Shown here one piece after another: positions 1 through 64,000 of a stretch of DNA of 64,000 bases (positions within the stretch are counted from its first letter, which is position 1; each line of letters starts with the position of its first letter). Position numbers and translations under genes: made by a program. Under the pieces are notes generated by a model that was not told where the DNA came from, searched no databases, and was given only the letters and a program-made list of their open reading frames with translations. This stretch comes from an uncultured Aminicenantes bacterium (lineage in GTDB: Bacteria; Acidobacteriota; Aminicenantia; UBA2199): assembly GCA_965195285.1 (NCBI GenBank), contig CBDAFS010000024.1:1-64000 (forward strand), read 5' to 3'.

Positions 1-176
1 TTGTATCATAACTCCTTAATTCTCTCTATTTCTGGAAATAAATAGAATGTTTCGGGTTCCAGCCTATTCCCAAAAACATTCGTGTTTTTAGGTTTTGAAA
101 AGACACCAATTTTACATTTGAATCGAACAGATGTCAAGCCAACGAATGATTGGGTTATTCCCGATGATATGCTACA

Positions 177-1070
177 ATGTCGCTTCCCATGAAACTGAAA
201 AGTACAATTTATCTGGTCATGTTTGCGGTTCTGGTGGCCATGGGTCATATTCTCCAGAAAATGGTTCTGAATTACGGGGTCAACCGTTTTGTATTTTCTT
301 TTCTTCGTATAACCTCCGGATTTGTGATCATAACCGGTCTGATTCTCTATAAGCGGTACCGACCCATTAAAGTCCTTAAAACCCATAGCCGGAATTTCAT
401 TGTGCTAGGTGTTTTTTTTTCAGGCTTTGGTATTTTGATTAAACTGTGGGGTCTGGGTTTTACCACGGCTACTAATGCGTCTTTCATCATGTCTCTATCC
501 TCTCTTTCCGCTGCTTTCTTTGCCTTTCTGTGGTTAAAGGAAAAGGCGCCTGCCCAATTCTATTGGGTGGTGTTGGCCATGATTGCCGGGGTGTATCTGG
601 TTACCACCAAGGGTAAACACCTTCTTCCGCAAAAAGGAGATCTGATTATTTTTGTTCTGGTTTTTTTAATCGGATTCATGCAGGTTTACGGCAAGCGAGT
701 ACTCAAGAATCTTTCGGTTCTGGAGACGGCCTTTGGCCGGTCTTTCTACGGGATGGTATTCCTGGGCCTGCTTATTCCCTTTTTTGCTCCCCACGGTTTT
801 TCCACGATTCCCAGTTTCAAGGTGCTGCTGATTGTTCTGGCCAATGGCATTACCTTCAGCGGCAGTATCATATTTTTCTATAAAGCACTTCAGCTTGAGG
901 GAGCCTCAAATTCGGGGGTTTTTGCTCTGCTGGTACCGGTAATCACCGCCATATTCGGTCGTTTGGTACTGGATGAGGTTCTGAATATCTATCAGATCAT
1001 CGGGGGGGTAATTATCATTGCCGGCAGTTTTTTCATCAGTCGTATGCGCATCAAACAGGCCAATTTTTAA
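177..1070 (+). CDS. DMT/EamA family transporter
   Basis: 297 aa, about 10 hydrophobic helices in two repeats; motifs TTATNASFI, WLKEK, GDL, LVPVITAIFG..L.E. Confidence 0.9.
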   Translation: MSLPMKLKSTIYLVMFAVLVAMGHILQKMVLNYGVNRFVFSFLRITSGFVIITGLILYKRYRPIKVLKTHSRNFIVLGVFFSGFGILIKLWGLGFTTATNASFIMSLSSLSAAFFAFLWLKEKAPAQFYWVVLAMIAGVYLVTTKGKHLLPQKGDLIIFVLVFLIGFMQVYGKRVLKNLSVLETAFGRSFYGMVFLGLLIPFFAPHGFSTIPSFKVLLIVLANGITFSGSIIFFYKALQLEGASNSGVFALLVPVITAIFGRLVLDEVLNIYQIIGGVIIIAGSFFISRMRIKQANF

Positions 1071-1207
1071 TATTTGTCAATCTTTGCTCTTTTTGATATG
1101 CTAAAAATGAGCGGGTGACATTTGAATCCCCGGTTATCTGTCGAGTGAATTCGATGAATATCATTTTATCTAAAAACTTAAACAACTGAATGGGTGATGG
1201 ATCCACC

Positions 1208-2050
1208 ATGAAATGGGTTGGTGCGCATGTCAGCGTGTCCGGCGGTATCGAACAGGCCCCCCTGAATGCACAGAAGATCGGGGCCAAGGCGTTCGCCCTT
1301 TTTACCAAAAATCAGCGACAATGGCATGCCAAGCCACTGACGGAGGAGAATATACGGTTATTTCAAACCCGTTGCCGGGAAGGGGGCTTCCAACCGGAAC
1401 AGATCCTGCCCCATGACAGTTACCTGATCAACCTGGGTAGCCCCGAAACCGCCATGCTGGAAAAATCCCGTGCCGCCTTTATTGACGAGATGCAGCGCTG
1501 TCATCAGCTGGGATTGAAATACCTGAACCTCCATCCCGGAAATCACAAGGACATGATGAGCGAACCCGAATGCATGAATACCATCGCGGAATCGATTAAC
1601 CTAGCGTTGGCCGCGGTACCCGAGGTCAGCGCTGTGCTCGAAAACACCGCGGGGCAGGGCAGCAGCGTGGGATACCGCTTCGAGCATCTCGCCTATATCA
1701 TTGAACGGATCCGGGATCAGAACCGAATAGGTGTCTGCTTCGATACCTGCCATGCCTTCGCATCTGGTTACGAACTGAGAGATTTTGAAAGCTACACTCA
1801 AACCATTAACGAATTTGACCGCATTATCGGATTCAGTCTACTGAAGGGGATGCACCTAAACGACGCCAAATCGAGCCACGCCAGCCGTGTCGACCGTCAT
1901 CACAGCATCGGAGAGGGTGAATTGGGTCTGGAACCATTCCGGTTCATCATGAATGACCCCCGGCTGGACGACATCCCCCTGATCCTGGAAACCATCGACG
2001 AAACCCTCTGGTCCGAGGAGATCCGCACCCTCTACGGGTTGATCGATTGA
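1208..2050 (+). CDS. nfo: Endonuclease IV (AP endonuclease family 2)
   Basis: [44 protein letters not shown] metal-binding motifs; ATG at 1208 (MKWVGAH) preferred over 1190. Confidence 0.97.
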
Positions 2051-2082
2051 TCGGTATACCTGGACACCAAGCTTGCCTATAA

Positions 2083-2126
2083 TGGGATCAAATCTTTATT
2101 GATTTGCAGACGAAGATTTAACCCCA
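2083..2126. repeat. Imperfect inverted repeat TGGGATCAAATCTT...AAGATTTAACCCCA, left boundary of the accessory island
   Basis: Arms at 2083-2096 and 2113-2126; the GGGATCAAATCTT arm recurs at 3412-3424 just after the asnA stop. Confidence 0.6.
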
Positions 2127-2169
2127 TTTCATTCCTAAATTATTGGGGGCTCCTTTTTATTTTTTCCTC

Positions 2170-2198
2170 TTGACAAGCTCAATTTTATTTTATATTAT
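2170..2198 (+). promoter_or_regulatory. Sigma70 promoter of the asnA leader
   Basis: TTGACA (2170-2175), 17 nt spacer, TATTAT (2193-2198); predicted start near the ATG at 2205. Confidence 0.75.
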
Positions 2199-2204
2199 GG
2201 CGGT

Positions 2205-2294
2205 ATGTTAACCATCTACAGATCGCCTGTAGAGCCAAGTCAGTTTTCCAACAACACCAATTATTTTTATAACCGGGCGGTTCTATCCGCCTGA
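2205..2294 (+). CDS. Putative Asn-sensing leader peptide MLTIYRSPVEPSQFSNNTNYFYNRAVLSA (29 aa)
   Basis: Translated by hand; four Asn codons in 8 codons (NNTNYFYN), directly upstream of asnA; hairpins at 2215-2233 and 2275-2292. Confidence 0.6.
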   Translation: MLTIYRSPVEPSQFSNNTNYFYNRAVLSA

Positions 2295-2363
2295 AAATTC
2301 ATATAACCCAATCCATCCCTTTTATCTCAAATTTAGTAATTCCTTATCTTAAGGAGGGTTCTT

Positions 2364-3401
2364 ATGAAAGACAAACATATTATTCCCGTGGGCTATTGCC
2401 CCTTGCTTGATGTGAACCAAACCGAAAAGGCCATCAAACAGATCAAAGACTTTTTTCAAACCACCCTGGCCACAGAACTCAACCTGACCCGGGTCACCGC
2501 ACCCCTTTTTGTTGAAGCGGGTAAGGGAATCAACGATGACCTCAATGGCGTTGAAAAACCAGTCTCTTTTTCCATTCGCTCAATGAACGGCACGCAGGCA
2601 GAGATTGTACAATCCCTGGCCAAATGGAAAAGATTAACACTGTTCAGTCTGGGTGTACAATATGGCCATGGCATCTACACAGACATGAATGCCATAAGGC
2701 CGGACGAAGTGCTGGACAATATTCACTCTCTCTACGTCGATCAATGGGATTGGGAGCGGGTAATATCAGATGAGGAGCGTACTCTGGATTTTCTCATCAC
2801 TGTAGTACGAAAAATATATGAGGTGTTAAAACGAACCGAATGGCACCTCCAGTCCCTTTATCCGCAAATCAAACCTCTACTTCCGGACCATATTCAATTT
2901 ATACATGCCGAAGAACTGGCCCATCTCTATCCTCAACTTCCGCCGCCAAAAAGGGAAGATCTGATCTGCAAGGAATACGGCGCTGTTTTCATCATCGGCA
3001 TTGGTGCACCCTTAAGCGATGGCCAGCCCCATGACAGCAGGGCTCCGGATTACGATGACTGGATATCCCCCACCGGAAAGGGGAAGGGCTTGAATGGTGA
3101 TATTCTTGTCTGGTACCCACTGCTTAACCGTGCCATGGAAATCTCCTCAATGGGGATCAGGGTTAATGCAGAATCACTGGAAAAACAACTGGAATTTACC
3201 CAAACAACCGAACGTAGAAACTTCTACTTCCACCAGAAACTTCTCGCTGGAGATTTACCTGATTCCATAGGCGGTGGAATCGGACAGTCCAGGTTGTGCA
3301 TCTTCTTCTTACGCAAGGCCCATATTGGAGAGATCCAGGTGAGTCTCTGGCCTATGGAAACGATTGCAGAATTTAAAAAACACAATGTGACCATACTCTG
3401 A
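2364..3401 (+). CDS. asnA: Aspartate--ammonia ligase (asparagine synthetase A)
   Basis: EIVQSLAKWKR, MNAIRPDE, HSLYVDQWDWE, RAPDYDDW, LNGDI, SSMGIRV, SIGGGIGQSR; SD AAGGAGG. Confidence 0.98.
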   Translation: MKDKHIIPVGYCPLLDVNQTEKAIKQIKDFFQTTLATELNLTRVTAPLFVEAGKGINDDLNGVEKPVSFSIRSMNGTQAEIVQSLAKWKRLTLFSLGVQYGHGIYTDMNAIRPDEVLDNIHSLYVDQWDWERVISDEERTLDFLITVVRKIYEVLKRTEWHLQSLYPQIKPLLPDHIQFIHAEELAHLYPQLPPPKREDLICKEYGAVFIIGIGAPLSDGQPHDSRAPDYDDWISPTGKGKGLNGDILVWYPLLNRAMEISSMGIRVNAESLEKQLEFTQTTERRNFYFHQKLLAGDLPDSIGGGIGQSRLCIFFLRKAHIGEIQVSLWPMETIAEFKKHNVTIL

Positions 3402-3524
3402 AAATAATAAAGGGATCAAATCTTCGTATTACTGTTACTTTTTCTTTATGATTGTATGTAAACGAGACTTTATTTTGGATATTGCCACATCCCATCCCTT
3501 TTTTAAAAAAATTAATAAATTAAC

Positions 3525-3964
3525 AATCCGTCCCCAGATATAGAAAAAACATCCTGTTTAATAAATGGGATGTGTCCCTATTTAATTTTTATAGGTGCAT
3601 TAATTTATTTTCATTATCGATCTTTATCTTATTTGGATTTTCTTTATCTTCATCCCATTTTGATGAATTATTCCTTACAATTCGGGGGACACCATACTTA
3701 ACTTTTCAAATATGGCTTATCCAAGGACATTATAATCGAATAATTTGGTATGATGTCCCTATAATTTATAAACAATAGAAAAAAATCAAAATTCCAAAAG
3801 ACCGTCCCCAACCCTTGTTTCGAATTTCGGATTTAGTGCTTCGAATTTAGTCTTATCTTAATGCCATTCGTCGCTGTCCCTATTTTTTTTAAATTGGAGA
3901 ATCAATACTTAAAAGACCGTCCTCTTTTCGGTTTTCAGTTGCAACGTTTCAACCTACCGTCCCC
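3525..3964. repeat. Cluster of stacked GTCCC(C) end motifs and re-used blocks
   Basis: CCGTCCCC 3528-3535, GTGTCCC 3572-3578, AAAGACCGTCCCC 3797-3809, GCTGTCCC near 3873-3880, AACCTACCGTCCCC 3951-3964; blocks duplicated at 7174, 9159, 9251, 10677, 10787. Confidence 0.75.
3677..3767. repeat. About 90-bp MITE-like element with terminal inverted repeats (AATTCGGGGGACACCATAC / GTATGATGTCCCTATAATT), copy 1
   Basis: Near-identical second copy at 10677-10766. Confidence 0.75.
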
Positions 3965-3973
3965 AACCCTGCA

Positions 3974-4002
3974 TTGACATAAAATTATTTCCCCTCTAAA
4001 AT
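3974..4002 (+). promoter_or_regulatory. Sigma70 promoter of the terpenoid gene pair
   Basis: TTGACA (3974-3979), 17 nt, TAAAAT (3997-4002), about 10 nt inside the CCGTCCCC junction. Confidence 0.65.
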
Positions 4003-4063
4003 ATCATTTCAGGAAAAACGAATTTTCCTATGTTGTTTACGGTTATGGAGATAGCCAAATGAT

Positions 4064-6304
4064 TTGATAAAAAGCCTATACATGGAAAAGACGGTAAAAA
4101 AAATTTACGGCAAAAATAAAAGCGCAATTGTTTTTCCCCGCGATTACAGTGTCCACCCAGAAACTGAAAGTGAGTCGTGGTATACTTTTGCCTTTTTGGA
4201 TAACCGTTATACATTCATAAGCTACTTTTGGCGCTTTAGGGCAAAGAGATGGAGGGAGGACGGCCTCATTTGTATATATGCCCTTACTGAGATAGACGGC
4301 ACGAAGCGATGGAATGCGTCTTTGATCAATAAAAAAATGCTGTCTATGACAAGGGATATGCTGAAAAGGATAACCGTTAAGCACAAGGATATCATTGTAG
4401 AAGCTTTTCTTGAAGTTACAGATGACAACACAGTCTTTGCGCCGTATCGCTTGGCAAAAGAGGCGTATTGTGCGTCAACGGGGAATCATCCGGTAGATAT
4501 GAGAGTGGGTCCCTGCCAATTTTTGCATGATGCCGAAAACAAGTCTCTTCACATACGCATAAAGGATCGTGAATTACAGGGCGATATAAATCTTGATATA
4601 TCGGGCAACTGCCTGCCAATGGCAGAAAACGGATCGTTTGAAATCGGAGGCAGGAAAATTCAGGGATATAGCCATCCGCAGGTAAAAGCTACGGGGACGA
4701 TAACCACCGGAGACCACAGCCGGCAATTTTCAGGAAAGGCATGGTGCGATCATCAATGGGGTGAATGGTTCTTTTATGATTTTAATAAGAAATATTACCA
4801 CCCGATGAGAAACTATTTCGGTATTTTTTTCGACGGCAATAAAAACATTGTCCTATGCCAGGATAAAAAACCAGCCAAGGGAGGATTTAAGAAAGAATTA
4901 GTATACGGGCTCCTCCTTAATAATAATGGATCATCCAAACTTATTAACAAAGTAAATATAAAATGTAAGGATTATGAAGAGAGCCTGCGGACAAACAACC
5001 TTTACGAATATGGCTGGCTAATCGATCTGCCGGAATTTAACTATAGCTTTGAAGTAACACCTTTTCATCCCGATCACGAGATATTCACGCTTACTCGGCA
5101 ACGTGGAGTGATGGAACTTGGCTGCCGTGTAAAAGGAAACCTGGACGGAGTAAAATGCGAGGGGGTTGCTTTTGCGGAGATTTACGGAGAGGTGCTTGAC
5201 ATCAATGATTTTTTCTGGGGGCAGAAGAAAACAAATCTTTCCAGACAGCTTGGAAAATTTATGCCTCGTAGCTACGACCAGGATTGGTTTAAAAAGATCT
5301 GCGGAATGAATAGGCCGCTGATAGCTGACAAAAGTGCCCTTACCCACGCAATTATAGATCCTATCTGGTCTATGATGGATCGCGGAGGTAAAGGATGGCG
5401 TGCCGCCTGGCTTATAACTTGTTGCTATGCATTGGGCCTTAATAAGTTTGTACGGGAATTACGCAGCTTTATGCCGATTAGCGAGTTGATTCATACCGGC
5501 AGCCTTGTTATAGATGATATTCAGGATATGTCAGAATTACGGAGAGGCAAGCCGACATTGCATAGATTGATAGGAACGGATCTGGCCATCAATGTAGGCA
5601 ATATCCTATATTTCTTGCCGTACATCATAATAAAAGAAGCTTCCTGGCTTACCGAGGCCCAGAGATTAGAGATATATAACATTATAACGAATGCCATGCG
5701 CCAAGGGCATATCGGGCAGGCCATGGATTTAATGTCCTCGAAGGGGCGTTATGATTTCGAAAACAAGGCCGCTATGTTTGATAAAACACGGGAAGAGCTG
5801 GTAGAGCAGTACAGGCTTAAATCAGGGTGCCAGCTTCATGCGATCGCAGAGATAGCGGGGGCGATTACTCTCTCTCCAAAATCTCTTGTTGAACCTCTGG
5901 CTTCATATTCATCTACCTTTGGCGTTGTTTTCCAGATAGTGGATGACCTTATAGATATTCAAGAATCCAAGGACAAGTTAGGAAAAGAAGAGAAAGAGGA
6001 TATACGAAACTGCAAGCTTAATATGGTGCTTCTTTATGCCTTATCGGAAATGAACGGCCCTAAACGAGCATCTTTCATAGAACTCATTTTAAATGCAAAT
6101 AACAAGAAAGACAATGACCGCATATCAGAGATTATTCACGGCACAGATGCCATAGACAGATGTATTGCCTTTGCCGAAAAGATGATTGAAGATGCATGGA
6201 AGGGCGTGAGCAATTTTCCCGCTACGGATGCGAAAGTGGCCATGAGAGCAATTCCCAGATGGCTTATCAATCAACGTAAAGAGAAAGCGGCATTAAGCTC
6301 ATAA
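4064..6304 (+). CDS. Fusion: CrtC/AttH lipocalin-like domain plus trans-isoprenyl diphosphate synthase
   Basis: N-half: FPRDYSVHP..ESWY, GKAWCDHQWG, C-terminal G..G.AFAEIYG. C-half: GGKGWR, FARM HTGSLVIDDIQD..LRRGKPT, GQAMDL, SARM FQIVDDLID. True start may be the ATG at 4082. Confidence 0.85.
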   Translation: MIKSLYMEKTVKKIYGKNKSAIVFPRDYSVHPETESESWYTFAFLDNRYTFISYFWRFRAKRWREDGLICIYALTEIDGTKRWNASLINKKMLSMTRDMLKRITVKHKDIIVEAFLEVTDDNTVFAPYRLAKEAYCASTGNHPVDMRVGPCQFLHDAENKSLHIRIKDRELQGDINLDISGNCLPMAENGSFEIGGRKIQGYSHPQVKATGTITTGDHSRQFSGKAWCDHQWGEWFFYDFNKKYYHPMRNYFGIFFDGNKNIVLCQDKKPAKGGFKKELVYGLLLNNNGSSKLINKVNIKCKDYEESLRTNNLYEYGWLIDLPEFNYSFEVTPFHPDHEIFTLTRQRGVMELGCRVKGNLDGVKCEGVAFAEIYGEVLDINDFFWGQKKTNLSRQLGKFMPRSYDQDWFKKICGMNRPLIADKSALTHAIIDPIWSMMDRGGKGWRAAWLITCCYALGLNKFVRELRSFMPISELIHTGSLVIDDIQDMSELRRGKPTLHRLIGTDLAINVGNILYFLPYIIIKEASWLTEAQRLEIYNIITNAMRQGHIGQAMDLMSSKGRYDFENKAAMFDKTREELVEQYRLKSGCQLHAIAEIAGAITLSPKSLVEPLASYSSTFGVVFQIVDDLIDIQESKDKLGKEEKEDIRNCKLNMVLLYALSEMNGPKRASFIELILNANNKKDNDRISEIIHGTDAIDRCIAFAEKMIEDAWKGVSNFPATDAKVAMRAIPRWLINQRKEKAALSS

Positions 6305-7011
6305 TGATTCAGTTTATAACGCACTATATTTATTTAACGTTAAGCCTTGTGCTTCTTTTAACGGCAGCAATAGGATATGGCCTTTTAGCGGATCAGCGAC
6401 GTGCAATGATGATTTCCGCGCTTATGTCCGCACCCTGGGCGTTTGCCTCAATTGTATTTGTTCCGGATTATTGGAATCCAGTAAGGATTGCATGTTTTCT
6501 GACTGGTCCGGAAGATATTATTTTCTCTTTCGCAAACGGTGTGATCGTCTGGGCGGTCGCAGTTCTACCATTAAGAGGGAAGATCGCAATTAACATAAAC
6601 TTGCGCCGTATGCTGAAAAGGGCCTGCCTGCTTTCATTATTGGGTTTTGTTATTACGATGTCATTATGGTTTTTTGGGCTAAAGATAATAACGGCTGTAG
6701 TTATTAGCGTGAGCGTTACCACGGCTCTGCTTTTCTTTTGGCTATGCCGCGATTTTAGAATTTTATGCGTATGGGGAGCTATAGGGTTTACGATTTTATA
6801 TGGTATTTTGATATGTATGGGCATAATGTTTTTTCCGCATTTTTTAAAACAGTGGAATCTGGCGAATCTATCCGGTATACTGATATTTAATGTACCTATA
6901 GAAGAATTTATCTGGGCATTTGTATTCGGAGCTTGTTGGCCGCTCTACATAGCGTATATACTTGACGCGAAAAGAACTGATAATATCTTGGGTGTCAGGT
7001 CTAAAGAATAA
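6304..7011 (+). CDS. Membrane protein with tandem lycopene cyclase (CrtYc/d, CarR-type) domains
   Basis: About 7 TM helices; two repeats YWNP...GPEDIIFSF and WNL..LSGILIFNVPIEEFIWAF (PIEE motif); TAATG stop/start overlap with upstream gene. Confidence 0.75.
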   Translation: MIQFITHYIYLTLSLVLLLTAAIGYGLLADQRRAMMISALMSAPWAFASIVFVPDYWNPVRIACFLTGPEDIIFSFANGVIVWAVAVLPLRGKIAININLRRMLKRACLLSLLGFVITMSLWFFGLKIITAVVISVSVTTALLFFWLCRDFRILCVWGAIGFTILYGILICMGIMFFPHFLKQWNLANLSGILIFNVPIEEFIWAFVFGACWPLYIAYILDAKRTDNILGVRSKE

Positions 7012-7457
7012 AGACGATTAGGGACGGTCGTTGCTTTCTTGATTTCTTCAAACATTTCCTTAACCGAATAGAGAGGGAGGATTGGATTATTCATTCCCTT
7101 GCGTGGGTAAAATCAACAAAATTGGGGACGGTGGGTGCAAATTTCCAGGTTTGAATATACTATTCCCATTCCTTTTAAATTGGAGAATCAATACTTCAAA
7201 GGACCGTTCCCTTTTTTTCTCATATTCACCCCATCTCCCTACAAAACACTTCGGGTTTTACACACTGTCAATGATTTGAAATGCTCGTTGGTGCAATCAA
7301 GCACCGTTCTCCCTCTTTTATATAATGCTAAAATGAAAGACCTGACCCTCTTAATTCAGAGATATTTTGTTGTGGATCATTGGGAGATCAAACACGATTT
7401 CCCAAAATAAAAAAAATTAGTCTACCTGATTGACATTAACCTTCTAATGGGCGTCCC
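6990..7457. repeat. Second cluster of GGGAC/GTCCC and GACCTGACCC motifs
   Basis: GGGTGTCAGGTCT 6990-7002, TAGGGACGGTC 7019, GGGGACGGTGG 7124, GGACCGTTCCC 7201, AAAGACCTGACCCT 7336-7349, AATGGGCGTCCC 7446-7457. Confidence 0.7.
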
Positions 7458-7476
7458 TTTTATCTTTAGTCCCGGC

Positions 7477-8361
7477 TTAAATTGTGATTACTGCTCCGAT
7501 CTTCCACACACTTCTTTCCCGAAAAGCAGGAATTGTCTGTCTTCGTGCAAGGTTGATCAGTGAGTTTAGAGATTTTTCACTTGATTTTGCATATTCCGAA
7601 AGAGTGATGATTGATTCACCCTTAAGATATGAAATCCGTTTATGTAACGATTCAAATGATGCAAGTACGATAATTTTCTCCATAGTTTTTGTGTTTTTGG
7701 AATCATTGTATTCACGAAATGATTGATAGTAAATCTTCTTTTCCTTATCTCTGATTATTAAATTCGGGAATCCGAGCTTATTTAGCTGAAAATTAACAAT
7801 AACTCTTCCTATTCTCCCATTTCCATCTAAAAAAGGGTGGATTGTTTCAAAATCCAGATGAAATTTTGCAATTTTATCTATCGGGTAATCATCAATATTA
7901 CTTTCATACTCCGATAAAATAGCATCAACCATTCTTTCGACATGTTCCGGAGGTGGTGCAATATGTGAACCGACACGGACATATTCGTTTTTCGTTCTAA
8001 AGCGTCCTGCAATATTATCATTGATATTTTCTATTAGCATCTTGTGAACCAGAAGTATTGTTTCTGACGTTAAGGATAGCTCGTTTTTTTTAAGTTCAAA
8101 ATATTCCATCACGCGGGCAAGATTTTTAGCTTCAAAGATCTCCCGGACAGAAACATTTCGGGACACTTCTTTGTTAAGAAGGATTTTTTCCGTTTCCTTA
8201 AGGGTAAGAGTTGAATTTTCTATTGCATTCGAATTGAATACACTCTCTGAAAGTTCCGCTTCGTTAATAATTTTAAGCAGTGATTCTTTCCCTGTGGAAA
8301 ATCGATTGTATTCAGTTCCCAATATTTTTATTCTTTCTCTTATATGATTGGAAGTTGTCAT
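7477..8361 (-). CDS. Class II Fic (AMPylase) protein with C-terminal HTH-like domain
   Basis: Canonical HPFLDGNGRIGR; N-terminal inhibitory motif SNAIEN; C-terminal ITLSEYAK...LINLARRQTIPAFR...W. Confidence 0.93.
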   Translation of the reverse strand: MTTSNHIRERIKILGTEYNRFSTGKESLLKIINEAELSESVFNSNAIENSTLTLKETEKILLNKEVSRNVSVREIFEAKNLARVMEYFELKKNELSLTSETILLVHKMLIENINDNIAGRFRTKNEYVRVGSHIAPPPEHVERMVDAILSEYESNIDDYPIDKIAKFHLDFETIHPFLDGNGRIGRVIVNFQLNKLGFPNLIIRDKEKKIYYQSFREYNDSKNTKTMEKIIVLASFESLHKRISYLKGESIITLSEYAKSSEKSLNSLINLARRQTIPAFRERSVWKIGAVITI

Positions 8362-8367
8362 GAATAT

Positions 8368-8435
8368 ACTGTACTATATTAACGCTATTTTGTCAAATAT
8401 TCGTTAATATGTTCGATTTTACAACCATATTAACG
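8368..8435 (-). promoter_or_regulatory. fic promoter with three ATATTAACG operator-like boxes
   Basis: Minus-strand TTGACA (8396-8391), 17 nt, TACAGT (8373-8368); 9-mer at 8376-8384, inverted at 8402-8410, direct at 8427-8435. Confidence 0.6.
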
Positions 8436-8492
8436 GTTTTTCAGATTTGTTCGATATTCTTCTTTTTCCTTTTCACTTGTTACTCTGACTCT

Positions 8493-8518
8493 GGGCAGGA
8501 GTAAACCCAGCCCCTACA
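8493..8518 (-). repeat. GTAG-family REP-like hairpin
   Basis: Minus strand reads TGTAGGGGCTGGGTTTACTCCTGCCC: GTAG tetranucleotide followed by an imperfect GGGC...GCCC stem. Confidence 0.6.
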
Positions 8519-8640
8519 ACCTCTGTCCTGTTTTGACATTTCAACGTTTCAACACTTCAACTTCTAAACTCAGCACTCAAAACTTCTGAAATGTGTCAAC
8601 TTTTAAAAAGTTTTCAAGATTTCAGCAACCGTCCACTTTT

Positions 8641-8806
8641 TCTGCCTTCCAGATGGTTGAAACTGTCGGCCTCTCCAACGACGACGATTTCGGGGCTTAT
8701 AGCATTCACTCTCGTCATTAAATGCCACTTAGATAACGGGCTGCTGGCCAGGCTTTGCCCGTGAGGGATTTTAACCCTCTGGATAACACCAGCTTACTTG
8801 GTGCAC
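8641..8806 (-). mobile_element. Degenerate 5' (domain I) fragment of a group II intron
   Basis: Minus strand begins GTGCACCAAGTAAGCTGGTGTTATCCAGAGGGTTAAAATCCCTCACGGGCAAAGCCTGGCCAGCAGCCC and ends ...GCCGAC...GGAAGGCAG, resembling bacterial group II intron 5' ends; no RT ORF or domain V nearby. Confidence 0.6.
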
Positions 8807-8892
8807 TCAAGCACCGATACACTATTTACACTTTTTTATCTTAAGGAAAAAAATGAGGTATATAAATACAAGAATACAAGCACCGTCACCCC

Positions 8893-9080
8893 TTTTTTAT
8901 TCAGTAACCAATTGTACAACCGTTCAATTCATTTTTGATTATTTAGATCTTGGGACACAATTCATTTGGACGTTTAATGGCAATGCTACCTCTGACACCA
9001 ATATGAGCGGTACAGGCAGCTACTATAATGACTGGAGTGGTACCACATTGAGTCTTACCTGGACAGCCACAAAAACTTAA
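8893..9080 (+). pseudogene. 3' fragment of a secreted beta-strand-rich protein gene
   Basis: Protein-like C-terminus (WTFNGNATSDTNMSGTG...TWTATKT*) starts right after the CAAGCACCGTCACCCC junction (8877-8892); no credible native start. Confidence 0.4.
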
Positions 9081-9106
9081 TATATTCAAGCTTTTTCAGG
9101 TTTCAA

Positions 9107-9326
9107 TGCGCCATCCCCACTCCCTTTTCTACACTTATTCGCACCGAGTACGGTTTTTTTTAAATTGAAGAATCAATACTTCAAAGGACCGTCCCTCTTT
9201 TTTTCTTTTTTAATAATTTTAAAAAATTAAAACCCCGTCCCCGGATTTTACAGTTGCAACGTTTCAACCTACCGTTCCCATTTTTTTGTTTAGCGTACCT
9301 TTTTGTCCGAATCGTGAGTTGACCCC
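9107..9326. repeat. Third cluster of GTCCC/GACCCC motifs
   Basis: AAAGGACCGTCCCT 9183-9196, CCGTCCCC 9235-9242, 25-bp block 9251-9275 identical to 3936-3960, GAGTTGACCCC 9316-9326. Confidence 0.7.
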
Positions 9327-9331
9327 AACTA

Positions 9332-10627
9332 TTACTTCAGGTTAAACAATTCACGCTTCTCCAGGGTCACGTTTATTCTCTTACCTTCCCGATCAATGTC
9401 TACCTCAAGGGCATTGCTGTCTCCCACCAACAAATTCGGTTGGAAAAAATATCTGCAATACTGCTCTAATGTCAATGGGCAAAGATTTTTTCTATTTATT
9501 GCCACAATCTTATCGCCTACTTTTATACCGGCGTCCGAGGCGGAAGAGTTTTCATATAAAGAGTTAACATACAGGTATTGGCCTTCTTTGTGATAGCCGA
9601 ACCAAAACCCAAAGGTATCTATGCCAACCTGGGGGCCGTAATCCGGCGGCACTGTCACCAGGATGTACTTATCTGCCCAATTTAATGTAAACACAGAATT
9701 TTTAAATAATTCGGTACCTACTTTGGGTTCGATGTTTTTCACAAAATCGACGGTACCGACATTCGGTTTCCACTCACCAATCTTCAGATCCTTTGTTTTT
9801 ATGGTATAAGCGGTCCCCACCTTCGTTCCCAGGGCTCCACCGGATACTTCACCATACCGTTTTATATAGGAAACGTCCGGATTTGATTTTCGGAGGGTCT
9901 CCCATTGCTTTATACTACCGGTAAGCCCACCGGTAGAACCTGAATCCACACTAAAGGACATCTCCCTGTGTCCGGCTATTGCAACCTTGATAACCGGGAT
10001 GCGTTGGATATTGGGATTGAAAGGTATCTTATAGTTATTTTCCGAATTAGTTCCCAGGTTCCGATCGTCCGTAATGACCATTTTCTGCTCTGGAAAATCG
10101 ATTTGCCATACGGGTGCCAATCGAATTAGATTCATCCCGATTACTCCATCGGCGGCATAACATGTTATATTCGGTGTTTCCACCAAGTCAAGGATTGCCG
10201 CCGCGGTATTGGAAAAATGGAGGCCTCCGATTCCTATATCTTTAATTTTAACAAATTGGAGCTTTCGGCGTCTCCGGGTGGTATCGGAGATACTGCTTTC
10301 TGCTTTCGTCTTAAGCCCGAACTCAACAGCGATTTCACTGGAAATCACATTGAAGGATGCGCCGGTATCAAAAATAAATCGATAGGTTTTGTCGGCGCCG
10401 TTGATTTTAACTGGAATAAACAACAATCCTCTGCGGAACGTACAGTTGACCTCGCTTCTAAAATTTTGTTGTTCAAACTTGCCGCTCAAGAAAAGCGGAC
10501 CCATTTTTACAATGGTGCATCCGTACATGACGAAAACGGTTCCCAATAGAGCGGATAACCTGATCACCGACACTCTTTTGTTCTTAAAATATCGTTTAAA
10601 ACTATAGGAAATTCCTTTTTTAATCAT
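9332..10627 (-). CDS. Double retropepsin-like aspartyl protease with C-terminal PDZ domain (probable lipoprotein)
   Basis: FIFDTGAS and FSVDSGS catalytic motifs, DGVIG, PDZ SSASDAGIKVGDKIVAIN; hydrophobic stretch ending MYGC. Confidence 0.88.
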   Translation of the reverse strand: MIKKGISYSFKRYFKNKRVSVIRLSALLGTVFVMYGCTIVKMGPLFLSGKFEQQNFRSEVNCTFRRGLLFIPVKINGADKTYRFIFDTGASFNVISSEIAVEFGLKTKAESSISDTTRRRRKLQFVKIKDIGIGGLHFSNTAAAILDLVETPNITCYAADGVIGMNLIRLAPVWQIDFPEQKMVITDDRNLGTNSENNYKIPFNPNIQRIPVIKVAIAGHREMSFSVDSGSTGGLTGSIKQWETLRKSNPDVSYIKRYGEVSGGALGTKVGTAYTIKTKDLKIGEWKPNVGTVDFVKNIEPKVGTELFKNSVFTLNWADKYILVTVPPDYGPQVGIDTFGFWFGYHKEGQYLYVNSLYENSSASDAGIKVGDKIVAINRKNLCPLTLEQYCRYFFQPNLLVGDSNALEVDIDREGKRINVTLEKRELFNLK

Positions 10628-10676
10628 ATAGAAATATTAATGATATGGATGTTAAATGTCAATGGATTGTGGTTTA

Positions 10677-10825
10677 ACAATTCGGGGGGCACCATACTTA
10701 ATTTTTCAAATATGGCTTATCCAAGGACATTATAATCGAATAATTAGGTATGATATACCTATAATTAGTCCCCCTTTTGCATATATAAAAAACATCCTGT
10801 TAAATAAATGGGATGTGTCCCTATT
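10677..10825. repeat. Copy 2 of the 90-bp element plus a copy of the 3545-3583 block
   Basis: 10677-10766 matches 3677-3767; AAAAACATCCTGTT..ATAAATGGGATGTGTCCCTATTT at about 10787-10825 matches about 3545-3583. Confidence 0.8.
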
Positions 10826-11061
10826 TTAATTTTGATCTTCATCGCTCAATAGAGAGTAGCCAACCATATCAAATAGAATAATATCTGTTGTATGAGTTTC
10901 AATTCGGATTTTATTACTCATTTTTTCATCCGTTTATATTGTATTATATTTTTTTAAATTTATTAGAAATATTTTTCATTTTCATTCTTATATAATTAAA
11001 TTTTAGGAAATATAATAAAGTAATAAACATTAATGAATACCATTTCATACCCTTTTATCAA

Positions 11062-14000
11062 TCAAAACAATTTCCCTTTAGAATATTTTTCAATTACATC
11101 CTCCAAAACATAAAGATTTTCACTAAGAAGATTAATAGCTTGATCGCGATCTTTGGTCTTAAGGTACCTATTTACAAATTTGAATATTTCATCAATATCC
11201 AATTTCGGGAAAAGTTTCTTAAAATTCTCCTTATAAACAGTGTATTTATTGTAGAATTCATAAAATAAAGCTTTTATTTCTTTATATATTTTAATATTTA
11301 AATCGAGTATTTTATTATGCAATTTATCAAGAAAATAATTATTTATATCTTTCTTGATTAGTCCTTCTTGCTTTTTCCAGACATATAGAGAGACGAGGCA
11401 CTCAAATAAATCATTTTTAAAGGAGAGTTCTTTATACTCTTTTGGCTCTTTCTTAGGTAGAATAGATATAATATCTTCTGGTATTTTTTGGGGTACTAAA
11501 GATTCCCATGAAATGTTTTCTTCATCAAATAATGAGCTTATTCTATATCCACCTTCGATAATTAGGTTGTCCTTAAATAATGGTATCAGGTAATAAAATG
11601 AAGGTTTATATTTAATTTTCGTTAATAATGGTAATAATTCTCCAAGGTTCGCCTCAGGAAAAACCAGATTATCTACAGTAAAATACAATGGTAAATATGA
11701 TAAAGGAAATTCAATAAAAACACGTTCAGCAACAATAGTATTTCTGTCATATAGAATTCTATTTACATCGTGTATAATCTTTTTATGAAATAATTCTTTA
11801 TTATATTTAATTTTTTCTTTATAGTCATAGATAGGAATTTTTTTCCAGTTATAAATATAGAATTCAAATAAATCAATTAATTTATTAGAAAGATTAATTT
11901 CCTTTTCTTTAAGCTCTAATAATCCGAAATAATCCATTGAGATAGATGAAACTAAATCAAAACCAACATATAAATCAGGTAGATGTTTTCGGTAATCTTT
12001 TAAATTATGTAATGCCAGTTTTCCAATATCTTCTTTTTTTTCTCGTTTAAAATATTCAAAAAATTGAAACATGAAATTTCTAAAATGTATTTGAGATTTC
12101 TGAATGTTTTTTTTGAAGCTTTCTTCTATTTCCTTTTTAGTCTGCAAAGGTGGTTTTTCTGAAACTGTATCAAGCAATCCAACAATTTCTACTGTCAAAT
12201 CTCCTCTATCAAACGCTTTATGAAAATCATATTTCTTACCTTGGATTATTTTTTTAAAACCAGTGTTCATGATTGACAAGAATTGAATTATTTTTTCTCT
12301 GAGTGTGTAATGATCTTTCTGAAATATATAGTAACTATCTGGAGAATAAGCATTTTCAATAATATCAAGCCACATTCTATTAAGATGTGCATAAAATCCA
12401 AGAGGCATATTTTCAGCAGGAATTCTTTTTTCAGTATCTTTGATTGATGGCTCGAGATCAAATGGTAGTATATTAATAGCATGAGAAGAATATTTTGAAC
12501 AAAACGGCAAAGCTTCTCTATATTTTTCAAGCCTGCTCATGGCCTGCTCATTAGGGGATAAACCATTATTTAACTGAATAAAATTAATAGTCAGTTCATT
12601 ATTCTCAATTACCAGATCAAGCGAATCTGTTTTATATTGTAAAAAGCTATGAAAATCATCATGACATTGATTGTACCATTTAAAGAATTCGTTCTTGTCA
12701 TATTCATAAAGTCCTGAAATCAACTTATATAGTGCCTTCTCATTATATTTCTCAAAATTTTTGACCTCTTTGAATTGCTCTGAAAAAAAGGAAGTATCAA
12801 TTTTTATTCCAGCAAATTTTAGCCAGTAAAATATGTCGCGAGCATTTAACAATGAATCTTTTTCAAACTTGTTGATTATCTTTTTTGTATCGATTAATTC
12901 AGCAAATATTCGACACAGCTCATTACCTCTGGGCTCTCTACTAATTTTAGATAAAATAATTTTAAGTTTTTCTATGGTCTCATTATTTTTAATATTTTCT
13001 AAACTATCAATAGCATTAATCATATTTGTTGGAGTTGTACTCATTCCCAATAAGGAAACTCCGGAATGTCCCTTTAAATCAAAGGCTTCATCAAAATTCA
13101 CCTTGTTCTTCTTAAAAAAGCACTGTTCTCCGCCCAGGAATAGACCTTTAAAGATTTGTTCTATCACTTTTAGCGAATTATTCCCAATATTAGAATTTAG
13201 ATTATTCATGATTTCATAGTTATCTATATCATCATGAATAATGCAATTTGATATATAATAGGCCAAATTATTTTCAGGAATAAGGGCTAATAATTTCACA
13301 GCTGTTTCTGTTAAACTATAAATTTGTCTGTGTAGCAAACTAACTAAATGTTGTGACCTAACCCAGTGTAGTCCCTGCAAAACACCATCTTTTATCTCAA
13401 TGTACTCATCTTTTAAAGAATCAAAAATATGCTTAGGATCAGTCTTAAAAGAGATATGTTGTAATATTTTTTTTATAGTAACTGTAGAGTTAAGAAAATC
13501 AGCTGTTGATATAAGACGCAATATTTCAATTTTTGTTTTATCTTCACTTAATTCAGAAATTTGTTTTATTTGTCTATCAAGCCGTTCTTTCAGCATTTCA
13601 CCATGAGTTAGCAAATAGACATATTCCATTAGTAAGTGAGGTTCGTCCATTCTCTCAAAAGCCCATTGATATGAAACAACATTATCATGAATTCTATTTT
13701 GTTTTGAAAATGTATCATAGATTTCTTTAGCTTCTTTTAAATCAAGATCAGGTTGAATGATCTCATAATTGGATACATTGGGATTACTGAAACGAAACCA
13801 ATCTTCATGACGAATCGTCACTAAAACTCTTATTCCCATTTCTGAGCAAAATCCGGTAACTTCTGGCCATAAGGCTGTTTGAAAATCTGCATTATCTATT
13901 AAAAGAAGAATTGGAAAATTAAACTTTTTTATATATTTAAGAAAATCTTTTACCAGTTCGACCTCTTTTGAGGTTTGGACTGATTTTAAAATATAAATAT

Positions 14001-14937
14001 ATTTTTCATCCCAAAAATCATGAGCATATCGATAAAGAAGAGAAGATTTACCCTGGCCGCTTGATGCCCTGATAATACAAACGTTGGCACCATTAATACC
14101 TTTGTCAATTTTATCTAACCATTTATTCCTTAATATATCAAGTTGTAATTCTATATGTCCAGAGCGAACTTTTTTGCCATCATAAAAATCATCAGGATTA
14201 GCATCTTTTTGCCATTCTAACTTTGACATCAATCCATCTCCGATAGCAGAGAATTCCTTCTGTCTTGTGATATTCTCACTCAAATCTTTCCATATTTCAT
14301 CCAGTAAAATTTTAGTAATAAATTCCCTTTTTTCCGCTTTATTTAAAAAAAGTGCAAATAATGAATCGATGAAAATCTCTGCCATTTTATTAGAAGAAAT
14401 ATTGAAAAGGTTTAGCAAAATCTTATTTAGGGAGGTCAAGAGTTCCTCTTCATTAATCGTAATTAAATTAATATTTTTATAAAATGTTGAGTCAGTTATT
14501 CCAATATCATTATTTATCTTTCTAACTTTGTTTTCTATTCGAGCCTTATTTTTAGCTTGAAATTGAATATTTTCTGTTAACATTAACCAGTCATTGTTGT
14601 GATGAAAATTTGTAACTAGAATAAATTGTGATTTATTGTCTAAAGAATATGTTTCAAAAAATGATTTAAATACTTCCGTATATTTAGCCCAATTCCAACA
14701 AGTTTCAGATGTTTTTACCTGAATGTATTTATTATTTGATTGTAATCCTTTTAGATCTAAATCTTCTATTCCTTCAAGATGTATCTGAAAATCTGGATTT
14801 ATCGTATATTCTTCAAACGCTTTATAAATAGAATATAAAATTTGATAACGGATACCTTTAATATTTACAGAGCCATGAAAGCGTGCTTTTATAATACTAT
14901 CAAGAGAAGGATATTTTTTATACCTATTTTTTTTCAT
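11062..14937 (-). CDS. Putative anti-phage protein: N-terminal PD-(D/E)xK (Cap4-like) nuclease, STAND-like P-loop NTPase, long helical C-terminus
   Basis: KGIRYQ...EGIEDLD...YIQVKT nuclease pattern; Walker A ASSGQGKS; Walker B LLLIDN; VLVTIR; very AT-rich. Confidence 0.7.
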   Translation of the reverse strand: MKKNRYKKYPSLDSIIKARFHGSVNIKGIRYQILYSIYKAFEEYTINPDFQIHLEGIEDLDLKGLQSNNKYIQVKTSETCWNWAKYTEVFKSFFETYSLDNKSQFILVTNFHHNNDWLMLTENIQFQAKNKARIENKVRKINNDIGITDSTFYKNINLITINEEELLTSLNKILLNLFNISSNKMAEIFIDSLFALFLNKAEKREFITKILLDEIWKDLSENITRQKEFSAIGDGLMSKLEWQKDANPDDFYDGKKVRSGHIELQLDILRNKWLDKIDKGINGANVCIIRASSGQGKSSLLYRYAHDFWDEKYIYILKSVQTSKEVELVKDFLKYIKKFNFPILLLIDNADFQTALWPEVTGFCSEMGIRVLVTIRHEDWFRFSNPNVSNYEIIQPDLDLKEAKEIYDTFSKQNRIHDNVVSYQWAFERMDEPHLLMEYVYLLTHGEMLKERLDRQIKQISELSEDKTKIEILRLISTADFLNSTVTIKKILQHISFKTDPKHIFDSLKDEYIEIKDGVLQGLHWVRSQHLVSLLHRQIYSLTETAVKLLALIPENNLAYYISNCIIHDDIDNYEIMNNLNSNIGNNSLKVIEQIFKGLFLGGEQCFFKKNKVNFDEAFDLKGHSGVSLLGMSTTPTNMINAIDSLENIKNNETIEKLKIILSKISREPRGNELCRIFAELIDTKKIINKFEKDSLLNARDIFYWLKFAGIKIDTSFFSEQFKEVKNFEKYNEKALYKLISGLYEYDKNEFFKWYNQCHDDFHSFLQYKTDSLDLVIENNELTINFIQLNNGLSPNEQAMSRLEKYREALPFCSKYSSHAINILPFDLEPSIKDTEKRIPAENMPLGFYAHLNRMWLDIIENAYSPDSYYIFQKDHYTLREKIIQFLSIMNTGFKKIIQGKKYDFHKAFDRGDLTVEIVGLLDTVSEKPPLQTKKEIEESFKKNIQKSQIHFRNFMFQFFEYFKREKKEDIGKLALHNLKDYRKHLPDLYVGFDLVSSISMDYFGLLELKEKEINLSNKLIDLFEFYIYNWKKIPIYDYKEKIKYNKELFHKKIIHDVNRILYDRNTIVAERVFIEFPLSYLPLYFTVDNLVFPEANLGELLPLLTKIKYKPSFYYLIPLFKDNLIIEGGYRISSLFDEENISWESLVPQKIPEDIISILPKKEPKEYKELSFKNDLFECLVSLYVWKKQEGLIKKDINNYFLDKLHNKILDLNIKIYKEIKALFYEFYNKYTVYKENFKKLFPKLDIDEIFKFVNRYLKTKDRDQAINLLSENLYVLEDVIEKYSKGKLF

Positions 14938-14969
14938 TATTGAAATCTTCTAAAGTATGTAAGTTCTTC

Positions 14970-16667
14970 TTACCTACTCTCTTTCTCAACAATCTTAATC
15001 TCATCCTTGGTTAATCCATACAATTCATAAACCAGTTGGTCGATCCGGTTATCTAAAATATCAATCTGTTTTTTGAACATTATTTTTTCATTTTCAGTCT
15101 TGGCATTATGATATTTTTTTTGAATTCCAAGCATTTGTTCAACCATTTCAACCATTTTGTTGTATTTGTTCTTTTCTTTTTGATTCTCAAAGTTTAGTTC
15201 TGGAATTGGAAGTAGACTCATATATTGCCGTTTCCATCTAAAAAATCCTCCTCTAATTTCAGAACTAATCATTGAAAACATAAATGTATATAATTTAGAA
15301 TTTAGAATACCTAAAAGATATTTTGAAGAAGTTCCAAGTATATATGCAGTCATATCACAATATAAATGGTTTACATCCAATGTGAATTGTCCTTTGGTGG
15401 CGATTTCAGAATAAATTATTTTTGGTTTTTCAAATTCCGAATAATAATCACAAGCTCGTAACTCCCACCAATAATCTCCCTTATCCGTTCTTTTTTTTGC
15501 AGCATTGAAAAAAGGATGTATATAATATGCAATAGCAGGATAATTCTTTTTAAACCACAGCCATGCTTCTCTATTGTTTTTGCAATGCTTTAGTGTCCAT
15601 CCTTTAGGTATAAATATTAGATATTTTTCACTCTTTGGTGTTTTATATCTTTTTATATCTCTTCCAAAAAGAAATGGTTTGATGAGTTCATCATTTTTAG
15701 GATTTTTAGCTATTAGTCTTTTGCGGGTTTCTGAGTCTATAACAAATGCTTTATTCAAACCTGTTTTAAGTCCAATATAGATCTTCTTCTTAACATATTC
15801 TATAAAAGGTTTTCCTTGAACTTTAAATTTGTTAAAAAGTAACTGTTTTTTTTCATCAATCAGTGTCCAACCATTATCATTAAGATAATTTGATTTAACA
15901 AAAAAACTTTTTTTTATTATATATTCTTTAAGATTTAAAGCATAAAGACTTTCCACAATAGTAGCTTTGAAATAATTTTTTCTTTCATAATTTGAAATTA
16001 AAAGGATACATGGATACGTGGATACATTCTGAAATACAGGTAAGTCACCAAAGTCTATAATTTCTAATATATTTTTTTGTTTGAGAAATTTCCTTAATTG
16101 TTCACCATATCCCGCCCTCATCCATTTATTGGCGACTATAATCCCAAAATATCCACCTTGTTTCAATATATTTAGTCCCTTTTCAATAAAAAAAACATAT
16201 ATATCTGCAATGCCATTATAGACTTTATAATGAGTTTCAAAATAATTTTTATATTCTCCCAGCATCTCTTGACGAACATACGGGGGATTGCCGATTATTA
16301 TGTCGAAGCCGCCTTGGGTGAAGATGTCGGGGAATTCTTGGGGCCAGTCAAAGACATTTATTCTGCGGGTGGTTTCTTCGTCCTGGAAGAGATTCATCTG
16401 GCCGGTATCGTAGAAGTCGGATCCGATCAGGGAATTGCCGCACTTGACCTTGCCCTTGATCTCGACCCGGTCTTCTCTCACCACATCCCGGTACTGCTCG
16501 GAATATCCGTTTTTGTTGTAAACATCCCAGCCCAAGAGCTCGAAGAATTTGTCGATGAAATCGGCCCGGGCCTTGGCCTCATCGTAATGTTTTCCCTTAT
16601 ACTGCTTGAGGTTGTGTTGAAAAAGATCGATTAATTTTTTTAGTTTAGTAATATTTTCTTGTTCCAA
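14970..16667 (-). pseudogene. Internally deleted type IIG (Eco57I/TaqI-like) restriction-modification gene
   Basis: Type IIG N-terminus (YDEAKARADFIDKFFELLGWDV..VVRED) joined in frame to KCGNSLIG, GFDIIIGNPPY and a TaqI-C-like TRD; no nuclease PD..EAK and no SAM-binding DPACGSG. Confidence 0.75.
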
Positions 16668-16701
16668 TGTTAAATAATATCTCTCCTTTTTTACAAATTT
16701 A

Positions 16702-16730
16702 ATAATAAAGAACTATTACATTCTTGTCAA
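16702..16730 (-). promoter_or_regulatory. Sigma70 promoter of the MTase-remnant/nuclease-NTPase pair
   Basis: TTGACA (16730-16725), 17 nt, TATTAT (16707-16702); AAAGGAGAG SD at about 16689-16681. Confidence 0.65.
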
Positions 16731-16776
16731 TTAAATTCCGGAATTTATCTTCTCGCGTCGTCATAAATCACATTTT

Positions 16777-16997
16777 AAATCCGAAATCCGAATATCTAAA
16801 TCCCAAACAAATTCAAATGACCAAAATCATAATGATCAAAACAATATCACAAATAATGACCTTTATTCATGGGCAAACCGCTAATCTGTCTTCTAACTCC
16901 TGACTTCTATCTACTGAGCTAAGCTTATTTTTATTTTGAATTTTAATCATTGGGATTTCGTGCTTGTTTCGAATTTAGTGCTTCGTGCTTCGAATTT
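16777..16997. repeat. Inverted pair of degenerate heptamer tandem arrays
   Basis: AAATCCG-AAATCCG-AATATCT-AAATCCC... (about 16777-16842) versus ...TTCGAAT-TTAGTGC-TTCGTGC-TTCGAAT (about 16935-16997); half copy at 3815-3848. Confidence 0.65.
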
Positions 16998-17152
16998 CAA
17001 CTGAGGGAAGGTCAATTACCGGACGGGTGAACGATACATGAACTGCTTCCAATTATTTTTATGAAGACTGAATACTTTCCATTTTACAGTTGACATATTA
17101 TACTTTATTACATAAAATTTCTTCTTGGTAATTCAAAAAAAAGGGAGGATTT

Positions 17153-19396
17153 ATGTTAAAAAAAACTCTTTTCTCAGCAGTTATTATAATTTTCTTTAAT
17201 ATAATTTTAATTCCTTCATCGGGAATAAAAAATAAAAATTCCTTAATTCATCATCATTTGCAGGTGGAATTATTTCCTGCTGAATCTTTTATCAGGGTAC
17301 ATGACATCATTACAATTCCCCGGACGATTAAAGAAAAGAACCTTTTTTTCTTACTTCATGAAAATCTAAAAATCATTTCAAATTCAACCCAAATAACAGT
17401 ATTGAAACAGAGTGAAAAAATTAAGGCAGATTTTTTCAAAAACCATCCAGCCGCATTGTTGTTAAATGAAAAGATATCACTGAACCTCTATTCTATTCAT
17501 TCGTTAAACAAAAGTGATCAAAAATCCAGGATTTCACTGATTTATGAAGGTCGTATCTATCATCCGATTGAAAGAATTGATAAAGAGTATGCCAGGGGTT
17601 TCAGCGAAACTCCTGGAATAATTTCAGAAAAAGGTGTTTTCCTGACAGGATCTTCCAGCTGGGTTCCCTGGTTTAATGATGAATTAATGACATTCACTGT
17701 AGACTCAACTTTGCCGGGCTCATGGGATGTGATTTCTCAGGGGAAACGAATTCGTCATGAAAAAAAGGATAATCGAAAACAAACAACCTGGGATTCCCCC
17801 AATCCGGTGGATGAAATCTTCTTAATTGCCAATAACTTCACGGAATATAAAAAAATGTGTGATGATGTTGAAATATTAGCATTCCTTCGTTCCCCTGATG
17901 ATTCATTGGCTCAACGTTATCTTTCCACTACCTGTCAATATCTCGACATGTATCAATCCCTTATTGGACCCTACCCTTACTCTAAATTTGCCTTAATAGA
18001 AAATTTCTGGGAAACAGGATACGGGATGCCATCCTTTACTTTGCTCGGACCCCGAGTGATTCGTTTTCCTTTTATACTGCATTCATCCTATCCACACGAA
18101 ATTTTACACAACTGGTGGGGAAACGGAGTTTTTGTGAATTATGAAACGGGGAACTGGTGTGAAGGAATCACTGCCTATATGGCGGATCATCTGATAAAAG
18201 AACAGAAGGGGCAGGGTATAGAGTACAGGAGAACAACACTCCAGAATTACTCAGATTATGTTAATAAACATCAAGATTTCCCCTTATCACAATTCAAATT
18301 CAGACATGATGCTGCATCTGCAGCAGTGGGTTATGGGAAGGCGCTGATGGTTTTTCATATGCTGCGCAATAAAGTTGGTGACAATCTTTTTATTAGATCC
18401 TGGCAAAAATTCTTCAAGGATAATAAGTTTAAAAAAGCTTCTTTTAATGACATCAGAAAAGCATTTGAGATGGTCTGCCATAAAGATTTCAAAGGTTTTT
18501 TTAAACAGTGGATTTCCAGTACCGGAGCCCCGGAACTTAAGATTACTGATATGAATATTTATAGTGAAAAAAAGTGCTATAAACTTAAATTTCGTCTTTC
18601 ACAGATTCAGAAAGGAAGACTTTTTATTCTGGATATCCCGGTTGCTGTATCCCTGAAAAATCAAAAAGAAGCAATAATTAAGAAAATCACATTAAAAAAT
18701 AGACAACAAGACTATATTTTTTCCTTCTTTCACCTTCCGACAGGCATGAAAGTTGATCCTCAATTTGATGTTTTTAGAAAAATACATTATCTGGAAGTAC
18801 CTCCTGCTCTGTCCAGAGCATTTGGAGCCCAGGAGGCATTAATCATACTACCTTCCCAGGCTGAGTCTACTTTATTAGCAGGTTACCGGGAACTGGCCCG
18901 GAAGTGGGCAAAAAAAAGAGGGGATAACATTAAGATTCAATTGGATAATAATGTTAAAACAATTCCCAAGAACCGAACAGTCTGGATCATGGGTTGGGAA
19001 AACATACATAAGCAGTATGTTTCAGAAGAATTGAAAAACCATGACTGTAATATAGGAGAAAAAACCATTGTTGTAGAAGGTGAAGAGGTCTCGATTTTTA
19101 ATAAAAGTTTGGTCATAACGTTAAGAAATTCCATCCACAGATCCCAGGTTATGGTGTTTTTAGCAACCGAAAAAATCAAAGCCCTACCGGGGCTTTCCAG
19201 AAAGCTCCCCCATTATGGGAAATATAGTTATCTGGTCTTTGATGGTCATGAGCCTACAAACATCAAAAAAGGACAGTGGTCTATAACTGAGTCGCCATTG
19301 ATTATTAATCTCAGAGAACCGGGAACCTCCTTAACGCATGGTAGGTTACCTCGACGAAAACCTCTCATTGAACGATCACAATTTTTTTCACATTAA
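17153..19396 (+). CDS. Secreted M1 family zinc aminopeptidase
   Basis: Signal peptide; GYGMPS, HEILHNWWGN...WCEG, YGK; promoter TTGACA-17-TAAAAT at 17090-17118. Confidence 0.9.
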   Translation: MLKKTLFSAVIIIFFNIILIPSSGIKNKNSLIHHHLQVELFPAESFIRVHDIITIPRTIKEKNLFFLLHENLKIISNSTQITVLKQSEKIKADFFKNHPAALLLNEKISLNLYSIHSLNKSDQKSRISLIYEGRIYHPIERIDKEYARGFSETPGIISEKGVFLTGSSSWVPWFNDELMTFTVDSTLPGSWDVISQGKRIRHEKKDNRKQTTWDSPNPVDEIFLIANNFTEYKKMCDDVEILAFLRSPDDSLAQRYLSTTCQYLDMYQSLIGPYPYSKFALIENFWETGYGMPSFTLLGPRVIRFPFILHSSYPHEILHNWWGNGVFVNYETGNWCEGITAYMADHLIKEQKGQGIEYRRTTLQNYSDYVNKHQDFPLSQFKFRHDAASAAVGYGKALMVFHMLRNKVGDNLFIRSWQKFFKDNKFKKASFNDIRKAFEMVCHKDFKGFFKQWISSTGAPELKITDMNIYSEKKCYKLKFRLSQIQKGRLFILDIPVAVSLKNQKEAIIKKITLKNRQQDYIFSFFHLPTGMKVDPQFDVFRKIHYLEVPPALSRAFGAQEALIILPSQAESTLLAGYRELARKWAKKRGDNIKIQLDNNVKTIPKNRTVWIMGWENIHKQYVSEELKNHDCNIGEKTIVVEGEEVSIFNKSLVITLRNSIHRSQVMVFLATEKIKALPGLSRKLPHYGKYSYLVFDGHEPTNIKKGQWSITESPLIINLREPGTSLTHGRLPRRKPLIERSQFFSH

Positions 19397-19463
19397 CCAA
19401 TCAATATGGTTGAATTTATTCCGGTTTTGGTGTAAAAGTTTATCTTAAAAGAGGAGGTGAAAT

Positions 19464-20768
19464 TTGAAATCCACACCGGTTTCCAAATTTTTACTGATCA
19501 TCATTTTGATATTTGTTTTCTCTCTCCAGGGAATATCCGAAAACCAGAAACTTGTTTTAAAATTCGAAAAAAATGATACCCTGGAACAGATCTGGGAAAA
19601 GATCAAATACAATGGATATGAATTCCAGGTCAGCCATAACTGGGTATTTGATATGAGTCCCGAACAGAAAATCGCATTCTATGGAAGACGGCCTTCTCAA
19701 CAGTCGACGCGGTTAGAGCGATCAGATGATATCGGTCCTTTGGCCAGGTACATCGAAAAAAAAGCCCTGCCCGCCCGATTTGACTGGAGGAACCACAATG
19801 GCCACGCTTATATCGGCGCAGTGAGGAATCAGGGTTATTGCGGATCCTGCTATGCTTTCGGGGCAGCAGCAGCAGCCGAGGGTACATACAATGTGGCCAT
19901 GAATCGATATGATGGCAACTGCATAGATTTATCCGAATCGTTCATCATGTGGTGCCTGGGCAGCCTTCCCCAGTTTTACCCCCATTTTTTTGGCTGTGAC
20001 GGTGCCGACTATGATTATATGGAACTACAGGCCCTGGTTGAATACGGTATTGTCAGGGAATCTGACTACCCCTATACCACCTCATTTTCAGGAGTCTGCA
20101 CCCACTGGAATGACCCCATTATCAAATTTACCCAGTGGTATCGCATACCCTGCGGGGATATCGATGCCATTAAAACCGCCATCATGACCTACGGTGTGGT
20201 GGATGCGGCGGTTCTGGTTTCCGGCGCTTTCGAAGCCTATCACAGCGGTGTTTATCAGGATTCCAATACTTCCTGTTATGCCAGTCCCTGCTATTATACA
20301 CCGACCGATCATGCCATTTCACTGGTTGGATGGGACGATGCAGATGGATCCTTCATACTGAGGAACAGTTGGGGGTCTTCCTGGGGCGAAAACGGATATA
20401 TGAGAATTAAATACAACTCAGCAGTGGTGGCCTGTGAGGTTTGTTACCTGGTTATCTCCGATATTGTCTTGCAGTTATCGGTTTCCCGGGAAGAGTTGAA
20501 CATGTGGGTGTTCAACCAGGAATATGCCAATGTGAAGCTGATCGTGGATAAGAAAAATGATGCCGATGTGAATAAATATATTATTTACAAAAAAGAAGCT
20601 GGAGGTGCCTACCAGTTGCTGACCGAGATACAGGATTTTGAACTTCAGGACAATGCGTTAAGTTTTATTGATAAACAACTGGATGCAGGTAAATCTTATA
20701 CCTACAAGGCAGTAGCCCTGGATTCCCATGGAATCATTGTGGCAAATTCTCCCGAAATCACTATTTAA
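19464..20768 (+). CDS. Papain-family (C1A) cysteine protease with C-terminal Fn3-like domain
   Basis: FDWR, QGYCGSCYAF, DHAISLVGW, RNSWGSSWGENGY; SD GAGGAGGTGA with TTG start. Confidence 0.93.
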   Translation: MKSTPVSKFLLIIILIFVFSLQGISENQKLVLKFEKNDTLEQIWEKIKYNGYEFQVSHNWVFDMSPEQKIAFYGRRPSQQSTRLERSDDIGPLARYIEKKALPARFDWRNHNGHAYIGAVRNQGYCGSCYAFGAAAAAEGTYNVAMNRYDGNCIDLSESFIMWCLGSLPQFYPHFFGCDGADYDYMELQALVEYGIVRESDYPYTTSFSGVCTHWNDPIIKFTQWYRIPCGDIDAIKTAIMTYGVVDAAVLVSGAFEAYHSGVYQDSNTSCYASPCYYTPTDHAISLVGWDDADGSFILRNSWGSSWGENGYMRIKYNSAVVACEVCYLVISDIVLQLSVSREELNMWVFNQEYANVKLIVDKKNDADVNKYIIYKKEAGGAYQLLTEIQDFELQDNALSFIDKQLDAGKSYTYKAVALDSHGIIVANSPEITI

Positions 20769-20778
20769 GGAGCTTCGA

Positions 20779-21333
20779 ATGAAAAAAAGTCTAATTGGTT
20801 TAGTGATGGTTTTGGTCTTGTTTTCAACTGCCCGGAGCGGCAATAACTTTGGAATCTCAGTGATCGGAAACTATATGGTACCCTCGGATGCGGATTACAA
20901 AACCATTTATGGAGAGGGCATGATCTATCCCGAACTGAAAATCGAGTTCAATGTTTTCAAGGGATTTTCCCTATGGCTGGGATACGGGTACCTGACCGCT
21001 GATGGAGTCATTCCAATTCTTGAAGATGAGGCCAAATCCAATCAACATCATCTCTCGGTTGGTGCCGGGTATACTCTTAAGTTTTTCAATTTCATGGGCT
21101 TAAAAATCCAGTTGGGCAGCTTTAATGTATATTATAGTGAAAAGAGTGTCGATATCGAGGAAACCGGGATGGTTTTCGGTTATCGGGCTGATCTGGGTTT
21201 GATGTTTTATATGGGCAACAATTTTTTTATGGGCCTGTCCGGAGGATATATGAATGCAAGCAAAACCCTGTATGGGCGCTCGGTAAAATTCGGAGGTTTC
21301 AAGGGAGGCCTTGAAATCGGCATTACGTTTTAG
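20779..21333 (+). CDS. Outer-membrane beta-barrel protein
   Basis: Signal peptide MKKSLIG...; alternating aromatic/Gly strands; C-terminal Phe; SD AAGGAG before the ATG at 20779. Confidence 0.75.
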   Translation: MKKSLIGLVMVLVLFSTARSGNNFGISVIGNYMVPSDADYKTIYGEGMIYPELKIEFNVFKGFSLWLGYGYLTADGVIPILEDEAKSNQHHLSVGAGYTLKFFNFMGLKIQLGSFNVYYSEKSVDIEETGMVFGYRADLGLMFYMGNNFFMGLSGGYMNASKTLYGRSVKFGGFKGGLEIGITF

Positions 21334-21344
21334 GAGAATACGAT

Positions 21345-22949
21345 ATGAAAAAAACATGCTTGATATGGGTACTATTCATCTTTTTAAGCTGGGGAACCCA
21401 AGCCCGGCCGGACCAGGGATCCGTAGAAAAGGTCAGGGATAGTTGTACTTCCATTACAGTCGGGAAACTGGCCTCTGTGGACGGATCGGTCATGACCTCC
21501 CACACCTGTGATTCCCGGATTGACCGAACCTGGATTGATTTCCAGACTCGAAGAAAATACCGGCCTGGGGCCATGCGTCCGGTTTACCTGGATTCCCACA
21601 AAACCGTGAATGCAGAAAATTTGACCAAACAGAAATTAAAGGATCAAATCCCCCAATCCTCAATTACCTACAAATATTTGAATACCACCCTGCCCTGCCT
21701 CAATGAAAACCAGGTGGCCTTCGGAGAAGCCACCTTTACCGGAAAAAAAATCATGCGAAGTGATATCGGGATTCTCGATTACTATGAGTTAAACCGAATC
21801 ATGGCTGAACGAGCCACCACGGCTAGGGAAGCCATCCGGGTTGCTGATGAAATAACCAAGAAATACGGGTACATAGATGGCGGTGAATGTTTCACGATTG
21901 CGGATCCCAATGAGGTCTGGCACCTGGAAATCATCGGTCCCGGAAAGGGGAAAAAAGGGGCGGTCTGGGCTGCCCAGCGGGTTCCCGATGACCATGTCGG
22001 TGTGAATGCCAATGGCTCCCGGATCCGAGTAATCGATCTTTCCAAATCCGATTATTTCATGGCCTCGGACAATGTGATTACCAGGGCAGTGGAGCTGGGA
22101 TTGTATGACCCCGATTCAGACATTCCCTTTGAATTCTGTTATGTATACGCCGACCGCAAGAGCCTGGCAACCCGGAGAAGGGAATGGCGTGTTTTTGACC
22201 TCCTGGCCCCTTCTATGAAGCTGGATCCCAATGGAGAAAATTTCCCCTTCTCCATCAAGCCGGAAAAAAAAGTGAGTGCCCGGGATATCATGACCATTTT
22301 CAGAGATACCTATGAGGATACGCCCTTTGATATGACCAAATATATGCTGGTGCCTGAAACCGACAAAGAGGGCAAGAGGACCGGAAAATTTATCAAAAGT
22401 CCTTATGCCAATCCCTTCATGGATTATGATATGATGCCTCTTTTTAAAATCAATGGCGGTTGGAATGAACTGGGCGAGCGTTGTATTGCCAGGTACTATT
22501 GTACCTATGCTACTGTAATACAGGTCAGAAACTGGCTGCCACCCGATATTGGTGGCCTGGTCTGGTTTGGCTATGACAATCCAGCCATGACAGCCTATTC
22601 GCCGATCTATATTGGTGCGGAAACTGTACCGGAATCATACAGGATATGCGGTCGACCGGGATTCAACCGCGATTGTGCCTGGTGGGCCTTTAACCGGGTG
22701 GCTGATCTGTCAGCTCAGAAATGGGGAGAAATGAGGCAAGATGTATCCGCTGTATGGAAACCGTTTGAAGCAAGGGCCTTCAACCAGCAGCAGGATTTCG
22801 AAACCAGGGTATTGAAACTATACAAAACAAATCCCGGTAAAGCCCGAAAATTGCTGACCCAATACTCCACTGATTGGATGAATAAATTGGTCACTGCTTA
22901 CTGGAAGTTAGGCGATGATTTGTGGAGCAAGTATACCGGAAAGTTTTGA
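21345..22949 (+). CDS. C69 family dipeptidase (Ntn hydrolase)
   Basis: Signal peptide then CTSITVGKLASVDGS; NENQVAFGE, TAREAI, GECFTIADPNEVW, WAAQRVPDD. Confidence 0.92.
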   Translation: MKKTCLIWVLFIFLSWGTQARPDQGSVEKVRDSCTSITVGKLASVDGSVMTSHTCDSRIDRTWIDFQTRRKYRPGAMRPVYLDSHKTVNAENLTKQKLKDQIPQSSITYKYLNTTLPCLNENQVAFGEATFTGKKIMRSDIGILDYYELNRIMAERATTAREAIRVADEITKKYGYIDGGECFTIADPNEVWHLEIIGPGKGKKGAVWAAQRVPDDHVGVNANGSRIRVIDLSKSDYFMASDNVITRAVELGLYDPDSDIPFEFCYVYADRKSLATRRREWRVFDLLAPSMKLDPNGENFPFSIKPEKKVSARDIMTIFRDTYEDTPFDMTKYMLVPETDKEGKRTGKFIKSPYANPFMDYDMMPLFKINGGWNELGERCIARYYCTYATVIQVRNWLPPDIGGLVWFGYDNPAMTAYSPIYIGAETVPESYRICGRPGFNRDCAWWAFNRVADLSAQKWGEMRQDVSAVWKPFEARAFNQQQDFETRVLKLYKTNPGKARKLLTQYSTDWMNKLVTAYWKLGDDLWSKYTGKF

Positions 22950-22962
22950 GGAGTTGACTATA

Positions 22963-24123
22963 ATGGAAAAATTATCTCAAGAGGAATTGATTAATTTGAT
23001 AAAATCGGTTTTTCCCCGGTTGGAACAGGACCGCCAGCTGGCCATCCTGGTTGACATTCCACGGGATCATCAATCCGATAATCCCAGCTGGAAACGTCGG
23101 CGTGAGATCTGTCTGGACTGGTTTCTGGGCCTAAAAGAAAATATCAATCAATTGGAACTGGAAACCGTTTGCCTGATTGCCTATCCAGAGGTCGGATCAA
23201 ACAATGCCGATCTCCCGGAAAAGGCATTCGATATTTTTAATCAGCTACCCGCAAAAGCGGGCGATCTGGCCGATTATGGAAACCCGGTTGAGTTCAATCA
23301 AGTTTTCAGTGATTTTCAATTGTTTTTGGCACCGACCGAATATTCAACCACCGCACCTTTGAAAAATGCCGCCAAAAGATTCGGATTCAGGGCCGGAACC
23401 ATGCCCGGGTTTTCTCCGGCTATGATTCCCGCTTTGAGAATCGATTACCAGGAAGTATCCCGGAGGGTAACGATTTTAAAAAACATACTGGATCCGGCTC
23501 AGTGGGCTGAAGTTGTTTTTACCGTTGATCAAAACAAACAATATCAGATCCGGTTTGATCTACGGAACAGATCCGCTCATCTGAGCAGCGGGAGGTTTCC
23601 GGAACCGGGTGTTGCCGGCAATGTACCCAGTGGTGAGACCTATATTGTTCCCTATGAGGGCGAATCAGATCCCAGCCTCACCAGTGGTATTCTGCCGGTC
23701 CAGCTGGAACAGCAGGTATTGCTGTTTGACATTCATGAAAACCGGGCCATTGAGGTTCGCAGCGAATCCGGTATCCAGGAACTTGAATCACTGAATTCCG
23801 AACAGGAACATCTTCGGCGTGAACCGGCTTATGGAAATATGGCAGAACTGGGATTTGGAGTATTAGGGGATTTTGGACTCGAACCCATCGGAGAGATTCT
23901 TCTGGATGAAAAATTGGGTTTTCATGTGGCCTTTGGCAGGAGTGATCATTTCGGCGGTATAGTGGGTCCATCGGATTTTTCATCTCCATCGGAAGTTATC
24001 CATCTGGACCGGGTTTATATCCCTTCCCTGCAACCCAGAATAGCAGTCAAATCGCTGGTACTGGGCGAGAACGGGAGTAAAACCGAAGCAATTATTAAAG
24101 ACGGGCAATATCTGATATTTTAA
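22963..24123 (+). CDS. M29-like (thermophilic metalloprotease/aminopeptidase T) protein
   Basis: GNVPSGETY, AELGFG, ILLDEK..FHVAFGRSDHFGG, HLD; ATG at 22963 after GAGGAG. Confidence 0.7.
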   Translation: MEKLSQEELINLIKSVFPRLEQDRQLAILVDIPRDHQSDNPSWKRRREICLDWFLGLKENINQLELETVCLIAYPEVGSNNADLPEKAFDIFNQLPAKAGDLADYGNPVEFNQVFSDFQLFLAPTEYSTTAPLKNAAKRFGFRAGTMPGFSPAMIPALRIDYQEVSRRVTILKNILDPAQWAEVVFTVDQNKQYQIRFDLRNRSAHLSSGRFPEPGVAGNVPSGETYIVPYEGESDPSLTSGILPVQLEQQVLLFDIHENRAIEVRSESGIQELESLNSEQEHLRREPAYGNMAELGFGVLGDFGLEPIGEILLDEKLGFHVAFGRSDHFGGIVGPSDFSSPSEVIHLDRVYIPSLQPRIAVKSLVLGENGSKTEAIIKDGQYLIF

Positions 24124-25970
24124 TACAATGACCTGACCGGCCTGACATAACCATTAAACTGGGGCCAGTTGACATCCACATATCCGTGGTCAAAGTAGAC
24201 AATCCAGTATTCCTGTCCCAATGTGTCCGATGTCCAAATGCTTCTGGTTTTGCCGGAAAATAACGGGCTCAGATGCAATCCGCTGGAATTCTTCGTTGAT
24301 TCCATCAGCGAGGCGGCTTCTTCAAGGGTGGGCAGCCTCCAGTCCGAGTACCCGGCATGACGCATCCGGTTGATGTTGGATACCCATCTGTGGGCCATAC
24401 TGAGATTCATATATCGCGGAGACCCCGAATGATGCCACACCAATCCGGTTGCCCGGTCAACGACCACATTTTTTCCGCCCTTCCTTTTTAAATAAAATTG
24501 GTTTCGAAACCGTTTGGACCGGTTTTTATGGTAATCAAAGAAACCCCGTTTTTTTAGCATTAGCTGGGTATTGGACGTGTTCAGGTCTCTGGGAGTCCGA
24601 CGAAGCCGTGTGGCGGGATGAACCAAACCTTCTTTGGTTAATATGCTTTTTTCCAGTTCCATTAGTTCCGGAGACACCTGGATCTTTTTGGCTTGCTGGA
24701 GAATCTCCTTGGCCTTATTCAGGTTGTTCTCACCGAATGCCAGTTCAGCCTGTGACATTAAGTGTTTGAATTCCAGGTTTTTCCGGGTTTCAACCCGGTT
24801 ATTTTTTTCTTGAATGGAATCTTGACTTGTGGCATCCATTTTATCTAATTTTTCTCGAGCCTGTATGGCAAACTTCCCCCGGGGATATTGCTTTAAATAT
24901 TGGTTGTATGCCTCGAGTGAGTTTTTTTCAATTGCCAGTTGCCAGAACTTTGTTTCTGCGTTGTTTCCTGATTTTTTTAATACTGAAATTCCGGCAATAC
25001 CTAATAACAGAAGCAGAATGATGATCAGGGAATAAATGGATTGCTTCCATCTGGATAATTTACCTTTTTTCCGGCCGGGTTTTTCTTCAGGGGATTTGGT
25101 CGATTTCGGTTTATTATCTGATTTGCGGATCACGGTGATTTCCCTTTCAGTAGAAAGTTCCTTTATCTGGATTTTCTGGATGGAATTGATCAATTCACTA
25201 CCACTTTGAATCCGGGTCCTTTTGTCTTTGGCCATCAATCGGTCAATAATGGGCTGGTATTGCTGTAATGGTGGATCCAACCGGGGTATGGGATCCTTCA
25301 CATGCTTTACCGCGATTACAATTGAATCGGTTCCTTCGTATGGGGTTCGGCCTTCTAACATCTCAAAAAAAACCACACCCAGGCTGTAAATATCGGACCT
25401 TCCATCGATTTCCATGCCCTGGATCTGTTCCGGACTCATGTAATGGGGGGTTCCGATCGACGTTCCGGTTTTGGTCAGTTTGGCATCGGATTCCATCAAT
25501 TTGGCAATTCCGAAGTCCACTAAAACCGGAGTGCCGTCATTACGCAGGAGAATATTGGCCGGCTTTACATCTCGATGGATGACTCCCTTCTTATGGGCGT
25601 AATCAAGAGCGCTGGATATTTGCTTTACTATATCCAGGGCAATTTCCGGCTGGATCTTCCCCTCTTGACTGGATTTGATGACATCCTTCAGGTTCCTTTC
25701 CAGGTATTCCATGGCGAAATAATAATTTCCGTCAAACTCTCCCACATCATAGATGGAAATGATATTGGTATGCTGCAACTGGGCCCCGATCTTGGCTTCG
25801 GTAATGAATCTCTGGGTAATTTCTCTATCCTCGGCCAGACTCGGCAGCAGTACTTTCAAGGCCACTTCTCGCTCCAGTTTTTCCTGAAAAGCAAGGTATA
25901 CTGTTCCCATTGCTCCCTTTCCAAATTTTTTCTTAATTTTATAATTCGGGATTTCCGGAAATTGTACCAC
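24120..25970 (-). CDS. Membrane Ser/Thr protein kinase with extracellular DUF1566 (Lcl-like) domain
   Basis: GKGAMG, VALK, HRDVKPAN, DFG, GTPHYMSPE; TM helix; VVDRATGLVW...GYSDWRLPTLEE...YVRPVR. Confidence 0.92.
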   Translation of the reverse strand: MVQFPEIPNYKIKKKFGKGAMGTVYLAFQEKLEREVALKVLLPSLAEDREITQRFITEAKIGAQLQHTNIISIYDVGEFDGNYYFAMEYLERNLKDVIKSSQEGKIQPEIALDIVKQISSALDYAHKKGVIHRDVKPANILLRNDGTPVLVDFGIAKLMESDAKLTKTGTSIGTPHYMSPEQIQGMEIDGRSDIYSLGVVFFEMLEGRTPYEGTDSIVIAVKHVKDPIPRLDPPLQQYQPIIDRLMAKDKRTRIQSGSELINSIQKIQIKELSTEREITVIRKSDNKPKSTKSPEEKPGRKKGKLSRWKQSIYSLIIILLLLLGIAGISVLKKSGNNAETKFWQLAIEKNSLEAYNQYLKQYPRGKFAIQAREKLDKMDATSQDSIQEKNNRVETRKNLEFKHLMSQAELAFGENNLNKAKEILQQAKKIQVSPELMELEKSILTKEGLVHPATRLRRTPRDLNTSNTQLMLKKRGFFDYHKNRSKRFRNQFYLKRKGGKNVVVDRATGLVWHHSGSPRYMNLSMAHRWVSNINRMRHAGYSDWRLPTLEEAASLMESTKNSSGLHLSPLFSGKTRSIWTSDTLGQEYWIVYFDHGYVDVNWPQFNGYVRPVRSLY

Positions 25971-26057
25971 AGGTCCTCGCTTTATACTGCAGAATTATAG
26001 TATAAATTTCACTCCCAAAAGTCAACCATATTTTTATTTAAACCTGGTTGAAATGGA

Positions 26058-27074
26058 CTATTCCACGGTGAGGAAATAAATGGAAGCAATGGCATAAATG
26101 GCCCGGTCCGAGAAGAAGTCAGGAGTGGGGAACAATCCGAACCTGCCCTTTTCACTGTTTTTTCCCCGATCAATGATCAGAAAATCGGCCTGATCATTGC
26201 GGTTGAACAGTTCACTGAAGCCAATTACAATCCGGTACCCGTCTGCAGCTGATACGGCAAAATATCCGGTACGGATATTTTCCCGTTTGAACCGGAAATG
26301 GGTTTTTAATAGGGAATGAAAGGTCCTCCCTCTGAACTGTTGGACTCCGTGAAATCCCCTGCCCCGCCCGTAAAATACGGATGGATAGGTTCGTTGTTGG
26401 AGATCGTTAGCCATCTCCCGGATTTCGGAAATGGTTTTCTCATGCCTGAACAGTTTAATGTGCCCTGAATATCGTTTTTTGTTTGTTCCCTTTGTTTCAA
26501 AACTCAGGGGACAGGACATCACCTTGATCTTCACCGGACGTTCCAGGTTGCGTTCACTCAATAGATCATTGGCACAAACCAGCCGGGTGGAGGTGGGCAG
26601 GGGCCATTTTTCCTTTGTTTTCGAAGGAATTATCCGGGATACTCTGGTAGCCACAATGATACGATGCAATACCGAGGGATAGTAAATTTCTCCCCAGCTG
26701 AAAACCGCCTTTTCTCCCCGGTCATTTTCCACAACCACCAGCATATCAATAACCGATCCGAATTCGGATTTATTCCTTTTGTTAATGTATCTCTCTTTCA
26801 GAATATCAAAGAGTGAATATCCGTCATAACGGTAGGAACCGATGAAAACCGTCTGCTTTTCCCGGAATACCGCCTCCCGAACTATGATTGAACGCAGTGT
26901 CAATCCGCGCAGATTGACCTTTCCCGGATTGAGAATCTCACCTTCCACCTCAATTTCCGGACCTTTCAACTCAATGTGCGGGGTATTGTCATAAAAATCA
27001 TTATTCTCTTTTTGATCGGAGATCAGGGGGAAAGCAATCAGTAACAGCATTAAACTCAAATAAAAGATACGCAT
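26058..27074 (-). CDS. Exported protein with two sulfite-oxidase-like (Oxidored_molyb) molybdopterin-binding folds
   Basis: Sec-type signal; repeats YDGYSLFDIL..VFSWGEI..R.LERPVKI and FRGRTFHSLL..SAADGYRIVIGFSEL..D..SDRAIYAIASI; coupled to the receptor stop. Confidence 0.6.
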   Translation of the reverse strand: MRIFYLSLMLLLIAFPLISDQKENNDFYDNTPHIELKGPEIEVEGEILNPGKVNLRGLTLRSIIVREAVFREKQTVFIGSYRYDGYSLFDILKERYINKRNKSEFGSVIDMLVVVENDRGEKAVFSWGEIYYPSVLHRIIVATRVSRIIPSKTKEKWPLPTSTRLVCANDLLSERNLERPVKIKVMSCPLSFETKGTNKKRYSGHIKLFRHEKTISEIREMANDLQQRTYPSVFYGRGRGFHGVQQFRGRTFHSLLKTHFRFKRENIRTGYFAVSAADGYRIVIGFSELFNRNDQADFLIIDRGKNSEKGRFGLFPTPDFFSDRAIYAIASIYFLTVE

Positions 27075-29002
27075 TATTTTTTCTCCAATAAGGTTTTGAA
27101 ACCAAAACTGAATGTTCTGGATTTCATGGGAAATCCCGGTTCTGTAAAATAGACTTCATCAAGCAGGTTTTCGACTTTGATGAACAGGATGACCGGCCCC
27201 AGTTTTTTCTGCAGACTGGCATTCACCAGGGTATAACCGGGAATGTCAACAATATCAAAAGGGGGCTCCTTTCCAATTTTAGCCTGTGAACTGGTCACCG
27301 ACAATCCCCATATATAAAGCGAAAATCCTTTGAATTCCCCGATCTGAAACAGTATATTAAACTGGGATTTGGGAACATAGTCCAGGGGCTGATCCTGATC
27401 CCGGTCCCAGGCTTCCAGGTAGGTATAACCGGCATTGAAGTAAAATATACCGAGACGTTTGTTAGCTTCGATTTCCATACCGTATATTTCTGCCTTACCA
27501 ACGTTCTCGTAGTATTTGAATCCCTCCAGTCCGCGGTATGATTGGATTAGGTCTTCAATCTGATTGTAGAACACCGCACCATTCAGAAAGAATCCCCTGT
27601 CCAGGGTTATTCCCAGTTCGATGTTTCTGCCGGTTTCATCGTTCAAATCCGGATTTCCGGAAGAGGTACTATAGAGAGATCTCATAGACGGAAATCTTGA
27701 TTTTTGGGAAATAGAAACATGGAAATCAAGCCACTCTCTTGGAGAGTACTTAATTCCGGCAATCGGATTTAAACGGGTTTTGTTCTCGCCATCCTGTTTC
27801 TTCAGATAATCAATACTTGCACCTCCAACCAGTTTCCATTTTTCGGATAGGCTGATGTGATCCTCAATCCCGATCGAATAGGTATCATGTTCGAACTCTT
27901 CCCATTCTTCACCAACATCATCCTGGGTTTTGACCACATCATTTTTTGCATTTAAGCCAAATTTCAATGTGTTATTTTCAGACAGGGGCAAGTCACCCAG
28001 TATGAAGGCCTCGAAAGAATGATTGTCATAAGTGGATTCCCATTGGAGTCCGGTATAATCCTCATTATCAAAGGAATCCAATATATTGAAGTGTTTGACA
28101 TGGTAGAGCCTGGCTTTTAATGAGCCATTCGTTCCCAGAGGAAGTGTGGCTCCCAGGTTATACTGGTACCGGTTCCAGTCATTGAACCGCCAGTAGCGGG
28201 TTTTAAAGTATTCGGTGGCGGCCGGTATCCCATATTCGGCTGTATGATAGAGGACCTGGGCCATGATTTCGATGTGTTCGGTGGGATAATAGTAGAACTT
28301 TCCGATGTAGTTCTGTCTCATGTAATCGCTTCCGTTTCTCAGGATTTTTTCACCATCACTGTTCCAGTAAAACCCATCCGATTGATCCAGGTTGAAGCTG
28401 GCAAATGCATCGAAACGGTCCCAATTGTAGTTTCCGGCCCCGGATATTCGGAATGTGGACGCTTCGGCGACCTGTGTATTTAAAAACAGAGCAGGGTGGT
28501 TGAGTCTCTGACTGACCACATTAATAACCCCTCCCAGGGTATTGGCCCCGTACAGAACCGAATTGGCTCCCTTTATGATCTTGACACTTTCGATTCCAGT
28601 TGCGGTCAGTGTATTCAGGTCAAATGAGTTGAAATAGGGTTCATAAATGGGAATTCCGTCATACAAGAGGGTCAGGCGGTTGCCGGACAATCCCCGGATC
28701 TGAACATTGGCTTCATTTTTCTGGCCTTCCGATACGTAACTGCCCGGAACATAACCCATCACCTCACTCAGGTCTGCCGGAGCGATATCGATCAATTTTT
28801 TCTGATCTACTTTAGAGACCGTAGAAATGGGCTGTTGCCTGGGTGTTTTGGCCGTAACCACGACCTCTTCAATGATTTTGGGAGGTTTTTTGGGTTTTTT
28901 CTTTGAGTCTGGTTCTTCGTCTCCCTGAATCAGAGAAAAAAACAGGAATACCGTAAAGAAAAAAAATGTGATTTTTTTTAAATTTACTTCTATATTTGGC
29001 AT
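27074..29002 (-). CDS. TonB-dependent outer-membrane receptor
   Basis: TonB box EEVVVTA; plug IRG..LLYDGIP..IIKGANSVLYGANTLGGVINVV; GNPDL..E; C-terminal ENLLDEVY...G..SRTF. Confidence 0.95.
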   Translation of the reverse strand: MPNIEVNLKKITFFFFTVFLFFSLIQGDEEPDSKKKPKKPPKIIEEVVVTAKTPRQQPISTVSKVDQKKLIDIAPADLSEVMGYVPGSYVSEGQKNEANVQIRGLSGNRLTLLYDGIPIYEPYFNSFDLNTLTATGIESVKIIKGANSVLYGANTLGGVINVVSQRLNHPALFLNTQVAEASTFRISGAGNYNWDRFDAFASFNLDQSDGFYWNSDGEKILRNGSDYMRQNYIGKFYYYPTEHIEIMAQVLYHTAEYGIPAATEYFKTRYWRFNDWNRYQYNLGATLPLGTNGSLKARLYHVKHFNILDSFDNEDYTGLQWESTYDNHSFEAFILGDLPLSENNTLKFGLNAKNDVVKTQDDVGEEWEEFEHDTYSIGIEDHISLSEKWKLVGGASIDYLKKQDGENKTRLNPIAGIKYSPREWLDFHVSISQKSRFPSMRSLYSTSSGNPDLNDETGRNIELGITLDRGFFLNGAVFYNQIEDLIQSYRGLEGFKYYENVGKAEIYGMEIEANKRLGIFYFNAGYTYLEAWDRDQDQPLDYVPKSQFNILFQIGEFKGFSLYIWGLSVTSSQAKIGKEPPFDIVDIPGYTLVNASLQKKLGPVILFIKVENLLDEVYFTEPGFPMKSRTFSFGFKTLLEKK

Positions 29003-29006
29003 ATGA

Positions 29007-29120
29007 CCTCCTTTGCAAACACGGCAGGAAATACCGTTTACGGTAGAACCCTATCGGTCAAGTACCATTTCCTCAGTAAATAGATTTTACCGAGAATTTA
29101 GGTAACTTGACTCGGAGGAA
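29007..29120 (-). ncRNA. Molybdenum/tungsten cofactor (Moco/Tuco) riboswitch, variant lacking P3
   Basis: RNA: CCUCCGAG-UCAAGUUACCUAA...GGUACUUGA-CCGAU-AGGGUU-CUACCGUAAACGGUA-UUUCCUGCCGUGUUUGCAAAGGAGG. Carries the CUCCGAG, ACCUAA..GGU, AGGG and CCU..CG....G.AAAGGAG hallmarks; 5' CCUCC pairs with the SD. Confidence 0.8.
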
Positions 29121-29126
29121 AAAAAT

Positions 29127-29155
29127 ATAATATCAAATTTTTAAAAGAATGTAAA
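29127..29155 (-). promoter_or_regulatory. Promoter of the riboswitch-receptor operon
   Basis: TTTACA (29155-29150), 17 nt, TGn-TATTAT (29132-29127); predicted start near 29120, at the riboswitch 5' end. Confidence 0.7.
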
Positions 29156-29159
29156 TCGG

Positions 29160-29885
29160 CTACCAGCCGCCGGAAGCGCCTCCTCCGCCGAAACTGCCGC
29201 CTCCTCCGGAAAAGCCGCCACCACCGAAGCCCCCACTGCTGCCGGATCCACCTCCCCAGAAAATCGAGCTTCCCCGGCCGCTGCCTCGACCGCCCCGGAA
29301 GATGTTCATAAAAATGATCACCATCAATATGAATAGCCCGAAGGGAATCATACTGCCCTTGCCCTTTTTCTGGGCCTTTTTATAGCGGGCCAATTCTTCC
29401 GGCGAGATATCAAATTCCTTATTAACAATCCCGGTAATGGCGTTCAGGGCTTGGCTTATCCCTTTAAAATATTCCTTCTTTTTAAAAGATGCCACAATGT
29501 AATTGCGAATAATGTACCCGCACTTGGCATCAGTCAGAATGGGCTCAAGTCCATAACCGACCTCGATCCTGATTTTTCTCTCGGCCATGGCAATAATTAC
29601 GATAACCCCATTATCCAGTCCTTTTTGCCCGATCTTCCATTTCTCTGCAACCCGGATGGAATAATCCTCAAGTGATTCTCCCTGTAACGATTGCAGGGTC
29701 AGCAGGGCAAACTGGGAAGTGGTTTTGTTCTCGGCCTCCTCTAATAATCTCTCTAACTGTGCTTCCTCGCCAGCGGAAAGGAGATTGGCTAAGTCATTTA
29801 TTCGCGCCTTCAGGAGAGGGATTTCAAGTGAAAAGACAAATGCAGTACATGCCATTACCAGAATCAGTATGGACTTGATTTTCAT
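29160..29885 (-). CDS. TPM domain protein (YgcG-like)
   Basis: NDLANLLS, WKIGQKGLDNG, RIEVGYGLE..LTD, Gly-rich tail FGGGGASGGW. Confidence 0.92.
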   Translation of the reverse strand: MKIKSILILVMACTAFVFSLEIPLLKARINDLANLLSAGEEAQLERLLEEAENKTTSQFALLTLQSLQGESLEDYSIRVAEKWKIGQKGLDNGVIVIIAMAERKIRIEVGYGLEPILTDAKCGYIIRNYIVASFKKKEYFKGISQALNAITGIVNKEFDISPEELARYKKAQKKGKGSMIPFGLFILMVIIFMNIFRGGRGSGRGSSIFWGGGSGSSGGFGGGGFSGGGGSFGGGGASGGW

Positions 29886-30562
29886 GATTTCTTCTCTAAA
29901 ATTTGCAATTCATCACCCAGTTCATTGACATCGTCCGGGTGGGCAGGAAAATGCTGGGACAACAGGTTTCCGCATTGGGAAATGGCTTCCAGAATATGAT
30001 CGACAAACCGGTTGGTTTTAATACCCTCGATGATATGCTCCATGATGGAATTCCATTTTTCCTGGGAAATTTTTTTACTGATTCCCCGGTCAGCTAACAG
30101 TTCAACCCTTTTTTCCAACAGGGAAATGAAAATGAGAATACCAGTACGGTCTTTGGTGTTATATACCCCGGATTCCATGAAATGCCGGATGGCACGTTCA
30201 TTGACTTTCTTCCGCATTAATTTACGGGAAACGATCAATCGATCCATGAAGGTTAAATTGGCAATCAGATAAAATATAAAAATGACCAGGAATGTGGAAA
30301 ATCCGTAGAAAATCAAAATGTAATGGGGTGAATAATCCCAGAACATGCCCTGGATCAAACTTTCAACCTTGGCGGTAAAAAACATCATGATTATGAAATA
30401 AAAAAAACCGCCGATAATTCCGAACATCAACTCCTGAGCCGTGTAATCATAACTTTCTTTTATTACTGACAGGGTAATCTCTCCGGTGGTTTTTCTTTCC
30501 GCTTTTTTGACGGCATTATTTATATTTTCAAGGTTTTTAGGACTGAAATGAAACTGTGGCAT
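29882..30562 (-). CDS. TPM domain membrane protein
   Basis: AERKTTGEI, TKDRTGILIFISLLEKRVELLADRGI, HFP...NEL. Confidence 0.88.
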   Translation of the reverse strand: MPQFHFSPKNLENINNAVKKAERKTTGEITLSVIKESYDYTAQELMFGIIGGFFYFIIMMFFTAKVESLIQGMFWDYSPHYILIFYGFSTFLVIFIFYLIANLTFMDRLIVSRKLMRKKVNERAIRHFMESGVYNTKDRTGILIFISLLEKRVELLADRGISKKISQEKWNSIMEHIIEGIKTNRFVDHILEAISQCGNLLSQHFPAHPDDVNELGDELQILEKKS

Positions 30563-30630
30563 AATACCTCCTTCCCTATTCCAGCAGGCCTAAATAAATG
30601 ATGGCCTGTGATGACAATACTGTACGTTAT

Positions 30631-31245
30631 CTAGGTAAACTTGACTTTGGGGACAGTCTCAGCGCCTTCCTGGGATTTGAAATACGGTTTTTCCCTGAAT
30701 CCGAATAGATTGGCCAGCATTACCCGGGGGAACTGCTTGATATAAACATTAAAGCCCCGGGCAGCTTCATTGAAACGCCTTCTCTCAATGGTTATCCGGT
30801 TTTCGGTTCCCTCCAGCTGGTTCTGCAAACTGAGAAAATTTTGATTGGACTTCAATTCCGGATATCGTTCAACCACCACCATCAATCGCTGAAGGGCGGA
30901 AGATAAAGAATTCTGAGCCTGTTGAAATTTTTCAAACATGGCCGGGTTATTCAGAACCTCCTCGGATACATTGAAGGTCCCTTTGGCCTTTGACCTGGCC
31001 TCGGCAACCGCAATAAAGGTTTCTTTTTCCTGAGCAGCATATCCCTTTACGGTTTCCACCAGGTTGGGAATCAAATCAAAGCGCCTCTGGTATACATTCT
31101 CCACCTGGCTCCATTTCTCCTTCACTCCTTCATCAAGTTTGACCATTGAATTATAGGAATTTGTCACATATGAATACAGAATTATTCCAAAAAGAATAAC
31201 AACTCCGATAATAACCAGACATCCCATTGATAGCTTTCCTTTCAT
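30631..31245 (-). CDS. lemA: LemA family protein
   Basis: YQRRFDLIPNLVETVKGYA, ERYPELKSN, LEGTENRI...RRRFN. Confidence 0.95.
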   Translation of the reverse strand: MKGKLSMGCLVIIGVVILFGIILYSYVTNSYNSMVKLDEGVKEKWSQVENVYQRRFDLIPNLVETVKGYAAQEKETFIAVAEARSKAKGTFNVSEEVLNNPAMFEKFQQAQNSLSSALQRLMVVVERYPELKSNQNFLSLQNQLEGTENRITIERRRFNEAARGFNVYIKQFPRVMLANLFGFREKPYFKSQEGAETVPKVKFT

Positions 31246-31289
31246 GTTTCCTCCAGCAAACTAAATTTTATAATAAACCTAACTTATCG

Positions 31290-32285
31290 TTATTCTTTTT
31301 CCGCCTGGATTAGGTCTTCGGGTTTCTTCATCAGGGCTTCGGCTTTATATGAGGACAGGAAAAACGGATAGGAATTAACCGAAGTGGCAGCCGGATATGA
31401 GTCGTCACCTTCCTGTATTTTGGAAAAAATCTGCAGGGTGTACTGTTTGTTGCCTTTCATGGTGATAGAATAGATCGGGTCGGTGAATTCCAGTTTGGTT
31501 TTGCCTTCTACAAATTTCAGACAGCTGAGGTTGGAGAGATCCCGGATCATGGTCTTGATCTCTTCGATTTTTCCCTTTTTACCATACGGCATGACCCAGA
31601 TTTCAACTTCCTTGGGTTCAGCAGGTTCTTTTTTTGCTGTCGCCTCAGAAGCAGCCGGGGGCTGGGCCTTGATCTCGACCTTTTCCATTTTCCTGGAAAA
31701 AACCAGGGATTCACCAGCTAGATTCAATTCGATTTCCCGGATTTCAGAGGGGTCGAATTTCATGACCCGTTTATCCCTCAGGGCCTCTACTGTCTGGTCA
31801 AATTGGGTCCGGAAAGCATTTTTGGCTTGAAACACACGATCATCATTCTGAATTTTCACATAGGTATGCCGATGAGTGGCAGCCTGTTTTCCGATTTTAA
31901 ATTCCCATATCAGCCCTTCTTGATCGTAGACCCGGGTGATAATTCCATTTTGATCATCCAATCCGTATTTTGAATAGCTTCCGGATTCGGAAATCACATC
32001 GGTAATGGAAAAACCCGATATTTCCTTGATAATTTTCTGGATTTTGTCCGGATTTGCCGGATATCCCTGGGGACCAATAAACCACTGCTTGTCCTTGATT
32101 TCAAGGGTAATGGTTTTGCCGGCCCTGGTGATCTCAACCTTATGAATATCCTCACTGGAAACAGGATCGATCTCCGGAATATCATAGTGGACCCGGTCCG
32201 GATTTCTCAGAAAAAGATAAAGCAACAGAGAGATGATTGCAACACCCAGTATGACATATTCGATTTTAAAACCAGAAGATTTCAT
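31290..32285 (-). CDS. DUF4340 domain protein
   Basis: N-terminal anchor; YGLD, IGK..., YVK, LRDKRV; usual last gene of Gld-like ABC operons. Confidence 0.8.
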   Translation of the reverse strand: MKSSGFKIEYVILGVAIISLLLYLFLRNPDRVHYDIPEIDPVSSEDIHKVEITRAGKTITLEIKDKQWFIGPQGYPANPDKIQKIIKEISGFSITDVISESGSYSKYGLDDQNGIITRVYDQEGLIWEFKIGKQAATHRHTYVKIQNDDRVFQAKNAFRTQFDQTVEALRDKRVMKFDPSEIREIELNLAGESLVFSRKMEKVEIKAQPPAASEATAKKEPAEPKEVEIWVMPYGKKGKIEEIKTMIRDLSNLSCLKFVEGKTKLEFTDPIYSITMKGNKQYTLQIFSKIQEGDDSYPAATSVNSYPFFLSSYKAEALMKKPEDLIQAEKE

Positions 32286-32297
32286 GGTCAGCCTCCC

Positions 32298-34517
32298 CTA
32301 TTCCTTAAACATCAATTGAATCTTTCGCTTTCTGGATCTGCGTCGAAACCAGATCACAATACCGCCCAGAATAACCAGTATGGGCAACCCGATGATATTA
32401 AAGGTTTTAAAAAAGGTTTTGGTACCGGACTTTGTCTCTTCCAGCAGGTTGAATCGTTGATGTTTGGAGCGCATAATGGCAATATCCTGGCGATTGTTCA
32501 GAAAATCCAGTAAGTTCATCACGAAAATGGCATTGGGTGATTTCCCCTCTTCATCCAGTATATTGTTTTTCATTATTTCTGTGGATCCGATCAGAAATAT
32601 TTTAGCCTGTTTTCCCTTTTTGATGAAGCTTTCCTGTTTTTTTAATTTGGAAAGATCAATGGCTGGTTTTTCCTCTTTTTTTAGTTGTTTGTCTTTTGGA
32701 TCAGTTTCCGTGTTTTCTTTTTTTTCCTTTTCTACCGGTTTATCCGGAATGGATTTGCCATCAAAATAGCTGGGAAAGCTTCCTTCCAGTAAATAAGATA
32801 ACGGTAGACTCTTTTGCAGATCCTTGGACTGGGGAGGCGAAATGAAATAGGGATTTAAATTGATTTTACCGCTCATTTCCCAGGATTTAGCGGATGATGA
32901 CAACAATTTGATGGCATTGATCTGATTGTCCTTGATCTTTTGTTCGAGCAGTTCCAGCGGAGATATTTTCACCATGATCAAACGTTCGATGTGCTTCAAA
33001 AATCCCAGTTGCCGGTTGATAGATTGACTCTGGATTATCGGGGCATAATAAATGGGCTGCTCCCCGCCCCCATAGCGTTGATCCACCCGCTGTTTATAGC
33101 AGTTTTCATCCATCACATAGGAATTCTTGATTCTGATCCCATAGTGTTCTAACAGTTTTTCCAATCCGGTTTTCAGGGGTATATAAAAGGGGCCCTGATT
33201 GCGATTGAAATACTGCTGGTTCTGGCGCGCCGGCTGAATTTCGTTGAATGCATCCAAAAATATTGCCAGGGTTTTCCCCTTCATTAGAAATTGATCGATT
33301 TGATAGAGGGCATAGTCTGAAAACTCTTCTTTGGGTCGGGAGATCACCAGACAATTCAGGTTGGCCGGAATGGGATCTTGCTTTAAATTGACCTGCTTAA
33401 CCGAATAATTATTAGAAACCATCGAATTGAAATGGGAGATAGATTCGACCTGTTGCTGGTTTGGCAGTCCATAACCCCCGGTCAGAGGAAGGGCGCCGTG
33501 GTCGGACAGGTATCCGATGCTATCAAAAATATCAATGAGGTTCTCAATCCCTTCATCAATGGTCTGTTCTATTTTGTCAATGCCGGTTAATTTATACTGG
33601 GTACCGAATAGTGGAACGTTCATGGCCTGAATCAGCTGAATTTCCTGGATCTTCTGGTTGTACTCCAAAACAATTCCGGCGACCCCGGTATCGCCGGGAA
33701 TCTCCTTTCCGAAACGGTCCTTCTGGCTCTCCCACTGCAGCCGAAACAGATTATACTTCTTTTGAGTCTCCATGGCGCTGGGATCTTTACTGGGATCAAA
33801 ATGGGTGAACACCAACTTGTTGTAATTTTTCTCATTCAGCTTAGTGACCACTTTTTCCAATTTGGATGGTATCTCGGAAAGTCCTGAAATATTGATGTAT
33901 GGTGCAACGATTTCAAGTGAAGAAGATAAAAACAGTCTTACCTGAATTTTATTTTTCAAGCGAAGCAGTGCACTGATTTTATCATTCATTTTCTGTAAGG
34001 CAGCGGTAATTTTATATTCCAAACCTTCGGTACTGGAAATGGTCGGAATTTTTTCGATCATATCCCCGTGGATCATGGCCAGCCCCATATAGGCTTTCTG
34101 GAATTTGACTTCATCTTTATCGATATTTTGGATCTGAACAGGGTAGATACCATAATTGTTGGCCTTTTCCTGGTTTGATGTCGTTTTCTGATCGGTTACC
34201 CTATCCTTGACACTGACATCATGAAACTGGTAATTGAAATACCGGTTGCCATATATTCCGTATTCGGTCAGTAAATCACGCAAATACCGTTCGGTATTAT
34301 TGTAGGGTGCAGGTAAATTCTTGGTAAAAAAGACATGAATAGTCAGTGGCTCGGTAAGGGTTGACACCACTTTCTTACTGACCTCTGAAATGGAGTATAA
34401 GCCATCTCTGGTCAGGTCAATCCGAAAAAAAAGAGTGGTTGCAGCCAGATTAATGAGAATAAAAACAACCAGATAGGTCAAGAATTTGTAATATTTATTG
34501 TACTGTTGTGATTTCAT
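32298..34517 (-). CDS. GldG-like ABC transporter auxiliary protein
   Basis: RIDLTRDGLYSIS, LEYKIT, IDQFLMKG, N..FVMNLLDFL, C-terminal TM then WFRRR; start ATG at 34517 (MKSQQY). Confidence 0.88.
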   Translation of the reverse strand: MKSQQYNKYYKFLTYLVVFILINLAATTLFFRIDLTRDGLYSISEVSKKVVSTLTEPLTIHVFFTKNLPAPYNNTERYLRDLLTEYGIYGNRYFNYQFHDVSVKDRVTDQKTTSNQEKANNYGIYPVQIQNIDKDEVKFQKAYMGLAMIHGDMIEKIPTISSTEGLEYKITAALQKMNDKISALLRLKNKIQVRLFLSSSLEIVAPYINISGLSEIPSKLEKVVTKLNEKNYNKLVFTHFDPSKDPSAMETQKKYNLFRLQWESQKDRFGKEIPGDTGVAGIVLEYNQKIQEIQLIQAMNVPLFGTQYKLTGIDKIEQTIDEGIENLIDIFDSIGYLSDHGALPLTGGYGLPNQQQVESISHFNSMVSNNYSVKQVNLKQDPIPANLNCLVISRPKEEFSDYALYQIDQFLMKGKTLAIFLDAFNEIQPARQNQQYFNRNQGPFYIPLKTGLEKLLEHYGIRIKNSYVMDENCYKQRVDQRYGGGEQPIYYAPIIQSQSINRQLGFLKHIERLIMVKISPLELLEQKIKDNQINAIKLLSSSAKSWEMSGKINLNPYFISPPQSKDLQKSLPLSYLLEGSFPSYFDGKSIPDKPVEKEKKENTETDPKDKQLKKEEKPAIDLSKLKKQESFIKKGKQAKIFLIGSTEIMKNNILDEEGKSPNAIFVMNLLDFLNNRQDIAIMRSKHQRFNLLEETKSGTKTFFKTFNIIGLPILVILGGIVIWFRRRSRKRKIQLMFKE

Positions 34518-34527
34518 GTCAAACCTC

Positions 34528-35232
34528 TTATTTTTTTCCCTGTAAAACCAGGTGGTTTCCGTATAAGGCCACAATACTAACGGTTAGAAAATAAAGAATG
34601 TCTCTTGAATCAATTATCCCTTTGGCAATATTCTCGAAATGGAAATCCGCTCCCATGAATTCCAGTAATCCCAATAGTGATTCGGGCAGGAAAAACAACA
34701 TCTTGTCAATCAGGGTCAGGGCCAAACAGATACTCATGCCAATGATAAAGGCAATGATCTGGTTTTTGGTTAAAGAGCTGGCAAACAATCCCACAGCTGA
34801 AAAAATGGCACCCAGGAATATGGCACCGATATAACCGCCCAACACCGGGCCCCAGTCCAGTGATCCCATAGTGGTGATGGTGATAGCATAGAATACGGTG
34901 GGTAACAACATTACACAGACAAATACCACCGAGGCTATAAATTTTCCCAGAATAATTTCAGTGAAATTAAGGGGAAGGGTTATGAGTATTTCATAGGAAC
35001 CCACATTCATCTCCTCCGAAAACAGTCGCATGGTTACTGCCGGAATTACAAATGTGAAGGTGATGGGCAACAAGGAGAAAAAGTTACGCAGACTGGCCTG
35101 GTTGTACAAAAAAAAGGTGGAAAAGAAAAACCACCCGGTAATCAGCAGAAAAATGGATATCACAATATAGGCGATGGGAGTTATAAAATAACTCTTCAAT
35201 TCTTTTTTAAAAACAGTCAATACATTTTTCAT
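34528..35232 (-). CDS. GldF-like ABC-2 permease
   Basis: KKELKSYFITPIAY, PAVTMRLFSEE..GSYEILITLP, SSLTKNQIIA. Confidence 0.92.
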   Translation of the reverse strand: MKNVLTVFKKELKSYFITPIAYIVISIFLLITGWFFFSTFFLYNQASLRNFFSLLPITFTFVIPAVTMRLFSEEMNVGSYEILITLPLNFTEIILGKFIASVVFVCVMLLPTVFYAITITTMGSLDWGPVLGGYIGAIFLGAIFSAVGLFASSLTKNQIIAFIIGMSICLALTLIDKMLFFLPESLLGLLEFMGADFHFENIAKGIIDSRDILYFLTVSIVALYGNHLVLQGKK

Positions 35233-35233
35233 T

Positions 35234-36172
35234 TTAATTCTCCTTTGTCAGTTGCCTGAAAATATGTTCAAGTGATTGGGTGTGGGGATATAATGATAGC
35301 AGTATCCAGTCCTGATTTTTTATGGTTTTATATATATCGGTTCTGATCGCTTCGCTGGGTTCGCAACCCAATCCCAGATTGAGGATTTGATTCTTTTGGG
35401 AAGGTTGCCGGGAGATTTTAGTAATTCCCGGAATGCCTGATAAAATTTTTTCGGCCTGGTCGAATCGCGCATTTTTCAAACTCAGCATCACGCTGGATTC
35501 TTTCCCGATTGATTTTTTCAGGTCCTCTATTCCGCTGTCGGCAACAATTTTACCTTTGTTGATAATGACCACCCGGTCACAGGTGGCTTCAGCCTCACTC
35601 AATATATGGGTGGATAAAATCACTGTCTTCTTTTTTCCGATCTCTTTAATGATCTCACGTATCTCTACAATTTGATTGGGATCCAGACCGGATGTCGGTT
35701 CATCCATAACCAGGATTTCAGGGTCCCCCATCATGGCCTGGGCCAGGCCCACCCGTTGTTTATATCCCCTTGAGAGCTCCCCGACCGGCTGATGCATGAC
35801 CTCTTTAATACCACAAATATCGGCTAAGTATTTAATACGTGAAGATTTGTTTTCCAGGTCCAGCTGGCGGATGTCTGCGGTGTAATCCAGGTAATCATAG
35901 ACCAGCATATCCGTATATAGTGGTGCATTCTCCGGGAGGTAACCCATTAATGATTTGATTTTCTGGTGGTCCCGGCTGACATCAAAATCCTTGACTTTGA
36001 TGGTTCCATTGGTGGGATTCAGAAAGCAGGTCAGAATTCTCATGGTGGTTGTCTTACCGGCACCATTGGGGCCTAACAGACCCAGGACTTCACCCTTTTT
36101 AACGTGAAAACTGATCTGATCCAATGCACAAAGTTCGCCATAAAACTTGGTCAGATTCTCAATTTCTATCAT
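35234..36172 (-). CDS. GldA-like ABC ATP-binding protein
   Basis: GPNGAGKTT, LSRGYKQR, DEPTSGLDP, STH. Confidence 0.95.
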   Translation of the reverse strand: MIEIENLTKFYGELCALDQISFHVKKGEVLGLLGPNGAGKTTTMRILTCFLNPTNGTIKVKDFDVSRDHQKIKSLMGYLPENAPLYTDMLVYDYLDYTADIRQLDLENKSSRIKYLADICGIKEVMHQPVGELSRGYKQRVGLAQAMMGDPEILVMDEPTSGLDPNQIVEIREIIKEIGKKKTVILSTHILSEAEATCDRVVIINKGKIVADSGIEDLKKSIGKESSVMLSLKNARFDQAEKILSGIPGITKISRQPSQKNQILNLGLGCEPSEAIRTDIYKTIKNQDWILLSLYPHTQSLEHIFRQLTKEN

Positions 36173-36266
36173 GAATAGCTCCTTATGATGATGAATTAAG
36201 TTGAGATATTATATCGTTTTTTTGCCGTTTTTTCAAGACCCTGTTCAGGAGGGAGCTATTGATCTA

Positions 36267-37052
36267 TTAATCATCCCAGCCATCCCAGATCAGTATGGTG
36301 GTTTCTTCAAAAACAATTTCGACCATAAAGGTAGTGGTTTGTCCCTGGTAGGAAATAACAACTTCATGGGGTCCCTCCATCAAAAGAAAGATGAGTGAAC
36401 TGTTGGCTTCAACCCGTCTGCTCTGGCTTCCGATAACCACACTAATGTAGGTATCAGATCGATTGAAAATGGACAAATTACCACGCCTTTCTTCACCGCC
36501 TTTCTGCCAGAGCAACACGGCCATGACCACCACGGCTACGACCACACCACTGATCAATAAAATCGGAATCAACTTCTTTTTCTTTTTTTCCGGTTTTCTG
36601 GATAGCTTTTCGATAATTTTACGGTCTTCTTCTTTTTTCTGTTCGTCCCCCACTCGGAAGGAAAACCAGTATTCGGCATTAACCTTTTTGTAAATCATCG
36701 AGTATCCCGCATCAAACTGACTCTCATCAATTTTTATTTCCGAATCCAGCTCGAACATCCTTCTGAGCATATCTTCCGAATTCTTCTGGTTTTCCATTTT
36801 ATAATAAACCTGTGACAATTTTAGATATATAAAAGCCAGAATATCCTTATCTTCGGTTAGGGATCTTGCACTTTTAAACCCGGCCAGTGCCTGCTCATAC
36901 TCTCCGCTCTGATACAGTTGCTCGGCCTCCTTCAATATTTCTTCGGTTCTATTCTGTCCCAGGGGTTCGGTTGAATAGATATTCACAACCAAAAAAAACA
37001 GGAATACAAAAAAAGTGAAAAATGCGGTGCTTCGCTTTGGAATGAAATTCAT
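36267..37052 (-). CDS. TPR-containing membrane-anchored hypothetical protein
   Basis: Signal peptide, TPR-like helices, Lys-rich stretch plus TM, small beta C-terminal domain. Confidence 0.65.
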   Translation of the reverse strand: MNFIPKRSTAFFTFFVFLFFLVVNIYSTEPLGQNRTEEILKEAEQLYQSGEYEQALAGFKSARSLTEDKDILAFIYLKLSQVYYKMENQKNSEDMLRRMFELDSEIKIDESQFDAGYSMIYKKVNAEYWFSFRVGDEQKKEEDRKIIEKLSRKPEKKKKKLIPILLISGVVVAVVVMAVLLWQKGGEERRGNLSIFNRSDTYISVVIGSQSRRVEANSSLIFLLMEGPHEVVISYQGQTTTFMVEIVFEETTILIWDGWDD

Positions 37053-37179
37053 TTACTACTCCTACATTAGGTTTCGGTTGATTTGATAAAGTGTTTTTTC
37101 TAAGCCATAACCGTATTGGTTTAATATTATAATCGAATTTCAGAAAGAAGTCAAAAAACGATATTTTCCTGATGATTTA

Positions 37180-38853
37180 TTATTTTTTTCTTTTTTTTAG
37201 ACCAATGCTTGATTTTACTCCGGACAAAAATGATTTCCACATCAGATTAAAAATGGATTTGGACAATTTTCTCTGATAATACATATTTCCTGTCCTCAGC
37301 GATTTTCTTTTCTTAGGATTATCGGATTGAATGATCCAGTTGATGAAAAACGAAGCCAGTTTTTCCTTTTTATATGATCTCCTTTTGCTCAACAATGATA
37401 TTTTCAATTCATTGTAAAACATCCTCATTCTACCCCGGATCTCATACCGGTTTCCGTTGGCCCGGAAAAACAACCGATTGATCTTTCCGCTTTCAAGATG
37501 GATGGCATTATTGTTTAAAATCGGATTTATCAAGGATCCGTTCATTGATTGCATTTTCCCACTGAATGAAAATCGGTCATGCCGATCCAGAATCGACAAA
37601 TGCATTTTCAGACTGAAATCGGTTTTGCCCATAAAGCGGGAACTGGCTCTGATTGGCAGATCATTCCGTTTTGATAAATAATGGGGAATATTGGTTATAT
37701 TTTCCAAATCCATTTTTATCTTAGAGAAAAATATTTTCGCCGTTTTATTAGCAATTTCAACCTGTTCTTCATAAACAATAAACCCATCTGAAATTTTCAC
37801 CCTTTCTACACGAATATTTGCCTTGAGATTCCGTAGATATTCCTGGGGAAATTTTTTGGGTCGTATACCGGTTCTACGCGGTACCTGCTTGTTCCTGAAA
37901 AATTCCCAATAGACCCCTCTGATTGACAATTGTTCGGCCTGAAAACGACTTTTTCCAATCAAATCAGCCACATCGGCCCCGTGAAAATGGGCCCACTTGA
38001 TCTGCAGTGATTTCCGATCGGTACGATAACCGAGTTTCCGGGAAAAATCATATTTTGGATAACGGGGATTCAGTGCTGCCAAATGCATCCAGATTTTTGA
38101 TAAAGGAGCTGAAATGCCCATTTCTTCAATGGTAACAGAATAGAAGCGGTCGGGAAGATTGATACGGATTTTGTTGAAAGTGAGTTCAAGTGTTTCCGGT
38201 TTAAAGATTGAATACCCGGTCCTTAACACATGAAAGTCCAATTTCGAATTTGTAAGCATAAAATCCAAATCAAACTTTTTGATAGCTTCCTTTTGGTTTC
38301 GACTGCCAATAGTGCTGACCGAACAGTTTTTAAAATGACAGAATTTGACAAAGACCGATCTTAAATTCAATGGGAGAGTGATATTGCTTTTTGGGATATC
38401 CACTGATTCTCTTACCGGTTTGCCTTCAGAGCTTTTGAAGATCTTAAAACGTGCTCCTTTGATAACCATTCTCCGCACATTCAGGGTTTTAAAAAAAATA
38501 TATTTATAAAGCGAAATTCCCTTGATTTTTAAAAGTGGCAATTCTACCTCGATATAGCTTGACGGCTGGTTTAAATGACCCGGTTTACCGTTCATCTCCG
38601 GTTCAGGGATCAAATGAAATTTTTTTAATGTGATGCGGTTCAAAAAAAAATTGATCCGGGGTTTCCGGTATTCGATTCGATAGAATCCGGCTGAATTTCT
38701 TTCGAAATCATCAATCTGTTTTTTGAACATATACCCGACATATAAGTTAATGACAACATTCAGCAACAGCAATAACAGGGCCAACACACCCGAAAACCAG
38801 AACAAATCCCTGACAACCCTTTTCAATTTGTTTTTTAGCATTCTGTCCTGCAT
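37180..38853 (-). CDS. AsmA/DUF748-like envelope protein
   Basis: N-terminal TM, beta-rich body, C-terminal KSIFNLMWKSFLSGVKSSIG. Confidence 0.6.
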   Translation of the reverse strand: MQDRMLKNKLKRVVRDLFWFSGVLALLLLLLNVVINLYVGYMFKKQIDDFERNSAGFYRIEYRKPRINFFLNRITLKKFHLIPEPEMNGKPGHLNQPSSYIEVELPLLKIKGISLYKYIFFKTLNVRRMVIKGARFKIFKSSEGKPVRESVDIPKSNITLPLNLRSVFVKFCHFKNCSVSTIGSRNQKEAIKKFDLDFMLTNSKLDFHVLRTGYSIFKPETLELTFNKIRINLPDRFYSVTIEEMGISAPLSKIWMHLAALNPRYPKYDFSRKLGYRTDRKSLQIKWAHFHGADVADLIGKSRFQAEQLSIRGVYWEFFRNKQVPRRTGIRPKKFPQEYLRNLKANIRVERVKISDGFIVYEEQVEIANKTAKIFFSKIKMDLENITNIPHYLSKRNDLPIRASSRFMGKTDFSLKMHLSILDRHDRFSFSGKMQSMNGSLINPILNNNAIHLESGKINRLFFRANGNRYEIRGRMRMFYNELKISLLSKRRSYKKEKLASFFINWIIQSDNPKKRKSLRTGNMYYQRKLSKSIFNLMWKSFLSGVKSSIGLKKRKK

Positions 38854-38887
38854 CCCTGTTTTTAAGTAGCACCGGCCATTCGAATTT

Positions 38888-40423
38888 TCAAGGTTTTCTA
38901 CACAAAGCAGTCATGATTGCTTTGAGAATTGGAATGGTGTAGGTACCAGAATAGGCCATTGGTCCGGCTCCACGGCGGTTGGCCATGACACAAAAGGCAA
39001 AGGCCCGGGCCTGTTCATCATCAAAAATATAACCGGCAACCGTATTCACTCCTGAAGCGGGAAGGGTACCGCTTTTTACAAACATCCGGATTCCCCTGGG
39101 AGGAACAGGGTTCATGGCATGGGGGTGGTGCCCCTGCGGGGCCAGGGTGGAATAATAGTCTTTGCATAGTTTGGAATAAAAATGAATAAGGGCCTGTATC
39201 AGTTGACTGGGAGAAAAACGGTTTCTGGGGGATAGTCCGGAAGCATCAGCAATAATGAATTGACCTTTTCCCATCCCGATATTTTCCTGGCAGTACCGGT
39301 TCATAACTCCCAAACCCTTTTCTCGATTCCCCGGGATCGAATCAAAATATGCGCCCAGATTTTTGTTCAACAGCTCGGCAATAACATTGTTGCTTTCACA
39401 ATTAAGTGTTCGAGTGATATCGCCCAGGTTCTGGGTCCGGATAATGCTTAAAACCCGGGCGTTTTCAGGAGCTTTATCCTGGAGCAGATGTCCCATCACC
39501 TTAATCCCTTCTGCTTGCAAACATTCTCTGAAAACGGTGGCGGTAAACAGTCCCGGCCTGGACACACAGAGACGTAAAACCTTGTACCGTCGATCCCAGC
39601 GGGTAATATTTCCCTTAACCGTATAGTAATCTCCCCAGTTCTTCTTCTGATAGGTCATGGTCGGCTTTCCAGGAGAGAGAGATGGTGAAATTTTCACATT
39701 GTAAAACAGTCGTGCATACGCGGTTTGAGGAATGGTCCGAAGTTCGGGAGGAGGCCCTACCTTCAATTTCAGAGGAATCCAGTTATAGTTCAAGGTCAAG
39801 GCACATGGAGGTGCATATAGATGCCGTGCATTGGGTGGATATCGCGGCTGTTCCTGGTCCAGAAATGAAACATCATAAACGATATTCCCCTCTATTCGTT
39901 TTATGTGTTTTCCCTTTAATTCCTTGGCCAGTTCCATCAGGTGATGATGCCTCAGAGTGGGATCCCCTTTTCCCTTTAAATATAGGCTTCCCTTCAAAAT
40001 ACCGTTCTCCAGCTCGCCCTGAGCCAACAGGTAGGTTTCAAATTTAAAATGGGGACCGAATTTGGCCAGGGCAATTCCCGAAGTGATAATTTTGGTTACT
40101 GATGCAGGGATGAAAGATATCTCCGGATTGCGTTGAAACAGGACCTGTTTACCGTCAAGGGTAACGATTTTTATTCCTACCCGAATCTTGGAAAATCTGG
40201 AGGTACTCAGGCAGGAATTTATCCTTTTTTTGAAATTTTCCCGAATGGCTTGAGGGTTTCCGGAATGGGCGGAGTTGAGTCTGGAGTGAGGTATGGTAAA
40301 TGTGAGGTTCACGACCATAAAACCCAACAAAAGGTTGCGAATACTACCCGCGATCATTTTTTTGGTCTGTAGAGAATTTTGGATCATATTGAAGTTAATA
40401 AGTAAAATTGAAAAAAAAATCAA
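38888..40423 (-). CDS. dacB: D-Ala-D-Ala carboxypeptidase/endopeptidase PBP4 (S13)
   Basis: PASVTK (SxxK), GKGDP, ESNN (SxN), DASGLS..N, KSGTL; true start probably downstream. Confidence 0.92.
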   Translation of the reverse strand: MIFFSILLINFNMIQNSLQTKKMIAGSIRNLLLGFMVVNLTFTIPHSRLNSAHSGNPQAIRENFKKRINSCLSTSRFSKIRVGIKIVTLDGKQVLFQRNPEISFIPASVTKIITSGIALAKFGPHFKFETYLLAQGELENGILKGSLYLKGKGDPTLRHHHLMELAKELKGKHIKRIEGNIVYDVSFLDQEQPRYPPNARHLYAPPCALTLNYNWIPLKLKVGPPPELRTIPQTAYARLFYNVKISPSLSPGKPTMTYQKKNWGDYYTVKGNITRWDRRYKVLRLCVSRPGLFTATVFRECLQAEGIKVMGHLLQDKAPENARVLSIIRTQNLGDITRTLNCESNNVIAELLNKNLGAYFDSIPGNREKGLGVMNRYCQENIGMGKGQFIIADASGLSPRNRFSPSQLIQALIHFYSKLCKDYYSTLAPQGHHPHAMNPVPPRGIRMFVKSGTLPASGVNTVAGYIFDDEQARAFAFCVMANRRGAGPMAYSGTYTIPILKAIMTALCRKP

Positions 40424-40509
40424 GCCGAAAGAGTGTTTTTTTATTTAAAAACAAATCACTTTGTTTTAAAATATAAATGAATTGAACGCCCAATGAAATG
40501 GAGGGGGAA

Positions 40510-41241
40510 ATGAAACCCATTAAAAAATATTCAATATTATTCATTTTGGCCCTGGTTGTCATTTGTCTTTCACCTCAAGCCTGTAATCCAACGGATGAAG
40601 GTGACAATGATATTGAAGAGGAACTGACCGACGACACCTATGATGTGGATCTATACGGGATACCTAAATTTGTAAATGCAAATTATATTGAGCTGTATAA
40701 GATTTGGAGAATTTCAAAATTTCGTTCAGGATATGGTCATGATTATTCGGATGATTTCGAGAATTGCCGTAGCATGAAACACTATTTCCAGCCAAAGAAC
40801 AGTGTGAACTGGTCCTCTGTTGGCATCTATTCTCCGGTTACCGGTACCATAAGGGTCTTGAATGATGGATGGGCCGGAACCCAGGTATGGATCAGGTCCG
40901 ATCAGTATCCTGCTTTTCAATTTATCCTCTTCCATGTCAATTTATCTGTCCCTCTCAATATCGGTGATGCGGTGGAAGCCGGAGAAAAATTGGGGAATCA
41001 TATCGGCTCACAAACCATGTCCGATATAGCGATTGGGGTTCACACCCCCAATGGTTGGAAACTGATTTCTTATTTTGAGGTCATGACCGATTCACTTTTC
41101 CAGAATTATCAAGTCCGGAGTGTCAATAATCGCAACCAGCTGATTATCTACATGCAGGCCCGCGATGCCGATCCGCTCACCTGTCAGGGGGAAACTTTTA
41201 TTAACAGTGGAAACCTGGCGCATTGGTTTATTCTGAATTAA
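40510..41241 (+). CDS. Hypothetical lipoprotein with M23/hybrid-motif-like barrel
   Basis: Lipobox-like PQAC; IYSPVTG, FHV, GDAVEAGEKLG. Confidence 0.55.
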   Translation: MKPIKKYSILFILALVVICLSPQACNPTDEGDNDIEEELTDDTYDVDLYGIPKFVNANYIELYKIWRISKFRSGYGHDYSDDFENCRSMKHYFQPKNSVNWSSVGIYSPVTGTIRVLNDGWAGTQVWIRSDQYPAFQFILFHVNLSVPLNIGDAVEAGEKLGNHIGSQTMSDIAIGVHTPNGWKLISYFEVMTDSLFQNYQVRSVNNRNQLIIYMQARDADPLTCQGETFINSGNLAHWFILN

Positions 41242-41587
41242 TAAAATTATCGAGATGGGCACCCACCCGATTTTTTAGAATGCCCATCAGATCCGCATCC
41301 ATATAGTTGTATTCATCCGAAATATTCAGGCATATGATTTTTTTGAAAAGGTTCAGAGAATCAAGGTTATTATCAATAAATACCTGATGGGTGTTTTCCA
41401 TCACAAAAATCAGGTCTGCCCATTCAAGCAGGTCCTCATCGACTCTGACCACTGCTTCCGGATGAATTCCGGCTGATTTGACTTCGAGCATGGGATCATC
41501 TCTAAAAATATTTTCAGCGGTTACACTTCTCATCATGTTGTATGTACATATAAACAGAACCTTCAATGGAATTGAATCCCTTTTCAT
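41228..41587 (-). CDS. Low-molecular-weight protein tyrosine phosphatase-like protein
   Basis: LFICTYNMMRS (CX5R), SAG, WADLIFVME. Confidence 0.85.
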   Translation of the reverse strand: MKRDSIPLKVLFICTYNMMRSVTAENIFRDDPMLEVKSAGIHPEAVVRVDEDLLEWADLIFVMENTHQVFIDNNLDSLNLFKKIICLNISDEYNYMDADLMGILKNRVGAHLDNFINSE

Positions 41588-44043
41588 TCCTGATACCCCT
41601 TCTTCAGTCGGTGAATGCCCTCTGTGGGCATCAAATATACGCCTCTGCCATGGGTGGCAATCATCAATACATGATCGCGGGGATGAACCTTGAGATCATG
41701 AACCGGAACAGTTGGCAAATTGTTTTTCAAGGAAAACCAGAACTCTCCGCCGTTAATGCTGATATAAACCCCCAGATCCGTTCCCAGGTAGAATATCATT
41801 GGATCCTGCGGATCTTCTCTGATGACATTAACCGGTTCATCGGGCAGATTCGATTTTATTGATTCCCAATCTACACCCTGATTGCTGCTGGAATAGACAT
41901 AGGTGGAAAAATCATTATCCCGGTAACCAGTCATTGTGACCAGGATCTTACCCTTTTCGTGTCTGGATGCGACCACCCGGGAAATCCATTTTTTAGGAAG
42001 TATCTGACTGATTTTTTGCCATTGGCGTCCTCCATTCCGGGTGATCCACACAGTGCCATCATCTGTTCCCGCTATCAATACCTCGGCTGAAAAATATGAT
42101 TCATCCAGGCTGGTGATGGTTGCATAAGGGACATTTCCTAAAATTTCCTGCTGGTCACTGAGATCAGGAGAAATTTCTTTCCAGTTTTCGCCCCGGTCAT
42201 CAGACCTCAATACATGGTTTGATCCCATATACAGGGTTTTTGAATAATGTTTTGAAAGCAAAAATGGAGAAAGCCAGTTGAAGCGGTAGGGAATTTTATT
42301 CTCAGGGGCCTTGGGCTGTATGCTTTTTCTGATTCTATTACGAAAATCCAATCTGTTAAGACTTCCGAATTGGGTGGCCAGAAATACCAGGCTCTGGTTC
42401 TGGCGATCTATTTGGACATAAGCGCCATCCCCGCCCCATATCATTTCCCAGTCAGCATTCCGGTTACCGGTCAGGCATTCACTGGAGCCCACCACAACCC
42501 CATTGTCCTGAAGGCCGCAATATATTTGAAATGGTACCCGATAGTCATATTGAATGGTATAACATTGGGAAATAGGAAGATTGGTTATTTTATCCCAGGT
42601 TTGACCACGGTTTCGGGACAGGTTTAACCCTCCATCGGTACCCAGTATTAAATGACCAGGATCTCCGGGATTGATCCAGAGGGCGTGACTGTCCCGGTGC
42701 ACAATTTCCTTCCCCAGGGCTGCCTTTTCAGCAGTGAGATTAACAAAGATCCTGCCTCCATCCTTGGATTTCAAAACCGGTATTCCCAAAATATATATTT
42801 CATTCTCATCATCTGGTGATACCCGAATCTGGCCAAAATAAAATCCGTAGGTCAGGTACATATTTTCAAGATAATGCTGATTCACCTTACTCCAGGTGTT
42901 TCCGCCATCATGGCTTTTATAGACCTCGGCACCCTTTACGTAAGGATTGATTCGCCTTTCCTGGGCATCCGAAAATATCCGGGCAATACTCTGGGGTGTG
43001 ATTAAGCCAGATTTTACGAATTCATTGACTGTTTTTGCCGAATAAACCCGGGGTGCCCGGTGTTCATCCAGAAATAATTGTAATTGTTTTGGATCCAGTT
43101 TCAAAAATTGATGAATGGTCATCTCTTGAATCATCTCAATGGTAATCCCGCTTTTCGATTTATCCGGGCGTGGTTCCTGATTATCCAGTATGGCATAAAT
43201 AACCGAAGGGTTCGAATCAGCGATGGCCAATCCAATTCGGCCTACATGCCTGTTCTGGGGAAATCCATTGATTATTTTCGACCAGCTTTTACCGCCATCC
43301 CTGGTTTTGTATATGGCACTTTCAATTCCAGATTCGATAAAATTCCAGGCCTTTCTACTCCTCTGCCAGGAAGCGGCATACAATACACACGGATCCCTGG
43401 GATGCATACACAGATCAATAACCCCGGTGTGTTCACTGATGAATAGGATTTTCTCCCAATTCTCGCCGCCATCAATTGTCTTATATAGTCCTCTTTCTTG
43501 ATTGGACGAGTAGAGATGACCCATGGCCGCCACATAAACAATTTGATCGTCAAGGGGATCGATGATTATCCTGCCTATATGACAAGTGTCCTCCAGACCC
43601 ATATTTTGCCAGGTCTTGCCACCATCAACACTTTTGAACACACCGGTCCCGGCATAAGTGCTTTGTGAGGAATTGGCCTCCCCGGTACCCACCCAGATCA
43701 AGTTCTCATTTTTTTGTGATATGGCTATATCACCAATTCCGATTGAGGACTCATGATTAAGAATGGATCTCCAATTCACCCCCTGGTCATGGGTAACCCA
43801 CAAGCCACCCGCTGCTGTGGCTACATAAAAACATTTCGGATTATTTTGACGGACAGCGATATCAGTTACCCGACCGGCAATATGGTGTGGGCCGCCGTAT
43901 ACCCACTTCAGGTTTTTAAAAATGGACTCGTCCCGCATCTGTTGATGAATGGCGTAAGCATCCAGTCTTTCCTTGATGGTGACGACTGAAAATATGAATT
44001 CAGATAAAATTAAAATTGATAAAAAATATAAAAATTTCAGCAA
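41584..44043 (-). CDS. VPS10/BNR (Asp-box) beta-propeller glycosyl-hydrolase-like protein
   Basis: Many S.DGG.TW repeats; WVGTGE, GLQDNG, GGDG, ATHGRG. Confidence 0.88.
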   Translation of the reverse strand: MLKFLYFLSILILSEFIFSVVTIKERLDAYAIHQQMRDESIFKNLKWVYGGPHHIAGRVTDIAVRQNNPKCFYVATAAGGLWVTHDQGVNWRSILNHESSIGIGDIAISQKNENLIWVGTGEANSSQSTYAGTGVFKSVDGGKTWQNMGLEDTCHIGRIIIDPLDDQIVYVAAMGHLYSSNQERGLYKTIDGGENWEKILFISEHTGVIDLCMHPRDPCVLYAASWQRSRKAWNFIESGIESAIYKTRDGGKSWSKIINGFPQNRHVGRIGLAIADSNPSVIYAILDNQEPRPDKSKSGITIEMIQEMTIHQFLKLDPKQLQLFLDEHRAPRVYSAKTVNEFVKSGLITPQSIARIFSDAQERRINPYVKGAEVYKSHDGGNTWSKVNQHYLENMYLTYGFYFGQIRVSPDDENEIYILGIPVLKSKDGGRIFVNLTAEKAALGKEIVHRDSHALWINPGDPGHLILGTDGGLNLSRNRGQTWDKITNLPISQCYTIQYDYRVPFQIYCGLQDNGVVVGSSECLTGNRNADWEMIWGGDGAYVQIDRQNQSLVFLATQFGSLNRLDFRNRIRKSIQPKAPENKIPYRFNWLSPFLLSKHYSKTLYMGSNHVLRSDDRGENWKEISPDLSDQQEILGNVPYATITSLDESYFSAEVLIAGTDDGTVWITRNGGRQWQKISQILPKKWISRVVASRHEKGKILVTMTGYRDNDFSTYVYSSSNQGVDWESIKSNLPDEPVNVIREDPQDPMIFYLGTDLGVYISINGGEFWFSLKNNLPTVPVHDLKVHPRDHVLMIATHGRGVYLMPTEGIHRLKKGYQE

Positions 44044-44188
44044 ATACCTCCTGATGCCATGAAGCCGATTTGGTTTTCGCTATGTCTATTTTACACCCAA
44101 ATTTTCGGTATTTCAAATATCAGGAAAATAATTGCCATCTTAAACTTTTTAATGTAAAATGAAGTAAAATATATTGTGGTGAGAAATT

Positions 44189-45802
44189 ATGAAAAATTCC
44201 AAATTGTTTTTTAAAAACATTATTTTTAGCTGGTTAATTTTCGGATTCTGCCTTTCCTTACCCTTATTTTCCGGCCAGGATGACCCGACAATCATCGAGA
44301 AAATTGAAGTGGTCAATGTAGAGGTCCCGGTCCGGGTTTTTTATAAGGGTGAGCTGGTTAAAAATCTGACCAAAAATGATTTTACTTTATACGAAGGTAA
44401 TGAGAAACAGTTCATCAATGGTTTCTATTCCAAAATAAAATGCATAAACACTCAAAACGTCAAATTAAAACCTCTCTATCAAGAACGCAGTACAGCCTCC
44501 CGCTATTTCGTATTGATCTTCCGTACCACTGATTACAATATTGAATTGAGAAATGGAATTGAATACCTGTTTGAGAATATCATCAAACCCCAGGATGAAT
44601 TACTGATATTTGTCAATGATAAAACCATCTCATTAAGCAAATCATACTGGAAAATTGACCGAAAAGAAATCCTCACGCAAATGCTTAAAGAAGAATGCAT
44701 CCATGCCCACCAAAGACTGATTTCCTATTTTTTATCCATCCAGAAAGATCTGGATCGAACCCAGTTGAAATTAATCGAAAATGATTCATACAGCCAAAAT
44801 GCATTTTTTATCATTGAGTTCCTGAGAAGATACCTGACCACCTGGCAGGAATACAAGAAGAAGTACTTGATACCGGATCTGGACAAATACTACAATTTTG
44901 CCAACCATCTGGATAAAATCAAAAAAGAGAAATGGATTATCAATTTTTATCAGATTGAAATGTTTCCTAAAATGAAAATTACCGGACGCCTGAGACAGAA
45001 AATCGAGACCATGATCAGTGAATTGATGGTGGCCCGCAGCGAAGATGCGGTTCACTCCCGAATTATTTCCAGATTCCTGGAGGATATCGATACCGAACTT
45101 AATGTTGCCGATGACTTTCCTATCGAGGAAATCACCAAGTTGATGTACAAAGTGAATACCACCTTCCATTCCGTTTTCATGGGTATCGAGAAAGAAACCA
45201 TGGATCAGGATTTCCAGTTCAGGAAGGTTTCTACTGATATAGAAAATTGCCTGCGGGAACTGACCAAGAAAACCGGAGGGGCACTGATTACCAGCGGTGA
45301 TCTCGGTTCTGCCCTGCATTCCATTGAGAACAAGGAAGACCTGTATTATGTGTTGACCTATGTTCCCCGAAACCCTAAAAACATCGATAAAATCAGGATA
45401 ACGGTTAGCAACAATAAATATGATGTGGTATATGATGACAATATCCGAGCGGATTATATTTCGGAATACCTGAAAACCCGTAAAGCAGAAATTCCTTCGG
45501 TAACCTTATCAGGAATCAGATTCAAAACCAATAAATTAACCATGACCGTATCGGACTTTTTTATGACTGTTGATAGCAAAAAAAAGATGGGGAAGTTAAG
45601 TGTGCGTGTCCGCTTAATCAATGAAAACAATGAAAACGTTTTCGATCAAAAACGATTGGTTGTTGCCAAAAAGAAGAACGTCAATATTTCAATAAATTTT
45701 GAAGCGATTCCCAAGGCAAAATATAACATTATTATTGATGTGTCCGATTTATTTACCGAAAGAACGGCCATGGATTTTCTGGAATCTGTCTATGTTGAAT
45801 AG
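44189..45802 (+). CDS. Secreted VWFA-related (acidobacterial-type) protein
   Basis: Signal peptide; EVVNVEVPVRV..LTKNDFTLYE, LRELTKKTGG, YYVLTY. Confidence 0.65.
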   Translation: MKNSKLFFKNIIFSWLIFGFCLSLPLFSGQDDPTIIEKIEVVNVEVPVRVFYKGELVKNLTKNDFTLYEGNEKQFINGFYSKIKCINTQNVKLKPLYQERSTASRYFVLIFRTTDYNIELRNGIEYLFENIIKPQDELLIFVNDKTISLSKSYWKIDRKEILTQMLKEECIHAHQRLISYFLSIQKDLDRTQLKLIENDSYSQNAFFIIEFLRRYLTTWQEYKKKYLIPDLDKYYNFANHLDKIKKEKWIINFYQIEMFPKMKITGRLRQKIETMISELMVARSEDAVHSRIISRFLEDIDTELNVADDFPIEEITKLMYKVNTTFHSVFMGIEKETMDQDFQFRKVSTDIENCLRELTKKTGGALITSGDLGSALHSIENKEDLYYVLTYVPRNPKNIDKIRITVSNNKYDVVYDDNIRADYISEYLKTRKAEIPSVTLSGIRFKTNKLTMTVSDFFMTVDSKKKMGKLSVRVRLINENNENVFDQKRLVVAKKKNVNISINFEAIPKAKYNIIIDVSDLFTERTAMDFLESVYVE

Positions 45803-45868
45803 TTATCACACTCCCCTATCCATGATCCATTATATGAATTTTACCATTGGATGAAGTGATGTATTTGG

Positions 45869-46810
45869 TTGATTTTTACCGGAAAAAAATATAAAATTCA
45901 GAATGGCAGCTTTAATAAAAATTTCCCACCCATGATAAATCTGAATCGATTTTTAAAATTATCCACTGACAAGATCAGTCAAGAGAAAGTATGTGGCGCG
46001 ACTGATATCGGAAAGATGCGGGAAAACAATGAAGATTGTTTCTTCATTGAAAAGGAAAAACAATTGTTTGTTGTTTCTGACGGAATGGGTGGTCACAATG
46101 CCGGCGAGGTAGCCAGTTCGACTGCCACCCAAACAGTGAGGGATTATTTTACTGTCGAACGATTGGCCAAAATAAAAAAGAATCCGCAAAATATCCGTGA
46201 AGAAATTATCAACAGTATCAAGCAGGCACATCAGAATATTCTGGAAATGTCAGCCCAAAACCCCGATTACAAAGGGATGGGCTGCACCATTGTCGTCGCC
46301 CTGATGATTGATGACACTTTGCATCTGGGTCACATTGGGGATTCCAGGGCCTACCTGACTGATAAAAAGAGTATTACCCTCCTAACCACTGACCATACCT
46401 ATGTCATGCAATTGGTGAAAGCCGGGAAAATGAGGTTGGATGAGATCAGGACCAGCAACATAAAGAACCATCTCAGTCAGGCCTTGGGAGCACCCATTAC
46501 CCTGACGCCTGATTACAACTATCAAAGATTAAATCCGGGTAACAGGGTATTGATCTGCACAGACGGACTCTGGGATCTTATTTCAGACCGGGAAATATAT
46601 AACCTGCTCACCCAAAACAAAAGCAAGGATCAGATATGCAAGGACTTCATCCGCAAAGCCAATAGAAAGGGCGGTCTTGACAATATCACTCTCGTTGTCA
46701 TCGAATATGACGATTCAGATAACCTGAACGAAGACCAAAAGTCCGAGACCTCGGATACTGGAGAATATGGAGTTGTTTTCTCCCTTCCTGGCAAAGATGC
46801 TTCTGAATAA
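45869..46810 (+). CDS. PP2C family Ser/Thr protein phosphatase
   Basis: TDIGKMRENNED, SDGMGGH, MGCT, IGDSRAY, CTDGL, GGLDNIT; start may be 45932. Confidence 0.95.
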   Translation: MIFTGKKYKIQNGSFNKNFPPMINLNRFLKLSTDKISQEKVCGATDIGKMRENNEDCFFIEKEKQLFVVSDGMGGHNAGEVASSTATQTVRDYFTVERLAKIKKNPQNIREEIINSIKQAHQNILEMSAQNPDYKGMGCTIVVALMIDDTLHLGHIGDSRAYLTDKKSITLLTTDHTYVMQLVKAGKMRLDEIRTSNIKNHLSQALGAPITLTPDYNYQRLNPGNRVLICTDGLWDLISDREIYNLLTQNKSKDQICKDFIRKANRKGGLDNITLVVIEYDDSDNLNEDQKSETSDTGEYGVVFSLPGKDASE

Positions 46811-47753
46811 ATGGTTTTGTCTCATCTTTGTTCTCCTTATGACCCACACGGTTCAACTGAATGCCAGGTTAGATTACAATTTTTCTTATCAATTCAGGGG
46901 ATTCACCCATGGAAAAATACTGTTGATTATCCCTTTCCGGATATATTATGAATCATTTGCATCGGTGAATTTCAACTCTGAAAAGAGCGTTGACGGTTGT
47001 TTTGATTTTCATTTCAGTGACATATCTGAATCCGGATATATGATGAGAACTTCAGGTTTCCTGGGTAAAACCCTGGTGGTCTTAACGGCTGACTATGATT
47101 TAAAAAAGGGATTGAAATTCGCACTTCATAAATTAAAACATTTTTATGAACCCTATTATTCAAAATTTATCAAAAGAAAGAAGCCATTTCTTTTCAGGAT
47201 TTATTCAACCAAGAAAAATTCAATGGGTTTCAGGAGAAATAGTAGAGGCATACACAGTCATTTCTTTATTGATTTCAAGGTCAGGTTTCAACATCATCCC
47301 GAAATACTAAATATTGATTTCAATATATACAAAATTCTACTGGAAATGCTGAAGGTCTATAATCATTCATTTTTACCGGGAAAGAAAATAGAAACTTTGA
47401 TTAAGCGTCCCCGACAGGAATGGAAGAGTTCCCTTTTGGATTATTCAAGCAATATCAATCGGGTGACCGTTCTGGCAGCTCGAATAATGAAAAAACTGAA
47501 ACCATTAAAACAAACAGCACCCTTCCGAATTCACTACCGGGTATCAAATTTGACTCCTTCTATAATTGAAGTTACCGGTATGTCCAAACCCGAAGTTCCG
47601 ATCTGGGGGAGACACCTGATCAAGGAAGTTACCCGCAAAATTAGAATCAGATTAAAGGACCGGATACTGCTGGAAGATACATTTACCTTGATCATTGAAA
47701 ATCCCCAGGGAAATGGATTGCAGGCCAGAACGTCCCTTCAGCTGAAAAACTAA
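46767..47753 (+). CDS. Hypothetical exported basic protein
   Basis: 328-aa ORF with signal-like segment (probable start MLLNKW); no recognised motif. Confidence 0.55.
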   Translation: MELFSPFLAKMLLNKWFCLIFVLLMTHTVQLNARLDYNFSYQFRGFTHGKILLIIPFRIYYESFASVNFNSEKSVDGCFDFHFSDISESGYMMRTSGFLGKTLVVLTADYDLKKGLKFALHKLKHFYEPYYSKFIKRKKPFLFRIYSTKKNSMGFRRNSRGIHSHFFIDFKVRFQHHPEILNIDFNIYKILLEMLKVYNHSFLPGKKIETLIKRPRQEWKSSLLDYSSNINRVTVLAARIMKKLKPLKQTAPFRIHYRVSNLTPSIIEVTGMSKPEVPIWGRHLIKEVTRKIRIRLKDRILLEDTFTLIIENPQGNGLQARTSLQLKN

Positions 47754-48580
47754 GACTGATTGCCGTTGAATAATTTCTGAAATATCATCTTTTCAAGTAA
47801 CAATTTCTTTTCCCCGAGCTTTTTCTTTAAGAACCGATGGTCTCTGACCGTGGTTCTCAAATACATGCGCACCAATCCAAATCCGTATATTAATTTTCCA
47901 ATGATTGAGGTTTCAATAAAAACCTGGCTGATTAAAAAGCCATGAAACAGAAGTGTTTCTCCGGTGATGAACACGTCATCATAAAATAAGTAACCGAGAC
48001 CGGGAATGATTTTGACAATGATATCAAGTGTTTTAAACCGTCGATTGTTCAATTGAATTCTTTTTACAATCCGGTTGATATCAAGAATATCTTCCCTTGA
48101 GTATCCGGCCTTATCCAGAAGTTTAAAAAATTGTTCCCAGTTTTCATCAATCAGATAACTCAGGGTGATATATCGAATTTGCTTCTCTTTCGATTCACAA
48201 CTCATTTGCTTTAAAATTTTGCGGGCCCACTCCGATTTACCTCTTGATAAAAAGAAAACTCCAATCTCTTCATAGACTTGATTGATTTTAGGGGAATCCT
48301 TCAGGTACCTGATGGACTGATTAAAGGACTTCATCATTTCAGCTTCACTATCGAGGGAGCGGTAGGCGATTGCCAGTTTCAGCCATAGAATTCCCCTTTC
48401 TTCTGAAGTCAAGGGGTAGAAAAGCAGAACTCTATTGTATTCGGTTATGGCCTCCTGGATCATTCCATTGGCTTCCAGGGCCTCAATAAACCGGTGGGTT
48501 TGCGTATCCTGAAATGCTCCACCAAGGAAACCACTGAACAGGATAAAAGCCATAATCGGAAAATAAATCTTTTTAGTCAT
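47750..48580 (-). CDS. TPR protein with C-terminal IPGLG membrane hairpin
   Basis: Signal peptide, AITEYNRVL TPR, IIPGLGYLF; paralogue-like to the upstream gene. Confidence 0.65.
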   Translation of the reverse strand: MTKKIYFPIMAFILFSGFLGGAFQDTQTHRFIEALEANGMIQEAITEYNRVLLFYPLTSEERGILWLKLAIAYRSLDSEAEMMKSFNQSIRYLKDSPKINQVYEEIGVFFLSRGKSEWARKILKQMSCESKEKQIRYITLSYLIDENWEQFFKLLDKAGYSREDILDINRIVKRIQLNNRRFKTLDIIVKIIPGLGYLFYDDVFITGETLLFHGFLISQVFIETSIIGKLIYGFGLVRMYLRTTVRDHRFLKKKLGEKKLLLEKMIFQKLFNGNQS

Positions 48581-49433
48581 TAATATAAAATTTCAATGAA
48601 ATTTCGATTCCCTTTTTGAAACTGTTATCGATTTTCTGGTTGGTAATACGGGCCGATACCACTGAACCATAGATATTTCCGATATACAAAAACACTCCTA
48701 TTGATGAAAACAACCAGCCCTTGAACGACTTGATCCCCCGGTCCCTGAAACCCTCATAGGCCAGATATGAAGTGGTGAAAAAACTGACCATGGATATCAA
48801 CCCTTCTTTAACCCGGCCTGAATAAATGCGGCCGGACCCGGGTAATACGGTTGACAGGATGGCAGCCTTGAGTGGAGATTTTTTTTTTATCTTGAATAAT
48901 ATATCCGAATACCTATCAAACACTTGAATATAAGGTCTTTCCTCACATCTAAATGTATCTATAATTGCTCTGGCTTTTTCCGGATCTCCTTTGCATAAAG
49001 AATTGGCCAGAATCATGGTGTTGATTACCCGGTGGTCCGGAGCGGATTGCCTGTTTATCAATAAAGAGCTGGACCGATCGTATTGTCCCTGTTTGAAAAG
49101 TAAAAATCCCATATGGACCAACGCCTCATCATAAATGGCTACTCCTGGCTGGGACAGCAAACAGAGTTTGAAAAATTTTTCTGCATTTTCGTATTCGTTT
49201 AAAAAACTGAAACATTTACCGATTTTTAAATTCAGTTCCAGAATTTCCGCATCGGTATTTTCGAAAAGATACAAAATCCTCAGGTACTCATAGGATGCTC
49301 TCGAATAATCTCCGGATTTATAGAGATATTTTGCGAATTTTTTAATATTCTGTTTGGAAATTTCAGCCCCACCCAGCAAAAACAGTGTGATCACTAAAAA
49401 AATAAAGAAAATTACTGACTTTTTGAGTTTCAT
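48573..49433 (-). CDS. TPR protein with C-terminal TM2-like domain
   Basis: FAKYLY..GDYSRASYEYLR; KKKSPLKAAILSTVLPGSGRIYSG; YIGNIYGS. Confidence 0.75.
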   Translation of the reverse strand: MKLKKSVIFFIFLVITLFLLGGAEISKQNIKKFAKYLYKSGDYSRASYEYLRILYLFENTDAEILELNLKIGKCFSFLNEYENAEKFFKLCLLSQPGVAIYDEALVHMGFLLFKQGQYDRSSSLLINRQSAPDHRVINTMILANSLCKGDPEKARAIIDTFRCEERPYIQVFDRYSDILFKIKKKSPLKAAILSTVLPGSGRIYSGRVKEGLISMVSFFTTSYLAYEGFRDRGIKSFKGWLFSSIGVFLYIGNIYGSVVSARITNQKIDNSFKKGIEISLKFYIND

Positions 49434-49840
49434 TTATGGTTTTGCTCCTCAAGGAAATCTATGGCTTTTCCGGTTCGAATATCTATATCATATAATTCGG
49501 AAACAAAGGCAATATTTCTCACCATACGGTCAGCCAGCATTAAAAAGACAATCGGTAAATTTCTTTTTGAGATTAATGTTTCCAAATGACTGAGCCAATC
49601 AGTTGAAAAATGTTGGATACCCTGTGAAGAAAAATCAAAGTAAATCCGGAATATCGCTTTTAAAAACACTTCATATTCTATATATCGGGATGGTCTGATA
49701 CTGGTATGGATCTCATATCGATAGGATTGAATGAATTCGATATTTTTCTTATCGGTTTCATTATTATTAGAATTCAATGTCATCAGTAAATATGGCCCGG
49801 TCATAATTAATATCAGAAATAAGCTAATTTCTTTTTTCAA
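49430..49840 (-). CDS. Divergent YidD-like (haemolytic domain) protein
   Basis: IFRIYFDFSS..., ISKRNL..VFLMLADRMVR..., TGKAID resemble YidD (DRLLRC..D) but the Cys residues are missing. Confidence 0.45.
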   Translation of the reverse strand: MKKEISLFLILIMTGPYLLMTLNSNNNETDKKNIEFIQSYRYEIHTSIRPSRYIEYEVFLKAIFRIYFDFSSQGIQHFSTDWLSHLETLISKRNLPIVFLMLADRMVRNIAFVSELYDIDIRTGKAIDFLEEQNHK

Positions 49841-50766
49841 TCGGTCTCTTTCTCCTCTACATACTTTTTGACCTGTTCATAATGCAGATCGATAAAGCTG
49901 TTGTTTTTTGAATCTTTATTCAATTGAACGGCTTTTTTCAAATAGATCAAGGCCTGGTCATAATGTCCGGTATAGAAATAGTTTAATCCCAGCAGGTCAT
50001 AGGCCACCGCATCATCCGGGTCTAATTTGATTAATCTCTGGGTGATCCTCAGGGCCAGATCATGGTTTTTTAAACGGATTAAAACCTGGGCATAATATTT
50101 CAGTACATCCACATTGGTTTTGTTTTTTTCATAGGCTTTTTTATATTCAATACAGGCATTGGGATAATCAAACCGTTGATAGTAATAGGTCCCAAGGTTA
50201 AGTGCGGTCAAAGGGGAATGGTAAATTTCCTCTATTTGGAAATCAAAAAATTCCGGAATCACAATCATGGCCCACCGGTTGTTATTTATGGAATTGCCTC
50301 GCTCCCAGAGACCCTGAAATTTATCCCATTTCACTTTCTGAATTTTTTTCTTGGCTGGATCTTTAACCAAAATCAATTTTTTTTCAAGTTCCATCCCAAC
50401 CACAACCCTGAAATGTCCCAATTTAAAACCTTTTTTGAAATCCTGAAGAACAATAACCGGGATCTTATTCGAAAGCAATTTTTGAAGGAGCTTGAAGTCT
50501 CCTGTAAAAGAAAAGGCCCTCAGTCCGTATTGCTCTGGGAAAAAAATCATGCTTGAGTTGGAGGTTCCTCTTATCGTTTTGGAAAACGTCAAGCCGACCA
50601 ATTCGTCAAAACATACATTCTCCATTCCCCAATACTCCATTAGCAGATATAACACCATGGGCCCGCAATAAAAGACATTGGGTTGAATATAGTCCTTCAA
50701 TTTCAAAAAATCAGGCGGAAAGTCACTTGTGAAAAGAATGGCAGTCAAGGCAATTAAAAGAAGCAA
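49837..50766 (-). CDS. C39-like cysteine peptidase with C-terminal TPRs (PA2778-like)
   Basis: YCGP (Cys), IPVIVL, GHFRVVVG (His), KDP (Asp), F...W, then TPRs; possible ATT start at 50787. Confidence 0.85.
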   Translation of the reverse strand: MLLLIALTAILFTSDFPPDFLKLKDYIQPNVFYCGPMVLYLLMEYWGMENVCFDELVGLTFSKTIRGTSNSSMIFFPEQYGLRAFSFTGDFKLLQKLLSNKIPVIVLQDFKKGFKLGHFRVVVGMELEKKLILVKDPAKKKIQKVKWDKFQGLWERGNSINNNRWAMIVIPEFFDFQIEEIYHSPLTALNLGTYYYQRFDYPNACIEYKKAYEKNKTNVDVLKYYAQVLIRLKNHDLALRITQRLIKLDPDDAVAYDLLGLNYFYTGHYDQALIYLKKAVQLNKDSKNNSFIDLHYEQVKKYVEEKETD

Positions 50767-50984
50767 AAATAAAAGTTTATTGGAAATGAAATCACCACCA
50801 CTGCTAAAAATATTTTAACCGAAATGCTTTATATATCGGCTCGGATACCGGGAATCATGTGAATTCAGTTTACTATTTTTTTACTATATAAATTTAGTAT
50901 TCTATGCTTTTAAATCAACCGGAATTATTCACACAGGGGTTGTCGGAATAGAAAAGCTAAACATGAAGGTTGGATTCCGGGTTT

Positions 50985-51293
50985 TTAATACCAATACCAC
51001 GGATCATATAAGAGGAGCAATAATACGACAAGAACAACAGTGGCAATCAGGGTAATCCATAACCACGTGTAATCATAACGACGATAATAACCACCGCCAT
51101 CTTCATCTCCCAGAATCAAATCATTTTTCAATAACTGCACATGAATGTCACTGTCAATTTTGGACATATCAATTGACTCTTTTTGCTGTTTGATGATTTC
51201 CTGTGAACTGTGAACTGCATAGATATCTTGAGTAGAAGAGACAAAAAAGAATGTAACCGCTGCAATCAAGGCAATAAAATGTTTTAATTTCAT
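50985..51293 (-). CDS. Small exported protein with C-terminal TM helix (PA2779-like)
   Basis: Signal peptide, acidic helical spacer, GGG, hydrophobic tail, YDPWYWY end; SD GGAGG; promoter TTGACT-17-TATACT at 51368-51340. Confidence 0.65.
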   Translation of the reverse strand: MKLKHFIALIAAVTFFFVSSTQDIYAVHSSQEIIKQQKESIDMSKIDSDIHVQLLKNDLILGDEDGGGYYRRYDYTWLWITLIATVVLVVLLLLLYDPWYWY

Positions 51294-51414
51294 TTAATAA
51301 CCTCCAATCATACAATACTCATGAATTAACTTCATGAAAAGTATAAAAGGGTGAAAATTGAAAGTCAACTAAAAAATAATAAATATATTTTTTCTTCTTG
51401 GCTATTTCAGTTTT

Positions 51415-52521
51415 TTATTTTGGATCTTCGGCTTTAGGCTCCGCTTGACTTTGGGAAATGCCTGATCCCTGATCGGATCGGGTTTCAACCGTAAAGGCAT
51501 AGGACAGGGCAAAAAATATAATTCCCACCACACAAACGGTTCCGGCAACGGCGATGACCGGAGAGAACAGTTTATCGAAAACCACATTGAATATACCACC
51601 CAGATTTTCAAAAACAACTTCATGCACATCAAAGGGAATTTCACTTGAGTAGTCATAGGGTATGTCATAGAAAAACAGATTGGTCACATTTTTGGCAAAG
51701 AGAGCCGGCAGCAAAGCGGACAGCCCCCCGATAGCGGTGGAAACGCCGCTCCAGCGTAAAAAATTTGATTTGGATGTCGCAGCTATTAATGAACCCAGCA
51801 ATATAAACACGGCGGGTATGAGAAAAAGCAAATAGGTCAGGGAAACCACACCCTTGGATATTGAAATTCCCCTGGGCAAATAATCAACTCCCTCGAACAT
51901 ATCGACTTCATCGGGAATGTCTTCATTCATTTCAACACGGATATTCTGGAGTGTTTCCCTGACGGTATTGAGGTCCGGCTTGCAGGCCGGAAGCAGACCA
52001 TCATGATCGTGGTATTGATCCAGGGCAGCCTCATTCCAAATATCCTGCTCAGTGACATTACATGGAGGCAATTGATCCAGGACTTTTATGAATTCCCTTT
52101 CTATGGATTCATGCTGAAGAGCACGTTTAAGAGGACGCATGTCCAAAATGATAGATTTGGGTGGTATTTCACCCCTCAGCATTTCCCCAATTTCCTGCAG
52201 TGAACCTGACAATTCGTTTTTTAGCCAATCCAGCAGCCCAATTTCTTTCATCAGATCACGGGGAGAAAAACCGGATTTCCGGGCAGCATTAATCCATTCC
52301 CGGGCATTACTGTCAGAAATAGCATCTTTTCTTTGCACGGCTTTATACATGTCATCAACCACATAGGGTACTTCATTGATAATTTCTTGTGGCAGGTCGG
52401 ATAGAAATTCAGGTGAAACCGCAGCCTTGGTCATACCGACTGCCCAGATGATTCCAAAGAGAGTGGGGATACCAATAAATACAATTACCAATAAACCAAT
52501 AATTTTTCTTAATGGATTCAT
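51415..52521 (-). CDS. Hypothetical membrane protein
   Basis: N-terminal TM, soluble domain with Cys pair, three C-terminal TM helices; SD AAGGAGG. Confidence 0.7.
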   Translation of the reverse strand: MNPLRKIIGLLVIVFIGIPTLFGIIWAVGMTKAAVSPEFLSDLPQEIINEVPYVVDDMYKAVQRKDAISDSNAREWINAARKSGFSPRDLMKEIGLLDWLKNELSGSLQEIGEMLRGEIPPKSIILDMRPLKRALQHESIEREFIKVLDQLPPCNVTEQDIWNEAALDQYHDHDGLLPACKPDLNTVRETLQNIRVEMNEDIPDEVDMFEGVDYLPRGISISKGVVSLTYLLFLIPAVFILLGSLIAATSKSNFLRWSGVSTAIGGLSALLPALFAKNVTNLFFYDIPYDYSSEIPFDVHEVVFENLGGIFNVVFDKLFSPVIAVAGTVCVVGIIFFALSYAFTVETRSDQGSGISQSQAEPKAEDPK

Positions 52522-52724
52522 TTACTTGCCTCCTTATCTATACCGGTTCCCTATTTATTAATTATAACGTATTAGAATTAATTTTGTTCAATTTTTTTAT
52601 TGATTTCATGACTAAAACAAACATGATCAGGCCAGGCAGATCCGATAGCTGGTTTGATCACTGGCTGATGCTTGAAAACTCGCAAAATCTAAGTTAATAT
52701 ATTGTCAGGCTACATTTTCAGAGT

Positions 52725-53168
52725 ATGGATTTTGATAGTGTAAATAAATTAATATCAACCCATTACCGGTTGCTGCGTAAGTTCTCGGACAAAGAATTTT
52801 TGGAAATCAATGAGGAAATTTCACAAAAGATCTTTATTGAAGAAAAAGAAAAAAATGATGTTCTGTGCAGGGTCTGCAAGTACAATATATCATCAATGGA
52901 TGAGATGATTGAGTTCAATGGCTCTCATCAGCATACATTTAAAAATCCAGTGGGCATTGTTTACCGGATAAGGTGTTTTTCCTCAGCAAGCGGGTGTATG
53001 CTGATTGGTGCTCCCACAACCGATAACACCTGGTTTCCGGGATTCAGCTGGAATTTTGCCCTATGCTCACAATGTTTTTCGCATCTGGGCTGGTTTTATC
53101 AATCATCACAGATGACTTTCTTCGGTCTGATCCTCGAGAATATAATTGAAAATTCTTCTACCCATTAA
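52725..53168 (+). CDS. Bacterial cereblon (CULT domain) protein
   Basis: CRVC...HTFKNPVG..CFS...TWFPGFSW..ALCSQC..HLGWFY...FFGLI. Confidence 0.9.
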   Translation: MDFDSVNKLISTHYRLLRKFSDKEFLEINEEISQKIFIEEKEKNDVLCRVCKYNISSMDEMIEFNGSHQHTFKNPVGIVYRIRCFSSASGCMLIGAPTTDNTWFPGFSWNFALCSQCFSHLGWFYQSSQMTFFGLILENIIENSSTH

Positions 53169-53257
53169 AATCATTGACATATTTTTTTAAAACGATAAAA
53201 TGTAAATTATTATAAAAATATATTTTTTAAATGAAAATGCAGGATTGAATTAGAGAG

Positions 53258-54625
53258 ATGGGTTCCATAAAAACCGGCAAACGATTTTTCAATTTGAATA
53301 TCGGGTGTAAGTTATTAATGGGATATTCAACCCTTATTCTGCTTACCATTCTCACTGCTTTTTTTGCTCTCCATTATTTGGATAAATTAAATTCCATCAA
53401 CGAAAGCATTACCCAAAAAAATATTCCTATAATCAATGCTGCCGAAAACATGATTGAAAGTGTTTATTCACAGGAACTTTTCGGTAGCCGCTACTACATA
53501 TTAAAAAGTAACAAAATGATGGAACTCTTTTCCAACAGCCAAATTGAATTCAAAAAACATCTCAATACCCTGAATGAACTTCTGACTGAGGACATTGAAA
53601 AGGTTAGGGAAATTCAATCTGTTTACGATGAGTATAATGCCTTATTTCGGGAATGGTTTCTATCGAAAATCGAGTCGACATCCGACCAAAAAAAGTACGA
53701 CAAAACCATTTTTGAAAAGCAGAGTCAATTAATCGCTCAGATCCAGGGGGTTTACAATCAAGCCAATCTTGATCAAAACCAAAAAAACATTACCCTCTCC
53801 CTAATCGGAGTAAAGGCTTTCCGGATTATAACAATTATCTGTATCATTAGCATTATTATCGGCATTGGAGCCGCGTTGCGTATCACCCACAGTATTTCAA
53901 AACCGATTGTTCTGCTTAAAAACGCCACCCATGAAATAGCGAAGGGGAATTTCGACCACATGCCAGATATTAAAAACGAGGATGAAATCGGAGACCTGGC
54001 CCATTCTTTCGAAGAAATGGGCAAAAGGTTAAAAAATATTGAAGAGATGTATCTGGATGCCAATCCATTGACCCGTTTACCCGGTGGCATTGCCATTGAA
54101 AATGTATTAAAAAAAAGAATCAATTCAACGGTTCCCATTGCCTTTTGTTTGGTTGACCTGGATCATTTCAAGATTTTCAATGATCACTATGGCTATGTCC
54201 GTGGGAACAAAGTTATCAAAAAAACCGCAGAGATTATCGAATCCGCATCAAAAAAATTTGGAACCAAGAATGATTTTATTGGACATATCGGTGGCGATGA
54301 TTTTGTGATTATCACTTCGGCTAAGCACTTCGAGAAAATATGTCAGTTTATCGTTGACATGTTTGATCGCTTAATAGTTGAATTCTATGATAAGGTTGAC
54401 CTGGACACCGGGTTTATACTGGAAAAATCCCGTTCCGGTATAAAGCAAAAATTCACGGTCATGACCATTTCTATTGCCGTGGTAACCAATAAAGGAAAAA
54501 AATTCAAACACCATATTGAAGTGGGTGAAATCGCTGCCGAGCTGAAAAATTATGCCAAGTCTTTACCCTCCAGCCTTTTCATCGTTGACCGGCGAATGAA
54601 GAATTCAAACCGCACCAAGTCATAA
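53258..54625 (+). CDS. Membrane diguanylate cyclase (periplasmic helical sensor, HAMP, GGDEF)
   Basis: Two TMs, HAMP DEIGDLA..F..M, DANPLTRLPG, DLDHFKIFNDHYG, HIGGDDF. Confidence 0.92.
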   Translation: MGSIKTGKRFFNLNIGCKLLMGYSTLILLTILTAFFALHYLDKLNSINESITQKNIPIINAAENMIESVYSQELFGSRYYILKSNKMMELFSNSQIEFKKHLNTLNELLTEDIEKVREIQSVYDEYNALFREWFLSKIESTSDQKKYDKTIFEKQSQLIAQIQGVYNQANLDQNQKNITLSLIGVKAFRIITIICIISIIIGIGAALRITHSISKPIVLLKNATHEIAKGNFDHMPDIKNEDEIGDLAHSFEEMGKRLKNIEEMYLDANPLTRLPGGIAIENVLKKRINSTVPIAFCLVDLDHFKIFNDHYGYVRGNKVIKKTAEIIESASKKFGTKNDFIGHIGGDDFVIITSAKHFEKICQFIVDMFDRLIVEFYDKVDLDTGFILEKSRSGIKQKFTVMTISIAVVTNKGKKFKHHIEVGEIAAELKNYAKSLPSSLFIVDRRMKNSNRTKS

Positions 54626-54682
54626 ATTCCATAACTATTTTTATTCCTTGATATAAAATTTAAAATAAGATAAATTAACAAC

Positions 54683-55240
54683 ATGAAAAAATATTTTATA
54701 CCTTTTCTGATTGTGAACACTATTTTATTTTACAGCTGCGCCTCATTATTTAAAAAACGGAATGTGTCTAACCAAGGATTACTGAAAATTGAAATTTCTA
54801 CCCTTGCACCTGATCAATTCAATGACTATATATTTCAATTAAATGAAATAGCCAATAAATCAGAATCCGATTATCAAAAAAGATTGGCCCATTTATACAT
54901 GGCCCGCGCCTTGGTATACCATCGAAACCCATCAATCCAGTATGACAGGGCCGTGGAAAGTTTCAATGAGTATCTCAAGCTTGAATCGAACCAAAACCAA
55001 AAGGATGAGATCATGTCATGGGTACATCTTTTAAATCATCTGAGTAAATTAAAGGCGGAATTGGAAGATGTGAAACGAATGATACCTTCCCTGGGCCTGG
55101 AAAACCAAAACCTGGCCAAACAGGTAAAAGATCAGGCCAAAACCATTCAACAGTTGAAAATAAAAATAAAAAGGTTGGATTCACTGTATTTTAAAATCGA
55201 GAAAAAAAAGAAGAAAAATAACAACAAGTCAAATCAATAA
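54683..55240 (+). CDS. Coiled-coil lipoprotein
   Basis: Lipobox FYSC; NP...YDRA..SF..Y; C-terminal coiled coil. Confidence 0.6.
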   Translation: MKKYFIPFLIVNTILFYSCASLFKKRNVSNQGLLKIEISTLAPDQFNDYIFQLNEIANKSESDYQKRLAHLYMARALVYHRNPSIQYDRAVESFNEYLKLESNQNQKDEIMSWVHLLNHLSKLKAELEDVKRMIPSLGLENQNLAKQVKDQAKTIQQLKIKIKRLDSLYFKIEKKKKKNNNKSNQ

Positions 55241-55262
55241 CCGCTTTGCTGTGGTTTTCGGA

Positions 55263-55535
55263 TCAAAAATGTTTAACCTCATCCAGGGAAGAGAAGCTGA
55301 CGATAAATTCCATATTGACGTAAACTTTATGACGATTTGATTTTATTCCGGTTTTTTTGCTTTCCAGAACATAAAATTCCTTTGTGGTCTGAACGGCATT
55401 GCTGTCATGAACGTCAGCTCCGGATAAGACAATACAATTATCCAATATTTCATCCAATATCCCGATGTATACCCAGGCTGACCGGGTATCAATGACAATT
55501 TTCTTTTTTAAATATTTTTTTAATGCCTGTTTCAT
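55263..55535 (-). CDS. Small Sm/LSm-fold-like protein
   Basis: YLKKKIVIDT...YIGIL.....IVLSGADVHD...VYVN...IVSFS; ATGA overlap with the upstream gene. Confidence 0.55.
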   Translation of the reverse strand: MKQALKKYLKKKIVIDTRSAWVYIGILDEILDNCIVLSGADVHDSNAVQTTKEFYVLESKKTGIKSNRHKVYVNMEFIVSFSSLDEVKHF

Positions 55536-57673
55536 GATAATCCATTCACCCTCAATATCTGGATGTTGTTTTTATCCACATCGTATTTTTCCCATATTTT
55601 AATGGCCATGGAAAGAGATTCGATCACTGGTACGGTATAACTCGATATTCCCTTCCTTCTCAGGTAATCCCGATTTTGCCACACATATTCCGAATAACCC
55701 CTGGGTGCCAGAATAAGCGGTTTGGATATCATTTCGGAAAGGTCAATCAGGTAATCATTGATATATTCACTCAACCCGGGAACCTGAAAGTAAAGGGCCA
55801 GTAAAATCACATCCACCTGTGGATCGTTATCCAGTATTTTAATGGCCTCAACCAGTCTTCTGTCATCACAATCCCCGAAAAGGTCCAGAGGATTGGAACT
55901 GATCATTTCCAATACTATTTTCTTTTTTTCTTCTGAAGAAATATGAAATTTATCTATTAACAATTCCGATAACTGATGCATGCTGCGGTCAGAAAATCCA
56001 GCCAGTTGCATACCGGCCTGGGTGATCTGGTCGGCCAGTAGAATACCAGCTCCGCCACCCACGGTGATAATACCGACCCGGTTGCCCCTGGCCCTGGGTT
56101 GTGTGGCCAGAATAGACAGAATATTAACCAGAATTTTAGGATCTTCGGTGAGTTCTTCAATGAGAAAAAATCCGGCTTGATCACAGGCTGCTTTAAAAGC
56201 CTGGAAACTGCCAGCCAGGGAAGCCGTATGGGACATGGTGGCGGCCGCTCCCCCGCCGACTCCTCCTTTGATTACAATAACCGGTTTCTCTTTACTTATT
56301 TCTTTTCCAACCTCGATAAACTGAAGTCCGTCCTTCAAACCCTCCAGATACAAAGCAATGACCTTTATGCGAACATCCTCTTTCATATGATTGAGCAATT
56401 CGGGAATGGTCACCCCACTGGAATTTCCACATGACACCCATCTCCCCACCGGAATATTATCTCCAGCTAACATTTCCAGCAATTCAAGCCCAATCCCGCC
56501 ACTCTGGGATATGATTCCAATTCCACCGGGTTTCTCAATAAAACTCGTCTTCCGTTCCGGAATAAACATGGTGTTAACCCCGGAAAAATTATCAATGATT
56601 CCCAGACAATTAGGTCCGATATAATTCACATGAGATTCATCGGCAATATTTTTTATCTCCAGTTCCAAATCATTTCGTCCCACTTCAGCAAATCCGTCAC
56701 TCACAATTACTGCTCCCTTCCCTCCTTTGTTGACAAACTGCTTGAAAGCAGTCACGGATTTCTCTGCACCGATTGCAAAAATACCCAGGTCAATATCATT
56801 GGGGATTTCCTCCAGCCGGGAAAAACACTTTTTTCCGAAAAGTTGTGTTACTTTGGGATTCATGGGGTACAAAACCGGAAAATCAATCATATTCCTCATA
56901 ATGGTTCCACCTACGGTTCCGGTTCGATTGGCCCCGAAAAGGACAATTGATTTGGGTGAAAAAATGGCATCGAGGCTTTTTAAGCGTAGCAAATCAATAT
57001 CTTCTGCCCGTGGAGGAATAATTGGATCACCCTTTATGATCCGGGCATCAACAATGGACAGGTTGTTTTCATATACGATTACCGGATTCAGGTCCAGTTC
57101 AACTATGTCCGGATTCTCACTCATCATTTTGGAAACTTTTATGGCCAGTTCAACGACTTTCTCCTTATCCAAACGGGGACCTCTGAATCCGTCTAACACG
57201 CGATTGGCACGGGTCTGAGACAACATATGCAATACATCTTCCTTCCTTAATACACCCACACCAGGGAAGGCATCTTCCCATAATTCAACAAAACGTCCCC
57301 CGGTACCGACCATGGTTACCGGACCGTAGCATACATCCTGCTTGGCCCCGATGAGTAATTCAAATCCCGGGGAGGCCATTTCCTGGATTAACACCCCGGT
57401 TATTTGCTTCACTCCTGCATTCAGGGCATTTTCCATTATTTCATCATAAGCTTTGGAAACTTCCTGCTCGGTTCTCAAATTGAGTTTTACCACATTAAAA
57501 TCTGTCTTATGAATGACTTCGGGTGACACAATTTTTAAAACAGCCGGTCTCTTAATCTGAGCAGTAATCTCCAGGACCTTTGCCTTGGTGGTGACCAGTT
57601 CACCCATCGCATCAATATCGTATTGCTTTAGAATTTCCTTGGTCAGACCATAATCCAGCTGATAGTTATCCAT
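55532..57673 (-). CDS. ADP-forming acyl-CoA synthetase, ATP-grasp (beta) fused before CoA-binding (alpha)
   Basis: VLKIVSPEVIHKTD, ELDLNP, GPNCLG, SQSGG, LYLEG, phospho-His motif SHTASLAG, NPLDL. Confidence 0.9.
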   Translation of the reverse strand: MDNYQLDYGLTKEILKQYDIDAMGELVTTKAKVLEITAQIKRPAVLKIVSPEVIHKTDFNVVKLNLRTEQEVSKAYDEIMENALNAGVKQITGVLIQEMASPGFELLIGAKQDVCYGPVTMVGTGGRFVELWEDAFPGVGVLRKEDVLHMLSQTRANRVLDGFRGPRLDKEKVVELAIKVSKMMSENPDIVELDLNPVIVYENNLSIVDARIIKGDPIIPPRAEDIDLLRLKSLDAIFSPKSIVLFGANRTGTVGGTIMRNMIDFPVLYPMNPKVTQLFGKKCFSRLEEIPNDIDLGIFAIGAEKSVTAFKQFVNKGGKGAVIVSDGFAEVGRNDLELEIKNIADESHVNYIGPNCLGIIDNFSGVNTMFIPERKTSFIEKPGGIGIISQSGGIGLELLEMLAGDNIPVGRWVSCGNSSGVTIPELLNHMKEDVRIKVIALYLEGLKDGLQFIEVGKEISKEKPVIVIKGGVGGGAAATMSHTASLAGSFQAFKAACDQAGFFLIEELTEDPKILVNILSILATQPRARGNRVGIITVGGGAGILLADQITQAGMQLAGFSDRSMHQLSELLIDKFHISSEEKKKIVLEMISSNPLDLFGDCDDRRLVEAIKILDNDPQVDVILLALYFQVPGLSEYINDYLIDLSEMISKPLILAPRGYSEYVWQNRDYLRRKGISSYTVPVIESLSMAIKIWEKYDVDKNNIQILRVNGLS

Positions 57674-57730
57674 GTTGGCTCCTTTTTTATATCCTCATTA
57701 TCGTGTCAACATTTTACAACATATAACTCT

Positions 57731-58843
57731 CTATTTCCAGCCTTTTACCCTTCTGGTGAGCCGGTAGTTTTCAGTAAAATAAGTCCTCAATAGTGGGAAA
57801 AACTTGTGGTTTGCCCCTGGAAACGGATAATCTTTTATCTGATGAATCGAAATCCATTGGAAGGGATATTCCGTCCGTATTCGATTGTCTCCGGAAATTT
57901 CGCATATAAAAAAGCTCAACTTTATCCTGAAGTGGGTATAGGCATGTTTTATAGATGCCAGTTTGGTTTTGATATCAACTCTTATTCCCAGTTCTTCGAA
58001 AATCTCCCGTTTCAGGGCTCGCTCTGGAGATTCACCCGATCGGGCTTTTCCTCCCGGGAATTCCCATAAACCACCCAGGTGCCCCCTTGAAGGTCTTTTT
58101 TGAATGTAAAATTGATCGCCTTTAATAATCACCGCAATCGAAACCGGAAACTCCGGTATTATTGACCTGGGCGATTTTACCGGAAACAGATCGATTTTGC
58201 CTGATCTGTATGCACGGCACCCCGTATTTAACGGACAAGTTAAACATTTCGGGTTTTTAGTCTTACAAATCCGGGAACCCAGTTCCATCAAGGCCTGGTT
58301 AAAATCACCGCAACGCACCTGAGGAATGATATCCTGAAGTTCCGAAAATATCTTTTTACGTGTTTGAGGCTTTCTGATATCCATTCGCAGGGCTTTGAAA
58401 CGGCAGAATACCCGCATGACATTCCCATCAACTGCCGGTACCGGGATTCCCCTGCTTATACTGAAAACCGCTGCAGCCACATAGGGACCGACTCCGGGAA
58501 GCTTTTGGAATTGTTCGATCCGATCCGGAATATGACCCTTATGTTGCGATTCGATCAGCTGGGTTGCCCGATGCAGATTCCGGGCCCGGGAATAATAACC
58601 CAATCCCTCCCAGTACTTCAACACATCTTCTTCAGAAGCACTTGCCAGGGTTTTCAAATTGGGAAATTTCGATAAAAACCGTTGGTAGTAAGGGATAACA
58701 GTTGATACCTGGGTTTGCTGGAGCATGATTTCAGAAATCCATATGGAATATAGATCTTTGGTTTTTCTCCAGGGCATGTCACGCTGGTTCCGATCAAACC
58801 AGAAAAGAAGCTCCTTTATTATTTCTTTATGCATTTTGCTCAC
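57731..58843 (-). CDS. mutY: A/G-specific adenine glycosylase with intact C-terminal Nudix box
   Basis: WISEIMLQQT, WEGLGYYSRARNL, LPGVGPY, VDGNV, C-X6-C-X2-C-X5-C cluster, GLWEFPGG. Confidence 0.96.
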   Translation of the reverse strand: MSKMHKEIIKELLFWFDRNQRDMPWRKTKDLYSIWISEIMLQQTQVSTVIPYYQRFLSKFPNLKTLASASEEDVLKYWEGLGYYSRARNLHRATQLIESQHKGHIPDRIEQFQKLPGVGPYVAAAVFSISRGIPVPAVDGNVMRVFCRFKALRMDIRKPQTRKKIFSELQDIIPQVRCGDFNQALMELGSRICKTKNPKCLTCPLNTGCRAYRSGKIDLFPVKSPRSIIPEFPVSIAVIIKGDQFYIQKRPSRGHLGGLWEFPGGKARSGESPERALKREIFEELGIRVDIKTKLASIKHAYTHFRIKLSFFICEISGDNRIRTEYPFQWISIHQIKDYPFPGANHKFFPLLRTYFTENYRLTRRVKGWK

Positions 58844-58905
58844 TGATGCTGGATCAAAATAGGTTAAAATACCGTAGCCGGTTGTTTTCGGTAGCCTGTC
58901 CTTTT

Positions 58906-60603
58906 TTATTTTTGTTTGTTTTTCTTCTCGATTTTTGCCCAGGTGTCACGCAGGGTGACCGTGCGGTTGAAAATCAGTTTTACCGGGGTTGATTCCTCAT
59001 CCAGACAAAAATAGCCCTGCCTGAGAAACTGGAATCGGTCCTCCGGTTTAGCCGCTTTCAGGCCGGGTTCCAACTGGCATTGGGACAGGGTTACCAGTGA
59101 GCTTGGATTCAAATGGGATTTGAGATCACCATCTTCCTTCTCATCTCCGGGATTCGGAACCGTAAAAAGGTTTTCGTACAATCGGACTTCGGCCTGGATT
59201 GCATGATCGGCTGAAACCCAGTGGGAGGTCCCCAATACTTTTCGGCCATCATTGGACCAGCCACCTTTTGTTTCCGGATCATAACTGCAGTGTAATTCCG
59301 TTATCTTTCCGGTTATATTGTCCTTGATAACCCGGGTACAGGTAATATAATAAGCATGCTTCAATCGAATTTCCCGGCCCGGGGATAAACGGAAATATTT
59401 TTTTGGCGGATCCTCGCGAAAATCTTCCTGCTCAATGTAGAGAACACGGGAGAAAGGTATTTTTCTGGTTCCCATTCCGGGATCCTCCGGATTGTTTTCC
59501 GCCTCAAGCCATTCCACTTTTCCCTGAGGATAGTTATCGATGATCACCTTCAGCGGATTTAATACCGCCATTACCCGGGAAACCCTTTTATTCAAATCCT
59601 CTCGCAGACAGTATTCCAATAAGGCAAGGTCCACAATACTTTCCCGTTTGGCCACTCCGATAATTTCAGAAAAATTCCGTATGGATTCCGGTGTAAAGCC
59701 CCTTCTACGAAGTCCTGCAATGGTAGGCATTCTCGGATCATTCCAGCCGCTGACCACACTGGTTTTCACCAAATCCAGCAGTTTCCGCTTACTCATAACA
59801 GTAAAACTGAGATTTAAGCGGGCAAACTCAATTTGCCGGGGATGATAAACATCCAGTTGATCTAAAAACCAGTCATACAATGGGCGATGATCTTCGAATT
59901 CCAGGGTGCAAATTGAATGGGTAATGCCCTCAATGGAATCTTCGAGTCCATGGGCCCAGTCATACATGGGATATATACACCATTGATCTCCGGTTCGATG
60001 ATGGGATTGTCTCAGAATACGGTACATTACCGGATCGCGAAGATTCAGATTGGGAGATTCCATATCAATTTTTGCCCGTAATACCCGGGAACCGTCCGCA
60101 AATTCCCCCTGGCTCATCTTCTCAAACAAGTCAAGGTTCTCTTCAACCGAACGGTTTCGATAGGGGCTCTCCTTTCCGGGTTGGGTTAAGGTGCCCCGGA
60201 ATTCCCGAATGGCATCGGCATCCAGATCATCCACATATGCTTTCCCGGAACTGATCAGCTGAACCGCATACCCATACATCTGCTGGAAATAATCAGAGGC
60301 AAAGAACAAACGGTCTTCCCAGTCGAAACCCAGCCATTGAATATCCCTTTTGATGGATTCGACATATTCTTCCTCTTCTTTACTGGGATTGGTATCATCA
60401 AAACGGAGGTTACATAAGCCGTTGTATTCTGAAGCAAGCCCGAAATTAAGACATATGGATTTGGCATGGCCTACATGTAAATATCCATTGGGTTCAGGAG
60501 GGAAACGGGTATGAATCCGCCCGTCATTTTTATTACACTTCAAATCCTTTTCAATTATTTCCCTGATAAAGTTTGATACCGGTTTTTGATGATCTGTTGA
60601 CAT
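58906..60603 (-). CDS. glnS: Glutamine--tRNA ligase
   Basis: [39 protein letters not shown]; ATG at 60603 after GGAG. Confidence 0.98.
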
Positions 60604-60604
60604 A

Positions 60605-62098
60605 TTAACTGGCTCCATGTTGATTTATATCTTTTCTCTTTACCCATTCGATGGCCTTATTTAGCCGCCTGATGGTAGTCACTTTGCCCAGGACCTCCAA
60701 TAGTTCGAATAACCCCGGGCCATGGCCTACCCCACTGACTGCCAGCCTGGCTGAATGAATCAGTTTCCCTAGCGACATATTTTCAGATTCGGCCAGGCCC
60801 CTGAATACGAATTCAAGAGATTCATGGCCGAAAGAAGATGTCCTCTCCAGCTTATCAACCAGGACTTTCAAAACATTAAGATCAGCAATTTTAAAATATT
60901 TTTTTTCCAATTTGTCTTCATACCGGTCCGGATCCCTGAAAAAATAAACTGAACTCTCTGCGATTTCATGAATTCTTTTGGAACGGGCCTTCATCAATCC
61001 GATAATGGTCTTGCCATAGGATTCATCCAAAAGCGAACGGTTATTGAATAAGCCCATTTGCATCCATTTTTCCACAACCATATCAAACAGTGAATCAACG
61101 CTTGATTCTCTCAGGTAATGACCGTTCATCCACTCCAGCTTTTTTTCATCAAAAACAGAGGCCTTGGGAGAAACCTTATTCAGGTTAAAAAGACTGATAA
61201 GTTCCTCCCGGTTCATGATTTCGCGGTCCTGGCCGGGTGACCATCCCAGAAGCGCCAGGAAATTCACCAGGGCATCCGGAAGGTAACCGGCGGATTCATA
61301 GTCCAGGACCGATACTGCACCCCTTCTTTTGGACAGCTTTCCTCCACCCTGAGCCAGAATTACCGGCATGTGGGCAAACTGGGGAGGTTTCCAGCCAAAG
61401 GCTTCATAAATAAGAATATGCCTGGGTGTGGAGGCAATCCACTCATCACCCCGCATCACATGAGTGATTTTCATATAGTGGTCATCAATCACATTGGCCA
61501 GGTGATAGGTCGGGAATCCATCTGATTTCAGCAAAACAAAATCATCGAGAATATCACTTTGATAGACAATTTTTCCCCGGATTAAGTCTTCGAATTCAAT
61601 GGTGCGAAGTTCAGGTATTTTCAATCTGATCACATAGGGAGTTCCAGAATTGAGCTTTTGCTTAATACTTTCCGGAGATAAATCCAGACAATGCCGGTCA
61701 TATCCGGATCCGATTTTCATTTTGGTGTCCTGCTGTTCTTGTCTCAATTGGGCCAGACGTTCCGGGGTGCAAAAACATTGGTAAGCCTTACCGGTACTCA
61801 GTAGCTGGTCAGCATGTTTGAAATATATTTCCTTTCTTTCCGATTGAATGTAGGGACCATAATCACCCTTGCTATCCGGACCTTCATCCCAATCCAATCG
61901 CATCCACTTCAGGCTCTGGAATATCTCATCCATGGCCCCCTTCTGGAATCTTTTCTGGTCCGTATCTTCGATTCGCAACACCATTATCCCCTGATGGTGA
62001 CGGGCAAAAAGATAATTGAAAAGTGCAGTTCGGGCTCCTCCCACATGCAAATATCCTGTTGGTGAAGGTGCAAATCGAACTCTTACCATGGATTTCAT
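60605..62098 (-). CDS. gltX: Glutamate--tRNA ligase
   Basis: [36 protein letters not shown]. Confidence 0.98.
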
Positions 62099-62153
62099 TT
62101 TAAATAATTTCTTCTGATAATTCAACTGAATACGGATTTTTTTTTATTTACAT

Positions 62154-62927
62154 TCAACGTGCGCAGGTTAAGTGTCGGCCGCCATCAATACTGGTGGTAA
62201 GGCCGGTAATCCAACCGGCATTGTCCGAGACCAAAAAAGTAATCAATCGGGCAATTTCATCCGGCTGGCCGACCCTCCCTAACGGATGGGTGTTTCGGCT
62301 GTGCTGCAGGAAATTTTCATAGGTTTTTTGGTCAAATCCGCTTCGCTTGTGCAGGTTGGTCTCGACTACCCCTGGATTAACCGCATTGACGCGAATTCCC
62401 CTTTCAGCCAGTTCCAGTGCTGCCACCCGGGTTAATTGATCGACCCCGGCTTTGCTCACGCTGTAAGATAAAATACCCGGAAAAGATCTTAAGCCGGTTA
62501 TCGAACTCACGTTGACGATATTCCCCTTTGATTTGATCAATAGTGGAAGGGATAACTGTATCAGGTGAAATACGGATCTTAAATTGATATCCATCATGTG
62601 ATCAAAATCTTCAAGTTTGGTGGTTTCTATAGTACCGGTGGCAATAATGCCGGCAGCATTGACCAGAATATCCAGCTGACCGAATTGATTTTCAAGTGAT
62701 CTGATCAATTCCTGCCTGAAATCCATATCGGTTATATCCCCGGATTCAATGCTACATTTCACACCGACTGCGTTTATTTCACGCTGCAACGACTCCAGTG
62801 ATTTCAGATCTCGACCGGTGAGCATCAACCGTGCCCCTGATTGAGCAAAGCGGATCGCTGTTGCCTGTCCGATACCACTGGATGCTCCGGTGATCAATCC
62901 CACCTTCCCATTTAACTCGATTTGCAT
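62154..62927 (-). CDS. Short-chain dehydrogenase/reductase
   Basis: TGASSGIG, VNAAG, YSVSK, NPG. Confidence 0.95.
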   Translation of the reverse strand: MQIELNGKVGLITGASSGIGQATAIRFAQSGARLMLTGRDLKSLESLQREINAVGVKCSIESGDITDMDFRQELIRSLENQFGQLDILVNAAGIIATGTIETTKLEDFDHMMDINLRSVFHLIQLSLPLLIKSKGNIVNVSSITGLRSFPGILSYSVSKAGVDQLTRVAALELAERGIRVNAVNPGVVETNLHKRSGFDQKTYENFLQHSRNTHPLGRVGQPDEIARLITFLVSDNAGWITGLTTSIDGGRHLTCAR

Positions 62928-63082
62928 TTAGTTGCCTCCGTTTTATTAAATATTTAAATCTCACGATATCTGAATTGAGAACTGATATTTTAAAGAAAAT
63001 CCATCGGCTTGTAAAGTCATTGAGAATTATGGGATTGTTTTTGAAAAAAAATATCTTTTTTTTTATAATATTCATAAGTCAT

Positions 63083-63904
63083 ATGGAAAAATTTCCGGAA
63101 ATATGCGGGTATCGTCTTGAAGAAAGGCTGGGTGCCGGAGGGATTGCTGTTGTTTATTCAGGAATTCATATAAAAACCGGCCACAGGGTAGCGGTGAAAA
63201 TACTTAAACCGTCATTATTGCAGAAGTGCAATACAGCCAAACGATTTTTAAAGGAAGCGGAAACCGTATCCGGCCTGGATCATCCCCATATCATTAAGAT
63301 TTTTGATGTAGGCCTCACCAATAATTACCATTACCTGGTCATGGAATTTCTCTCCAAATCACTCAGGGATAAAACAGAGATGGGAAACAATATACTGTCT
63401 GTTAGACAAAACCTGGAAATCATTCGTAAAATTGCCATGGCCCTGGATTACGCCCATCAAAGGGGAATCATACACCGTGACATCAAGCCTGAAAATATTA
63501 TGTTCAGGACAGATGAAACCCCGGTACTGGTTGATTTTGGGTTGGCTAAAATTTCAAGCTCAAAAGAAAGCTTGACCCGCTCCGGAATCACAGTGGGAAC
63601 ACCTGATTATATGAGCCCCGAACAAATTCAAGGCCTGTCACTTGATCCTGCATCGGATATTTACAGTTTGGGTGTGGTTCTCTATGAGCTGCTGACCGGA
63701 CGCGTTCCCTACCGGGCCAGTAATTATGTGACTCTGGCCCTGAAGCATCTGAAAAAAAAAGTTCCGAAGTTACCCCGAAAATTCAAATACCTTCAACCGC
63801 TTTTGAATCGAATGATGGCCAAGAAGATGTCAAAACGTTTTACCCGGGCGGAAACATTAATCCGAATACTTGAACAAATTGAAGAAAAGGTTGGTTTTAT
63901 GTGA
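63083..63904 (+). CDS. Ser/Thr protein kinase (catalytic domain only)
   Basis: GAGGIA, VAVK, HRDIKPEN, DFG, GTPDYMSPE; ATG at 63083. Confidence 0.92.
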   Translation: MEKFPEICGYRLEERLGAGGIAVVYSGIHIKTGHRVAVKILKPSLLQKCNTAKRFLKEAETVSGLDHPHIIKIFDVGLTNNYHYLVMEFLSKSLRDKTEMGNNILSVRQNLEIIRKIAMALDYAHQRGIIHRDIKPENIMFRTDETPVLVDFGLAKISSSKESLTRSGITVGTPDYMSPEQIQGLSLDPASDIYSLGVVLYELLTGRVPYRASNYVTLALKHLKKKVPKLPRKFKYLQPLLNRMMAKKMSKRFTRAETLIRILEQIEEKVGFM

Positions 63905-64000
63905 AGAACCTTTTTTTTGTAACTTTTATGGTTTATAATTCGTCTTATTGATATGATGGAAAAAAACGTAAAGATCCTGTTCAAATTGGTCATTCACAGC

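Follow-up and report, generated by a model that had tools for sequence, protein, structure and literature searches.

A double-barrel and prenyl synthase fusion with a coupled membrane protein: candidate enzymes of a non-carotenoid isoprenoid lipid

Two overlapping genes lie near one end of the window, by which we mean the whole stretch of 64,000 nucleotides that was analyzed. The first joins an AttH/CrtC-type double barrel to an isoprenyl diphosphate synthase, and the second encodes a membrane protein with a lycopene cyclase domain. Our favored reading, to which we give about an even chance of being right, is that GGPP is synthesized and its C20 chain is then hydrated, or closed into an end ring, by a proton-initiated reaction, yielding a non-carotenoid isoprenoid lipid. 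The domains are known; their architecture is widespread and apparently undescribed. A literature search of listings and the opening lines of abstracts, with subscription papers mostly outside its reach, found no description of the fusion or of its pairing with the membrane protein.

The reading predicts an unrecognized family of C20 isoprenoid lipids or glycosides that would be formed without oxygen-dependent hydroxylation, and it may extend the AttH barrel and PF18916 membrane-protein folds to diterpene chemistry. Since intact copies of the fusion are present in named strains (Flavobacterium defluvii DSM 17963, Membranihabitans, and Tolypothrix PCC 7601), the fusion is directly testable. The features of the two genes are as follows.

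4064..6304, + strand: gene 1, open reading frame of 746 aa, fusion of an AttH/CrtC double barrel and a type III-like GGPP synthase (predicted)
4151..5191, + strand: AttH/CrtC double-barrel domain, approximately residues 30-376
4742-4756, + strand: W-C-D-H-Q with candidate acid D229, in the barrel domain of gene 1
5201..6283, + strand: isoprenyl diphosphate synthase domain, with FARM at 5513-5527, SARM at 5942-5956, and chain-length residues Y516, F517, and H549
6304..7011, + strand: gene 2, PF18916 (lycopene cyclase domain), 235 aa, seven helices, translationally coupled to gene 1
6508-6516 (P-E-D) and 6895-6906 (P-I-E-E), + strand: acidic motifs of gene 2, one in each half

Gene 1, its family, and its prenyl synthase domain

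The original prediction described gene 1 as a double barrel fused to an isoprenyl diphosphate synthase with intact DDxxD motifs, and Pfam, AlphaFold, and Foldseek agree with it. In Pfam, CrtC was matched at residues 120-234 (E 1.4e-9), Lipocalin_9 at residues 251-342 (E 4e-5, below the curated cut-off), and polyprenyl_synt at residues 431-690 (E 4e-47); neither gene 1 nor gene 2 matched any NCBIfam model above cut-off. The AlphaFold model, calculated with 132 sequences, has a pLDDT of 92.8 and shows a beta double barrel leading into a helical synthase. When this model was searched with Foldseek, AttH NE1406 and kievitone hydratase came out on top, followed by isoprenyl diphosphate synthases; the scores for 2ICH (E 2e-15) and 7A0T (E 1e-12) identify a duplicated lipocalin-like barrel. 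A hydropathy scan of gene 1 gave no hydrophobic helices. Its two closest homologues begin with MEKT, matching the ATG at 4082 rather than the TTG at 4064, and the ATG is the more likely start.

Relatives were collected in several ways. A word search with gene 1 found 28 of them, plus one weak fungal match, among 3874 candidates, and a profile search listed the best 150 clusters at 50% identity, most of which span both domains. The fusion alignment, drawn from both searches, contains the window protein and 131 further proteins of 660-815 aa. Gene context comes from a single GTDB scan in which 583 stretches were confirmed and the best 80 kept; 74 of these 80 carry the fusion (two frame-split and three truncated at contig ends) and 6 a stand-alone synthase. 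The fusion is found in Acidobacteriota (including Aminicenantes), Bacteroidota, Myxococcota, Cyanobacteria, Actinomycetota, Planctomycetota, Omnitrophota, and Thermoplasmata, and where it has been named at all the label is "polyprenyl synthetase" or similar. A FastTree phylogeny of the synthase domain has three groups: clade A, with the window and L001, the sole other clade A locus with gene context; clade B (24 loci); and clade C (49 loci). Phage records gave 15 matches, none covering 80%, and the 10 that were listed align to the synthase half only.

The FARM of gene 1 reads HTGSLVI-DDIQD, with acidic residues D484, D485, and D488, and the small residues that the original prediction had placed at positions -5 and -4 are indeed there, as G479 and S480. 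The SARM is DDLID (D627-D628). Across the 132 aligned fusions the FARM is invariant, and the SARM, the RR, and K586 vary little or not at all. Similarly, Y516 is present in 126, F517 in 125, and H549 in 131 of the 132 rows. Spacing from the FARM, together with alignment to the PvCPS prenyltransferase domain, equates these three residues with Y107, F108, and H139 of yeast GGPPS, through which elongation stops at C20 (available text of PMC9729869, citing Chang 2006). Because these type III chain-length residues are intact, we infer that the product is probably GGPP (C20) and not a longer chain. A type III GGPP synthase or a synthase of longer chains had been proposed; the former is probable, whereas the latter (C25 and above) is unlikely given the same Y, F, and H. 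The chain-length stretch has its best PDB match in the prenyltransferase domain of PvCPS, and the whole domain in Pyrococcus GGPPS; the domain is type III-like and lies far from CrtE in the tree.

The barrel and the coupled membrane protein

The accessible portions of PMC4717167 and PMC12402844 propose D268 as the acid of CrtC and report that W110, W283, and W285 are required; according to PMC12402844, CrtC also accepts free C12-C20 terpenes, geranylgeraniol at 4%. Isoprene double bonds are converted to tertiary alcohols by CrtC, kievitone hydratase, and hydroxy-GDGT synthase, an archaeal AttH protein that hydrates tetraether lipids (PMC4717167 and bioRxiv 10.1101/2025.10.20.683597, both as far as their available text goes). 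We mapped the CrtC catalytic residues to window residues 38, 229, 249, and 251 by way of an operonic CrtC; the mapping relies on the spacing of motifs and on an alignment that is weak (E 0.03). In that weak alignment D229 falls on the Y-F-D motif of the operonic CrtC, that is, on the equivalent of RgCrtC D268, and the position aligned with CrtC H239 has no His in the window barrel.

The barrel profile, built from 71 domains, matches AttH NE1406 at E 5e-45 and kievitone hydratase at E 1e-17, and NE1406 carries the same catalytic-set motifs as the fusions. Of the 69 GTDB fusions in clades B and C (best 80 of 583 stretches), 67 have the complete set, W-D-W-W, as do 74 of the 100 protein rows from outside clade A that remain once 8 gapped rows are dropped; E339 of the barrel is invariant in the fusion alignment. 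Clade A typically has W-D-W-Y, and three aromatics and the acid are retained in 15 of its 20 gap-free rows (4 rows dropped). The window has S-D-R-Y: S38, R249, and Y251 stand where most of the family has three tryptophans, so that, as mapped by motif spacing, the cation-stabilizing trio equivalent to W110, W283, and W285 is missing. R249 is common to the two near relatives of the window, and in L001 the set is eroded further. With W-D-W-W kept across most of the family and S-D-R-Y in the window, the family's barrel looks like an active acid catalyst, and the window's copy may be impaired or changed.

As a separate observation, the loss of conserved pocket tryptophans from the window barrel had been overlooked in the original prediction.

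Gene 2 overlaps gene 1 by TAATG (6302-6306), in keeping with the translational coupling first proposed. It had also been read as a tandem lycopene cyclase-domain protein; the two acidic motifs and seven hydrophobic helices (by hydropathy) fit this, but the Pfam match (Lycopene_cyc, residues 133-217, E 3.8e-8) lies only in the C-terminal half. Seventeen close relatives were found, and in the membrane protein E70 is invariant and E201 nearly so. The PIEE of the C-terminal half fits the CrtYcd signature PxE(E/D) (available part of PMC12016392), whereas the GPED of the N-terminal half lacks the P-x-E spacing and retains E70 and D71. Against the operonic Thermus CrtYcd, a single comparator, just 15 columns could be aligned, in the PxEE stretch (E 0.014); judged by its sequence, gene 2 resembles operonic CrtYcd only remotely. 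Atlas places gene 2 in large PF18916 clusters (0.95-0.96), with a recognition value under the tool's threshold. A Foldseek search of the gene 2 model returned no relative at E<=0.001, and the best VIA structural match, a lipid-binding Insig homologue (Z 8.8), is within the chance range for helical bundles. Prediction of a complex between the barrel domain and gene 2 scored 0.00 in two runs and carries no weight either way.

Gene neighborhoods and mobility

The two genes had been taken as a unit. Their order recurs in four genomes besides the window, spanning two different fusion clades, and one protein of 631 aa (P0192), the only match among 8000 longer candidates, joins a PF18916 membrane domain to a canonical AttH barrel. 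Nevertheless, a gene 2-type gene lies directly 3' of the fusion in just 4 of the 74 GTDB fusion loci (L001, L004, L016, and L018, the last with two copies; best 80 of 583 stretches). It was not adjacent in the other 70, and 64 of the 74 had at least 700 bases downstream. We therefore reject an obligate two-gene cassette, and the fusion alone is the core unit. Among loci with at least 400 bases downstream, the membrane gene follows 4 of 23 fusions in clades A and B and none of the 43 in clade C (Fisher p 0.012, uncorrected for relatedness).

The absence of phytoene synthase and desaturase from the window has been confirmed, with no match to crtB or crtI, nor to crtD. Neither the 64 kb window nor the 80 loci (1.23 Mb) gave a match to any of three mutually detecting crtB queries, and the crtI queries gave one match, a crtI-like gene two genes upstream of the fusion in L014. 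The four GTDB loci with the membrane gene have neither crtB nor crtI. The neighborhood survey had been set beforehand as a check, and in it fusion homologues do not lie in ordinary crt clusters; with crtB at 0 and a crtI-like gene at 1 of the 74 fusion loci (best 80 of 583), the proposed non-carotenoid setting is upheld. In addition, a gene 2-type gene was part of a crt operon in none of eight contexts (the window, the four GTDB loci, and three plasmids). The plasmid homologues are from Ilyobacter, where the gene is paired with one for a UbiA prenyltransferase in a two-gene unit, and from Methylophaga and Burkholderia thailandensis, where no terpenoid pathway gene is annotated alongside.

Of about 790 neighboring ORFs, 236 were scanned against Pfam, nearest first. 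Export genes of MMPL, LolA-like, or FtsX/ABC type adjoin 12 of the 74 fusion loci, GT1/GT28-type glycosyltransferases 4, mevalonate genes 3, and UbiA 1 (all from the best 80 of 583 stretches). In L005 the fusion is accompanied by HMG-CoA synthase, UbiA, and a gene resembling geranylgeranyl reductase. In L080, from Spirosoma, a methyltransferase, glycosyltransferases, and two P450s lie near the fusion, and no cyclase was recognized among the scanned genes of this locus. Among 23 proteins scanned, mainly longer ones, 5 carry N-terminal sulfotransferase and/or glycosyltransferase domains ahead of the fusion; a Tolypothrix plasmid protein of 1509 aa has such an N-terminal fusion, with devC and cysC nearby. 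In many other loci the neighbors are unrelated. The two-gene unit itself contains no phosphatase, acceptor transferase, epoxidase, or UbiA gene, and no UbiA was recognized among the scanned window genes.

Three Aminicenantes loci (L010, L012, and L053) have a DDxxD-bearing neighbor that by eye resembles a class I terpene synthase and has no Pfam, NCBIfam, or PDB match.

The original prediction also held that the pair moves as a self-contained cassette with its own promoter. The features that bear on this are listed here.

3974..4002, + strand: sigma70-like promoter candidate, TTGACA-17-TAAAAT, 11/12, the best site in 3380-7500
3801..3963, + strand: two upstream copies (3801, 3956) of the short motif ACCGTCCC, within longer repeats
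7021..7132, - strand: two inverted downstream copies (7021, 7125) of the same motif

A promoter candidate is present, but sites of this kind are overall no more frequent than chance predicts (10 observed against 12.3 expected). The stretch 3380-7500 has no terminator-like site, and Rfam gave no match in 1-20000. As for movement, we saw no direct sign of self-mobility, only atypical codon use and flanking short repeats. All five occurrences of ACCGTCCC, versus 1.1 expected, fall within 3.8-9.2 kb, and the motif is inverted on opposite sides of the gene pair; the longer repeats around it are common to neighboring intergenic regions, and the flanks of the pair do not align as long terminal repeats. 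Among 20 genes compared, genes 1 and 2 fit the codon use of the window worst (-0.02 and -0.06 vs 0.00 to 0.10), and their GC is similar to that of the others. No recombinases were seen among the flanking genes scanned. Taken together, the atypical codon use, the shared repeats, and the non-aligning flanks suggest that the pair was acquired into a variable region and is not a self-mobile unit.

Proposed mechanism, alternatives, and known systems

The reactions of our favored reading are inferred from the domains, folds, motifs, and gene contexts observed. The C-terminal domain, with its intact motifs, would likely act as a type III-like GGPP synthase. By homology, the barrel would in most of the family then use its D229 equivalent to protonate the terminal trisubstituted double bond of the geranylgeranyl chain and add water, and the resulting tertiary alcohol would be glycosylated, sulfated, methylated, or oxidized, and exported, by partner genes. 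The weakest step is the last: in a minority of lineages including that of the window, the glutamate motifs of the PF18916 protein may protonate the end of a C20 chain within the membrane and cyclize it into an end ring, the reaction that CrtYcd carries out on lycopene. In the window's lineage two pocket tryptophans are lost and the third is replaced by tyrosine, and therefore the barrel may bind or hand off the chain, or have changed its chemistry; the likelier main modifier is the membrane protein in this lineage and the barrel in most of the family.

Some of the same evidence could be read as lipid handling, with GGPP synthesis the only chemistry and both the barrel and the membrane protein binding and passing on the prenyl product. 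NE1406 homologues have been linked to ABC/LolD transporters and a lipid-transport role proposed (available text of PMC2954199), which agrees with the export-type neighbors, with the missing tryptophans of the window lineage, and with the Insig-like match of gene 2, itself in the chance range. We consider this somewhat unlikely: W-D-W-W is kept in nearly all GTDB fusions from clades B and C (although NE1406 has these motifs too), E70 and E201 are conserved in the membrane protein, and the fused or adjacent glycosyl- and sulfotransferases require a hydroxyl, which GGPP does not have. If the barrel is instead a proton-initiated cyclase of lipocalin fold fed by the GGPP synthase, the fusion would be a one-polypeptide diterpene synthase of a new class, with a PF18916 diterpene cyclase taking over in the window lineage. 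This reading, which we hold to be unlikely, would make the fusion the prokaryotic analogue, unrelated in fold, of the fungal chimeric synthases, with a diterpene scaffold decorated by P450s and by glycosyl-, methyl-, and sulfotransferases in many phyla.

Two further readings place the missing steps elsewhere in the genome. A UbiA-type enzyme could use GGPP to prenylate an aromatic ring or glycerol phosphate, after which the barrel or the membrane protein would hydrate or cyclize the attached chain to yield a meroterpenoid or a hydroxylated ether lipid. The Ilyobacter unit, the L005 neighborhood, and the two Thermoplasmata with the fusion (best 80 of 583 stretches) fit this, and attached prenyl chains are the substrates of kievitone hydratase and hydroxy-GDGT synthase (bioRxiv 10.1101/2025.10.20.683597, available text), but with UbiA at a single one of the 74 fusion loci among the 236 neighbors scanned and none among the scanned window genes we regard it as quite unlikely. 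A scattered carotenoid pathway, in which the fusion would provide both GGPP and carotenoid 1,2-hydratase activity, gene 2 would be an ordinary CrtYcd, and crtB and crtI would lie elsewhere, is improbable. The Pfam names of all three domains come from carotenoid synthesis, the C-terminal PxEE of gene 2 is the CrtYcd signature, and L014 has its crtI-like gene; against these stand the absence of crtB from the window and all 80 loci, the scarcely alignable operonic CrtC and Thermus CrtYcd, and a type III-like synthase distant from CrtE.

In comparison with known systems, gene 1 shares with the type III GGPP synthases (yeast Bts1, human GGPPS, and the PvCPS domain) the DDxxD FARM, the small -4/-5 residues, and the Y-F pair and H-x-G-Q chain-length residues, but it is prokaryotic and its synthase is fused behind a double barrel. 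CrtC, kievitone hydratase, AttH NE1406, and hydroxy-GDGT synthase have the same double-barrel fold, and most fusions share their aromatic-x-Asp and W-x-W motifs. The fusion barrel differs in being joined to its presumed substrate supplier and is nearer to NE1406 than to CrtC, from which it is set apart by the lack of an H239 equivalent, by S38, R249, and Y251 in the window copy, and by the absence of crtD and crtB nearby. Gene 2 resembles CrtYcd in its PF18916 domain, its length near 230 aa, the acidic motifs of its two halves, and its C-terminal PxEE, whereas its N-half motif is x-[PLIV]-E-D and its alignment to Thermus CrtYcd is confined to the PxEE stretch.

Pyr4-like cyclases (XiaH, TylF, and ZigF) are likewise small membrane proteins in which an acidic residue initiates cyclization (available part of PMC13307353), but gene 2 has no Pfam or NCBIfam match to such a family and the two-gene unit has no epoxidase or UbiA. 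A possible link to tolypodiol ends at a Pyr4-like cyclase and not at the fusion family (same source, same part). Finally, the fungal chimeric prenyltransferase-terpene cyclases (PvCPS and variediene synthase) also combine a C-terminal GGPP synthase with a potential product-processing domain, which in gene 1 is a beta double barrel rather than a helical class I or class II cyclase fold.

The terpenoid pair in the window

Around the start of the fusion gene, within positions 4047-4067, a GGAG site is best spaced to an ATG at 4059, whose frame runs for two codons only before a stop that overlaps the TTG at 4064. This is possibly a frameshifted old start or a mini-ORF for coupling.

The regions separating the pair, the Fic gene, the aspartyl-protease/PDZ gene, and the low-GC block have repeats in common.

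Window 3498-3965, 7165-7320, 8798-9286, and 10677-10836: intergenic repeats of 34-90 nt with 81-94% identity
Window 11062-16667, minus strand: low-GC block, GC 28-32%

The block is possibly a defence island; its 1291-aa protein has no match in NCBIfam. Judged by eye, its adenine methyltransferase-like gene seems to be a type IIG enzyme with the central portion missing.

Relatives and their placement

The loci in this section come from the best 80 of 583 confirmed stretches of the GTDB scan. Three loci (L050, L052, and L059) are titled Enterobacteriaceae or Enterobacterales in their records, yet they fall inside the Myxococcota fusions in the synthase-domain tree, and these labels may be wrong. 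In one fusion protein, P0130, the N-terminus weakly matches a PX domain (E 0.001), a hint that the fusions may include a eukaryotic member. The closest stand-alone synthases (L013, L017, L020, L026, L066, and L070) belong mostly to CPR bacteria and DPANN-type archaea, and idi adjoins four of the six.

Neighbours and candidate tailoring genes

Among the same 80 stretches, several proteins recur beside the fusion; the one of ~330 aa does so in three Aminicenantes loci.

L045:11873-13645, with about nine more Myxococcota loci: conserved membrane protein of ~590 aa flanking the fusion
L010:4578-5585, L012:2398-3387, and L053:616-1566: unassigned ~330-aa protein with an acidic DDxxD-type motif, adjoining the fusion

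The ~590-aa protein finds no match in Pfam or NCBIfam; judged by eye, it looks like a GT-C glycosyltransferase. An unassigned 200-aa protein is a second recurrent neighbour.

Two further gene contexts of the fusion come from Spirosoma and from a plasmid of Tolypothrix PCC 7601.

L080:9086-19222: Spirosoma cluster of the fusion, an LMF1-like protein, an FkbM methyltransferase, GT28, two P450s, and GT2
L081:9094-13623: Tolypothrix plasmid protein of 1509 aa, sulfotransferase-glycosyltransferase-AttH-GGPP synthase in a single chain

DevC/ABC export genes and cysC lie close to the Tolypothrix protein, and the Spirosoma cluster is a candidate diterpenoid glycoside pathway.
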